DNA of 53,544 bases from Candidatus Moraniibacteriota bacterium (GCA_037201605.1 JBBCGM010000003.1:1-53544); one strand, 5' to 3'. Shown: positions 1 through 53,544, counted from the first letter of the stretch. Notes: generated by a model from the letters alone, not told the origin. Translations and numbers: made by a program.

Positions 1-1806
1 ATGAAAAAAGAAGAGAAGGTCTCATTCGCAAAATCCAAGCGCATTATTGCGCGCTATTGGAAGATTACTCGCTCCTACCAGGGGTATTTTTGGCTGTATA
101 TCTTTTTGTACGGATTGGGTACGATCATTGCCGAGGTATTTACAGTTGTGGCTTATAAGCACATTGTTGATTTGATTACGGATCGAGGATCGGTAAGGGA
201 GCTTTTCTGGTGGTTTGGTGCTCTCGCCATTTTTTACTTCACATTTTTCATTCTCTGGCGGGTTGGGGATCGTGTGGGGCGTATCTATCAGGTCCAATCT
301 CTCAAGGTCTTAGAGGAGTTTACCTTTGCTTCATTCGAAAAACATTCCTACGATTTTTATGCTAACCATCTAACAGGTAGCTTAACCGCTCGTGCTGGTC
401 GTTTTGTACGTAGTTTTCAAAATCTGATTGACTCATTTATTTTTAATATTTTTAACCAGATTATCAACTTTGTCGCTATTATCGTTACTGTTTCTATCTT
501 TTCTCCTCCATTCGCTCTAGCTTTTTTTCTCTTTGTCGCGCTGATGCTGCCCTTCTCCTACTTTCTTCTCCGCAAACGCATGTACTACGATGCACTTGAG
601 GCTGAGGCAGCTAGTCGTACTAGTGGCCGTTTGGCAGATGTCCTATCCAATATTCTTACGGTAAAGATATTTGCAGGCTTTGGTCGTGAGCGAAAAGACT
701 ACTTTCAACTGGTTAAAAAAGAAGCAGACGCACTGGATAAATCTTCACGCGTTTGGAATCTCATGACCTTTCTCCAGAATGGCATAATGATTTTTTTGCG
801 TCTCGGTATCCTGGGGGCTGCTCTCTACATGTGGTCACTTGGCAATATGACAGCTGGTACTGTTTTTCTTCTGTATACTTTTTCCGGTGATTTTTTTCGT
901 ATTTTTTGGCAGTTAACTCGAGGTATCTCGAGTCTGTTACAGGCACTTTCCGGAGCTCAAGAAATGTCGGATACGCTTGATATCGAGCCGGATATTACCG
1001 ATAATTCTCATGCTAAGCCGCTTTCTAATGCCAAAGGCGCTATCCGATTCGAGCAAGTCGGTTTTCGGTACGCTGACGGTGACACGGTTTTTGAAGATCT
1101 GGTGCTTGAAATACGGCCCCAAGAGAAGGTAGGCCTGGTGGGGCCGAGCGGTGGCGGTAAATCCACACTGACAAAGCTTTTACTCCGCTTTGCGGATGTC
1201 CAACAGGGGAGCGTCACTATTGGCGGTCAGGATATTCGTACCGTGCCGCAGGACAATCTGCGTCAGAATATTGCCTATGTGCCGCAGGAGCCGCTTCTCT
1301 TCCATCGATCGCTGTACGAAAACATCGTCTATGGACGTCCCGATGCCACCCGTGAAGAAGTGCTTGAGGCAGCGCGCAAAGCCCATGCGCATGAATTTAT
1401 CGATAAACTTGCCAAAGGCTACGAGACATTGGTAGGCGAGCGCGGCGTCAAACTCTCTGGCGGCCAGCGTCAGCGTGTTGCTATTGCCCGGGCCATCCTC
1501 AAGAATGCACCTATTCTCGTCCTTGACGAAGCCACGAGTGCACTAGACACAGTGAGTGAAATGAAAATTCGGGAAGCTCTCGATGAGCTGATGCGCGAAA
1601 AGACGGCTATCGTTATTGCGCATCGTCTTTCGACGGTGGAAAAGCTGGATCGCATTATCGTCCTCAATCGCGAGGGCCAAATCGAAGAAGAGGGGACGCA
1701 TGCCAACCTCGTCAAACAGGGCGGCCTATATGCCGAGCTCTGGCACCATCAGTCAGGTGGTTTTCTTGCAGAGGATGATTCCGAAGAAGACCAAGAAGAG
1801 GCTTAG
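1..1806 (+). CDS. ABC exporter, fused permease + ATPase (MsbA/MdlB-like)
   Basis: Intact 601-aa ORF. Multi-TM N-terminal half, Walker A GPSGGGKST, signature LSGGQRQRVAIARA, Walker B ILVLDEATSALD. Confidence 0.9.
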   Translation: MKKEEKVSFAKSKRIIARYWKITRSYQGYFWLYIFLYGLGTIIAEVFTVVAYKHIVDLITDRGSVRELFWWFGALAIFYFTFFILWRVGDRVGRIYQVQSLKVLEEFTFASFEKHSYDFYANHLTGSLTARAGRFVRSFQNLIDSFIFNIFNQIINFVAIIVTVSIFSPPFALAFFLFVALMLPFSYFLLRKRMYYDALEAEAASRTSGRLADVLSNILTVKIFAGFGRERKDYFQLVKKEADALDKSSRVWNLMTFLQNGIMIFLRLGILGAALYMWSLGNMTAGTVFLLYTFSGDFFRIFWQLTRGISSLLQALSGAQEMSDTLDIEPDITDNSHAKPLSNAKGAIRFEQVGFRYADGDTVFEDLVLEIRPQEKVGLVGPSGGGKSTLTKLLLRFADVQQGSVTIGGQDIRTVPQDNLRQNIAYVPQEPLLFHRSLYENIVYGRPDATREEVLEAARKAHAHEFIDKLAKGYETLVGERGVKLSGGQRQRVAIARAILKNAPILVLDEATSALDTVSEMKIREALDELMREKTAIVIAHRLSTVEKLDRIIVLNREGQIEEEGTHANLVKQGGLYAELWHHQSGGFLAEDDSEEDQEEA

Positions 1807-1865
1807 TAGAAGCTTTTTGGGGCCTGGAAAAAAAGCCGGAAAAGAGCTACAATAGGGTAATTCTC

Positions 1866-2978
1866 TTGATGCTTTTTTGTATGGCTCGTTTTTCCTCTCT
1901 CCCTTTTTCTCTCCAGCGCTTCATTCCCGAAGCGCTTGCGAGTAATCTTTCCCAAGACATCGGTATTGATCTCGGAACGGCGAACACTTTGGTGTACGTG
2001 AAGGGCCGCGGCATCGTGATTAACGAGCCGTCGGTGGTTGCGGTCAATCAGCGAACCGGGCAGATCCTGGCTATCGGTCGCGCTGCAAAAAAAATGGTGG
2101 GGAAAACGCCCAGCCATATTGTGGCAACGCGTCCGCTTGTTGACGGTGTGGTGAGCGATTTTGAGATCACGCAGCAGATGCTGCGCTATTTTATTAATAA
2201 AGTGACGCAGTCGAGTTTTTCCTTCTTGCGTCGCCCGCGTGTGCTGATCGGTATTCCTTCCGGCGTGACGGAAGTGGAGAAACGCGCGGTAATCGAAGCG
2301 GCACTGAGTGCCGGTGCGCGCCAAGCGTATCTGATTGATGAACCGATGGCAGCCGCTATCGGTGCCCGTCTGCCGGTAACGGATGCGACCGGCAATATGG
2401 TTGTCGATATCGGCGGCGGTACTACGGAAATTGCTGTCATCAGCTTGGGCGGAGTCGTGCTGTCACGCAGTCTGCGCATCGCAGGCGACGAAATGAATGA
2501 GGACATCGTACGCTACAGCCGAGATGAATTCAACCTGCTTATCGGCGATCGCACCGCCGAAAAAGCCAAAATCGCTATCGGGAGTGCCTACCCCCAGCGC
2601 GATCGCCTCACTTTTTCCTTGCGGGGCCGTGACCTGGTTTCCGGCCTGCCCAAAGAAGTAATTGCCAATGATGAGCATATCCGCGAAGCGCTGACCCGTT
2701 CCATCCGCGTTATTATCAACAATATCAAGACCATCGTGGAAGAAACGCCGCCTGAGCTCATTGCCGATATTATGCATCGCGGTATTATTCTTGCGGGGGG
2801 AGGCAGTTTGATCCGCGGACTGGACAAGCTTATGGCGACACAGACCGGTATGCCGGTACGCATGATGGAGGATCCGCTTACCGCCGTGGTGCGCGGGACC
2901 GGCATCGTTTTGGATGACATGGAAACCCTAAAAGACGTACTTATCGAAGAAGAAGCCGGCCGGCCGCTCGGCGGCTAG
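1866..2978 (+). CDS. mreB: Rod-shape protein MreB
   Basis: Intact ORF with DIGIDLGTANTLVYVKGRGIVINEPSVVA and actin-fold motifs. The true start is probably ATG 1881. Confidence 0.9.
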   Translation: MMLFCMARFSSLPFSLQRFIPEALASNLSQDIGIDLGTANTLVYVKGRGIVINEPSVVAVNQRTGQILAIGRAAKKMVGKTPSHIVATRPLVDGVVSDFEITQQMLRYFINKVTQSSFSFLRRPRVLIGIPSGVTEVEKRAVIEAALSAGARQAYLIDEPMAAAIGARLPVTDATGNMVVDIGGGTTEIAVISLGGVVLSRSLRIAGDEMNEDIVRYSRDEFNLLIGDRTAEKAKIAIGSAYPQRDRLTFSLRGRDLVSGLPKEVIANDEHIREALTRSIRVIINNIKTIVEETPPELIADIMHRGIILAGGGSLIRGLDKLMATQTGMPVRMMEDPLTAVVRGTGIVLDDMETLKDVLIEEEAGRPLGG

Positions 2979-2988
2979 GGAAATACGT

Positions 2989-3807
2989 ATGGCAGAACGC
3001 AAGAATCTTTTCCATAGGAAGCTTTTCTGGGCCACGCTTTTCGGAGCCGCTCTCACTTTTTTTATCTTTTTCCAGCCCGGCTCGGTGCTTCTGCCGGTGC
3101 GCGCCGTTTTGCTTACCGTCCTGTGGCCCTTCCAGAAAGTAGTGGCACCGGTCGCGTTTGAAGTGCGTAATCTGGGCGGTTTCTTGGGCAGCATCAGTGA
3201 TCTGAAAGAGCGCAATGAAAATTTGGAAAAAGAGCGCCGCGCACTTTTGGCCGAAAACGCGCGCCTCACTCTCCAGGTCAAGGAAAGTGAAGAAATCCGC
3301 CGGAGCTTCGATCTTTTGCCACGCGACCGTTTTGATCTTTCAGCGACTCGGATTATTGGACGCGATACGGAAAATGTTTCCGGCCTGGTCGAGATTGATC
3401 AGGGGAGTGCTGACGGCATTGAAACGGGCATGCCGGTTATCGTGGAAGCGGGCGTTTTGGTGGGGCGTGTGGACGAGGTACTCTCTCATTCTTCAAAAGT
3501 GATGATCTTAAACCATCCGAACAGCGTAGTGAACGGGGTAACGACCGCTACGGCAGCACGCGGCGTGGTACGCGGCGAGCATGGCCTAGGAGTCATCTAC
3601 GGCATGGTACAGCAAAATGCCTCACTCAAAGACGGGGACACGGTGGTGACTTCGGGCCTGGGCGGGAGAACGCCCGAAGGCCTGCTCATCGGTACTCTGT
3701 CGGAGGTCAAGCTGGCGCCCGACCAGTTATTTCAGCAGGCTACCATTCTTCCCCCGGTTTCTTATGCCGATCTGCGTTTCCTCTTTGTCATTAAGGGTAC
3801 ACGCTAA
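2989..3807 (+). CDS. mreC: Rod-shape protein MreC
   Basis: 272-aa ORF with N-terminal TM, coiled-coil (ERNENLEKERRALLAEN) and a beta-rich C-terminal domain. Sits between mreB and mreD. Confidence 0.85.
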   Translation: MAERKNLFHRKLFWATLFGAALTFFIFFQPGSVLLPVRAVLLTVLWPFQKVVAPVAFEVRNLGGFLGSISDLKERNENLEKERRALLAENARLTLQVKESEEIRRSFDLLPRDRFDLSATRIIGRDTENVSGLVEIDQGSADGIETGMPVIVEAGVLVGRVDEVLSHSSKVMILNHPNSVVNGVTTATAARGVVRGEHGLGVIYGMVQQNASLKDGDTVVTSGLGGRTPEGLLIGTLSEVKLAPDQLFQQATILPPVSYADLRFLFVIKGTR

Positions 3808-4328
3808 TGAATATCCTTGCCCTTCAAGTTGGCCTCGTAGCGTTCTTTCTCGTCCTGGAGCATGCCTTTCTGGGCATCCTGCTACCCGGTTGGGGGCCTC
3901 TTCTTCTGGTTCTGAGCGTCCTTATCGCCTGGACCCTTCTACGCGGCTTTCCAGAGGCCCTGTGGATCGGATTGCCCTTCCTCATCCTTTCGGATGTTTT
4001 GATCGACGGACAGGTCAGTTTTGTCTCGCCGCTTACGGTTATTGTGGCCTATGCTGTCAGCTTCTTCTCGCGCCGCTTTTTTCTCGAGCATCGGATGGCG
4101 GCCGTCGTGTTCTATAGCCTGGGAACGGCTGTGGCCGGCTACGCCTTTAACATTTTCGATGCGTTCCTCCGAGGAACACGAGGTCCTGCGGCATTTTGGC
4201 CGCCCGCTGACCCGCTCCTCTATGTGGTAACTGCCTCGCTCATCTTTTCCCTCACTTTTTTCTTTCTTGAATATTGGGAACGGATTATTGAGCGTTTATA
4301 TCAGGAGAGCACTATGAATATCCGCTAG
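3807..4328 (+). CDS. mreD: Rod-shape protein MreD (polytopic membrane protein)
   Basis: 173-aa hydrophobic ORF whose start overlaps the mreC stop. Call rests on position in the mreBCD-mrdA order. Confidence 0.7.
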   Translation: MNILALQVGLVAFFLVLEHAFLGILLPGWGPLLLVLSVLIAWTLLRGFPEALWIGLPFLILSDVLIDGQVSFVSPLTVIVAYAVSFFSRRFFLEHRMAAVVFYSLGTAVAGYAFNIFDAFLRGTRGPAAFWPPADPLLYVVTASLIFSLTFFFLEYWERIIERLYQESTMNIR

Positions 4329-4334
4329 AAGCGT

Positions 4335-6236
4335 ATGCCCCTTTTTGCTCCCAAACCTTACGAAATAACACCATCAGGCAGCGTCGAAATCGATGATGCT
4401 GTCCTTTCGGCAACGGAGCCTGGTGCGACCAAACTGGAATGGCCGGTACAGCGCCACATACTGGGAGCTTTCATGTGGCTTGCGTTTCTTACCCTCGGTC
4501 TTTTGGGCGGCCGCGTGTTCTTCCTCACGGTTGTAAAGGGCGAAGTGTATCGCGGTATTTCCTCGGATAACAGTATCCGTTCGCTTGTTATTGATGCGCC
4601 GCGCGGCATTGTTTCCGATACGCACGGTACGCCGCTTGTGCGCAATGTGCCGAGCGTTGATCTGGTAGCGAGCGCTCCGGACTTGCCCAAAGAAGAAAGT
4701 GAACGCACAGTGCTCAAAGAGCGTTTGGCGGCCCGTTATCAATTGGACCGCTCGTTTCTGGATGTAACCTTTGACGAGCTCAAAAAGAATACGGCCACGG
4801 TCATTCCTATCAAGGAAAAGCTCAGCCAGGAAGAATCCCTCACTTTCCTGGAGGACAGCGCTCAGTTTCCCGGTATCCAGCTCTACCAGACCGCTCACCG
4901 CGAATATATCGATAGCCCTGTCTTTGCTCACCTCTTGGGTTACGAAGGAAAAATTAAGCAGGAGGAACTTGATGAACATCCGGATTATCTGCTCACCGAT
5001 TCAATTGGCAAGCAGGGAATTGAGAAGAGCTATGAAACCGCTCTTCGCGGCCTGCACGGTTTTCGCCAGGCAGAAGTGGATTCTCGCGGCCGGGTCGTAA
5101 ACGAATTGGGTACCAAGAATCCGGTGGCTGGTGATGACCTGGTACTCAATATTGATGCCGGCTTGCAGAAAAAACTCTATGAAAGCATGACCGGAGTGCT
5201 CTCGAAAGAGAATCTTTCCAAAGGAGCGGCCATCGCTATTGATCCGCGTAACGGCGCTGTGCGAGCGCTGGTCAGTATCCCGAGTTTCGATAACAATCTA
5301 TTTTCCGAAGGCATTTCGCAAGACGAATACCAGAAGCTCGTAAATGACCCGGCACGCCCTCTCTTTAATCGGGCGCTTTCGGGTGAGTATCCGCCAGGTT
5401 CGACGATCAAGCCGGTCATTGCCGCTGCAGCGCTCTCCGAGAACATTATTTCTCCGGACCGCGAGATTGAAAGTCGGGGAGGCCTCTCTATCGGCAATGC
5501 CTATTTCGGCGACTGGCGCGTCAACGGCTTTACCGATATCCGCCGTGCGATCGCCGTATCAAGCGACGTCTATTTCTATACGGTGGGTGGCGGCTACGGC
5601 GATATCCAGGGCCTGGGAATGGAGCGCATGAAAAAATACGAAAACCTCTTCGGCTACGGTGAGCCCACCGGTATCGATTTCCCGAGTGAGGCCGAAGGTT
5701 TTATCCCCGACCCGGCTTGGAAGAAAAAGACCTTCGGGGAGCGTTGGTACGTGGGCGATGACTATAACTCTTCGATCGGCCAGGGATTCGTTACTGCTAC
5801 CCCTCTTCAGATCCTGAATGCTGTGGCGGCTATTGCGAACGGAGGCACGCTCTATGAACCCCGGATTGCTCAGGAAACCCGCTCTGGCGACGGAAAGATC
5901 GAGACGATTCCTCCTAAGGTGGTGCGAGACCATCTGATTTCTCCTGATATCCTCAAAATCGTGCGTGAGGGCATGCGAGAGACGGTAACTGAAGGTACGG
6001 CTCAGCAGCTCAAAACGCTTCCCATAGAAGTGGCTGGCAAGACCGGTACCGCTCAGTTCGGAGGCGAGGAAAAAACCCACGGCTGGTTCGTGTCGTTTGC
6101 TCCTTATAATGACCCGCAGCTGGCGCTTATTGTCCTCGTGGAAGGTCAGGCAGAAGAGGGCTATAATGCGGTGCCAATTGCAAGCGATGCCTACCAATGG
6201 TACTTCGGGAATCGCGATGAAAAAGCCCCTGAATAA
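4335..6236 (+). CDS. mrdA: Penicillin-binding protein 2 (elongasome transpeptidase)
   Basis: Intact 633-aa ORF with N-terminal TM, SxxK (GSTIKP) and KTGTA motifs. Confidence 0.9.
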   Translation: MPLFAPKPYEITPSGSVEIDDAVLSATEPGATKLEWPVQRHILGAFMWLAFLTLGLLGGRVFFLTVVKGEVYRGISSDNSIRSLVIDAPRGIVSDTHGTPLVRNVPSVDLVASAPDLPKEESERTVLKERLAARYQLDRSFLDVTFDELKKNTATVIPIKEKLSQEESLTFLEDSAQFPGIQLYQTAHREYIDSPVFAHLLGYEGKIKQEELDEHPDYLLTDSIGKQGIEKSYETALRGLHGFRQAEVDSRGRVVNELGTKNPVAGDDLVLNIDAGLQKKLYESMTGVLSKENLSKGAAIAIDPRNGAVRALVSIPSFDNNLFSEGISQDEYQKLVNDPARPLFNRALSGEYPPGSTIKPVIAAAALSENIISPDREIESRGGLSIGNAYFGDWRVNGFTDIRRAIAVSSDVYFYTVGGGYGDIQGLGMERMKKYENLFGYGEPTGIDFPSEAEGFIPDPAWKKKTFGERWYVGDDYNSSIGQGFVTATPLQILNAVAAIANGGTLYEPRIAQETRSGDGKIETIPPKVVRDHLISPDILKIVREGMRETVTEGTAQQLKTLPIEVAGKTGTAQFGGEEKTHGWFVSFAPYNDPQLALIVLVEGQAEEGYNAVPIASDAYQWYFGNRDEKAPE

Positions 6237-6253
6237 AGGCTTTTTGGAGCTGC

Positions 6254-6282
6254 TTGACAGCCACAAACAAAGTCGGTATCAT
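6254..6282 (+). promoter_or_regulatory. Sigma70-like promoter upstream of greA
   Basis: TTGACA (6254-6259), 17-nt spacer, TATCAT (6277-6282). Confidence 0.55.
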
Positions 6283-6302
6283 TCGGGTCACTTCGGATAT
6301 TT

Positions 6303-6329
6303 TTCTCTCCTGCGGGAGAGAATTTTATT
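6303..6329 (+). terminator. Terminator-like hairpin inside the greA leader
   Basis: Perfect 8-bp stem TTCTCTCC/GGAGAGAA with TGCG loop, then TTTTATT. Lies between the predicted promoter and the greA ATG. Confidence 0.55.
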
Positions 6330-6371
6330 CCAAAGTATGCATAAAAAACATAACCAGGTATTACACGCATC

Positions 6372-6827
6372 ATGCCAAAGATTTTCACGGCTGAAGGACT
6401 GAAGAAGCTCCAGCAGGAATTGGAAGAGCGCCGGATCACGTTGCGCCAAGAAATCGCCCAGGCTATCAAAGAGGCGAAAGAGCAAGGTGACTTGTCCGAG
6501 AACGCCGAATACAGCGAAGCCAAGCGTCTCCAGAACGAAAACGAATCCCGCATCGCGGAACTCGAAGCCATGCTCAAGGACTCTGTCGTTGCTAAAAAAC
6601 ACCGTGCAGCCGATGCCGTGGAAATCGGTTCCAAGCTGACCGTCAAAATGGCTGATAAGGAGGTTGAGTTCCAGATTGTTGGTTCCAACGAAGTTGATCC
6701 CAGCCAGGGGAGGATTTCCCATGAGTCACCGCTGGGCAGCCAATTCATGGGCAAAAAGAAGGGTGACACCGTGGAACTCTCTGCTCCTGCCGGCAAGATC
6801 AAATACCAGATCGTAAACGTGCAATAA
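6372..6827 (+). CDS. greA: Transcription elongation factor GreA
   Basis: 151-aa ORF with coiled-coil N-terminus and GDLSENAEYSEAK motif. Confidence 0.92.
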   Translation: MPKIFTAEGLKKLQQELEERRITLRQEIAQAIKEAKEQGDLSENAEYSEAKRLQNENESRIAELEAMLKDSVVAKKHRAADAVEIGSKLTVKMADKEVEFQIVGSNEVDPSQGRISHESPLGSQFMGKKKGDTVELSAPAGKIKYQIVNVQ

Positions 6828-6842
6828 TCCCGAGGCTTGCCG

Positions 6843-6868
6843 AAATCCCCTCCGCCAGGGGATTTTTT
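6843..6868 (+). terminator. Rho-independent terminator of greA
   Basis: 9-bp stem AAATCCCCT/AGGGGATTT, loop CCGCC, followed by a T run. Confidence 0.75.
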
Positions 6869-6869
6869 C

Positions 6870-6898
6870 TTGCCTATTTCGTCCAAAAAGCCTAGAAT
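6870..6898 (+). promoter_or_regulatory. Sigma70-like promoter for the lysyl-tRNA synthetase gene
   Basis: TTGCCT, 17-nt spacer, TAGAAT. Confidence 0.5.
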
Positions 6899-6920
6899 AA
6901 AGCCATATTTTCGCAATTCT

Positions 6921-8516
6921 ATGTTTTGGGCAGATCGTGTTGTAAGCGAGATTAAACAGAAATATCAGCAAAAGATTGCTTCAGGCGAACCTCTTGTCAT
7001 ACGTGATGAAAAAACCGCCTCTGGCCGCGTGCATATCGGTTCTATGCGCGGCGTGGCAATCCATGGCGCTGTGGCTGAAATCTTAGCAACTGAAGGTATA
7101 AGCACGCGTTTTCTCTACGAGATTAATGATTTTGATCCGATGGACGGTCTTCCTGTCTATCTGGATGAAAAAATCTTTCGTCCCCACATGGGCAAACCGC
7201 TCTGCAATGTGCCTTCTCCTGATTCAGAGGCTAAGAATTTTGCTGAATACTTTGGAAATGAATTCAAGGCAGTTATTGAGCGAGCCGGATTTGCTCCTGA
7301 ATTTTATCTCTCAAGCGAAGTTTATAAGGCGGGTAAGTATAACGAGGTCATCCGCATCGCGCTCGAAAACGCTGCTAAAATTCGGGAAATCTATAAAAAA
7401 GTATCAGGGGCTGTAAAACCGGAAGACTGGATGCCGCTCCATGTCGTTTGTGAACATTGCGGTAAACTTGGTACCACCAAGGTTATTTCTTTTGACGGAG
7501 ATTTGGTGGAATATGTTTGCGAGCCTCATTTGGTGAAGTGGGCCGAAGGATGCGGGCATCGCGGGAAGATATCGCCGTTTGATGGGAATGCAAAATTTCC
7601 TTGGAAGGTTGAATGGGCAGCTAAGTTCCGCGTTTTCAATGTTTCGGTTGAAGGAGCTGGCAAGGATCACTCCACTCGTGGAGGCGCACGCGATATTGCT
7701 AACCATATCGCTCGTGAAGTATTCGGCTATGAACCGCCCTTCGATATTCCCTACGAATTCTTTCTTGTCGATGGTAAGAAGATGTCTTCTTCTAAGGGAG
7801 CGGGTTCTTCTTCAAAAGAAATCTCCGATCTTTTGCCTCCTCAGCTATTTCGTTTTCTCCTGCTCTCAAAGGATCCGAAACGAGTGATTGACTTTCTTCC
7901 GGATGGCGATACCATCCCGCTTCTTTACGATCTCTACGATAAGTATGCCGAGAGTTTTTTTGCCGGTCAGGATGATGACTATGCGCGCGCGTTTCTTTTG
8001 GCGCATGCGTCCCAAAAACAGAGCGATATCGTTAAACGTTTCTTTCCGCGTTTTTCACTCGTTGCCTTTCTGGTTCAGATGCCGCATATGGATTTCGAAA
8101 GCGAAATTAAGAAACTTAAAGGAGGAGATCTCTCAGAAGCTGATCTGGCGGAGGCGCAGGAGCGGGCGCACTATGCGAAGCATTGGCTGGAGGGCTATGC
8201 TCCCGAAAGCTACCGGTATACGCTCCAAACCGAAACGGTACCTGAATCTGCTCAGCACTTTTCTGCCGAGCAAAAGAAAGCATTGCGTTTAGTGCTGAAT
8301 TTTATTCAGAACAAAGAGACGTTGAGCGGCGAGGAGCTGCATGCCGAGCTGCACGGATTGAAAGAGCAATCCAGCCTTCCGCCAAAGGAGTTTTTCGGCG
8401 CTCTCTATTTGAGCTTTTTGGGCAAAGAAAGTGGCCCCAAAGCTGGCTGGTTTCTCAGTGTTTTACCGAAAGCCTTCTTGGAGCAACGCTTGCAAGAGGT
8501 CACGAAAGAGGAGTAG
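6921..8516 (+). CDS. lysK: Lysyl-tRNA synthetase, class I
   Basis: Class I motifs: HIGS (HIGH-like) and KMSSSKG (KMSKS-like). The ORF is open from 6837, but MFWADRVVSEIK at ATG 6921 fits the family N-terminus. Confidence 0.85.
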   Translation: MFWADRVVSEIKQKYQQKIASGEPLVIRDEKTASGRVHIGSMRGVAIHGAVAEILATEGISTRFLYEINDFDPMDGLPVYLDEKIFRPHMGKPLCNVPSPDSEAKNFAEYFGNEFKAVIERAGFAPEFYLSSEVYKAGKYNEVIRIALENAAKIREIYKKVSGAVKPEDWMPLHVVCEHCGKLGTTKVISFDGDLVEYVCEPHLVKWAEGCGHRGKISPFDGNAKFPWKVEWAAKFRVFNVSVEGAGKDHSTRGGARDIANHIAREVFGYEPPFDIPYEFFLVDGKKMSSSKGAGSSSKEISDLLPPQLFRFLLLSKDPKRVIDFLPDGDTIPLLYDLYDKYAESFFAGQDDDYARAFLLAHASQKQSDIVKRFFPRFSLVAFLVQMPHMDFESEIKKLKGGDLSEADLAEAQERAHYAKHWLEGYAPESYRYTLQTETVPESAQHFSAEQKKALRLVLNFIQNKETLSGEELHAELHGLKEQSSLPPKEFFGALYLSFLGKESGPKAGWFLSVLPKAFLEQRLQEVTKEE

Positions 8517-8549
8517 GGTAGGGAGAGAAGGCTCTTGTCTGCGGGAACA

Positions 8550-8623
8550 GGATGATTAGCTCAGCTGGTTAGAGCGTTCGATTCACATTCGAAAGGTCAC
8601 TGGTTCGAGTCCAGTATCATCCA
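8550..8623 (+). tRNA. tRNA-Val (anticodon CAC)
   Basis: Hand-folded cloverleaf: acceptor GGATGAT/ATCATCC, D arm GCTC/GAGC, anticodon stem TTCGA/TCGAA with loop TTCACAT, T arm ACTGG/CCAGT. CCA is not encoded. Confidence 0.85.
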
Positions 8624-8650
8624 CTCGGAAATTAATTTACTTTACGTCCT

Positions 8651-9172
8651 ATGACGCACAAAGAATTTCGGTTTGAAGAGAATATTAAGCTCTGGAATAT
8701 TCTGGCGCTGGTCTTGTTCGCGCTCCTGGCGTGGTTCGGTTTCGTCTATCTTCTGGATAATCGATTACTGGGCCCCATTTCCTTTGCTGATATTCTAATC
8801 CTCTCGCTCGCGCTCCTGCGCCTCATCCGTTTGTTTGCCTACGACAACATTACGCTCTTCCTGCGCGAGGCATTCATGGATGTTAAGAAAGTGCGTTATG
8901 CCGACGGAGGCGAAGAGACGATCGAGCGCGTACCGAGTCAGAATTCGCTCAAGCGCACCCTCGATAAGCTTCTTAACTGTCCGTGGTGCATCGGAGTATG
9001 GCTTTCCTTGGGTTCTCTCTTCCTCTACTTCGCCGTACCTCAGATGCAGCTGTTCTTCGTGCTCTTGGCGATTGCTTCCCTGGGGAGCTTTTTCCAAGTA
9101 CTTACCAATCTGATCGGCTGGAGCGCTGAATACAAGAAGCTGCAATCCCTCGAGATTCTAGACAAAAACTAG
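8651..9172 (+). CDS. DUF1360-like membrane protein
   Basis: 173-aa ORF with several TM segments and a CPWCIGVW motif. Confidence 0.6.
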   Translation: MTHKEFRFEENIKLWNILALVLFALLAWFGFVYLLDNRLLGPISFADILILSLALLRLIRLFAYDNITLFLREAFMDVKKVRYADGGEETIERVPSQNSLKRTLDKLLNCPWCIGVWLSLGSLFLYFAVPQMQLFFVLLAIASLGSFFQVLTNLIGWSAEYKKLQSLEILDKN

Positions 9173-9194
9173 CTCTCACTGCCCCAACGTTCGT

Positions 9195-10511
9195 ATGCTG
9201 GACATTCAATTTATCCGAGACCATTCCGATCAGGTAAAGGTGGCTGCAAAGGCCAAGAAATCTGATGTTGATATCGACCTCTTGCTCGTCAAAGATCAAG
9301 AGTACCTAAGCTTGAAAAAAGAGCTCGAGGAACTGCGCTCGCTCAAAAACGATATCAACAGCCTGATCCAGGAAGCGAAGGATGAGGCCGAACGGACCGA
9401 AATCATTACCAAGGGCAAGGAGATCAAGACGAAAATAGACGAAGCCGAACCCAAGTTTCGCGAAGCGTTCGAAGCCTATGAAGCGCTCCTGTTGGCAGTA
9501 CCCAATGTTCCTACTGAAGACACCCCTCTCGGCGAGGATGAAAGCGGTAACCAGGTAGTCCGTAGCTGGGGAGAGAAACCCTCGTTTGCTTTCGAGCCAA
9601 AGGATCATATGGAGATCGGGCGCCTCTTAGGCGGCATCGAGAGCGAAAGGGCAGCCGAGGTCTCGGGCTCGCGTTTTGCGTACCTGATGGGGGATGTGGC
9701 GCTGCTTCAGCTCGCTTTAGTCCACTTTGTGTTCCGCATCCTGGGGGATAAAACGCTCCTGGGCGAGATTGCCTCCAAGGCTGGCGTTACGTTTGTGGGC
9801 GAAGCCTTTATTCCGGTTATCCCACCGGTTTTTGTGCGTCCTGAAGTATTAGCAAAAATGGATCGTTTGGAACCCCGAGAAGACCGCTATTTCTTGGAGC
9901 AGGACAACTTGTTTCTGACCGGCAGTGCTGAACACGTGCTGGGAGCGCTCCACATGGATCAGATTTTTGAGGAAAGTGAATTGCCGAGACGCTACGCCGG
10001 CTATGCAACGGCATTCCGACGCGAGGCTGGCAGCTACGGCAAGGACACGCATGGTATCATCCGGATGCATCAGTTCGACAAGCTGGAGATGGAATCATTC
10101 ACGTTGTCCGAAGATGGTCTGAACGAACAGAATCTTTTTGTAGCTATTCAGGAGTACATCTTGCAGGCGTTAGAGCTACCTTACCAGGCCATAGCGGTGT
10201 GTACTGGAGATATGGGCAAGCCGGATGCGCGCCAGATCGATCTTGAGACCTGGATGCCTGGGCAGGATCGCTATCGCGAAACTCATACTTCTGACTTCAT
10301 GGGTGACTACCAAGCACGCCGTCTCCAAACCCGCGTGCGGCGCGGAAACGGAAAGATCGAGTTTGTGCATATGAATGATGCTACCGCTATCGCCGTAGGT
10401 CGCATGCTGGTAGCAATTCTCGAAAATTATCAGGAAGCCGACGGATCGGTCCGGGTGCCCAAAGTGCTTCAAGAAACCCTTGGCAAAGAGCGTATAGCTC
10501 CTAAAGGGTAA
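9195..10511 (+). CDS. serS: Seryl-tRNA synthetase
   Basis: Intact 438-aa ORF with N-terminal coiled-coil arm and class II core (FRREAGSYGKDT, TWMPGQDRYRETHS). Confidence 0.92.
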   Translation: MLDIQFIRDHSDQVKVAAKAKKSDVDIDLLLVKDQEYLSLKKELEELRSLKNDINSLIQEAKDEAERTEIITKGKEIKTKIDEAEPKFREAFEAYEALLLAVPNVPTEDTPLGEDESGNQVVRSWGEKPSFAFEPKDHMEIGRLLGGIESERAAEVSGSRFAYLMGDVALLQLALVHFVFRILGDKTLLGEIASKAGVTFVGEAFIPVIPPVFVRPEVLAKMDRLEPREDRYFLEQDNLFLTGSAEHVLGALHMDQIFEESELPRRYAGYATAFRREAGSYGKDTHGIIRMHQFDKLEMESFTLSEDGLNEQNLFVAIQEYILQALELPYQAIAVCTGDMGKPDARQIDLETWMPGQDRYRETHTSDFMGDYQARRLQTRVRRGNGKIEFVHMNDATAIAVGRMLVAILENYQEADGSVRVPKVLQETLGKERIAPKG

Positions 10512-10545
10512 GGCCTGCTGCCCTGTGTGGGGTAGCAGCGCAGGG

Positions 10546-10573
10546 TTGACCGCCGCCTTGCCTGTGCTATAGT
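10546..10573 (+). promoter_or_regulatory. Sigma70-like promoter
   Basis: TTGACC, 16-nt spacer, TATAGT, located 30 nt upstream of the small ORF at 10604. Confidence 0.45.
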
Positions 10574-10603
10574 TTTTCCTGGTATCCTTTCATTCATATC
10601 GCT

Positions 10604-10771
10604 ATGCCGCTTATCTATTGGCACGAAGTGCTTGCAGAATTCCTCGGGGGCCTAGGTACGGCTGTCGTTTTGGGTCTTTTTGCGTATATTACGCGCCGGC
10701 ACATCTTTTTCAAGGTCGTCCGCAGGACCGCCAAGCACTTACGTGAAGAGGGGGTAAGTGAGGAGAAATAG
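10604..10771 (+). CDS. Small single-TM protein (55 aa), unknown function
   Basis: ATG-started ORF below the track cutoff: MPLIYWHEVLAEFLGGLGTAVVLGLFAYITRRHIFF... Has one hydrophobic helix and a promoter upstream. Confidence 0.4.
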   Translation: MPLIYWHEVLAEFLGGLGTAVVLGLFAYITRRHIFFKVVRRTAKHLREEGVSEEK

Positions 10772-10782
10772 TCGTGTATGTC

Positions 10783-10855
10783 GGGTGCATAGCTCAGTTG
10801 GTAGAGCAGTGGCCTTTTAAGCCAACGGTCGTAGGTTCGATCCCTACTGCACCCA
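10783..10855 (+). tRNA. tRNA-Lys (anticodon UUU)
   Basis: Cloverleaf: acceptor GGGTGCA/TGCACCC, D arm GCTC/GAGC, anticodon loop CTTTTAA, T arm GTAGG/CCTAC. One 27:43 mismatch. Confidence 0.85.
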
Positions 10856-11173
10856 CAGTTGTTTTTGGAAAGCGAGGAGAAGGAAATGAGGAAAATCTCT
10901 GCAACGGGAGAAGTGAAAACTTTTTTAGCTTTCTCTTACCCACGCCATTTTCGTCTAACTCAGCCGGGTTCCGTATTGGGCCCCAAGGAAGTGGAAAGCC
11001 GTAGCCGACAGTGTATCGCCTTGCCGCCTGGCGCCAACGGTTTCTACTTCTACGATGAGGTAAGATTGCGGACTCGCGTGGGGAATGAGAGAATTCTTTT
11101 TACGAGGTGTAACCACAACGTTTCTCCGACATATCGTCCACCAAAGGCATAAGCTTTGCCTCCGGACACTCAA

Positions 11174-11199
11174 GGCCGAGCTTTTGCCCGGCCTTTTTT
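11174..11199 (+). terminator. Rho-independent terminator ending the tRNA-Lys downstream region
   Basis: GGCCGAGC/GCCCGGCC stem with one mismatch, TTTT loop, then T6. Confidence 0.55.
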
Positions 11200-11223
11200 G
11201 TTGCTATACTGGGAAAAACCGCT

Positions 11224-12307
11224 ATGCGCCGCTTTTTTCCTTTTGCCCTGGTTTCCCTCCTCTTTCTTTCCGGCTGTTCGCTGCCTATTCCCTTCCTCTC
11301 GACAGGCGGGCACGAGGGGAGCGTTTTCAAGTCAACTGATGCCGGCGCTACCTTTGAGCCCAAAGTGACCATAAACGACAAGCAGAAGATCACGACGGCT
11401 AACGTACTCTCGGTCGCGCTCCATCCTACCAACCCTGACATCATTTATATCGGCACGGCAGCCGACGGTATTTTCCGTACCGAAAACGGAGGGGAGGAGT
11501 GGTCCCCCGTCGCCTATCCGCCCCCAAAAGGTCTACGGACTGGCTCTTGATCCCCAAAACGGCGATCGCCTCTTCGCTACAGGCAGTTATGAAGAGGTGG
11601 GAAAGATCTACGTCTCCGACAATGCGGGCGCTGATTTTCGCGAGATCTATACCGAGCCCGGCACCGGCACGGTCATAACAGCCTTAGCCATACATCCTCT
11701 CGATACCCAAGTGCTCTACGCAGGTACCTCGAGCGGGGTGGTTATCAAATCTACTGACGGAGGCAATACGTGGAAAAATGTCACGACGGCGAGCGGTCCA
11801 GTTACTCAAATCCTCTTCGATCGCGCCAATCGCGATCTCGTATTCCTGGTGTTGCATGATCAGGGGACCAGCGTCTCGCGCGATAGCGGCCTGACGTTTA
11901 TGGAAAATCAGGGTCAGGGCATAACCGAGAGGACTTACCAGAATGTCACCGATCCAAATGCGAGTAGCCAGCCCGAAACCTTTTCGACCGTTATCGCAGA
12001 TCCTAGCCGCTCGGGCGTTTACTACGCAGGAGCCGCAAATGGTCTCTTTCGGAGTGAGGATACGGGTAAGACCTGGAAAGCCATCGATATCATCGCTACT
12101 TCGAAAAATTTCCCTATCCGGGCAGTAGCGGTGAATCCAACGAATTCCAATGAGATCGTCTACGCTTCCGGGAACGCTTTTTACAAATCCATTGACGGGG
12201 GCATAAAGTGGGCGACCACTAATCTGCCCATTACCCGGGGCGTAAGCTACATCTTCTATAACCCCGCAAACCCTTCCCAGATCTACTTCACGCTCAGGGC
12301 CTTCTAG
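11224..12307 (+). pseudogene. BNR/Asp-box beta-propeller lipoprotein (Ycf48/sialidase-like fold), one frameshift
   Basis: Lipobox LSGC in the signal peptide and repeated S/T-x-D-x-G-x-T-W motifs. The frame switches at the C5/A4 run at 11521-11529. Confidence 0.7.
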
Positions 12308-12315
12308 GCTATAAT
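12287..12315 (+). promoter_or_regulatory. Sigma70-like promoter for frr
   Basis: TTCACG, 17-nt spacer, TATAAT. Confidence 0.45.
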
Positions 12316-12355
12316 AAGCCACGCAAGACTCCTGCCACTCATTTTCCTCTGCTTT

Positions 12356-12916
12356 ATGCCCATCCCAGACCTGCTTGTTCAGAAGCGTCCTGATTTCGAA
12401 AAAGTTCTAGATCACTTTAGTGCCGAAGCGGCCAAAATCCGCACCGGCAGGGCTAATCCGGCGCTTGTCGAAGATCTTCTCGTCGATTATTACGGCACCA
12501 AGAGTCCGATAAAGCAGATCGCCGGCATTTCTATCCCCGAAGCCCGCCAAATCCTCATTCAGCCTTGGGACAAGGGGAGTCTGGTTTTTATCGAGACGGC
12601 TATCCGCGAAGCGGACCTGGGACTTAATCCCGGTAACGACGGCCAGAATATTCGCATCGTTATTCCGCCGCTGACGGAGGAGCGCCGTAAGGAGCTGGTG
12701 AAACAGCTGAATCAGCGGGTTGAAGAAGCGCGTATCAGCGTGCGCAGCCTCCGTGAAGACCTCTGGAAAGATATCCAGGATCTGGAGAAACAAGGAGAGA
12801 TCGCCGAGGATGATAAATTCCGCGGCAAGGACGACCTTCAGAAGCTCGTCGACGAATACAATCAAAAACTCGAAGACATGCGTCAGAAGAAAGAGGAGGA
12901 TATTCTGACCGTCTAA
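12356..12916 (+). CDS. frr: Ribosome recycling factor
   Basis: Intact 186-aa ORF with RTGRANPALVEDLLVDYYG. Confidence 0.92.
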   Translation: MPIPDLLVQKRPDFEKVLDHFSAEAAKIRTGRANPALVEDLLVDYYGTKSPIKQIAGISIPEARQILIQPWDKGSLVFIETAIREADLGLNPGNDGQNIRIVIPPLTEERRKELVKQLNQRVEEARISVRSLREDLWKDIQDLEKQGEIAEDDKFRGKDDLQKLVDEYNQKLEDMRQKKEEDILTV

Positions 12917-12926
12917 TCGACCTCGT

Positions 12927-14129
12927 ATGCTCACTATCCTCATTTTTATTCTTCTCCTCGGGCTGCTCGTCTTCGTGCATGAGATGGGCCATTTTCTCGT
13001 GGCTCGCTATAACGGCATCAAGGCTGACGAGTTCGGATTTGGCTTCCCGCCTCGTCTTATCGGAATAGTGAAAGACGACCAGACCGGCCGCTACCGAGTA
13101 GTATTCGGCAACCGCGACGTGCGAAGCACGCACACCGTCTATTCCATCAATTGGATTCCCTTGGGCGGTTTCGTGAAGATCAAAGGTGAGGATGCCGCCG
13201 CCCCTGGCGGTCAGGATTCTGACAGCTTTGCCAAAAAGCCGGCTCGTATCCGTATCCTCGTGCTCGCGGCAGGCGTGCTCATGAACTTTTTGCTTGCCTG
13301 GGTACTGATCTCGATTGTCTTCATGCTCGGCATCCCCGAGCCGATCGATGAACAGGATTTGGCGCAGCATCCGGATGCCCGTATCCAAATTCTCGAGATT
13401 GTTCCGCAGTCAGTGGCTCAGGAAATCGGCCTCAAGCCAGGCGATATCCTGGAACGCCTTGATGGCCAGGATGTGCGCTCGCTCGACCAGGTAAGCGGCT
13501 TCGTAGCGGCTCATCGCGGCCAGGAAATCCGCATCGAGCTCAATCGCTTCGGCGAGGAGATGACGATCACCGGCACGCCGAAAACCGAAGTGCGGCCCGG
13601 GGAGGGGGCGCTTGGTATTAGCTACGCCTTTACTGCCAAGGTCAAGCATCCTTGGTACCAGGCCATTGCTGACGGCGCTCGTGCCACGGCCAATGTGACA
13701 CTCGCTATCTTTGCCGCTCTTGGCAAAATGATCGGAGGACTTTTTGGAATAGCTGAGAAAACGCCGGTCGAGATTACGGGCCCCGTCGGTATCGTCTACC
13801 TGACCAAGCAAATGAGCGATCTGGGCTTTGCCTATCTGCTTCAGTTTGCCGCGCTCCTTTCCATCAACCTCGGCATTATCAATATTCTGCCTATACCGGC
13901 ACTCGATGGCGGCCGCATCCTGTTCGTACTCATCGAGAAGCTCAAGGGAAAGCCGGTGAGCGAGCGACTGGAGGGGACCATCCACCAAATCGGCTTCGCA
14001 CTCCTCCTCCTCCTTATGCTTATCGTCACGCTGCGTGATTTTCGACCTTCAAGATCCTCTCGCGCCTTGGCGGACTTTTTTCCTAAGCTGAGAAGTCTCT
14101 TTTTGCCGATAGTCCGAAAAAGCCTCTAA
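12927..14129 (+). CDS. rseP: Site-2 protease RseP family (zinc metalloprotease with PDZ)
   Basis: Intact 400-aa ORF with HEMGHF (HExxH), a PDZ-like middle region and NILPIPALDGG. Confidence 0.9.
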   Translation: MLTILIFILLLGLLVFVHEMGHFLVARYNGIKADEFGFGFPPRLIGIVKDDQTGRYRVVFGNRDVRSTHTVYSINWIPLGGFVKIKGEDAAAPGGQDSDSFAKKPARIRILVLAAGVLMNFLLAWVLISIVFMLGIPEPIDEQDLAQHPDARIQILEIVPQSVAQEIGLKPGDILERLDGQDVRSLDQVSGFVAAHRGQEIRIELNRFGEEMTITGTPKTEVRPGEGALGISYAFTAKVKHPWYQAIADGARATANVTLAIFAALGKMIGGLFGIAEKTPVEITGPVGIVYLTKQMSDLGFAYLLQFAALLSINLGIINILPIPALDGGRILFVLIEKLKGKPVSERLEGTIHQIGFALLLLLMLIVTLRDFRPSRSSRALADFFPKLRSLFLPIVRKSL

Positions 14130-14142
14130 TAAGGCTTTTTTT
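14117..14142 (+). terminator. Rho-independent terminator overlapping the rseP stop
   Basis: Stem AAAAAGCCT/AGGCTTTTT. The CTAATA loop region carries the TAATAA double stop. T run follows. Confidence 0.7.
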
Positions 14143-14166
14143 AACCCTCTTTACCCTATTGACAAA
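14124..14166 (+). repeat. Copy A of a duplicated terminator-loop/-35 module
   Basis: Collinear blocks CTCTAATAAG, CTCTTTA and CTATTGACAAA are shared with 17916-17947. Confidence 0.6.
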
Positions 14167-14186
14167 GTGCTATTTTTTGCTAATAT
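14159..14186 (+). promoter_or_regulatory. Sigma70-like promoter
   Basis: TTGACA, 16-nt spacer, TAATAT. Confidence 0.55.
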
Positions 14187-14216
14187 ATTGCGTTAACCGT
14201 TTAATGCAAGCATCCT

Positions 14217-14854
14217 ATGTCTCATGAGCTTCTTTTGGGGACACTTCGGCGTAAAGTCAGCCTGGCCGTACTCATCGGTCTGTTATGCGCTGCCTTCGGC
14301 TTTGCGGGTCTTATGCTTTTCGAGAAACGCTACCAGGATACGACTGACTTCCTGATCGTTCAGGCCAATGCCGGGAGCATGGACTTCTATACGCAGTTCA
14401 AATCTTCCGAGTATCTGGGCAACCTGCTTGGTGAGTCTATCCATAGCGAACGCTTCATCAATGCGGTCATCGGCACCGGCAAGAATCAATGCCGAGATGC
14501 TGCCTTTTGATAAAAAGAACCGTCTCGACGAATGGAGTAAAATGGTGCGCGTCAGCAAAAATCTCGAGCTCGGCGTCATCACCGTTACAGTCAAGTCAAA
14601 CAGCCAGAGTGACGCAGCGCGTATCATGGACGGCCTCTCAGACGTACTCATTCAACAGAACACCTGTTCCGCGGCGGCGATCCGGCAAGCGTCGAAGTGC
14701 GCGTGCTGTCCGACCGATCATTGAACGCACTCCGACAATGGAACAGCTCGTAAAGGTAGTCATCGCCGCCTTCCTGTTCGGTTTCTTCCTCGTCTATGCA
14801 ATTGCCCTTGCGCGCGCGTATCTGCGCCAGGAGCGCACCTTATGGCATCAGTAA
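14217..14854 (+). pseudogene. Wzz-like polysaccharide chain-length determinant (copy 1), at least 3 frameshifts
   Basis: N-terminal TM (LAVLIGLLCAAFGFAGLMLF), periplasmic region, C-terminal TM (VVIAAFLFGFFLVYAIALA). The reading passes through three ORF-track frames. Confidence 0.6.
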
Positions 14855-14870
14855 TATCTTTAGAAGCGTT

Positions 14871-14942
14871 TTTCCCTCCTCGTAAAAGAGAAAGAGGGAA
14901 AGTTTCTTTGGAAGGAGGGGAGTATCCGCTCCCTTCCTCCAA
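14871..14942 (+). promoter_or_regulatory. Two consecutive strong hairpins without a T tract
   Basis: Hairpin A is TTTCCCTC/GAGGGAAA (14871-14901). Hairpin B has a 15-nt purine arm, TTGGAAGGAGGGGAG, against CTCCCTTCCTCCAA (14908-14942). Confidence 0.45.
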
Positions 14943-15021
14943 GGAAAAGAAAAGAGAAGTAGCACCTTTCCAAATTACGTATTTTCTTCCCAATTCAGAT
15001 TCAGATTGAAGGAGAATTCAC

Positions 15022-16010
15022 ATGTTCAAGCAAGCGTATCTTGCCCTCGGGCTTTTCGCAGCGGTAGGCAACTCTGCCGCAGGAAGCCGGGGCGAAAGAC
15101 GCCGGCTTTACGATTGATCAGGAAGCGTCTGTCAAAGACAATTTCCTGGTTATCCAGCGGATGGAACCGGGCCTTAGTCTGGCCATCCGCGGAGACATTG
15201 CCGCTACTCAAGTGGTCGATGTCATCATGATTTCTCTCCCCTCTGTTGTCCCTGCCGAATGGTGGAGAGAGCTCTTGCACCGGATCCGGCGCGCACCGTT
15301 TCGGTGCCGTCAGGCGATGGGCAGAACTTTCTCTTCTCGCTCCACCCGAACGTCTTCCGCGCCCTTGTGGTGCGGTCGGACGGGATGTTGGCGGTCTATT
15401 CGGCAGTCCTCAATCCAACGCGTACTGCCTTTGTCGTGCTCTTGCCTCCGGGCAGCGAGTCGACTCTAAGGTCAGGGTGGATGGCCATTGTGTCAAACGA
15501 CGGCCGCTACCTGCTTACTCCGCAAGGAGAGAGCATCGATCTCAGGGAAACCAAGGGCATCAAGCTCCGCAAGGGGCGCATGTCTCAGGATTTCCTCGTC
15601 ACTCATCCGGCACCTCTGCCGCCGGTCGTCACGCTTACGCGGAGCGATCCGGAAACAAGGGTGTTCTGGCGTGACCTGGAAGCGCTCTTTCCGGAGCGTT
15701 TACGAGTCAATGGCACCTACTACTCTGGAAGTCCCTATGTAAAGGAATTTTTGGCGGCCTATACTCCGCTTAATTCCTTTGGTGATCGCGCGGTAACGTG
15801 CGGTCAATTGCGCATCGGCGGCATTGATCCGGCTTCGGCTGGCATCGGTGCGGCAGTATCCTTTATCGCAAGCCTCCCCAGCGTCCTCAAAAAGGACTGT
15901 CTGGCCGGCAAACGACAGGAGAAACATCACGAGACGAGTCAACGCGACAACCCTGTCGTGGCGACTCGCTCTGAGTCTGCCACGGCGCCCAAACTAGGAG
16001 ACGTATCATG
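15022..16010 (+). pseudogene. Secreted protein of unknown function (high-GC island gene 1), frameshifted
   Basis: AAGGAG RBS 7 nt before the ATG and signal peptide MFKQAYLALGLFAAVGNSAA. The reading continues into ORF 15259-16167 after frame switches. The 3' end is uncertain. Confidence 0.5.
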
Positions 16011-16461
16011 GAGTAACAAGCTCTTGCTCTGGCTGTTTGCCTGGGCAGCGCTGCTTATGGGCTTCGGCCTGTCGCAGCCTGCACAGGCAGCTGAGCATGT
16101 TGTAGACCGTGAAAGCGGGCGACACGCTCTACCGGCTTGCTGGCAAAGATTGGCGCGCTGTCTGTAAGGCTAATAGCCTTGCTGACTGTACCAAGCTTCA
16201 TGCCGGCCAACGGATCCGCATCGGTACTTCTTCTCCAGTAAACACAAACGACCGTTTCCGGTCGCCTGTCAGCTGGACGGAATGTCGACGGCTATCGTGA
16301 ATGGCGTGTTGTGGGTCTCAGGCCCATGATCACCTTTGAGGATGGTCGCTATCTCTCCCGAGCCCAAACCCTCGCTATGCGCGAGATGGGTCTCTCGGAA
16401 TATGAGATCGTGGAAAGTCAACCAGGCTCTTCGCGACAAAACTGCCGAAGAAGGCATATGA
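16008..16461 (+). pseudogene. Small secreted LysM-domain protein (island gene 2), frameshifted
   Basis: GGAGA RBS, signal-like SNKLLLWLFAWAALLMGFGLSQPAQA, then LysM-like KAGDTLYRLAGKDWRAVCKANSLADCTKLHAGQRIRI. Confidence 0.5.
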
Positions 16462-16470
16462 CGGCCCGGC

Positions 16471-17639
16471 ATGCGCTTCGAAGCGATGTCCTATGCCACT
16501 CGCACGCGCGTAGTGGTTCAGAAAAAGGTCGTCTACGTCGGTAAGGAAACGCATCGGATTTCCGTGTGCGCCTTTCTACGGTCGTATTGTCACAATTGTC
16601 GAAAAGTGTGCCAACGTGGGTCTCGAGACGGCTCCGCCGCCTCCGCCCATTCCCACTCCTCCGCCGCCGGAGGAAGAACTGCCGGTACCGCCTCTGGAAG
16701 AGCAGCCCTCGCTGCCTCCCGAAGAGGCACGCAAAGGCTGTTTCGACTGGAACGCGGTCGTAGGCACCGAGAAGGAGCTCGTCGGCGGTACTTCGCTTTC
16801 GGTTATGCTACCGGCGCTGCGTATCTCAAATGCTGGCGCGGCAAACACGGCATGCACGAACTGGGTATTGGCGGCAAAGCCACTGCCTGGAACGGACGTG
16901 TCGATCATGGCCGCGGTCGGTTATTCTGGCGACTGGTTCCAAATCGGGCCGGCCTACCAGTATATTGACGACAACTGCTGGAATCTCGAACTGAAGGCTC
17001 CCATGATCGGGCGCCTGAACGAGAAATTCCGTGAGGGTGACTATCGTTCGCACCGTCGTTTCACGACGCTTGGTGTGGATGTGAGCGCCAACTGGTACAA
17101 GCCCCGCTGCGAAAGCAAAAAGGGCGGCATCCGGGAAGTACAAGTGAACGCGTCGATCGGCGTACCGCTCAGTCGGTCTGTCGGCCATACCTGGGAGGGG
17201 AATCCATCCAGGACACGCGCGATCTCGGGAAGCTCGATGTGATTGCTCAAGCGGGCGTGCGGGTTTGGGTCGGTGGCGATGATCGTCACTTCCAGCCCTA
17301 CGTCCAGGCAGGCACATTCCTCGAGTCTCCTGGCTCATGGACCGGAATCGCTTCGGCTCGGCGCGTCTTTCGACAAGCACCGCTGTGTCGGAGTGCATTT
17401 CGGACCGAACTTCGATCTTCTCACCGGCGACATCGCACCGCTTGCGGTCGGGTCTTTGGTGGGACATTGCCTGCACTGCCAAGTCGGAGCGCTACAAGGC
17501 GCGCGACCAGCAGATCGATGGTTTCCCCAGGGGAACCTTCGACGGCGGACATGGGCTTGTGGTCGTATCTACGGATGCGCCGCAAGAAGCCGCTACCGCG
17601 ATCGGACAAGTAATTGCGGAAGCGCCCCTCCGCGAATAG
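16471..17639 (+). pseudogene. Proline-rich / beta-rich protein of unknown function (island gene 3), frameshifted
   Basis: Has a PPPPPIPTPPPPEEELPVPPLEEQPSLPPEE linker followed by a beta-strand-like region. Several overlapping open frames, ends at the stop at 17637-17639. Confidence 0.4.
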
Positions 17640-17785
17640 GGGTGAAAAGAAAATACGTAATGAAGAAGAGATAAAGGAAACTCAATACCACTGTATTCCT
17701 TTCGGAAACGGAAGGGATGCAAAAAACGGGCTGCAATCCAGAGGAGCAGAAGGCCTGCACCTCATGAGTTGTAGCTATTGCCGAT

Positions 17786-17803
17786 CCTCACACTAGTGTG
17801 AGG
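17786..17803. repeat. Perfect 18-bp palindrome
   Basis: CCTCACACTAGTGTGAGG is its own reverse complement. Confidence 0.9.
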
Positions 17804-17862
17804 AAAGGACCGGGGTGTTTCCAAAACCTCTTTTTCGTCCCCTCGCCGTATCATCGGCACCC

Positions 17863-17895
17863 AGAGCGTTTCTTCGGAGACGCTCTTTTTCTTTC
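17863..17895 (+). terminator. Rho-independent terminator of the island operon
   Basis: 10-bp stem AGAGCGTTTC/GAGACGCTCT with TTCG tetraloop, then TTTTTCTTTCTC. Confidence 0.8.
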
Positions 17896-17915
17896 TCAAA
17901 AATCTTAAAATAGGG

Positions 17916-17947
17916 CTCTAATAAGCCTCTTTATAGCTATTGACAAA
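17916..17947 (+). repeat. Copy B of the duplicated terminator-loop/-35 module
   Basis: CTCTAATAAG (17916-25), CTCTTTA (17927-33) and CTATTGACAAA (17937-47) are collinear with copy A. Confidence 0.6.
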
Positions 17948-17968
17948 AAATGAGCGAAAGGGTATAAT
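17940..17968 (+). promoter_or_regulatory. Consensus sigma70 promoter
   Basis: TTGACA, exactly 17 nt, TATAAT. Confidence 0.7.
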
Positions 17969-18059
17969 GGGGCGTTCGGGTGAAAAGCCGGACACCAGGT
18001 TCCATTCGGAATCATTCCATCCCGGAGTGGTTCCGGGTCAGACAAGGGAGAAGTCAGGC
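17969..18059 (+). promoter_or_regulatory. Structured 5' leader of about 85 nt (candidate cis-regulatory RNA)
   Basis: Hairpins GGTTCC-ATTC-GGAATC (17998-18013) and CCCGGA-GTGGT-TCCGGG (18021-18037). GGTG/CACC pairing at 17979-17996. The GGGAG RBS can pair with the upstream TCCC. Confidence 0.4.
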
Positions 18060-18546
18060 ATGCAGTACCTTTTCAAGACCTTTTTGCTCGCTGCCATCGC
18101 GGCCGCCTCGTTCGGCGCACCGGCACTCGCACAGCAGTCGACCGTCTCGACCAGGCCGGATCGGCCGGTCAGCGCCGTGACGCGCGCCAACAGCCCGATC
18201 GCCATGACGCCGCTCGACAAGCTCTCGCCCCAGGCGCATTGCTCGTCGGCCGGCTGTCACCTCGGTTTCGAGGAGGACCCGTCCGTTTTCGACGGCGCGC
18301 TCCTCTGCATGTCCAACATCGACGGCAACTGGGCGGTACGCAGGGACGGCACCTTCGATGATGTCAATCCCCGAACGGGCCGCCGTCTGCGCCCCGATCG
18401 TGAATGGCACCGCGGCGGTCACCGGCCGGTTCTATCCCAACGCGACGCCGATCATCGCCAAGAAGACGGCGGACGGCAAGCTGGTCGCTATCGCCTGGGC
18501 CGGTCGTGACCGTCTGGTCGGACTGCCCGCCTACACCGGCCGCTAA
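18060..18546 (+). pseudogene. Small secreted protein, very high GC, unknown function, one frameshift
   Basis: Signal peptide MQYLFKTFLLAAIAAASFGAPALAQQ. The frame switches near 18360-18400 into ORF 18358-18546. Confidence 0.5.
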
Positions 18547-18561
18547 TCTTTCGGCGGTCTG

Positions 18562-18616
18562 ATCCGGTGGAGGGATTTGTATGCAATGCATGCGAATCTC
18601 TCCCGGATATTTTATA
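18562..18616. terminator. Long imperfect hairpin between convergent genes
   Basis: Arms ATCCGGTGGAGGGATT and AATCTCTCCCGGAT, followed by ATTTTATA on the + strand. Confidence 0.55.
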
Positions 18617-19986
18617 CCCAAAAATTTAGACACCCTTTTTTCTCTGCTCTGCGAGCGCGAGGAAAGAGCCGAGCAGGATGGAAAAAGAGCCATCCCACGG
18701 GCGTGTTTTTGAAAACGTTATCGGTAAGCGCTGATGCTTCGAGTGAGAGGAAGAGGAAGGAAGAGAAACCCGAAAGCCATTCGGAGCTGTGTATCAGGCT
18801 CGCGCAGGGCGCGTTTCCCGATGATCCAGGCAAGAGAGGCAAGATAGAGGAGAAAAGTAGCGAGACCGATAATGCCGCCTTCCACGAAGAACTTTACGAA
18901 ATCATTGTGCGGGTCGTTGGAGCCCAAGTTTTGTCCACGCAGGCTCTCAGAAACAAGGGGAAAAGTGTCCATCCCGCTTCCCAGAAGGGTGCGGCCATCC
19001 TGACGGGCCTTCAGGGTGACATCATGCCAGAGATTTTGACGCCAGACAATGGAGCTATCGGATTAGATCGGAAAGATTCCAAGACGCGGTCATGGAACGA
19101 GGCGGAGAAGAAAAGAGTACCAATGGCAGGAAAATGAGGGGAATAAGGAGTATGCGGTATCGGAGAAGAGCAAGCAAGAAACCAAACAGGAACAGCGCTA
19201 CCCAGGCACGCGCGCGAACGTCAGCAAGAGCATAATGAGCAATATGCCGAGAAAGATACTGAGGGTGAGGCGCTCGCTCCGCACTCGTGCGAAAGTGATC
19301 AGATACAAGAAGGCAAAGACGATGACGCAAAAGAGGTAGAGGCTGAAAATATTCGGGTGGCTGAAGGTACCGAAAATACGCGGAATGGAGACTGTTTCGT
19401 CACTGAAACCGATGCCGAAAAGCGTTTGGTAAAGACCGAAGAGAATGGGTAAAAGACTGGAGGCAAAAACCCCTGCGAGAAGCGTACGCGTATCTTCTCT
19501 GCTTTTGGTAAACGCATAGGCAAAAAATGAAAGAGTAAAGAGATCAAAAAGACGAAGAACTTCTCGCAGGGTGGTGCTGGCACTGATGGAGTAGAAAGCG
19601 GGTGGGTAAGTCCCCAGAGGATAATGAGTGCAAAGGGGAGAAGCAGGGGAAAAGAGAGCAGTTTGCGCCGCTGCCATAAGAGCGTTCCGACTCCTAAAAA
19701 GGCTACTGAAATGCCAACCAGCTGTGAGAGGGTGATGGAAATATCCTGGAAAGTGAACTGGAAAAATTCCGAAGAGTAATCGAGTGCCATGCGCACTACG
19801 ATCAAGAGTGCCAAGAGAAAAAGAGGTCGCGCGGCAAAAACAGTAACCGCAACTACCCCAAGTCCTGCTACGATGGGTATCACGATAGAGAAATGTAAGG
19901 CGACGAGAGGGCAAGGGTGGCGAGAAAAATGAGCCCTGCGCCTAGAGTCCAAAGATGTGTCGAGGAATCAGTGTGGTTTGTGCCAT
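18612..19986 (-). pseudogene. O-antigen ligase/polymerase family (Wzy_C-like) membrane protein, multiple frameshifts
   Basis: Polytopic protein with RIFGTFSHPNIFSLYL and HNDFVKFFVEGGIIGL motifs. Spread over at least 4 ORF fragments. Confidence 0.65.
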
Positions 19987-20630
19987 ACGATAGTGTAGGT
20001 CATAGGAAAACCCCAGAAGCGTTCGGTGGAGAGAGTATAGTCTTCAATGCCTGTGCTTTTGAGAAGGGTAAGGAGATCTTTTTTTACCGAGAAGCGTCAT
20101 ATAGCCATTAGTGGCCCAGCCCTTGCCGATCACCCGAAGCACACCATCAAGCCATTTCTGCGGCAAGAGAAGGTGAAGGAGAGGTAGGCGTGTATGCACT
20201 TCTATGGGGAAATATTTGTTTGGAGTAGTCAGATAGCCGCGCCGGGCTACTCGGTAGAGTTCGCTTAAAAACCGTTCCTGATCGTCTCTCGCCCCTACGT
20301 GCTCGATGACGGCATTCGAATAGCTTATATCGAAAGCGTTGTCGTCAAATGGCAGCTGTGTGCCATCGCCGCGTACATACGAATCTGCGGATAGCGTTTC
20401 GCGAGTTCTGAAGGGTCGTCGAGTGTCAGCACCGTGAGTTTCTCGGGATAGGCATAGTGTTTCTCTAGGTAATTATCGGTTTCGGAATACTCCGTTCCAT
20501 TGGCACCGACATCCAGCAGGGTTTCCTGGGGCTGAGGATTAATGGCAGCTAAAAAGGCGGCATATTTACGCGTGCGATTCCTGGCAGAAACGGCATAGGC
20601 CAAGCGCTCGGGAGCCGAAGGTCTTTTCAT
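19968..20630 (-). pseudogene. Class I SAM-dependent methyltransferase, frameshifted
   Basis: LLDVGANG SAM-binding motif. The C-terminus can be rebuilt after the T7 run at 20079-20085. The 3' end overlaps the ligase start. Confidence 0.65.
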
Positions 20631-20676
20631 AACGATAGGGATATAGGTTATAGTAACACAGGAGGCAGCTACTCGT

Positions 20677-21897
20677 ATGCGCATTTTGCTGTCAATAAAT
20701 ACCATTATCTGCGGGGCGGCGCTGAACGCGCCTATTTTGACATGGCTGAAATCCTCATTCAGGCCGGCCACGAAGTAGCGTTTTTTGCCATGGAGCATCC
20801 GGAAAATCTAGAGACTCCTTGGGCTAAATATTTCGTTTCTCACGTCGAATACCGGGCCGGCAAACCCTCTCTCTTTCAGCGTGTCCGTCTTGCTCTCCGT
20901 ATCCTTATAATTGTGAAGCAGCCAGGAAACTCAGTACTCTTATCGACGAGTTCCAGCCCGATGTCGCACACCTGCATAATATCTACCATCAGCTTTCACC
21001 GTCAGTCATTACGGTACTTGCCAAACGTGACGTGACCATGGCAATGACACTCATGACTATAAGCTGGTTTCGCCCAACTATACTCTTTTCGTACGGGGAC
21101 AAATTTGGGAACATACTTCGGCACTACGCTGCATCCGTGATCTGTGCGTCGGCAACTCTTATACTGAAAGTCTCGTGTGCGGACTCGAAAAGGTGCTGCA
21201 TCGCTTGATGGGTACCTATGGCAAAGTAGGCGTCTTCTTTGCACCGAGCCGGCTTTTTGGAGCACAAGTTCCGTGAACTCGGTTTTCATTTTCCAGAACG
21301 CCTCCGCTATCTGCCGAATCCGCTCCTTTCTATACCACAGCCGGCGCTTGAGCAAGGGCTCCGGAGCGGTTTTCTCTTTTTCGGTCGCCTTTCGCCAGAA
21401 AAGGGTGCGCAGCTTCTGATTGAAGCTTTTCGGGATTTGCCCGGAACGGAATCGCTCTTTATTGCCGGCACAGGACCCCAAGAAGCGGAGCTGAAACAGT
21501 GGTAGAACAGGAGAATTTGGGGGAGCGTATTATTTTCTTTGGGGCACTTGGATCAGGCGGAGCTTGCCAAGTATCGCCAATCTGTCCGCGCCGTGGTATT
21601 GCCCTCGCTCTGGTATGAAAATCTCCCCTAGCCCTTACAGAAAGCTTGGCTGCGGGAACGATAGTGATCGCCTCTCGCGCAGGCGGTATTACCGAACGCA
21701 TCCGGCATGGCGAGAATGGCTTTCTTTTTCCTCTCGGGGATAGGGAGGCACTTACGGAGGTGATGGCTCGCGTGCTCGAAATGCCAGAAGGAGAACTTGA
21801 AGCGGTGCGTGAGAAAGCGCAAGTAAGTGTCAGGGATCTGAATCCAAACTCTTTTATTCGAGAATTGCTCGCCAATTACCAGACGCTTGGCTTATAA
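20677..21897 (+). pseudogene. GT4 (group 1) glycosyltransferase, copy 1, many frameshifts
   Basis: AGGAGG RBS. N-terminus MRILLSINT... and C-terminus ESLAAGTIVIASRAGGITERIRHGENGFLF (E-x7-E region). Confidence 0.7.
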
Positions 21898-21987
21898 TGA
21901 AAAATCTTGACAAAATAGTGTCTACATGGCAAAGTAATCCGTTGTCTTTAAAAATAATGATGACAAGGTTCTTTGTAGGAGGAAGTC

Positions 21988-22632
21988 ATGAAGCTATGGG
22001 TAAAGCACTGCTGTGCCGCATTCGCTTTGGCAGGGTCCTCTGTCACTCAGGCGGCCCAAGAAAAAGCAGAGCAAGAACCAGAGAGACCCTATCAGCTGCT
22101 GGCCTATGAGAGGGGTTTTTTTCTTGCCAGTAGTGGCAGTACCACGACCAGAGACAGAGTTCCAAGCTTTCTTTTCTGGAAGGCAGGGGGGATTTCTTTC
22201 CGTTAGCTTTTCTCGGGGACTGGAAACAGCCGCAGGGACATACTCAGGGTGGCAGGTATGGGTATCGGCTATCAAAAGTCCTTGTGGCAAGGATTTCGTT
22301 TGAAAACCCGTATAGGTATCGGGCCGATGGTCCATCGAGAGCGTACTCGGCACGGCTCGCCGTACAGTTTCTTTCTGGAGGCCTCTCTTGAAAAGCCCCT
22401 TAATGATGTTTTTTCTTTGAGTCTTGGGTTGGTACACCTTTCCAATGGCGCGGGACCTATTAAGATTCCGCTCTTCGGAGGAAAGTTTCCTAATATGGGC
22501 GAAGACTTTCTGGTGCCGCAGATCACCGTGGATCTGGGTGCGATCATACGGAAGGAACGTACGGGAGTGCGAAAACGACAAATCACAGGCCGTAGACTGA
22601 CTGCTCATAACCTTCAGCGCACAAAATCTTAG
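21988..22632 (+). pseudogene. PagL-like acyloxyacyl hydrolase / lipid A deacylase family beta-barrel, frameshifted
   Basis: Signal peptide MKLWVKHCCAAFALAGSSVTQA and family-like LGLVHLSNGAG...FPNMGEDFL (H-x-S-N-G) motif. Confidence 0.5.
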
Positions 22633-22670
22633 GGGCTCCGGAAATATCCTTTCGGAGCCCTTTTATATTT

Positions 22671-24769
22671 TTAAAGGCTGAGGCGAGCATCTACGGCAAG
22701 CGCGGGTATGCCGCCGGGGTAGACCAGGAGGGGATTGAGATCCAGTTCGCTGATCTGGGGAAAGTCGGTAGCAAGCTGTGACAATCTGCCGAGGGCTTCT
22801 AGGAGCGCGTTTTCATCTACTGCCTGTTTGCCGCGGGCGCCGGAGAGAAGAGCGAAGCTTTTGAGTTCATGGAGCATTTCACGCGCATCTTCTTGGGGTA
22901 AGGGGCGCAAAACGCATAGCCACATCTTGAAAGGTTTCCACATAGATACCGCCGAGGCCCACCAGCACTACCTTGCCCAAGCCGGGTTCGTCTTTGAGTC
23001 CGAATATGAGCTCATAACCCGAAGTGAGGTGCCATTTCGGCCAAAACGACGCCCTCGAGCCTGGCTTTGGGGGCTTTTTGATGTACGTCTTTCAGAAGCT
23101 GCTTGTATTCGGCTGCCAGAGTCTCAGGAGTCACTCCCAGTCGAACGCCGCCCACGTCTGACTTGTGGACGATATCGGGTTGATACGATTTTGAGTGCAA
23201 AGGGGCCTGTAAAAGACTCTGCGGCGCGGAGAGCTGCATCAAGGGTTTGAGCCAGTACCGTTTGCGGGAAACGGAAACCGTAGGCTTCAAGCACTTGGCG
23301 CGCGTCGTCCTCACTGAGACGCTCGCCTAACGGTTTGTCCTCAAGTATTTTCTGAACGGCTTTCTTATCAGTATTCAAATCAAAAAATGTTTCTGCGAGA
23401 TTTTCGGGCTTTTGGAATTCGGCGATGCGGAGCGCTGAACCGAAAGCGGCACTGGCGTTCTCTGCATACCGGAAACAAGAGACTCCATTTTGTCCCAAGA
23501 GAGTCTGCGCTTCTTCAAAAGCATTGTCTCCCGAAAGGACCACTGCGAGCGGTTTCTTTGGACTGTTTGCGGAATGCAATGAGGGCTTCAGCCGTACCAA
23601 GCGCATCGGTCATGGATTGAGGAGTCAAGATAACAAGGAAGAGGTCGGCCTCGTCAGAAGATCCCAGGATTTCGAGCGCATCGCGGTAGCGCTCTTTCGG
23701 TGCATCTCCCAGGAGATCAATGGGATTAAGAGCGCTTGCGGCTCCCGGCAAAATAGATTTGAGTTTCGTTTGGAGGGCTTCGGAAAAAGCTGCTACTTCG
23801 AGTCCCTGCTTGGCCAAGCAGTCTGTGGCGAGCACGCCTACGCCACCAGCGTTGGTAATGATAGCAACACGCTTGCCCTGGGGCAGGGGGGTTATCCTGG
23901 AAGAAGGCGAGGAGGTCGCGCAATTCTTCGAAACTGTCGGTTTGATGAATTCGAGCTTGCGTGAAAAGGGCCCTGTAGGCTGCGCTGCTTCCGGCAAGCG
24001 AGCCCGTGTGTGAGTTGGATGCCCGTGTGCCGGCCGCGGTGTCACCTCCCCTTTAAGACGATCACGGGTTTGCCGCTCTTTGCTGCTCTTCTGCCTGCCG
24101 CACGCAGCCCGCTGCCATCCACGATGTCTTCGGAATAGAAAGTAAATAGTTTTTGTCTGTGGGTCATCGATCAAATAATCGATGAGCAGGCGTTCCTCAA
24201 TGAGCGCTTTATTGCCAGTACTGACAAAAAGGGAAAAACCGAGACTGTCTCCGGCGATATCGAGGAGTGCCGTACAAAGCGCTCCGCTTTGGGAAAGGAA
24301 CGCAGCCGAACCTGTTTTCGGCATACGCGGGGCGAAGGAGGCGTTGAGAGATTGGAAGGGGGTTCAGAAAGCCAAGGACAGTTGGGGACCCAGGAGCGCC
24401 AGATCACCTGTGTTTGCGATTTCGATCAGCTCCATCTCCCGTGCTGCACCATCTGGCCCGCTTTCTTTGAAACCTGATGAGACTACTACTACAGACCGTA
24501 CTTTTTTCTCGACGCCACTCTCTCAGGACGCTTGGAACTGCCACGGCCGGGATGGCGATGATGGCGAGATCTACTATTTCCGGGATATCCTTAACCGAAG
24601 GGTAGCAGGTAAGTCCTAGGAGTTCCCGAGTTTTCGGGTTCACCGGGTAGAGGCTGCCAGAAAATCCTGCCTGGAGGTTTTTGACGAGGTCGTTTCCGAC
24701 GCTTCCCTCCCTCTCGGAAGCGCCAATAATAGCGATCGAGGTAGGCTCGAAAAGGGGTTTAAAATCCAT
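22671..24769 (-). pseudogene. Acetate-CoA ligase (ADP-forming), fused alpha/beta, many frameshifts
   Basis: N-terminal CoA-binding FEPTSIAIIGASEREGSVGNDLVKNL...YPVNPK. ATP-grasp C-terminus (IVHKSDVGGVRLGV). Confidence 0.75.
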
Positions 24770-24835
24770 AGGAATGTTGTTTTTGTAGCTTTTTTCGAGG
24801 CTTATATAAGCCCTTTTCCTATAGTATACCAGGCA

Positions 24836-24865
24836 TTGACAAAAATGGAAAAAATTTGCTATGCT
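24836..24865 (+). promoter_or_regulatory. Sigma70-like promoter
   Basis: TTGACA, 18-nt spacer, TATGCT. Confidence 0.5.
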
Positions 24866-24896
24866 CATAGGTCAATAATTTGTGAAGTTACTCGCT

Positions 24897-25792
24897 ATGC
24901 CTCAGTATTCTTTTCGGTCTTCTTCGTGGCTTTTCTATATGCTGGCACTTGCAATTCTGGTAGGAGGCCCCCTTTTGGCGTTTGGTTCCGGGAAAACCCT
25001 CTACGTAGACCAGGATGCCTCCGGTAAGGAGGACGGGTTCCTCTGCTCATCCCTACCATAAGATCGAGAAGGCTTTGGATAAGGCCAAGAATGGCACTAC
25101 GGTCATCGTAAAGAAGGGGAAGTACAAAGAGAACGTAACGGTACCGGCAAATGTTAAGCTGGTAGGTGCGGACCGCGAAGATGTCGTGATCGATGGTGAT
25201 AACGACAAGCCGACGGTTACATTGCACGATAACACCGAGCTTTCCACGCTCACTGTCACTGACGGAAAGCGTGGCGTCCAGGTGGACAACGACGCGAAGA
25301 CCCACATTTACAATGTGACGGTCAAGTCAAGCGAAGGTGACGGTATCTATTTGGAGGCTGCCGCCGCGTGATAAAAGTCACCGAGCTCTTCTCGATAATG
25401 TGTGGGTAAAGGAGAGCGGCCGAGCCGGCCTGTACGCTGAAAAGCGTCAGGTGGATATTGTGAAAAGCACTTTCGAAAAAAACGACACGGACGGCATTCT
25501 CTTTGCTGCGGGCGTCAAAGCTTCTGTTGAGAAGACGCGTCTGCACGACAATCGCGGTACCGGCATGGTGGTAACCGTTGATGGTTCCAGTATCTGGACC
25601 AAAAATAACAGTGTTCGTTACAACCGCCGTGAGGGCTATGAAGTGAACGCCTACGGCGCGGCTGGAAATTTCGGGATCCGCCAGGGGCTCAATCGTGGGG
25701 AACGCTCGCTACGGCGTGGCCCGTATTGCCCGTACGCCTCAGGCTGTAAGAATTTCGGCAATTTTGTTCTACCAGAATGGTGGCGGCAATAA
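24897..25792 (+). pseudogene. Secreted right-handed beta-helix repeat protein (pectate-lyase/NosD-like), frameshifted
   Basis: N-terminal TM/signal, GSSAHPYHKIEKALDKAKNGTTVIVKKGKY, then repeated beta-helix turns. The 3' end is uncertain. Confidence 0.6.
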
Positions 25793-25872
25793 GATCTATA
25801 CCGACAAAAATCAAAAGGGAATTATCTCTGACATTCTTCGGCTCTTCCTAATTCGGCGTTTTCCTTCAATCT

Positions 25873-27044
25873 ATGAAGATCGCTTTCATCGGACAAAAAG
25901 GCATGCCGGCGCGTTCTGGCGGCGTGGAGAAGCACGTTGAGAATTTGGCAGTGCGTATGGCTGCCCTCGGTCACGAAGTGACCGTCTATTCTCGCACCGG
26001 CTTGGGCTCCGTCGACGAAACCTATCGTGGTGTGCGCATCTTTTTGGTCCCTATCATTGAGACCAAGTACTGGGCGGCCTTGAGTCAGTCGTTTTTTGGC
26101 GACGCTGCACGCGACTTTCCTCGGACGTTACGACGTTATCCATTACCACTCCATTGGCCCAAGCGTCTTCTCGATCATTCCGCGTCTGTTCCGTCCCGGG
26201 ACACGCGTTATCGCTACCTTTCATAGCCGTGACTACTTTCATAAAAAGTGGGGTATTTTGGCCCGCTTTGCTTTGCGTTTGGCCGAATGGGTTACCTGTG
26301 CGGTGCCGGAGGAAAACGATCGTCATCAGCAAGACGCTCGCTCGGTATGCGCGCGATCAGTATGGCCGTGAGTTTGTGATGATTCCGAATGGGGCAGAAG
26401 TCCGGCGTGAAGAGCGTGCAGAGGTGCTCCTGGAGATGGGTCTGCGTCCCGGTCGCTACATGCTTTCGGTGTGCCGTCTGGTGCGTCACAAGGGAGTCCA
26501 CTATGCCATTAAGGCTTTTCAGGAACTGGAAGCGCTCGGAAAACTTCCGAATAATTTTAAACTCGCTATTGTCGGCGACTCGGCATACAGCGAAGAATAT
26601 GTCGACTATTTGAAGGCACTCTCTGCTGGAAATCCCAACATCGTGTTTTTAGGAGAGCAGCACGGCATCCAACTCGATGCGCTCTATACGCATGCCGCGT
26701 TTTTTCTCCAAACCTCTGAAGACGAGGGGTTGTCACTGGCTCTGCTTGAAGCCATGGGACACGGCCTGCTTTCTTTGGTTTCCGATATTCCTGCCAATCT
26801 CGAGGCCATCGGTACCGATGCCGGCGTGAGCTTCTCCAGCAAGGATGTCGAGGCGCTGAAAGAAAGGATGGCGTATTTTGTCAATCGCCCTGATGAAGCC
26901 AAAGCAATCGGTGAAAAAGCTATGGCGCGTGCCGAGGAAACCTATAGTTGGGATGCCATCACTGCGCGGACACTCGCTGTTTACGAAGAGACTCTCCAGA
27001 TGGAGGCGAGCGGCGCGTGTGTGTTAACGGTCCGTCTTAAGTAA
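25873..27044 (+). pseudogene. GT4 glycosyltransferase, copy 2, two frameshifts
   Basis: MKIAFIGQKGMPARSGGVEKHVENLA at the N-terminus and TSEDEGLSLALLEAMGHG at the C-terminus. Confidence 0.8.
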
Positions 27045-28015
27045 TGTCCGCTATGCTGCGCCTCTCCTCTTTTCAAAAAATCTTTGTCGTCACGCTCGTA
27101 TTCGTCACGGCGGCGAGTTTTTTGTTTTGGCTTGATTTCTTTCGGGCGTCCTCTGCCCGCTTAGAAATTCTGGTGCTGCCGAAAACGCAAATGGAGGAGG
27201 GCCGCCGAACGGCTCACTCGCCTATCTTTTCGGGGACGCTCCGCTTCTATGATCGCTTGCTGGAAACGCATGAAGAGATTACTGATGCGTCAGCAGGCCG
27301 CCAAGCGGATGACCGCAAGGCCTTTTGGCAGAATCGTGTGCAGGCGAGAGCGCAGCAGGGAAATGCTGTGTCCGTTACTTTTTTGGCTTCCAGCGAGGAA
27401 GAAGCGCGCGCTTTATCCCGCGCCTATTTCCAAACCCTTTTGGGACAGGCAAGCCTGTATTACAATCTCAAGACTCAGGTGGATATCCGGGCTGTGGATG
27501 GCCCCATCGTGGCTCCTCGTGTTGCTAATCCGTTTGGCTACATCACTCTCTCGCTTTTTTCGGGCATCGCTGTTACAAGCCTCTTTTTCCTGATTCTTCG
27601 TCTCTTCTTCGGCGTTGGCCGTCCTTTTCCACGCCATGGGGCCGAAAGCGATCTGCCGATCGGGAAATCCGTACCCTGGTTGCGGCCTGCCCATTTCACA
27701 CCCTCTCCGTCGGCTTCTTTGGCCTACAAATCCGAAGAAAGCACACCTGAAAAACCCCTTGTTTCAAACACTTTTGATCAGGTGCTTTCTTCTGTCGAGC
27801 CTCATATTTCCAAGTTGGATACGGCGAGTGCTCCAGCCAACCTGCCGGTCGTAGACGAAGTCCCAGCCTTCCTTTTTGGCGATGGCAAACCCTCTCCGGA
27901 ACCGGTACCTGAACAGAAAGAAGAAATACTGCTGAGTGAAGGTTCTGCGGGTGAGCCTACCGTTGAAGAATACAAGCGTCGTCTGAACCAGCTCTTGCGA
28001 GGACAGTCTTTATAA
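27044..28015 (+). CDS. Wzz-like chain-length determinant (copy 2) with a long Pro/Glu-rich C-terminal tail
   Basis: Intact 323-aa ORF with two TM segments flanking a soluble domain. Its start overlaps the GT4 stop. Confidence 0.55.
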   Translation: MSAMLRLSSFQKIFVVTLVFVTAASFLFWLDFFRASSARLEILVLPKTQMEEGRRTAHSPIFSGTLRFYDRLLETHEEITDASAGRQADDRKAFWQNRVQARAQQGNAVSVTFLASSEEEARALSRAYFQTLLGQASLYYNLKTQVDIRAVDGPIVAPRVANPFGYITLSLFSGIAVTSLFFLILRLFFGVGRPFPRHGAESDLPIGKSVPWLRPAHFTPSPSASLAYKSEESTPEKPLVSNTFDQVLSSVEPHISKLDTASAPANLPVVDEVPAFLFGDGKPSPEPVPEQKEEILLSEGSAGEPTVEEYKRRLNQLLRGQSL

Positions 28016-28029
28016 CGCATAGTTTTCAT

Positions 28030-28691
28030 ATGGAGGGAAACACGCAGAAACGCCGTACCTGGCTTTGGATTGTGGGTGGAATAGTGGTGAGCGTATTTGT
28101 GGTAAGCTGGAATTCTGTTCTGGCAGATCCGGGCTGGGCATTTTACTTCTTTGGCACGTTTGTTTGGTTTATTGCCGGTGAGTCAAGAAACGCGAACCGA
28201 TCTCGATACCGTGTTGGAGCTCGCGGAAGCCGTTTACAATACTACGCAATACGCAGGCGGCGCTCAGCATCCTTACTTCCGTTACGGATGTGCTCAAATA
28301 TTTTCTCATTACCATTGCTTCCCTTTCTCTTCTGGTCGGGGGCATCGGTATCATGAATTCGATGCTTATTGCGGTCTCTCAGCGTATCCGAGAAATCGGC
28401 CTGCGTAAGGCCGTCGGAGCCCGTTCCCGCGATATCGTGCGCCAATTCCTGATCGAATCGGTTTTCGTGACGCTTATCGGCGGTATTCTTGGCATGCTTT
28501 GCGGAGCGCTTTTGACCTATGTGGCAAGCATTATTATCAGGGCGCTCGGCTACGAGTGGCAGTTCTTCGTTCCGCTCGCCTCTCTCTTGTTAGGTTTTTC
28601 AGTCTCTGTTTCTATTGGTATCCTCTTTGGCCTGTACCCGGCGTTCAAAGCAGCTCGCGTGAGCGCAATGGAAGCTCTGCGTTACGAATAA
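28030..28691 (+). pseudogene. Remnant: short 2-TM head joined to the C-terminal third of an FtsX/MacB-type permease
   Basis: From about 28180 the reading (...LKYFLITIASLSLLVGGIGIMNSMLIAVSQRIREIGLRKAVGA...MEALRYE) aligns with the C-terminus of the next gene. TM1 and the periplasmic domain are absent. Confidence 0.6.
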
Positions 28692-28695
28692 TTCT

Positions 28696-29961
28696 ATGCT
28701 TGTCTTTTCTGCCAAGAATCGCCGCGCTCTCTGGTTCGCCTTCAAAAGCGCTCGCTCGCATCTGGGACGGACCGGGCTTTCTCTTCTCGGTGTCGTGATC
28801 GGCGTCTTATCGGTAGTGGTGGTGATGGCGCTCGGCGATGGAGTAAAGGATTTCGTGTCTGGCCAAGTGGACACGTTCGGGGCCGATGTTATCCAAATCG
28901 AAGTCAAAGTGCCGAGCACTGGGAAATACTCGACTGCCAATGCGGGAAGCCAAGCGCAAGGCGTGCGCATTACGACGCTTACGCTTGATGACGAAGAAGC
29001 GATTGAGAAACTCCCGAATATCGAAGCGGCCTATGGCGGCTCGCTCGGGGCTGCACGTGCGACGCTTGGCAGTACCGGCAAGCAAGTTCTTCTTTTCGGT
29101 ACGGGGCCGGATGCGCCCAAAGTGGATCTGAACCTGCGCCTCGAGCAAGGCCGCTTCTTTACGCGGGAGGAAGATGAAGGCCAGGCTCGGGTAGTGGTAT
29201 TGGGAAGCGAAACCAAAGAAACGTTCTTCGGCGACCGTGAGGCCATCGGGGAATCTATTACGCTCAAAGGCGAGAAGTACCGAGTAGTCGGTATTTTAGC
29301 TTCACGCGGGACAGCTGGTTTTTTCAATCTCGATGCCGTTACCTACGTGCCTATCCAGACGCTGCAAAAGAAAATCCTGGGCGTTGATTACCTCCAGTTC
29401 GTTTCTGCACGCATGGCCGATGCGGACCAGGAAACCCGTACCGTGTTGGACTTGGAGAGTCTCATGCGCCGGGAGCATGACATTGATGATCCGGCCAAGG
29501 ATGACTTTTCGGTCACTTCAACCCGCGAAGCCAAGGAGACTATCAATACCGTACTGGGGGGACTGACCATCCTTCTTATTGCGCTCACCTCTATTTCGCT
29601 CGTCGTAGGCGGTGTGGGCATTATGAACGTCATGTACGTATCGGTGACCGAACGCACGAGCGAAATCGGCCTCCGCAAGGCGCTGGGGGCCACCTCTTCC
29701 GATATTCTTCGCCAATTCTTGGCGGAAGCCCTTCTGGTGACGCTGGCCGGAGGCATACTGGGTATTCTGCTCGGGGTAGGACTTTCCTTTGTTGCAACGC
29801 TTATCATCGGTCACTTCGGCTATCCCTTCACGTTACCGCTCTCGCCCGCTTCGCTTCTTGTGGGTGCACTCTTTTCGATTGTTGTCGGAGTTGCTTTCGG
29901 TCTTGCTCCTGCAGCCCGGGCAGCGCGACTCTCGCCTATGGAAGCCCTGCGGAGGGAGTAA
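28696..29961 (+). CDS. FtsX/MacB-type ABC transporter permease
   Basis: Intact 421-aa ORF: TM1, large periplasmic domain, SLVVGGVGIMNVMYVSVTERTSEIGLRKALGA, three C-terminal TMs. Confidence 0.85.
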   Translation: MLVFSAKNRRALWFAFKSARSHLGRTGLSLLGVVIGVLSVVVVMALGDGVKDFVSGQVDTFGADVIQIEVKVPSTGKYSTANAGSQAQGVRITTLTLDDEEAIEKLPNIEAAYGGSLGAARATLGSTGKQVLLFGTGPDAPKVDLNLRLEQGRFFTREEDEGQARVVVLGSETKETFFGDREAIGESITLKGEKYRVVGILASRGTAGFFNLDAVTYVPIQTLQKKILGVDYLQFVSARMADADQETRTVLDLESLMRREHDIDDPAKDDFSVTSTREAKETINTVLGGLTILLIALTSISLVVGGVGIMNVMYVSVTERTSEIGLRKALGATSSDILRQFLAEALLVTLAGGILGILLGVGLSFVATLIIGHFGYPFTLPLSPASLLVGALFSIVVGVAFGLAPAARAARLSPMEALRRE

Positions 29962-29997
29962 GGTGCTTTTTCGCCGAAACTCGTGTAGGCTAGAGGA

Positions 29998-30512
29998 ATG
30001 AAACTGCCCGTTTGGAAACCCCTCTATCTTTTTTTGCGCCTTTTCGGCTTGCCCGTCGTTTGGGAAACTTCGGTCGGTGCCGTAGTGTTTCGCTCCGAAG
30101 GCGCCAAAAGGCTCTATTTGCTTCTCCATTACCCTTCCGGCCACTATGACTTTGCCAAAGGCCACATCGAAGACGGTGAGACAGAGGAAATGACACTTCG
30201 GCGCGAAACCGAAGAGGAAACCGGTATTACTGAGCTCAAAGTTTCTCCTAGGCGTGTCAGCATTTCCTATTTCTACACCGCCAAAGGTAACGAACGCGCC
30301 CGGCGCATAAGCGAGAAGAGAGGTATCTGGATTTTCAAGACGTCCATTTTTATCCGGCCGAGACTCCCCAAAAAGAGATACGCCTTTCCCATGAGCACCG
30401 TGGCTTCCTCTGGCTCCCGTACCGCGAGGCGTTGGAGAAAGTAACTTTCGAGAATGCTCGCAAAGTGCTCTCGGAAACAGAGGGCTTTCTTTCAGGGGGA
30501 CGCCACGCCTAA
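29998..30512 (+). pseudogene. NUDIX hydrolase (Ap4A-hydrolase-like), one frameshift
   Basis: Nudix box GHIEDGETEEMTLRRETEEETGI. C-terminus rebuilt as ...HRGFLWLPYREALEKVTF... Confidence 0.75.
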
Positions 30513-30602
30513 GAAGAAACTACAACATCCTCTCTTGAATACAGATTCACCTCTTGATTCTAAGAGCTCTTTGTGGTATTCTTTTTATTCAGAATATTCG
30601 CT

Positions 30603-32237
30603 ATGCTGACCGTCAAAAACATCCGCAAGAACCAGGGAGGCGAGACCGTCTTGAAGAAGGTCTCTTTTTCCATTGGAGAGGGTCAGAAAGTGGCGCTCGT
30701 AGGAGAGAATGGCGTAGGCAAATCCACGCTCCTCTCTATTCTGGCAGGTGTCGAGACAGCCGACCGTGGCCAGATCCTTTTGCCTAACCGGGTTCTGATC
30801 GGCTTTTTAGCACAAGAAATACTAGCTGAGAGTACGGAGACGCTCAACGCCTACCTGCGCCGCGCCGCCGGCCTCACGGCTCTCGAAGAAGAAATGGAGA
30901 GTTTGCGTCCCCATTTGCCCGAGCCGCATGCCCAAGAGCGTTTCGACCGAGCCTTAGCGTCCTATGAACGCCTCGGTGGGCATGAATTCGGCAAGCGTTC
31001 CCATCGCGTACTCCAGGGATTGCATGTCAAAGATCTTGGGTCCGATCGAGTGGTAGATACTCTTTCCGGCGGCGAACGGCGCAAAGTGGCGCTGGCCGGA
31101 GCCCTTCTTTCCGGTGCTGACTTGCTCTTGCTCGACGAACCGACCAACAATCTTGACGCCCCAGCCCTCAAGTGGCTGGAGGGATTTTTGCATACTTCCA
31201 AAGCAACCGTATTGGTGGCTTCTCATGACCGTACCTTCCTCGATGCCGTCGTTACCAAAGTGCTCGAGATCGACCGTGCCAAGCGTGAAACGACTATGCA
31301 TAACGGCAACTGGAGCAACCTACGATGAAACCAAGCGCCACCGCCTACGCCGCCATCGCGAGGAATACAATCGTCAAGAAGTCGAAAAGCGCCGCCTGTT
31401 CGGGAGCGGCGAAGAAAAGCGCGATTGGGCCGAGAAGGTGTGGGATCAGCCTGCTCCCGATACCGACAAGCTCGCTTCTCACTACAAGAAGGAGCGCGCG
31501 GCCAAGAAGTTCAGCGCCTCAGCTCGCGCGCTCGAAGGACGCGCCAAGCGTCACGATCGTATCGATGCGCCCTATGAGCGAATGCCACTGGTGCTTGATT
31601 TCGGCGCCGAGGCACTTGCAGGCAAAGCAGTCGTGAGCGGCAAGAAACTGGTTTGCGGCTATCCGGAAGGCTTTCACACGACACCTCTTACCTTTGCTTT
31701 CAAAGCAGGGGAAAAAGTAGCGCTCCTCGGCGACAACGGCGCCGGCAAATCTACGCTCCTCGCAACGCTTACTGGCACTCTGGCGCCCCTTGCCGGAGAA
31801 CTTTTTATAAATGAAAAAGTCCGTTTCGGATTTTGAACCAAGAGCATGAGCGTCTGATCCAAAGCGAGCGCGATAAAGTCAGAAGCATCTTTCACAAAGC
31901 GCTTGCAGATACTCCTGATTTCGACCCAGAGCGTCTCCCGTTTGTTTTCCATGAAGCCCGCCTACCGCTCGATCTCCTCGACACGCCGCTCCGCTTCGTC
32001 AGTCCCGGCGAGCGCGTGCGCATCCTACTCCTGCTTCTCGTGCTGAGGCGCGTCAACTTCCTCATTCTTGACGAACCTACTAATCATCTGGATCTTGAGG
32101 CTATCGAATCTCTGGAAGAGGCGCTCAACGCTTTTCCGGGCAATATTCTGCTTGTGAGCCACGACCGCCGCTTCCTAGAGTCGGTACATATCGACCGCAC
32201 TTTGGTAATGGAAGAGGGGAAATTTTCCAAGGAATAA
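30603..32237 (+). pseudogene. ABC-F family ATPase (two ABC domains, no TMD), two frameshifts
   Basis: GENGVGKST and GDNGAGKST Walker A motifs, LSGGERRKVALA signature, charged inter-domain linker. Confidence 0.8.
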
Positions 32238-32254
32238 CTTTTTGGCTCAGAAAT

Positions 32255-32284
32255 TTGCTTAGATAAGGGCTTTTCGGGTATACT
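32255..32284 (+). promoter_or_regulatory. Possible promoter giving a leaderless or near-leaderless secD mRNA
   Basis: TTGCTT, 18-nt spacer, TATACT ending 6 nt before the secD ATG. No Shine-Dalgarno is visible. Confidence 0.35.
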
Positions 32285-32290
32285 TGGCCC

Positions 32291-33972
32291 ATGAAAAAGC
32301 AGTCAAAACTCCGCCTGAAATTCGGCGGTGTCCTCTTGCTGGCTCTTATCTCAGCCATCCTGAGCTTTCCACATCTCGTCGGCTTTATCCCCCCTCTTTC
32401 CCGGGCGATTAGCGGTTTGCATATAAACCGCGGTCTGGATCTGCAGGGCGGTATTCATTTGGAATACGCGGCCGATCTCAAAGACATTCCTTCGGAAAGG
32501 TGGATGACGCTATGGCCGCAGCGGAAGCTGTCATTGAGCGGCGCGTGAACGCGTTCGGCGTGGGCGAACCGCTCGTGCAGCAATCGCGCTCCGGATCGGA
32601 GCGTCGTATTATCGTGGAGCTGCCCGGCGTCAAGGATATCGAGCAGGCCAAAGAAATGATCAAGGAAACGCCGTTCCTGGAATTCCGCGAGCCGGCCGGC
32701 CCTGAGGTGCAAAAACAGATTGACGACTACAATGCCGAAACCAAGAAGAAAGCCGAAGAACTTTTGAAGCAGGCCAAGAGCGGCGCTGATTTCGCCCAGT
32801 TTGCCAAAGACAACAGCGAGGATCCCGGCTCCAAAGACCAGGGAGGGGAACTTGATTTTTCCAAAAAAGGCGCTTTCGTACCCGCATTCGACGCGGCGGT
32901 CTTCAGCGATAACTTTCCGAAAGGATCGGTGTATCCGGAACTCGTCGAATCCGATTTCGGTTGGCACATCATCAAAAAGATTGATGAACGGGGCGAGGGC
33001 GATAATCGTGAGGTAAAAGCGGCCCATATTCTGCTTACCAAGCGCTCGCTCAATGATTCGCCTCTCCTGGCTTACCAGCCGACCGGCCTTTCGGAAAAAA
33101 CCTCAAGACGCGTATGTTGATTACCAGACCCAGGGTGTCGGGTCACCGCAGATAGCGCTCCAGTTCGATGAAGAGGGGACGAAGCTCTTTGCCGACATTA
33201 CCAAGCGCAACGTGGGCAAGCCGGTCGCTATTTTCCTCGACAATGAACCGATCACTATTCCGACCATTCAGCAGGAAATCGTAAACGGCCAGGCGGTCAT
33301 TACCGGCGATTACACCTTGCCGGAAGCCAATGACTTAGTGAAGCGCCTAAACGAAGGTGCGCTTCCTGTACCGATTGAGTTGGTCGGCCAGCAGAGCGTG
33401 GATGCTTCTTTAGGGGAAGTGGCGCTCCAGCACAGCTTGCGAGCGGGACTTATCGGGCTTATTGCGGTAGCCGTCTTTATGCTCATCTATTACCGCTTTC
33501 TCGGCCTCATTGCGGTTTGGCGCTCCTTCTTTACACCGCTTTGCTATTTTCTATTTTCCGGCTCTCGGCGCTCACGCCTTTTCCTATTACCGTTACGCTC
33601 TCGGGTATTGCGGGCTTCATTCTTTCTATTGGCATTGCTGTAGATGCCAACGTCCTGATTTTCGAGCGCACGCGCGAAGAGCTCTCCTATGGCAAAGGGG
33701 CTATCAAATCCATCAAGGAGGGTTTCCGGCGCGCCTGGCCCTCGATCCGTGACGGCCATGTCTCGACGCTTATCACCACCTTCATCTTAGTCGGGTTCGG
33801 AACCGGCTTCGTAAAGGGCTTTGCCTTGATTCTGGCGCTGGGCGTTCTGCTCTCGCTTTTTACGGCAGTAGTCATCGTGCGTGTTACCATGGAATTTCTC
33901 GTGAGCGATTGGATGGAACGCCACCCGAAGGTGCTCGTCACTCCCAAGAAACCGCTCCCCAAAGAAGACTAA
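32291..33972 (+). pseudogene. secD: Protein translocase subunit SecD, three frameshifts
   Basis: N-terminal TM, periplasmic domain containing a PpiC-like insert, C-terminal 5-TM bundle (GIAGFILSIGIAVDANVLIFER). Confidence 0.85.
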
Positions 33973-33976
33973 GCAT

Positions 33977-34925
33977 ATGCTCCAAATCATCCAAAAAAGA
34001 ATATACGCATACGCCTTCTCCATCCTGGTGACGCTTGTGAGCATCGTGGTGCTTTTTCTGTGGGGACTGAACTTTGGAATCGATTTCCGCGGAGGAACGC
34101 TTATGGAAGTGCGCTTTGCCCTGAGTCCCGTGCCGGAAGTGCAAACCCTCGGCGCAGCGCTTGCCCCGCTTGACCTCAAGAGCCTTACTATCCAGCCTAC
34201 GGCGGAGGGACGGTCCTGCTTCGCTATTTGGCTTCCGATGAATCAGCGAACCAAAGCGTTTTGGAGAAACTCAAAGGCATTGACCCAGCGGTGACCCAGC
34301 TGCGCACGGACTTTATTGGCGGATCAGTATCTGACCAAATTGAACGCCATGCTATCCAAGGCACGATTCTCTCGATTATTGCTATCGCTCTCTATATTGC
34401 ATGGGCATTCGCGGGGTATCAGGGACCGTTACTTCGTGGGAGTACGGTCTCGGTGCAGTTATCGCGCTTGCGCATGACCTCATCATCACGCTCGGAGTAT
34501 TTGCGGTGCTCGGCCACTTTTACGATGTAGAGGTAGGCGTGCCGTTTATTGCGGCGCTGCTTACTATCTTGGGTTACTCTGTCAACGACACGATCGTGGT
34601 CTATGACCGCGTGCGTGAGAATCTCCAGCGCACCGGGCGCAAAGTCTCTTTTGAGAATCTGGTCAATCGTTCGCTCAACGAAACCCTGGGCCGATCCATC
34701 AACACTTCCATGACCGTTATCATTACCCTCATCGCTATCGTGATCTTCGGCGGCGAGAGCATACGTTATTTCGGCGTCGCGCTCCTGGTTGGCGTCGCCT
34801 TCGGAACCTACTCCTCGGTCTATATCGCTTCCGCTCTCCTGGTGACGCGCTATACTATGAAAGAACGAGCGAGAAAAGGCGAGCCGGGCCTCTGGTCTCA
34901 ACTTCGTGCCCGCCTGCCCTTCTAA
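33977..34925 (+). pseudogene. secF: Protein translocase subunit SecF, two frameshifts
   Basis: GIDFRGGT motif and LTILGYSVNDTIVVYDRVREN. Confidence 0.85.
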
Positions 34926-34946
34926 CTGTTATTTTTTCCGTTGCGT

Positions 34947-35249
34947 ATGTGGAATCCTTTTACCAAGAATCCCGAAAAAGCCGAAGAGGAAGAAGATGAG
35001 CTAGCGAAGCTTGCTGCCATGCCAGGGATGCCTGATACGAAAGACATGGGCGTGCTTCAGAAGTTTGCCATGAAACGTTTAGCCAAAATGAGTCCGGAAG
35101 AGCGCCAGAAGACGATGCAAAAAGCCATGACGCCTAAAAATATTGCCAAGCACAAGGATGAGATCATTAGTTCGCTCGAGGCTATGCGCAAGTCGGGTCA
35201 GATCTCGGATGACCAGTATCGCCTCGCCAAAAAGCGTTTCGGATTGTAA
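34947..35249 (+). CDS. Small charged protein, unknown function
   Basis: About 100-aa Lys/Glu-rich ORF with no TM, directly after secF. The ORF track starts it at TTG 34941. Confidence 0.4.
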   Translation: MWNPFTKNPEKAEEEEDELAKLAAMPGMPDTKDMGVLQKFAMKRLAKMSPEERQKTMQKAMTPKNIAKHKDEIISSLEAMRKSGQISDDQYRLAKKRFGL

Positions 35250-35255
35250 AGCGCC

Positions 35256-35694
35256 ATGGGAACGCATCTCCCCATCGCTATTGTCGCCTCATACCTCTTG
35301 CTGATTCGAGAAGGCAAAGTGCTGCTCGCCAAGCGTATCAATACCGGCTATTGGGACGATTACTACGGGGTGCCAGCCGGGCATGGAGAAGAGGGTGAAT
35401 CTTTTTCCGCCACGCTTATCCGAGAGATTGAAGAAGAAATAGGGGTCCGTCTGGACAAAGAAAATATCAAACCGGTCCATATCATTCATCGGAAAGGGGA
35501 AGACGGGTCTCTGCGTATCGAAGCATTTTTACAGCTGATGAGTGGACGGGGGATATCGAAAATAAGGAGCCTGAGAAATGCAGCGAGCTTAATTGGTTTC
35601 CCTTAACCGCCCTGCCTGAGAATACCATTCCCTATATTCGGCAGACGCTTCAGTGCATAAGTCAGGAATCTGGTATCGTGAAGAAGGCTGGTAA
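35256..35694 (+). pseudogene. NUDIX hydrolase (MutT-like), frameshifted
   Basis: Nudix box GHGEEGESFSATLIREIEEEIGV. Likely native C-terminus ...SGIWYREEGW, stop at 35692-35694. Confidence 0.7.
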
Positions 35695-35701
35695 AAAACC
35701 T

Positions 35702-36868
35702 ATGGAAAATAAGGAACAAAAAATTGAAGAGCTCTTGAGCCGCGGCGTCGCCGAGGTGATTGATCGTGAGCATTTGAAGGCGCGCCTGCTTTCCGGAGAC
35801 AAGCTCCGCGTAAAGCTTGGCATTGATCCGACGAGTCCTAATCTGCATCTGGGGCGCTCCATTCCGCTTTTGAAGCTCCGCGACTTCCAGGAGCTTGGCC
35901 ATACGGCAGTTTTTATCGTTGGTGATGAGACCGGCAGGATTGGAGATACTTCAGATAAAGAATCTGAACGCCCCATGCTTTCCGAAGAGCAAATAAAGGA
36001 GAATATGCAGACGTACCTAGATCAGGCTTACAAGATCCTTGATAAAGAGAAAACGGAAACTCATTATAATTCGGAGTGGCTCTCAAGGTTGGGCCTTATG
36101 GAACTTGCCAGAATAGCCAATCTTTTTAGCGTGAAAGAATTTGCCTCACGCGAGGTCATAGCGCGGCGCTTGGATGCAGGACAACGAGTTTCTTTTCACG
36201 AAATGATGTACCCTCTTTTCCCAAGGATACGACAGTGTGGCCGTAAAGGCTGACGTAGAGCTTGGCGGGACTGATCAGCGCTTCAATCTGTTGGCTGGTC
36301 GTCATGTCCAGCCAATGTACCATCAGGAGCCCCAAGACATTATGATGACCAACCTGATCCTTGGTACGGACGGGCGCAAGATGAGCTCGAGCTGGGCCAA
36401 TACCATCAACCTGACCGAAGCTCCCAACGATATGTTTGGCAAGGCAATGGGCATACCGGACGAGTTGATCGAATCCTATCTGATCCACTGCACGCGTATC
36501 CCATTGGAAGAAGTAAAAAGTGTCGTGGCTTTGCCGCCCCGCGATGCCAAGCTCTTTTTGGCAGAAGCATTGGTGACGCTCTACCACGGAGCCGACGCGG
36601 CTCAAGCAGCCAAAGAATACTTATTACCACTTTCAGTGAAAAAAAGGTGCCTGAGCAAGTGCCGGAAGTCAAAATCTCTTCAGAGATGCCACTTATCGAT
36701 GTTTTGGTAACGGCAGGGCTTGCTGAGAGCAAGAGCGACGCTCGGCGTAAAATCGAACAGGGAGGGGTATCTATCGAGGGAGAGAAGCTCAGTGATCCAG
36801 AAATGACCCTTCCTTCCGGTACCATACTCAAAGTTGGCAAGAAGGATTTTATCAAAGTCGTTTTCTAG
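35702..36868 (+). pseudogene. tyrS: Tyrosyl-tRNA synthetase, two frameshifts
   Basis: HIGH-like PNLHLGR, KMSKS-like RKMSSS, C-terminal S4 domain (ESKSDARRKIEQGGVSIEG). Confidence 0.85.
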
Positions 36869-36907
36869 TTTTTTGGAGAGCCTGCGTTTTCCGTTTAGAA
36901 TGAAACC

Positions 36908-37956
36908 ATGTCGCATCCCGAAGATCTTTTGGTAACCCAAGCCCTTGAGGCCCTCGGCTCCATAGCGGACCAGCAGGCGCTTGCTTTGTGGCAGCAGCAA
37001 TATCTGGGCCGCAAGAGTGAGATCGCTTCACGCTTCTCGGCCTTAAAGACGCTCCGGCCCGAAGCCCGTGGCCGTGAAGGCGCTGCTCTGCAGAAAGCGC
37101 GTACAGTGCTTCAGGAAGCTTTTTCCGTACGGGAGCAAGAACTGGCTTTCGGGACTACGACTTCCGAAGACGCTATCCCTTTCGATGTTACGGCACCTGG
37201 AACGCCGGTATCTACCGGTCATCTGCACCCCATCACACTCCTTGAAGAGCGGGTGGAAGAAATCTTCGGATCTCTCGGCTTTGATATGTACGACGGGCCA
37301 GAGCTTGAGACCGAACACTACAATTTTGATGCCCTGAACTTTCCGCCTGATCATCCGGCCCGCGATATGCAGGACACGTTTTGGGTCAAAGCACATGCCA
37401 AAAAGGCTAAGAAAGGCGAACGACTCCTTTTGCGTACCCACACCTCGCCCGGCCAGGTACGTTATATGGAGCGCCACAAACCGCCGCTCCGCGTCGTGGT
37501 GCCGGGTCGCGTATTCCGCAATGAGGCAACCGATGCTTCTCATGAACACACATTCCATCAGTTCGAATGCCTCATGGTGGACGAGGCGGGTATCGTGACC
37601 GTTGCTACATTCAAGCACTTGGCAGGACTCTTTTTCGAGCAGTTTTTCGGTCGTAAGGTAAGTGTGCGCTTGCGTCCAAGCTTTTTCCCCTTCACCGAAC
37701 CCTCTTTGAATTTGATATTACCTGCGTGCTCTGCGGCGGTAAGGGCTGTGCTGCCTGCAAGAAGACTGGCTGGCTCGAGATCGGCGGGGCCGGCATGGTC
37801 AATCAGCATGTGTTTGAAGCAGCCGGCTATCCGCGCGGCAAATACCAGGGCTTTGCCTGGGGTTTCGGCCTGACGAGACTTGCCATGATGAAATACCGTA
37901 TTACCGATATCCGGCTGCTCATGAGCGGCGATCTTCATTTTCTCAAGCAGTTCTAG
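36908..37956 (+). pseudogene. pheS: Phenylalanyl-tRNA synthetase alpha subunit, one frameshift
   Basis: HPARDMQDTFW, RTHTSPGQVR and FFPFTEPS motifs. Confidence 0.88.
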
Positions 37957-37959
37957 AGT

Positions 37960-40350
37960 ATGAAATTCAGCTACCATTGGCTTAAAGAGCTCTCCGGCAC
38001 CCGCAAATCACCCGACCAACTGGCGCGCTTGCTTATGATGCGCGCTTTCGAAGTGGAGTCGGTCGAGCGCGGGGAGCTTACTTTGGAGAATCTTGTTATC
38101 GGCGAAATCGTGGCGCTCGAACAGCACCCTAATGCAGACCGTTTGAAAATCGCAACCGTCCATACGAAGGGGGAAGACCGCCATGTGATTGTCTGCGGCG
38201 CCCCGAACCAAAAAGTAGTCGTCGCGCTTCCTGGAACAATTCTGCCGGGTGACATGAAGATCGAAGAGGCGAGCTTGCGGGGAGTAGTGTCCCAAGGGAT
38301 GCTTTGCTCCGAGCGCGAACTGGGCCTGGGTGATCGTCACGAAGGCATCTTGGTTTTGCCTGCAGACGCGCCGCGCGGAGCCCTGTTTGCCAAGCACTAC
38401 GGTATTGCCGACGCCGTGCTCGATATCAAAGTTCTGCCGGATCGCGGCTCTGACGCGCTTTCCTACCAGGGAATGGCCCGCGAGATCGCGGCTCTCGACG
38501 GCTATGCCCCCCGCTTTGCCGAAGCAGAAAAGAAACGTTTGCGCATTCCGGCGTATAATCGCGCTCCCAGGGTCGCAATTGCTGACAAGACGGCCTGCGT
38601 CAGATACCTAGGCCTCTCTATCAAGGGCGTCCGCGTGACACCATCGCCCTTCTGGCTTTTCCTCCGTCTTTTCCAATCAGGAAAAATCTCTCGCAACAAC
38701 GTAGTCGATCTGACCAACTACCTGATGCTTCTTACCGGCCAGCCCCTCCATGCGTTTGATGCCGACAAGCTTTCCGGAGGCATTGCTGTCCGGCGCGCCA
38801 AGAAAGGGGAGCGTCTCAAGCTGCTTTCCGGTGAAACCATTCGTCTTCATCCAGAAGACATCGTTATTGCTGATCAGAAACGCGCGCTCGCTCTTGCCGG
38901 CATCATGGGCGGAGAATCTTCGGCCGTGAGCGACAAGACCGAAAATATCTTCCTGGAACTGGCGGTCTTTGATCCCGCTTCCATTCGCCGCAGCCGTGTG
39001 CGCCATGGGCCTTATGACGGATGCGAGCTACCGCTACGAGCGCGGCCTTGATCCCAATCTGCCAGGAGAAGTTGCGCCCCTTGCAGCCGAGCTCTTTACG
39101 GGCGTTTCTGGAGGCAAGCTGCTCGGTCTCCGGGATCTTTACCTGAAAAAACCGCTCGCCCGCCGCATCAAGCTCGATCTTCTCCGCGTTGAACAGGTAC
39201 TGGGCGAGAAAGTCCCTCTTTTTGAAGGTGGTGAAGCTCCTTGCCCTTCTGGGTCTCAAAGTGAAAAAGAAGGCGTCTCTTGCCGTGCTCGAGGTGACGG
39301 TGCCAACGCGCCGGCCCGATCTGCGCGACGAATGGGATCTGATTGAGGAAATCGGCCGTATGCGCGGCTATGAGAAGATTCTGCCGGCTATTCCATTGCT
39401 TCCTCCGACGAAGCACTTTCCCTCTACCCGTACACGCGAACGGGATCTCAAGAAACTCTCGGCTCATCTCGGTTTTTCCGAGGCACTGACCTATTCCTTC
39501 TACAGTATGCCGGAAGCGCAAGCCTTCGGTCTCAAGCCGAAAGCTCATCTCGAGCTAGAGAATCCTATGAATCCCGATCAGGCTCTTTTGCGCCGTACGC
39601 TGCTCGTCAATCTGCTCCGTACTGCTGCCGAAAACGCCCGCGCTTTTGACAGCGTCGCGCTCTTCGAAATCGGCAGTGTTTTTGGGGAGGGGAGTAGCCA
39701 AAAATAAGAAACTGCTCGAAGAGAAGCGCACGGCTTGGGTAGAAGTGTATGAGTCTGGGCGCCAAGCCTCGAGCCCATTCTTTCTCTTGAAGGGCAAACT
39801 TGAAGCCGCTCTTTCGGCGCTTGCGGCTGATCCTGCCGAGCGTGCCGATTTCGTCCCTCTTTCCAAGGATGAATTAGATGCCTATCCATTCCTCGATCCT
39901 GTTAAGAGCGCCAGTATTTCCCTTGCGGGGGAAAAACTCGGGGTCTTAGGTGAAGTGCGTGCTGCCGTGAGCCGTGAGCTGAAACTTGCTAAGCGGCCGG
40001 GTAGCCGTTTTTGAAGGCAAACTCTCGGCACTCCTTGCATTGGGGCGGGCCGAGCACTTCTACCGACCCGTCTCGCGCTTTCCGGTGGTACGTCGCGATA
40101 TCTCCTTTTCTTTTGCTCCCGATATGAGCGTGGGCCCGCGTGCAAGCACTTCTTTTGGAAGGCGCCGGCAGCCTTTTGAAAACCGTGACCCTCTTTGATA
40201 TCTATGCGGGGGGAAGGGGAGAAGAGTCTTGCTTTCCATCTCGAATTCGGTTCTGACGAGCGTACGCTTACCATGCAAGAAGTCGAGGAGGCGTTCCGGA
40301 AGATGGCCGACCATGTGACCGAGAAAACCCGCGGCCGCTTGCGATCCTAA
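37960..40350 (+). pseudogene. pheT: Phenylalanyl-tRNA synthetase beta subunit, at least 5 frameshifts
   Basis: N-terminal tRNA-binding domain (HPNADRL), then B3/4, B5 and anticodon-binding-like segments spread over six ORF frames. Confidence 0.85.
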
Positions 40351-40354
40351 GGCT

Positions 40355-41428
40355 ATGCGGATCGCCCTTGTCCATGATTATCTGGTCCAGTACGGCGGAG
40401 CAGAACGCGTGCTCGAGGCCTTTCGCGAACTCTATCCCCAGGCGCCGCTCTACACGCTTCTCTACGACCGGGAAAAAATGCACGGCAAATTCGCCGACGC
40501 CCGCATACACACCTCGTTTCTTCAGCGCCTGCCATTTTCCCGTACGCGCCACAGGCTCTTCCCCGCCCCTCATGCCGCTTGCTATCGAGCAGTTCGAGTT
40601 TGACCAGTACGATGTCGTGCTTTCCGATTCGTCAAGCTATGCCAAGGGCGTGATTACGGGTCCCGAGACGCTCCATATCTGCTATATGCATACGCCCATG
40701 CGCTATGCTTGGGATGACTGCCAGAAATACACGACCGATTTCGGTTTGCCGAGCTTTGTCAAACGCGCGGTGCCGTTCCTCATGAGCCCGATTCGTCTGT
40801 GGGGATTGGGCCTTCAGCTAAACGCATGGACCTGATCATTGCGAATTCCCGCTTCGTCGCGGGCCGCATCGCCAAGTATTACCGGCGCGATTCAACCATC
40901 ATCCATCCGCCGGTCAATGTAGAGGAATTTGCCGTAAGCGAGAAACGCGGGGACTACTTTCTCATGGTTGGGCGCCTCATGGCTTACAAGCGCCACGACA
41001 TCGCTATCAAGGCCTGTAATCGTCTCGGATTACCGCTGAAAATCATCGGCCGCGGGCCTGAATTTGAGCGCCTCAAGAAAATAGCCGGTCCGACGGTCGA
41101 ATTCCTCAGCCGCGTGCCGGATGAGGAACTCTCGCGCTACTATGCCGAGTGCCGCGCCTTTATCTTTCCCCAAGAGGAGGATTTCGGTATTGTGGCGATC
41201 GAAGCCATGGCATCCGGCCGTCCGCTTCTTGCCTATCGGGGCGGTGATATCGTTGAACATCTGCAGGAGGGCGTGACGGGCGAGTTTTTCGATGAGCAGA
41301 CGGTTGATTCCTTGACTGAAGCGCTCAAAACGTTCGTGCCTGAGTCCTATGATCCCGAAGCCATTCGGGCCCGATCGCTTGCTTTTGACAAGGAACGCTT
41401 TAAGGCTACAATAAGAGGACTATGTTGA
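40355..41428 (+). pseudogene. GT4 glycosyltransferase, copy 3, two frameshifts
   Basis: MRIALVHDYLVQYGGAERVLEA N-terminus and PQEEDFGIVAIEAMASGRP C-terminus. Confidence 0.8.
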
Positions 41429-41493
41429 ACGTGCCTTCCAGGCGCACGGGAAAAGCAGCAAACTTTCTGATCCTACCCCCTAAGAATTGCCGT

Positions 41494-42130
41494 ATGGAAC
41501 TAAGAGAATATCTCGACATCATCTGGCGCGACCGCCGCTTTCTGGGAGGAGTTTTTTTGCTCGGTTTGGCCTTAGGGCTGCTTGTCTTCCTCTTCCAGCC
41601 GGTGCGCTTCCAGGGAAGTCTGCTCCTCAATATCGGCCGCAGCGTCAGTGCCCAGGCCCCTGTTTCCGGTGAATATACCTATGACGATTTCTACCGTCTG
41701 CAGGCGGATGAACGCTTTGCGGATACGGTGGTGCGCTGGCTGCAGTCGCCCCGTATCATAGAGGATATCAATCATGAATTTGCAGCGCATATGGAGGGAC
41801 CCGGCGCCAAGAGTTTTCACGCCAGCCGTTTGTCTTCGCAGGTGGTCGAAGTCACCTTTACGCATCCCAATCCGCACGCTCTCGCCCCGCTTTCCGATGC
41901 TTTGGTCACGGTTTGCTAATCGCTACACGGATTCTCTCAATCGGGGGAAAACAGCCAGGATGGCTGGTTCGTTGTTTTGGGGTAGTGGACCCGGTCGTGA
42001 CCGATGCTCGTTTAGCAGCTTGGGAAGACGCTTCTGGTAGGGAGTGTCCTCGGTCTCTTTGCCGGTTTTCTCGGTGTTTTTCTTACGTTTTTATCTCAAA
42101 ACCCCTCCCTCGAATGCGCATCGGCATTGA
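41494..42130 (+). pseudogene. Wzz-like chain-length determinant (copy 3), frameshifted, 3' end uncertain
   Basis: MELREYLDIIWRDRRFLGGVFLLGLALGLLVFLF TM1 and a distal TM LLVGSVLGLFAGFLGVFLTFL in a different frame. Confidence 0.5.
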
Positions 42131-43278
42131 TATCCGGTGCTTTGCGGAGGGCAGGCATACCGGCGTTGAAGAATATACGCGAGAGCTTTTGCAGGAGCTC
42201 TTTCGCCAGGATCAGGAGAACGAATACGTCCTCTTCTTTAACTCGTGGAGCGCTCCCCGCGCCGACTTTTCGTGGATCGATGCTTTTCCGCACGTGACCT
42301 TACGTGTTTTCCGCTATCCGAACAAGCTGCTCAATCTCTCCCTCTGGTATCTGCGTCGTCCTTATATAGACCGCTTGCTCGGGTGGCGTAGATCTCCTCT
42401 TTGTTCCGAATCAGAACTTCGTCGCTGTCTCGCCGCAGGCCAAATTGGTAGTCACTGTCCATGATCTTTCGGCTAATATTTTCCCCCGAAACCTTCTCCG
42501 TCAAACAGCGCCTTTTGGCACTTCTTCGTCAATCTGCGCTCCCTGGTGCGCCGCGCTGACGCCGTGATTACAGTCTCGCGCTCGACTGCCGATGATGTGC
42601 GCATTCGTTTCCACCTCTCGAATTCCAAAGTCCATGTGGTTCCCAGTGGTTTGCATTCGCGCTTTCGGGGTGATAGATCGCAATACTTTGGGCCTGGTTG
42701 ATATCCAGAAGCGCTATCAGCTGCCTTACCGCTATATCCTGTGTTTCGGTACCTTTGAGCCGCGCAAAAAACATCCTGGCTGTCCTTGAGGCTTTTGAAA
42801 TGCTCCAAAAGCAGGGTGGCCGGAGTGCCGAAGCGCACCTGGTGCTGGCGGGGAGTCCAGGCTGGAAAACGTCTATGCTCAAACGGCGCATCGAAGTGTC
42901 GCCTGCCCGTGCCAAGATTCATGTGCTCGGATATGTGCCAGAGGAAGACAAAGTCGCTCTGTATAGCATGGCGAGCGTTTTTGTCTATCCGTCATTTTAC
43001 GAAGGCTTTGGCTTTCCGCCGCTCGAGGCACTCGCCTGCGGCGTACCGGTTATCACCTCGCATTCGTCGTCGCTGCGGAAATCGTGGGAGATGCCGGCAT
43101 CCTGATCGATCCTTATCAGCCCAACGAGATTCTCCTAGCGCTTCAAGCAGTACTCGACAGCCGGGAACTCGCCGCTACCCTGATTGCCCGGGGCTTGAAA
43201 CGCAAAGAGCGCTTCTCCTGGGCTACCGCTGCCAAGGAAACGCGCGCCGTCTTCCGTCGCCTGCTCAAAAACGCCTAA
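42114..43278 (+). pseudogene. GT4 glycosyltransferase, copy 4, several frameshifts
   Basis: MRIGIDIRCFAEGRHTGVEEYTRELL N-terminus and PSFYEGFGFPPLEALACGVPVITS C-terminus. Confidence 0.8.
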
Positions 43279-43330
43279 GCGTACCTGGTGGTGTGCTAGA
43301 GTGGAAGCGCAAGCCCCTTTGCCTAAACCT

Positions 43331-44136
43331 ATGTCCCCAGTACTACAACCCGCTCCGGACCCGCAATCTTTTCGATCCGTATAGCAAAACGCCCCTTCCA
43401 GCTCTCGCGCAGCAAGCTCGAGCTCTTCATGTCTTGCCCGCGTTGCTTCTATTTGGATCGGAGACTCGGTACCGCCCGCCCCCCGGGTTTCCCTTTTTCC
43501 CTCAACTCTGCTGTAGACACCCTTCTTAAGAAAGAATTCGACCTTCATCGAGCCCAGGGGACTGCGCATCCCCTCATGGAAGCCTACGGTTTGGATGCCG
43601 TACCCTTTCAGCACCCCAAAATGGAAGAGTGGCGCGATTCGCTGCGCCGCGGTATTCGGGCCCAGCATGAGGAGAGCGGGCTTTCTCTTCTCCGGCGGCG
43701 TAGACGACGTATGGGTCGCACCGGATGGCGAACTCATCATTGTGGATTACAAGGCAACGTCCAAGGACGGCGAAGTAACGCTCGATGCCGAATGGCAGGG
43801 CGGGGTACAAGCGTCAGATGGAAATGTACCAGTGGCTGTTCCGCCGCAATGGCTTCCGAGTGTCGGATACCGGCTATTTCGTCTACTGTAACGGCCAGAC
43901 CGACCCGCAAAGCCTTCGACGGCAAGCTCGAATTCACCGTCAAACTCATCCCGTATACCGGAGACGACGCATGGGTATCCGATATGCTGGTGGCAGCCCG
44001 CGCCTGTCTGGAGGCTTCTTCGTTGCCGGAAGCTCATCCCGAGTGTGATTACTGCGGCTACCGGGCCGTTGCCGCCCGCCACGAGGCAGCAGGGGCAGGG
44101 GATAGCAATCTGTACAAGAAGCTCCAGAATAGCTAA
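43331..44136 (+). pseudogene. PD-(D/E)XK nuclease, Cas4/RecB-like, with N- and C-terminal Cys pairs, frameshifted
   Basis: CPRCFY, GGVDDVWV...LIIVDYK, QMEMYQWL and CDYCGY motifs. Confidence 0.6.
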
Positions 44137-44170
44137 AATAAAGCAAAGCTAAGCCAAAAAGCGCCTGTCT

Positions 44171-45914
44171 ATGCCAGAAGATGCATCTTCCCTTGAGCCT
44201 ATCCGCCACTCTTTAGCCCATATTCTTGCGGCTGCTGTTTTGGAATATGATCCGCGAGCTTTGTTGGGCGTAGGTCCGGCTATCGACAACGGTTTTTATT
44301 ATGATATTCAGTTCTCGCAGCCTTTCTCCGAGCATACCTTGCCGGAGCTCGAGGCCCGCATGCGCGAGATCATCGCGGGAAAACCTTGATTTTACGGGCG
44401 AGGAAATTTCGCTGGGAAAAAGCACATACGCTTTTTGCCGACCAGCCTTTCAAGCTCGAGCTCATTGCTGATATTGCGGAGCGAGGTGAAAAACTGACTG
44501 TTTACGCGACTGGTAAAATTTTTTCCGATTTGTGCCGAGGCGGTCACGTGACCAATACGCGTGAAATCCCAGCCGATGCCTTTGCGCTTTCCCATATCGC
44601 TGGTGCCTATTGGAAGGGGGAGCGAGAAGAATTCGATGCTGACGCGTATCTACGGCTTGGCATTTGCAACGAAAGAAGAACTTGATGCTTATCGTCATAA
44701 TCAGGAAGAGGCGGAAAGAACGCGACCACAAGAAGTTGGGAGTCGAGCTCGATCTGTTTTCTTTTTCACCCTTAGTCGGGGCCGGGCTGCCCCTGTGGTC
44801 GGCCGCGCGGCACTATGCTCGTAATCTCCCTTGACGCCTACGTTTGGGAGCTGCGCCAGAAGGCTGGCTATGAACAGGTCGAGATCCCGCATATCACCAA
44901 GAAGGATCTCTACGAAATCTCCGGCCATGGGGAAAAATTCAAAGACGAACTTTTTCGTATTACGACGCGCGAGGGCCACGAGTTTCGCCATGAAGCCGAT
45001 GAATTGTCCTCACCATACCCAGATCTACGCCCGGCGTCCTTGGAGCTACCGCGAATTGCCCCAGCGCTACGCCAATTCCACGGCTTGCTACCGCGACGAA
45101 CAGACAGGGGGAGCTTTCCGGACTTTCTCGTGTACGCGCTTTCACTCAAGACGACGCTCATGTCTTCTGTCGCATGAGCCAGATTAAAGAGGAATTCCTG
45201 AAGGTATGGGATATTGTCCATGACTTCTACGGAGCGTTCGGTTTTGATCTGCGCGTCCGTATCTCCAAGCACGATCCGGGGAGCCCCGAGGCCTATCTGG
45301 GAGACAAAGAATCCTGGGATTTTGCAGAAAAATGTTCTTGAAGAAATCATCAAAGAAAAGCAAGTGGACTCTTTCGTGGGTGTCGGAGAGGCTGCCCTTT
45401 TATGGGGCCCAAGCTCGACTTTATGGCGAGTGATGCGCTCGGCCGTGAGTGGCAGATAGCCACGATCCAGCTCGATCTCAATATGCCGGAGCGTTTTGAC
45501 CTGACATGCACGAACGAAAAAGGGGGGAGCGCGAGCGTATCGCCATGATCCATGCTGCTATTATGGGGTCTCTCGAGCGCTTTATCAGTATCCTGATCGA
45601 ACACACAGCTGGGAACTTTCCAGTACGCTTTTCCCCTATCCAGGTGAGTATTCTGCCCATAAGTGAGGGAGCAACACGAATACGCCAAATCCGTCGAATC
45701 CGAGCTGAGCAAAAGAGGCTTACGCGTGGAGCTCGATGCTTCCAATGAAACGCTGGGCAAGAAAGTGCGCAATGCCAAAGCCTCCAAGGTCCCATATTAT
45801 ATTGTCCTCGGCAAGAAAGAGGTGGAAGCTCAAACCCTTTCCGTTGAAAGCCGCGACAACGGCCCCCTCGGCTCTCTCTCCACCGACGACTTTATTGCCA
45901 AGATTGAGGCTTAA
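44171..45914 (+). pseudogene. thrS: Threonyl-tRNA synthetase lacking the N-terminal TGS domain, at least 6 frameshifts
   Basis: Starts in the editing/SAD region (RHSLAHILAAAV). Class II core and C-terminal anticodon-binding domain (KVPYYIVLGKKE) are recognisable across 7 ORF fragments. Confidence 0.85.
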
Positions 45915-45927
45915 AGAGAGTTATTCT

Positions 45928-46459
45928 ATGTCAGTCAAAAAATGGCCGGTAAAGAAGCGAGAGACCGTCTTTCAGAAATATGGTAGGGGAGTAGAGCGTG
46001 TGGATTTTGAGCTGCCCAATGGGGAAGTAGCTGATTTCTATGTCAAAAAAGAAAAAGATAATGTCTGTATCTTGGCTTTAACCAGAGACAAAGAAGTCAT
46101 TCTAGCGAGACAATTTAGGCCCGGCCCGGAAGAAATTCTATTCGAACTGCCAGGGGGCGGCATTGATGCGGGGAGAAACGCCAGAACAGCAGCGATAAGA
46201 GAGCTGCTTGAAGAAACGGGGATACCAGGGGAATATGCAATTTGTGGCCAAAGCGCTCGATTGTGGCTATTCCACAATGCACCGTAATTGTTTTGTCGCT
46301 ACTGATTGTGAGAAAGTAGGGGAGATCCAGAATACTGCTACTGAGCACACAGAGGTGGTTTTAATGCCTCTTGATGACTTTCGTAAGCATCTACGAAGCG
46401 GCCAATTGACCGATATCGAAGTCGGTTATCTGGGATTGGATTATCTCAGACTGCTCTAG
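45928..46459 (+). pseudogene. NUDIX hydrolase (ADP-ribose pyrophosphatase-like), one frameshift
   Basis: LPGGGIDAG...AAIRELLEETG Nudix box. Confidence 0.7.
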
Positions 46460-46476
46460 ATAAATTTCGATATAAT

Positions 46477-46500
46477 TTCCCTATAAATAGGGGATTTTTT
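46477..46500 (+). terminator. Rho-independent terminator
   Basis: TTCCCTA/TAGGGGA stem followed by T6. Confidence 0.6.
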
Positions 46501-46504
46501 ACTA

Positions 46505-46534
46505 TTGACTTTTTCTATAAAAAAGGAGTATAAT
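46505..46534 (+). promoter_or_regulatory. Sigma70-like promoter
   Basis: TTGACT, 18-nt spacer, TATAAT. Confidence 0.55.
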
Positions 46535-46591
46535 GTTAGGTCACGCTAAAATGCCGGTGATAACAGTTCTTCACAATCAGGGAGGAGGCGC

Positions 46592-47262
46592 ATGTTTCGC
46601 CGGATCAGGATTATATTTCTTCTGGCCTGCGTCTTCTTGGCTTGGGCCAAGGGTGCAGATGCCAAGGACTTCAATGTCTATGGCGAGGTCACTCTCGCCT
46701 CAAGCTACACCGATGACGAGCTGTCTGTGTATACGGACGGGCCGGTCATTCAGCCCGAACTCGTGCTCTCGCATGAGCCATCCGGCTGTTACGGGAGTAT
46801 CTGGGTATCGCGCGGGCTCGCCAAGTCTGCTGGTGACGAAACCGACTTTACAATCGGTTGCGAAAGAGACATCGCCAAAGATGTCACAGAGCAGCAGTTT
46901 CGGTAGCCTATTATGACTACAAGGGAACCGGGACAGCTGTCGTTTCTGCGGGCCTGAATTACCAAGGCGCTTCACTCTCAGCGGAATACTACATTCCCAA
47001 AGAGGGGTTTGAAGCTCGCGGTCTCTGGCTCAAAGCCAGTTACACTCATGAGTGGGACAAGCTTTCCCTGACCGGAAGTCTGATCCACGCCAAGGGCCCC
47101 TATGACGGCGTGCCGGACTATTGTGTGGTGGCAGGCCTCAAGGGCGAATATGCTCTGGATGATCATTGGACCGTGTCGCTCAGTGGCCAGGTACCTTTGG
47201 CCAAAAAGAGTTCGGACGAACGCCAAGCACGCGCCGTCGCCTCACTTACCTGGAGTTTCTAA
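46592..47262 (+). pseudogene. Outer-membrane-type beta-barrel protein (TorF/Gcw_chp-like), one frameshift
   Basis: Signal peptide with AKGADA cleavage site, alternating beta-strand pattern, C-terminal ...ASLTWSF ending in Phe. GGAGG RBS. Confidence 0.5.
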
Positions 47263-47278
47263 CATGGAACTCACAACT

Positions 47279-47308
47279 AGCAGCTTTCTCCGGAGAGCTG
47301 CTTTTTTC
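47279..47308 (+). terminator. Rho-independent terminator
   Basis: 10-bp stem AGCAGCTTTC/GGAGAGCTGCT region with TCCG loop, then T6. Confidence 0.75.
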
Positions 47309-47336
47309 TTTGTTATGATTATGGTATTTTTAGGGC

Positions 47337-47902
47337 ATGGATAGGAAGTCAAAATTTTTGACGGCTTTGTATATTTTACTAGCCATAGGGGGCATCGGTT
47401 TTACCTATTATAAGTACGTTATTGAGCGTAATTATGTGGTAAAGCTTCAGACGCCGTGTGATCCCACAACGGAAATTTGCTATGTGTCTTATTGTGATCC
47501 AGAGGCTGAAGATGCAGAGTGTACGGGAAACGCAGAGGAAGACACCACCTACTATAAGATTCTCTATCGTAAGGCTGTTAATATTCCCGCTTGTGAGCCT
47601 GCGCTAGAAGGAGATTGTGACAAAGTATACACTTGCTCTGAGGAAGAAGACGCTTGTGAACTCATTTCCTGTGATCCAAGTGCTCTTGAAGAGGGGGGAG
47701 GAATGCAGTGATCCCGATACCTATAATGCCTCTCATTCATCGGCTGAAGAGGATATTACTGAAGATGGCGGGTGAAACTCCGGAAGCCGATGAGCCAGGA
47801 GAAGAACTAGAAGGTACGCAATCAAGTGATAGCGAGGTGACACTTCCTATTACTGAGCCTGAGAGCGCAGATACAGATACTCAAGGACCTGTTCAGGAGT
47901 AA
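47337..47902 (+). pseudogene. Membrane-anchored Cys-rich protein with an acidic tail, frameshifted
   Basis: TM FLTALYILLAIGGIGFTYY, 10 Cys in about 90 aa (CDPTTEICYVSYCDPEAEDAEC...), Asp/Glu-rich C-terminus in other frames. Confidence 0.5.
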
Positions 47903-47945
47903 ATTTCCCCGTAAATAAGGGGATTTCTTTATGCGTTTGATACCC

Positions 47946-47974
47946 TTGACAAAAGGGTATTTTAGGTATATAAT
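47946..47974 (+). promoter_or_regulatory. Consensus sigma70 promoter
   Basis: TTGACA, 17-nt spacer, TATAAT. Confidence 0.65.
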
Positions 47975-48013
47975 AGGGGGTCAGTATTTTAAAAACCTGA
48001 GAGGAGAAATCTG

Positions 48014-48654
48014 ATGCTTGCTTTGCCGGAAATTGCCGGCATCGCAGCCGGGTCTCGTATCTTTTTTGGTGGGTCATGGTCTGGTATATGATCACCATTG
48101 TTCGTAAGCGAAGAAAAAACGAAACCCCATCTGTTTACTTGGATAATTTCTTCTGCTATGGCAGGAATTACCCTTGTTTCGTACTGGGCTGCAGGGGCAC
48201 AAAATACTGTTTATGTGCTTCTGGGAGATTTTGTTGCTTTTTCTATTATCGCGCTTCTCGCGTGGAAGTACGGGAACGGAAGAAAGTTTACCAGATTGGA
48301 TTACTTCTGCCTTATTGCCGCTTTCATCGCTATCGCAGTGTATATTGTATCGCACGACCCTCTTTGGGTGTTGCGAGCGATGCTTGTTGCGGAAGTTCTT
48401 GCCCTTGTTCCCACTATGCTTAAGAGCTGGGAGCATCCAGAGGAAGAGATTTCATAGCCTGGACGGGCACCTGCTTGGGTAATGGGCTCAATTATTTTGC
48501 TATCGACTTCATGGTTGAGGCGGAAATCACCTACGTCTACACGATTTTTCTTGCAGACATAGCGGTTTTGGCTTTTGCTTCTTCGAGGCTTGGCAAAGGG
48601 GAAACTACGGGACAGTGTCTTATCTTGACACTGTCCCTTTTATTTACTTCTTAA
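48014..48654 (+). pseudogene. Polytopic membrane protein, unknown function, frameshifted
   Basis: GAGGAG RBS. Hydrophobic segments across three frames (ITLVSYWAAGAQNTVYVLLGDFVAFSIIALLAW...). Confidence 0.45.
48609..48645 (+). terminator. Rho-independent terminator
   Basis: Perfect 11-bp stem GGGACAGTGTC/GACACTGTCCC, 7-nt loop, then TTTTATTT. Confidence 0.8.
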
Positions 48655-48688
48655 ATGCTCTTTGCTAGGCTTAGAAGGAGAATTGGGT

Positions 48689-49175
48689 TTGCTTTCGAAA
48701 CCGAAAAACTATCTGGATATGACTAAATGGTATATTGATCAGTCGCTTATTCATGGCGATGGAGTGTTTGCGAAAAAAAGATTTAAAAAAAGGTGAAATC
48801 ATATTCCTTCTAAAAGGACCTTATAAAACATATTCTAAAATTACTAAGGAGGAGCTTTATAATACTCCCAATTGGATTGGGATTGACCGCCTCGTATGGA
48901 TTGATCCAAAGACTCCTGCAGATAAAATCAATCATTCTTGTAATCCCAATGTTGGGATTAGGGGCCGAAAACAATTTGTAGCTATGAGAAATATAAAGAA
49001 GGGGGAAGAATTGAGCTTTTGATTACTCAATATCCGAAGATACAATCTGGGAGATGAGATGCAATTGTGGAAGCAAAGACTGTCGCCTGATCGTGGGATC
49101 AATTTTTACATTACCGGAGAAGACATTTCGAAAGTATTTGCCATATATTCCTACATATTTCCAAAGGGTATATAA
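48689..49175 (+). pseudogene. SET-domain protein-lysine methyltransferase, frameshifted, stop position ambiguous
   Basis: SLIHGDGVFAKK, NHSCNPN, GEELSFDY and post-SET CNCGSKDCR motifs. Frames are broken at two A7 runs (48773-48791) and a T4 run. Confidence 0.7.
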
Positions 49176-49197
49176 TGTGAGAGCCAAGTACTCCACT

Positions 49198-50903
49198 ATG
49201 ACAAATCTTCTTGCCTGTGACTGGGCTCCTTCCTATTATTATCTCTTTTTCTCAGAGAATGTTTTTGACCCGCTCATATACTATTCTCATTTAGGTCCAG
49301 TACTCGCCTCATTAACCTTATTTTTTTTTCATTTTCTTTGCTAATCGTAAAGATTTCATTAATCGCCTACTTCTAACGATTATTCTTTTTTTCTGCGCCT
49401 GGTCTCTTCTAGATTTGTTTCTCTGGGCAAGTGAGGTATCCGAAAATATAATGTTCGCATGGTCTATTCTCGTCTTTTTTTGAAACGGGGATCTATTTCT
49501 TTAGTTATTACTTTGTTTATTACTTCATACATAAAAAAGACATCTCTTTTCGGGACAAGTTTTTTCTCTTACTTCCTATTCTTCCATTAATTTTTCTAGT
49601 CGCCTCTCATTATAATTTAGAGTATTTTGATCTAACAAATTGCGATCGGGAGGCCTTAGAGGGACCATTGTGGAAATTCATATATATTTCTGAGGCTTTA
49701 TACGTTTTTCTTATTCTATTTGAACTTATCAGAGCTCTTCTCTACAAAAAATATCTTGGAAGAAAGAAAGAAATTCTTGCAGTCTGTTTAGGGGTCATAT
49801 TTTTCCTAGGTTTTTTCTCCTGGGGCAATATCATTGGAAGTTTATCGAGTGACTGGTCCGTTGCTCAGTATGGCCTCTTTGGAATGCCCATCTTCGTTGC
49901 TTTTCTAGCTTATTCTATTGTCAAATATCAAATTCTTGATATTAAAACACTTGCGGTCCAAGTTTTAGTTGCAGCTATAACTATTCTTGTTGGTGCTCAA
50001 TTCTTCTTCGTTAGAACACCACTTAATCGTTCTCTCACCTTACTTACCCTGGTGTGTATCTTAGTTTTTGGGTACATGTTAATCCAGTCAGTCAAGCGTG
50101 AGATACAGCGCAAAGAGGAACTTCAAAAAATGGCGGATAGTTTGGCACGGGCCAATGAGCGTCTCAAGGACCTGGACAATACCAAGTCCGAGTTCATTTC
50201 TATAGCTTCCCACCAGTTACGTACTCCTCTGACAGCCATAAAAGGCTACATCTCACTCCTCCTTGAGGGTTCCTATGGAAAGGTGCCGCCGAATATTCAG
50301 GATGTCATGAATAAGCTCTACTCGGTTAATGATCGTTTGATCCAGCTTGTAGAAGATCTACTCAATGTCTCACGCATCGAAGCGGGTCGTATCCAGTACA
50401 ATTTTGAAGAAACCCAGTTGGAGCCCCTAGTGGCAGATCTGATAGATGGTTTCAAGGTAGCAGCTAAGGATAAGAAGCTTACACTCAAATTGGAACTGCC
50501 TGAGCATGGCTTGCCCAAACTCCTGGTTGATCCCAATAAGCTGAAGGAAGTGCTTTCCAACCTGATTGATAACGCCATTAAATACACGAAAGAGGGTTCT
50601 GTCGCTATATTGCTCCAGCAAAGCGGTCCGGCTATTCGCATCCAGGTCCAAGACACCGGTATCGGTATGGCGCCAGAGAACAAGGCTCATCTCTTCGAGA
50701 AATTCGTGCGTAGCAAGGAAACCAGTCGCATGGTGGTAGGTGGTGCTGGGTTAGGGCTCTTTGTAGGCAAGAGCTTTGTCCAGGCTATGGGTGGCCGTAT
50801 TTGGGCCGAATCGGAGGGTCCTGGTAAAGGGTCTACCTTTATCGTGGAACTGCCGCTCGTTAACACGACTTCCAAGGCTGGTAAGATCGAAAAACCCAAG
50901 TAA
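49198..50903 (+). pseudogene. Sensor histidine kinase with a large polytopic N-terminal domain (two homopolymer frameshifts in the TM region)
   Basis: H-box FISIASHQLRTPL, N-box LIDNAIKYT, G-boxes DTGIGM and GAGLGL. Intact from 49668. Frame breaks at T9 (49321-29) and T7 (49475-81). Confidence 0.85.
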
Positions 50904-50955
50904 TAAAGGAAAATTTGCTTTCTCCTACCTCGCAGGCTATCCTAGAAACATCCCT

Positions 50956-51771
50956 ATGCCCAAGATTCTCTTTGTCGAAGACGACCCGTTTATTGCTGAG
51001 ATCTACATCAAGAAGTTCGAAAGCTCGGGTTTTGAGGTGAAAAACGTAGCCACCGGTAAAGCCGTCCTTAAGGCTATCCAGGAGGAGGATTTTGATTTGA
51101 CCCTTCTTGATTTGGTTATCCCAGAGCTTTCCGGTATGGAGGTTCTAGAACAGCTCCAAAAAAATGCTCAGGACTACCCCAAACGTTCCAAGGTTATCGT
51201 CTTTAGCAACCTTTCCAGTCCCGAGGATCGCCAGCGTTGCTTGGATCTTGGGGCAGACGGCTTTATTTCCAAAACAGAATTCTCGCCTTCGCAGGTAGTG
51301 GATGAAGTCAATCGCTTTCTGCGCCAATTTAACGAGCAGAACAAAAACCACGCTCGCCACACTTCTTCCGAAAACGGCGAGGCGGCAACTTCTAAAAACA
51401 AGAAGATCCTTTTCATCGAAGACGAACCCGTCTTTGTGGAAATGTTTACCAAGCGTTTGCGCGATGAAGGCTACGAAGTAACGGCCAAGCATGATGGTAT
51501 AGAAGGTTTGAAAGAGGCTTCCCTTGGCGGCTATGATATGGTCATCTCCGACATTATGATGCCGGGCCTTAATGGTAAAGACATGGTCCACCAATTGCGT
51601 GAGACGGAAGAGGGTAAAAACGTCCCTGTCATTTTACTCTCGGCATCGGTCGAGATTGATGAAATGGAAGAACTCTCCAAAGCCGGTATTGCCAATCATG
51701 TCTTCATGAAGACCCAGATTACCCCGAGCGATCTGGTCTACGCCGTCAATAATTTTTTCGCCGCACAGTAA
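50956..51771 (+). CDS. Response regulator with two tandem receiver domains and no output domain
   Basis: REC1: VEDD, LLDLVIP, SKT. REC2: IEDE, VISDIMMPG, MKT. The two are joined by an Asn/Ser-rich linker. Confidence 0.85.
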   Translation: MPKILFVEDDPFIAEIYIKKFESSGFEVKNVATGKAVLKAIQEEDFDLTLLDLVIPELSGMEVLEQLQKNAQDYPKRSKVIVFSNLSSPEDRQRCLDLGADGFISKTEFSPSQVVDEVNRFLRQFNEQNKNHARHTSSENGEAATSKNKKILFIEDEPVFVEMFTKRLRDEGYEVTAKHDGIEGLKEASLGGYDMVISDIMMPGLNGKDMVHQLRETEEGKNVPVILLSASVEIDEMEELSKAGIANHVFMKTQITPSDLVYAVNNFFAAQ

Positions 51772-51779
51772 CTGAAACC

Positions 51780-53108
51780 ATGGAAGCACGAGAGCGTACT
51801 CTGATTGCCGCTTTGCCAGATAAAATAGGTGAAACGGTACAAGTTAAGGGCTGGGTGAGTACCCGCAGAGACCACGGCAAGCTGGTCTTTTTGGACATTC
51901 GCGACCGCAGCGGTAGCGTCCAGACCGTTATCCTTCCGGATGCAACCGAAGCTAAGGAAGCAGCTGAAGGCGCTCGTGCGCAGTGTTCGGTGGAACTTGT
52001 TGGTCTCGTCAAAGAGCGTCCTGCCAAGGGTGAGAATCCTGGTCCGCTCGATGGCATCGAAATCGAAGTAAAAACGCTCCAAGTGCTTTCTCAGCCGGTA
52101 GCTGATCTGCCGATTGATGTTTCGCAATCCGAGATGGGCCTGCAGCTTGATACATTGCTTAATTATCGGACGCTTGCTCTACGGAATGACAAAGTGCGCA
52201 GTATTTTTGAAATTTTCTCCGAAATCCTCGCTGCCTACGAGACCCATATGCGAAAGGAGGGATTTCTCGAGATCAAGACGCCCAAGATCGTTGATGCCGC
52301 AACGGAAGGGGGAGCCAACTACTTCAAGATCAACTATTTCGATCGCGAGGCGTTTCTGGCCCAGAGCCCGCAGTTCTACAAACAAGCCGGCATGAGTGCT
52401 TTTGAGCGCGTCTACGAAATCGGAACGGTATTTCGGGCTGAGCCCCATTTCACTACGCGCCACGTCAACGAATATACGGGTTTCGATGCCGAGATGGGTT
52501 TCATTGAAAGTGTCGAGGATGTTATGGCTGCTCTAGAAGAAGCTATGTTTGCGATTTTCGAGCATGTGGGAGAGAACTGCAGCCAGGCGCTCGAGCTCCA
52601 CGCGGCAAGTGTTCCCAAACGCCAGTCCATTCCGCGTCTACGTCTTTCTGAGGCAGTCAAAATTCTGCGTAAGGAATATGGCAAGGAAACGGAAGGCGAG
52701 GATATCGATGGGGAAGGCGAGCGTCTTATCTCTGAACATATTGCGAAGGAATCCGGTTCTGAATTGGTCTTCCTGACCCATTACCCGACCGCCATCCGCC
52801 CTTTCTACAGCATGCCGAGCACCGATAATCCCGAATACACGGAAACTTTTGACCTCCTTTTCCGTGGTGTCGAAATTGCTTCCGGCGGTCAGCGTATCCA
52901 TACGCCGGAACTTCTCGAAGAGCAGATCAAGAAAAAGGGCCTCAAACCGGAAGACTTTAAAGACTATATTGATATCTTCCGCTTCGGCACTCCTCCGCAT
53001 GGCGGTTGGGGCCTGGGCAGCGAGCGTATCATCCAAAAAATCCTGGGGCTCGGCAGTATCAAGGAAGCGGTTCTCTACCCCCGCGATGTCAAACGCCTTA
53101 CGCCGTAA
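51780..53108 (+). CDS. aspS: Aspartyl-tRNA synthetase, archaeal/eukaryotic-type (short form)
   Basis: Intact 442-aa ORF with OB-fold N-terminus (VKGWVSTRRDHGKLVFLDIRDRSG), FRAEPHFTTRHVNEY and a C-terminal GGWGLGSERI...YPRDVKRLTP. Confidence 0.85.
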   Translation: MEARERTLIAALPDKIGETVQVKGWVSTRRDHGKLVFLDIRDRSGSVQTVILPDATEAKEAAEGARAQCSVELVGLVKERPAKGENPGPLDGIEIEVKTLQVLSQPVADLPIDVSQSEMGLQLDTLLNYRTLALRNDKVRSIFEIFSEILAAYETHMRKEGFLEIKTPKIVDAATEGGANYFKINYFDREAFLAQSPQFYKQAGMSAFERVYEIGTVFRAEPHFTTRHVNEYTGFDAEMGFIESVEDVMAALEEAMFAIFEHVGENCSQALELHAASVPKRQSIPRLRLSEAVKILRKEYGKETEGEDIDGEGERLISEHIAKESGSELVFLTHYPTAIRPFYSMPSTDNPEYTETFDLLFRGVEIASGGQRIHTPELLEEQIKKKGLKPEDFKDYIDIFRFGTPPHGGWGLGSERIIQKILGLGSIKEAVLYPRDVKRLTP

Positions 53109-53136
53109 GGAAAAACTTTTTTAACTTTTACACACT

Positions 53137-53493
53137 ATGTTTCTCTTTCCCGTAGCTTGGCTGATAGGTATTTTGGTTTGGAGGAAGGCAAAAGGCGAGT
53201 TATCGCTATGGAAAACGTTTGCCATACTGACCTTATTTTTTATTGTATCCTACCCATGGATAGCTCTTGGTGTCATGTTTGGTTCGTCAAATAGTCAAGT
53301 AGAAATCATAGCTGCAGACAGTTTTCTTTATGTGCTGCTGGCAATCTTTGTACTGTCTGCAGCAGCTAGTAAGTTTGGTAAAAAAGGTCTCGTTCCTATG
53401 CTTTTATTTGGAGGTAGCGGTTTATGGTTTCTGGCAATGATTGTAGCAAGCTATGTCATTGAAGGGCGCGTAATTTTCTTTACTACAAGGTAG
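53137..53493 (+). CDS. Small polytopic membrane protein, unknown function
   Basis: 118-aa ORF with four hydrophobic segments. Confidence 0.5.
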   Translation: MFLFPVAWLIGILVWRKAKGELSLWKTFAILTLFFIVSYPWIALGVMFGSSNSQVEIIAADSFLYVLLAIFVLSAAASKFGKKGLVPMLLFGGSGLWFLAMIVASYVIEGRVIFFTTR

Positions 53494-53520
53494 GGTCCTT
53501 GCTCAGTATCGGGTGAAAGG

Positions 53521-53544
53521 AGTACCCTAGAGGTACTTTTATTT
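53521..53544 (+). terminator. Rho-independent terminator (at the window edge)
   Basis: AGTACC/GGTACT stem, CTAGA loop, then TTTTATTT. Confidence 0.5.

Follow-up and report, generated by a model that had tools for sequence, protein, structure and literature searches.

In OmpA of Escherichia coli, a β-barrel is joined to a peptidoglycan-binding domain through a proline-rich hinge. The OmpM/SlpA outer-membrane tethers of Terrabacteria (Negativicutes, Deinococcus, and Omp-alpha/beta of Thermotoga) are single polypeptides that begin with a peptidoglycan-binding module, continue into an extended stalk and end in a β-barrel that doubles as a channel (PMC10628300; PMC10160955). According to the current view, CPR bacteria have no outer membrane and are monoderm with S-layers (PMC12102498; PMC10160955), and accounts of envelope evolution describe the outer membrane as having been lost in CPR/Patescibacteria (PMC10160955, PMC12102498).

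Here we describe a locus of Candidatus Moranbacteria (CPR/Patescibacteria) within a 53,544-nt stretch of DNA, referred to below as the window. A preliminary description had singled out positions 15022–18546 as the best candidate in the contig for something undescribed, and we agree that this is its most interesting part. Our main reading, to which we assign a probability of roughly 0.55, is that the region is a native, vertically inherited envelope operon whose reading frames have been damaged by sequencing errors, and that one of its products would tether an outer layer to the cell wall. The operon encodes a Wzz/CpsC-like co-polymerase of the cytoplasmic membrane, a secreted protein or lipoprotein of ~300 aa and a LysM protein of ~540 aa with a predicted barrel, and downstream of it lies the gene of a small secreted protein with its own promoter.

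Genes of the operon and their reading frames

The block had been described as starting near 15022, but the operon begins upstream with g214 (14217–14854, + strand), a gene identified by frameshift-aware alignment and profile matches as encoding a Wzz/CpsC-like polysaccharide co-polymerase of ~214 aa with a hydrophobic segment at each end. A promoter-like site upstream of it (TTGACA-16-TAATAT with TG; 14159–14186, +) rests on a consensus match only, at 10 of 12 positions. Frameshift-aware alignment of g214 gives 115/195 identities with the orthologue in locus L001 and 122/211 with that in L006. The orthologues match the CpsC model TIGR01006 near full length with E-values of 4e-10 and 3e-8, at 33–39 bits against a cut-off of 296, and match Pfam Wzz with E-values of 3e-4 to 2e-2, below the gathering score.

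The strong AAGGAG ribosome-binding site reported earlier is present at 15009–15014 (+), 7 nt before the ATG at 15022 that opens the second gene, the g312 orthologue (15022–15997, +, from alignment to orthologues). Its secreted product of ~300 aa is β-rich with two conserved Cys, belongs to no known family, and is a lipoprotein in most relatives, a lipobox being found in 8 of 13 orthologues. Searches of g312 against Pfam and NCBIfam gave no match, Poly_export (PES) and SLBB domains and similarity to OPX/Wza were not found, and an 11-sequence profile retrieved nothing from PDB sequences. The AF2 model built from three sequences was poor (pLDDT 45.7), and Foldseek returned nothing below E 0.3. 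Assignment of g312 as an OPX/Wza outer-membrane polysaccharide export protein was set aside on the lack of a Pfam, NCBIfam or PDB sequence match, the AF2 model being too poor to judge the fold.

The third gene, the g548 orthologue, was delimited by alignment to the L001 and L006 orthologues as a single gene of ~540 aa at 16008–17639 (+). The LysM protein and the proline-rich protein described earlier are both parts of it, and the region thus encodes three proteins and not four. The operon of g214, g312 and g548 closes with an intrinsic terminator at 17863–17895 (+), in which a hairpin (17863–17886; 10-bp stem with 5 GC pairs) is followed by TTTTTCTTTCT. A sigma-70-type promoter, TTGACA-17-TATAAT, matches the consensus at 12 of 12 positions at 17940–17968 (+), ahead of the small secreted protein gene; the hairpin with its T run and the separate promotion of the last gene both hold as originally proposed. 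An Rfam search of the 5' leader and of the intergenic region 17600–18100 gave no match.

The separately promoted gene, gD (18060–18546, +), encodes a small secreted protein of ~160 aa with a signal peptide (...APALA-QQ) and carries a frameshift near 18369. Its similarity to the small secreted proteins g198 and g217 of the relatives is weak (tblastn E 0.03 against g217 of L001), so gD is placed in their family by clustering and position: single-linkage clustering of BLASTP matches at E<1e-3 groups it with 16 homologues from the same position, and it appears to be a divergent member of this paralogue family. A terminator-like hairpin (18569–18603) lies between gD and the convergent gene of a Wzy_C/O-antigen-ligase-like membrane protein (18650–19952, − strand), a conserved neighbour with 6 frameshifts.

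Frameshift-aware alignment to the orthologues shows that none of the reading frames first proposed is intact. The three genes at 15022–18546 carry ~14 frameshifts and one TGA. In the upstream gene g214, three further shifts lie near 14484, 14662 and 14712. Those in g312 lie near 15082 and 15265, its true stop being obscured such that the frame continues into the next gene to 16167. About ten in g548 lie near 16014, 16105, 16241–16256, 16416, 16567, 16793–16802, 16921, 17201–17207, 17344–17347 and 17450–17456, with the in-frame TGA at 16459. The low-coverage contig (GenBank JBBCBH010012726.1) comes from a hifiasm-meta co-assembly of PacBio HiFi deadwood metagenomes with reads averaging 18.3 kb, and we read the frameshifts as errors of this contig because essential genes elsewhere in it are broken as well. 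It is very improbable that they are instead real and mark an envelope/glycan locus decaying into pseudogenes in this strain. The density of ~1 indel per 270 bp is very high, as decay would have it, and one in-frame TGA is present; the indels also have no clear tie to homopolymers, near which they are weakly enriched (40% vs 31%), a figure that we did not use as evidence of artefact. However, single-copy essential genes (SecDF, the class Ib aminoacyl-tRNA synthetase Tyr/TrpRS, PheT and ThrRS) are split in the same way, and between 14.2 and 25.9 kb ~42 frameshifts stand against just 1–2 in-frame stops; pseudogenes were rejected on these two grounds. Moreover, the corrected sequences are as conserved as their intact neighbours, with similar identities of 50–64%, and the indels are dense in just the two outer thirds of the GenBank record. 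At this indel density, gene calls from the outer thirds are unreliable, and the same probably applies to other low-coverage contigs of the assembly.

Synteny and base composition

The RseP encoded beside the operon is 54–65% identical to that of MAGs labelled Moranbacteria by several independent submitters. The order RRF–RseP–Wzz/CpsC-like protein–lipoprotein–LysM protein–small secreted proteins–Wzy_C is found at loci of at least 17 Moranbacteria genomes, and syntenic copies also occur on several metagenome contigs. Loci L001 and L006 are intact and read BNR-RRF-M50-g214-g312-g548-g198-g217-Wzy_C(−)-MT(−)-GT4-CoA ligase(−)-beta-helix, and a 7-kb JGI contig holds the central part of the block, with products of 224 aa, 289 aa, 533 aa (the LysM protein), 196 aa and 219 aa followed by Wzy_C. 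In distant members of the family the Wzz-like gene, the gene after it and the LysM-barrel gene stay together as a trio in a different genomic context; the middle gene is homologous to g312 in L088 and not detectably so in L089.

The high GC content noted in the preliminary description is real. The region 15022–18546 has a GC content of 0.585, the maximum among all 3.5-kb windows of the contig (mean 0.524, sd 0.033; contig ~52%), and a recount of the four 60-nt lines cited earlier gave 0.63, 0.72, 0.38 and 0.53, confirming the hand counts. The region exceeds the mean by a modest ~6 points, and 38–41 kb and 43–44 kb also reach 56–58%. In tetranucleotide usage the block correlates with the contig at 0.70, which is in the 8th percentile (mean 0.85), and a perfect 15-nt inverted repeat brackets g312–g548.

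These three features are what would recommend the view first taken of the block, as a foreign-looking island of exported proteins, and with it the possibilities of horizontal acquisition or a chimeric assembly joint. In the relatives the extra GC of the same genes is in codon positions 1 and 2 only, with GC3 like that of the flanks; it therefore reflects amino-acid composition, G+A+P+R amounting to 0.32–0.40 in the relatives' block against 0.23–0.30 in the flanks. The same genes lie in the same order and position beside frr and rseP in at least 17 Moranbacteria species-representative genomes, with synteny conserved over both borders, which speaks against a chimeric join as well. A search for an integrase, a tRNA or direct repeats at the flanks gave none, the inverted repeat is absent from the relatives and was for this reason rejected as transposon ends, and homologues were found solely in contigs of this lineage. 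A foreign or chimeric origin is thus largely refuted by synteny and codon-position GC, and we regard it as highly unlikely.

The LysM protein and its predicted C-terminal barrel

The product of g548 consists of a signal peptide (16008 to ~16100), a LysM domain (16106–16222), a conserved α/β domain (~16290–16620), a polyproline stalk (16634–16726), a predicted 12-stranded β-barrel (~16739–17490) and a C-terminal tail. LysM (PF01476) binds GlcNAc polymers. In the window copy it scores above the gathering threshold (E 2.8e-5; 24.4 bits, cut-off 20.9), and in the L001, L022 and L089 orthologues it scores 22–29 bits. It is the sole recognised domain in the proteins of the block, and searches of the curated families (Pfam, NCBIfam) and of PDB sequences gave no other match, as had been anticipated. 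Export of the proteins is supported, and the idea of a block of peptidoglycan-binding proteins narrows to one protein with a single LysM domain. The stalk contains the run PPPPPIPTPPPP...LPPEE, and is 30–50 residues long in the family.

An exhaustive HMM search at E<=1e-3 recovered 189 cluster representatives of the g548 family among 1.84 billion, none of them characterised, where word-indexed protein searches gave few matches. Two conserved peptides of the family scanned across 185,579 species genomes gave no confirmed match, and the family was found in that collection by synteny around rseP. Clear homology of all the proteins to a well-characterised family was not found, and the epithet undescribed stands for the families; profile and structure searches identified the LysM domain and the predicted barrel and left g312 without a fold match.

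The C-terminal domain is predicted to be a 12-stranded barrel of the outer-membrane type. The AF2 model of orthologue P0005, a single model from a 9-sequence alignment with mean pLDDT 67.5 and pTM 0.47, contains between residues 240 and 482 an amphipathic barrel of 12 long antiparallel strands (10–19 residues each, with tight turns; pLDDT 72–88). The best Foldseek matches are the 12-stranded outer-membrane barrels BrkA (E 1e-7), AIDA-I (E 1.3e-7), EspP, Hbp and NalP, with E-values of 1e-7 to 1e-5 and TM-scores of 0.4–0.5; the COG4313 channel, PcoB, invasin and intimin were also matched. The mean hydrophobicity profile of 58 family members exhibits the H.H.H dyad alternation, with aromatics at strand ends. 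Since a tail of ~50 residues comes after it, the barrel does not finish on the aromatic residue with which BAM substrates typically end.

It could be instead that this domain is a soluble, wall-embedded or S-layer-type β structure, that AlphaFold over-reads an amphipathic β-meander, and that the protein is simply a wall protein of a monoderm cell, anchored by LysM. The shallow alignment and the low pTM and TM-scores would allow this, as would the current view of CPR envelopes and the weakly hydrophobic faces of several strands, the first ones among them. Pfam outer-membrane β-barrel families gave no match to the window copy or three orthologues, and the barrel-domain profile gave none among PDB sequences. 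Against this reading, however, stand the length, tight turns and pLDDT of the twelve strands, the alignment of over 25 outer-membrane barrels across 260–300 columns at a Foldseek probability of 1.00, and the conservation of the dyad pattern and aromatic strand ends in the 58 family members. We consider it unlikely.

Alternatively, the protein may be an autotransporter-like adhesin, in which the barrel would export the LysM and α/β domains as a passenger on the polyproline linker to the surface, there to bind host peptidoglycan or fungal chitin for epibiotic attachment. Type Va autotransporters, which are also the best structural matches, have the same order of signal peptide, N-terminal domains, linker and C-terminal 12-stranded barrel; the binding of GlcNAc polymers by LysM fits, the sample is deadwood, rich in fungi, and an epibiotic life is assumed for CPR bacteria (PMC11665869). 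On the other hand, the Pfam Autotransporter β-domain is not matched, the linker is polyproline where an α-helix plugs autotransporter barrels, and the ~50-aa tail leaves the barrel not strictly C-terminal. An adhesin would also leave unexplained the conserved partnership with the Wzz-like, lipoprotein and Wzy_C genes, and to our knowledge no BAM is known in CPR. An adhesin role is, in our estimate, quite unlikely.

In the native envelope operon favoured here, the LysM would bind the cell's own peptidoglycan, the polyproline segment would act as a stiff spacer of roughly 10–15 nm, and the barrel would sit in an outer lipidic or proteinaceous layer, so that the g548 protein would hold this layer to the wall in the manner of OmpA, OmpM and SlpA. 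The barrel may also serve as a small channel, perhaps perforating the outer layer. Because of the fixed partnership with the co-polymerase, the lipoprotein, the Wzy_C-type membrane protein, glycosyltransferases and a methyltransferase, it is suggested that the module helps to assemble or export a surface glycan.

A LysM-anchored barrel of this type is unexpected in a group thought to be without an outer membrane. On the same contig there is a putative porin, TorF/Gcw_chp-like and with WSF as its last residues, and next to a distant copy of the cassette lies a bona fide MlaA gene; both fit the presence of outer-membrane-type proteins in these lineages. No relative of the TorF-like gene turned up in a metagenome scan, a literature search for MlaA or BamA in CPR found nothing, and no BAM, Lpt or Lol genes were seen in the DNA examined. 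The more far-reaching proposal, that some CPR (Moranbacteria and relatives) have an outer membrane-like layer with genuine β-barrels, to which the LysM-polyproline-barrel protein is the peptidoglycan tether and with the co-polymerase and lipoprotein forms a new trans-envelope module, is tentative and rather unlikely. Were it true, it would contradict a wholly monoderm radiation and bear on the loss or retention of the outer membrane in Terrabacteria. Should the barrel prove to lie in a lipid layer, the description of CPR as monoderm would have to be revised; otherwise the protein represents a new type of surface protein anchored in the wall. In either case a conserved, syntenic family with a predicted peptidoglycan-anchored barrel, invariably encoded beside a Wzz-like gene, provides a testable handle on the outermost layer of these uncultured cells and its attachment.

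Comparison with known envelope systems

Wzx/Wzy-dependent modules consist of a PCP (Wzz, Wzc or CpsC) and the OPX protein Wza, with a separate β-barrel in some diderms. The block resembles them in that a co-polymerase-like gene adjoins lipoprotein and barrel genes near Wzy_C, glycosyltransferases and a methyltransferase, but g312 is without the Poly_export/SLBB signature and the loci showed neither a flippase nor a kinase partner. Known polysaccharide export barrels have 16–18 strands; a 12-stranded barrel is narrower, and too narrow for that role.

With the inverse autotransporters intimin, invasin and YeeJ, g548 shares an N-terminal LysM and a 12-stranded barrel, and the structural matches are weaker (4e1t and 4e1s, E ~1.5e-3). 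These proteins continue after the barrel into a long C-terminal Ig-like passenger, whereas g548 ends ~50 residues after it, and we know of no polyproline stalk among them. The LysM of YeeJ is reported to bind peptidoglycan (PMC5595812). The type Va autotransporters BrkA (3qq2), AIDA-I (4mee), EspP (3slo), Hbp (3aeh) and NalP (1uyn) likewise have 12 strands and a barrel that follows other domains. They differ from g548 at 8–16% identity, with no PF03797 match in the window copy or three orthologues (E<=1), and in the features that g548 lacks, namely the α-helical plug (its polyproline linker has low pLDDT in AF2), the large β-helical passenger and the C-terminal aromatic β-signal, the 50-aa tail being found in its place.

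OmpA is similar in joining a barrel to a peptidoglycan-binding domain by a proline-rich link, but its domain order is inverted relative to g548, its strands number 8 and not 12, it carries OmpA_C and not LysM, and the proline stalk of g548 is much longer. With OmpM/SlpA there is no sequence similarity, and the host lineage of g548 is one thought to be without an outer membrane. A search for the SLH domain in the window copy and orthologues gave no match; g548 has LysM in its place, polyproline where those tethers have a trimeric coiled coil, 12 predicted strands where they have 16–30, and an extra conserved α/β domain. What g548 has in common with OmpM/SlpA is the succession, in one polypeptide, of a peptidoglycan-binding module, a stalk and a C-terminal barrel, here a predicted one.

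Reading frames and sequence signals of the block

The block at 15022–18546 has a GC content of 58.5%, the highest among all 3.5-kb windows of the contig (mean 52.4%, sd 3.3), so its GC excess is real, if modest in size. Our recount of the four lines counted by hand in the preliminary description agrees with the values given there, and the signals it reported were found in place: an AAGGAG ribosome-binding site at 15009–15014 upstream of the ATG at 15022, a terminator hairpin at 17863–17886 followed by a T run, and a separate promoter for the last gene, a perfect TTGACA-17-TATAAT at 17940–17968. LysM is also the lone recognisable family, no other curated domain having been detected in the block. 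A perfect 15-nt inverted repeat (ATTACGTATTTTCTT / AAGAAAATACGTAAT) lies in the intergenic sequence directly 5′ of g312, the secreted protein or lipoprotein gene (14974–14988), and directly 3′ of the stop codon of g548, the LysM gene (17647–17661). These are its only two copies in the whole window, where 0.08 are expected, and it is absent from the equivalent places in four related loci (L001, L006, L020 and L022).

Frame damage was located by three-frame translation and by frameshift-aware protein-to-DNA alignment against intact orthologues. The small LysM protein and the proline-linker protein that had been described separately proved to be the two ends of one gene, g548 (16008–17639), which includes the polyproline run at 16634–16726. 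It carries about 10 frameshifts and one in-frame TGA (16459), whereas g312 carries two frameshifts and gD, the gene of the small secreted protein, carries one. The TGA at 16459–16461 pairs with Met in both orthologues, has no indel near it and is the sole clear nonsense codon of the block; either a substitution error or a genuine mutation may explain it.

Across 14.2–25.9 kb there are about 42 frameshifts in eight genes, or about one per 270 bp, against one or two in-frame stops. The frame-corrected proteins are 50–64% identical to those of relatives, in keeping with the intact neighbours RRF (71%) and RseP (65%). A second frameshift-dense stretch at about 30.5–47 kb contains a broken ABC ATPase gene (30573–31836) and split genes for SecDF (32500–34925), a class-Ib aminoacyl-tRNA synthetase (35678–36710), PheT (37960–39707 onward) and ThrRS (44.1–45.9 kb), the last four being genes that no living cell can do without. 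A 302-residue open reading frame of the block is also present in GenBank record JBBCBH010012726.1 (GCA_037975565.1), of which the window is a rotation: window 1–28242 equals record 25303–53544 and window 28243–53544 equals record 1–25302. The two ends of the record thus meet at 28242/28243, and adjacency across that point is not established. The dense stretches form the outer thirds of the record, and its central 20 kb or so (47–53.5 kb plus 1–14 kb of the window) is nearly clean, a pattern that appears to match contig ends built on single, uncorrected reads. The source reads were more than 99% accurate, with a mean length of 18.3 kb and 41% mapping to contigs (PMC11613949). The indels are only weakly enriched near homopolymers. 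We conclude with high confidence that the frameshifts are sequencing errors, and regard the window copy as ordinary, vertically inherited genes riddled with such errors.

Conservation of the block in relatives

For the first gene of the block, the detectable homologues all pointed to metagenome contigs in which the copies are intact. Two of these, L001 (16 kb) and L006 (24 kb), share the order BNR protein, RRF, RseP, g214, g312, g548, g198, g217, Wzy_C (−), methyltransferase (−), GT4, ADP-forming CoA ligase (−) and beta-helix protein, collinear with 11.2–25.8 kb of the window, and a JGI contig has the same core of the block. A scan of species-representative genomes based on RseP gave 80 loci, the nearest being 54–65% identical, and in at least 17 of the 80 the block has rseP on one side and the convergent Wzy_C gene on the other. 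Many of the loci are labelled Candidatus Moranbacteria or Moraniibacteriota (Parcubacteria group, Patescibacteria) by several independent submitters; some are labelled 'Bdellovibrionales' in one third-party batch, and these interleave with the Moranbacteria genomes at the same identity levels.

The block genes are GC-rich in the relatives as well (69% against 60–63% in L001, 60% against 54–58% in L006). This excess resides in codon positions 1 and 2, with GC3 resembling the flanks, because the proteins are rich in Gly, Ala, Pro and Arg. No tRNA, integrase or flanking direct repeat was found at the block. The shared position, the codon-position pattern and the lack of these mobility signs leave the readings as an island or an assembly chimera unsupported; the earlier proposal of a foreign island is refuted, and we consider the block native to the genome with high confidence. 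The stretch at about 45.5–50 kb is compositionally far more atypical, being AT-rich (GC 36–47%) with the lowest tetranucleotide correlation to the rest of the contig (0.45–0.55, mean 0.85). It holds short open reading frames, including a SET-domain fragment (48735–49022), and a TorF-like gene.

Upstream of the block, g214 (14217–14854) encodes a protein of about 214 residues flanked by two hydrophobic segments, one at either terminus. The CpsC chain-length-determinant model (TIGR01006, E 4e-10) matches its orthologues along their whole length and Pfam Wzz matches them weakly, with all scores below curated cut-offs. The g312 product (15022 to about 15997) is a beta-rich exported protein with two conserved cysteines and a lipobox in 8 of 13 orthologues; family, fold and PDB searches with it gave no match. 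The last gene, gD (18060–18546), has its own promoter and is a divergent member of a small secreted paralogue family, of which relatives have between one and four copies here. The window has one such gene and a spacer of about 0.4 kb (17640–18059), whereas relatives have two or more (g198, g217). The spacer holds no g198-like remnant, and an Rfam search of it and of the gD leader of about 90 nt gave no match.

P0078 (E 1e-28) and P0118 (E 8e-11), two remote members of the g548 family, also have a Wzz-like gene before them and small proteins after. In L088, the gene between the Wzz-like and LysM-barrel genes is homologous to g312 (hhalign probability 97%), and Wzy_C, GT2, GT4 and methyltransferase genes come next in the cluster. 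The L089 cassette adjoins ThrRS, not rseP, and its middle gene is not detectably related to g312. In every case a gene for a co-polymerase-like membrane protein accompanies the g548-type gene, a lipoprotein gene usually does so too, and surface-glycan genes lie alongside; the retention of the trio in unlike genomic settings speaks for a functional module. Elsewhere in the window, a second GT4 glycosyltransferase gene and a Wzz-like gene (Pfam Wzz, E 5e-5) at 40799–41919 (+), downstream of pheT, suggest a second surface-polysaccharide locus.

Predicted architecture of the LysM protein

The suggestion that the block might encode something undescribed holds for the g548 family, which comprises 189 cluster representatives at E≤1e-3 among 1.84 billion and for which the sole source name met was 'LysM peptidoglycan-binding domain-containing protein'. 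The L006 orthologue, P0005, was modelled with AlphaFold2 from a 9-sequence alignment (mean pLDDT 67.5). The model comprises a signal peptide, LysM (29–70), an alpha/beta domain (96–204, pLDDT about 80), a disordered proline stretch (205–239), twelve long antiparallel strands (240–482, pLDDT 72–88) and a tail of about 50 residues. Foldseek searches of the PDB with this model matched outer-membrane barrels only, the best matches being the autotransporter beta-domains of BrkA, AIDA-I, EspP, Hbp and NalP (E 1e-7 to 1e-5, TM 0.4–0.5, 260–300 columns); a COG4313 channel, PcoB, invasin and intimin were matched as well. When 58 family members are taken together, the predicted strands alternate hydrophobic with small or polar columns and carry aromatics at their ends; in single sequences the first strands show this pattern less strongly. 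The rival reading of these strands, that AlphaFold over-reads a beta structure outside any membrane, is the less probable one: we put the probability that the C-terminal domain adopts a barrel fold at about 0.7. Such a LysM-stalk-barrel architecture was not expected in this lineage. The order frr (RRF)–rseP–two genes–predicted barrel protein at 12356–17639 is reminiscent of Proteobacteria, where the genes run frr ... rseP–bamA; g548 gave no detectable homology to BamA.

A possible tether to an outer layer

If the predicted barrel sits in an outer layer, the LysM domain would hold wall peptidoglycan, and the polyproline segment would serve as a rigid spacer. A PPII helix rises about 3.1 Å per residue, so that its 30–50 residues would reach across 10–15 nm, and the barrel would tether the layer and perhaps perforate it. 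We propose this as the likeliest mode of action, with low to moderate confidence. The matches to autotransporter beta-domains also accord with a rival reading, an autotransporter-like adhesin that shows LysM outward. The main difficulty for the outer-layer mechanism is that CPR bacteria are regarded as having no outer membrane (PMC12102498, PMC10160955). No BAM, Lpt or Lol genes were found in the limited DNA examined.

At 46592–47262 (+) the window encodes a signal-peptide protein of about 220 residues, with one frameshift, that resembles TorF/Gcw_chp-like putative porins (TIGR02001, E 2e-7; Pfam PF09694, E 4e-4; both below cut-off). Its C-terminus, ...SLTWSF, is a typical outer-membrane beta-signal ending, and one metagenome scan returned no relatives. 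With it, this CPR contig has a second candidate for a protein of outer-membrane type. A clear gene for MlaA (VacJ; PF04333, E 5.7e-30), an outer-membrane lipoprotein of diderm bacteria, lies at 2819–3751 (−) of L089, on a 565-kb contig of GCA_018897195.1, 3 kb from the distant copy of the Wzz-like/LysM-barrel cassette. The porin candidate and the MlaA gene are an incidental point against the absence of an outer membrane in CPR bacteria.

The combination of LysM, polyproline stalk and outer-membrane-type barrel predicted for g548 would add a new variant to the theme of wall-tethered barrels, following the same logic as OmpA and as OmpM/SlpA of Terrabacteria (PMC10628300), which build it from other parts.
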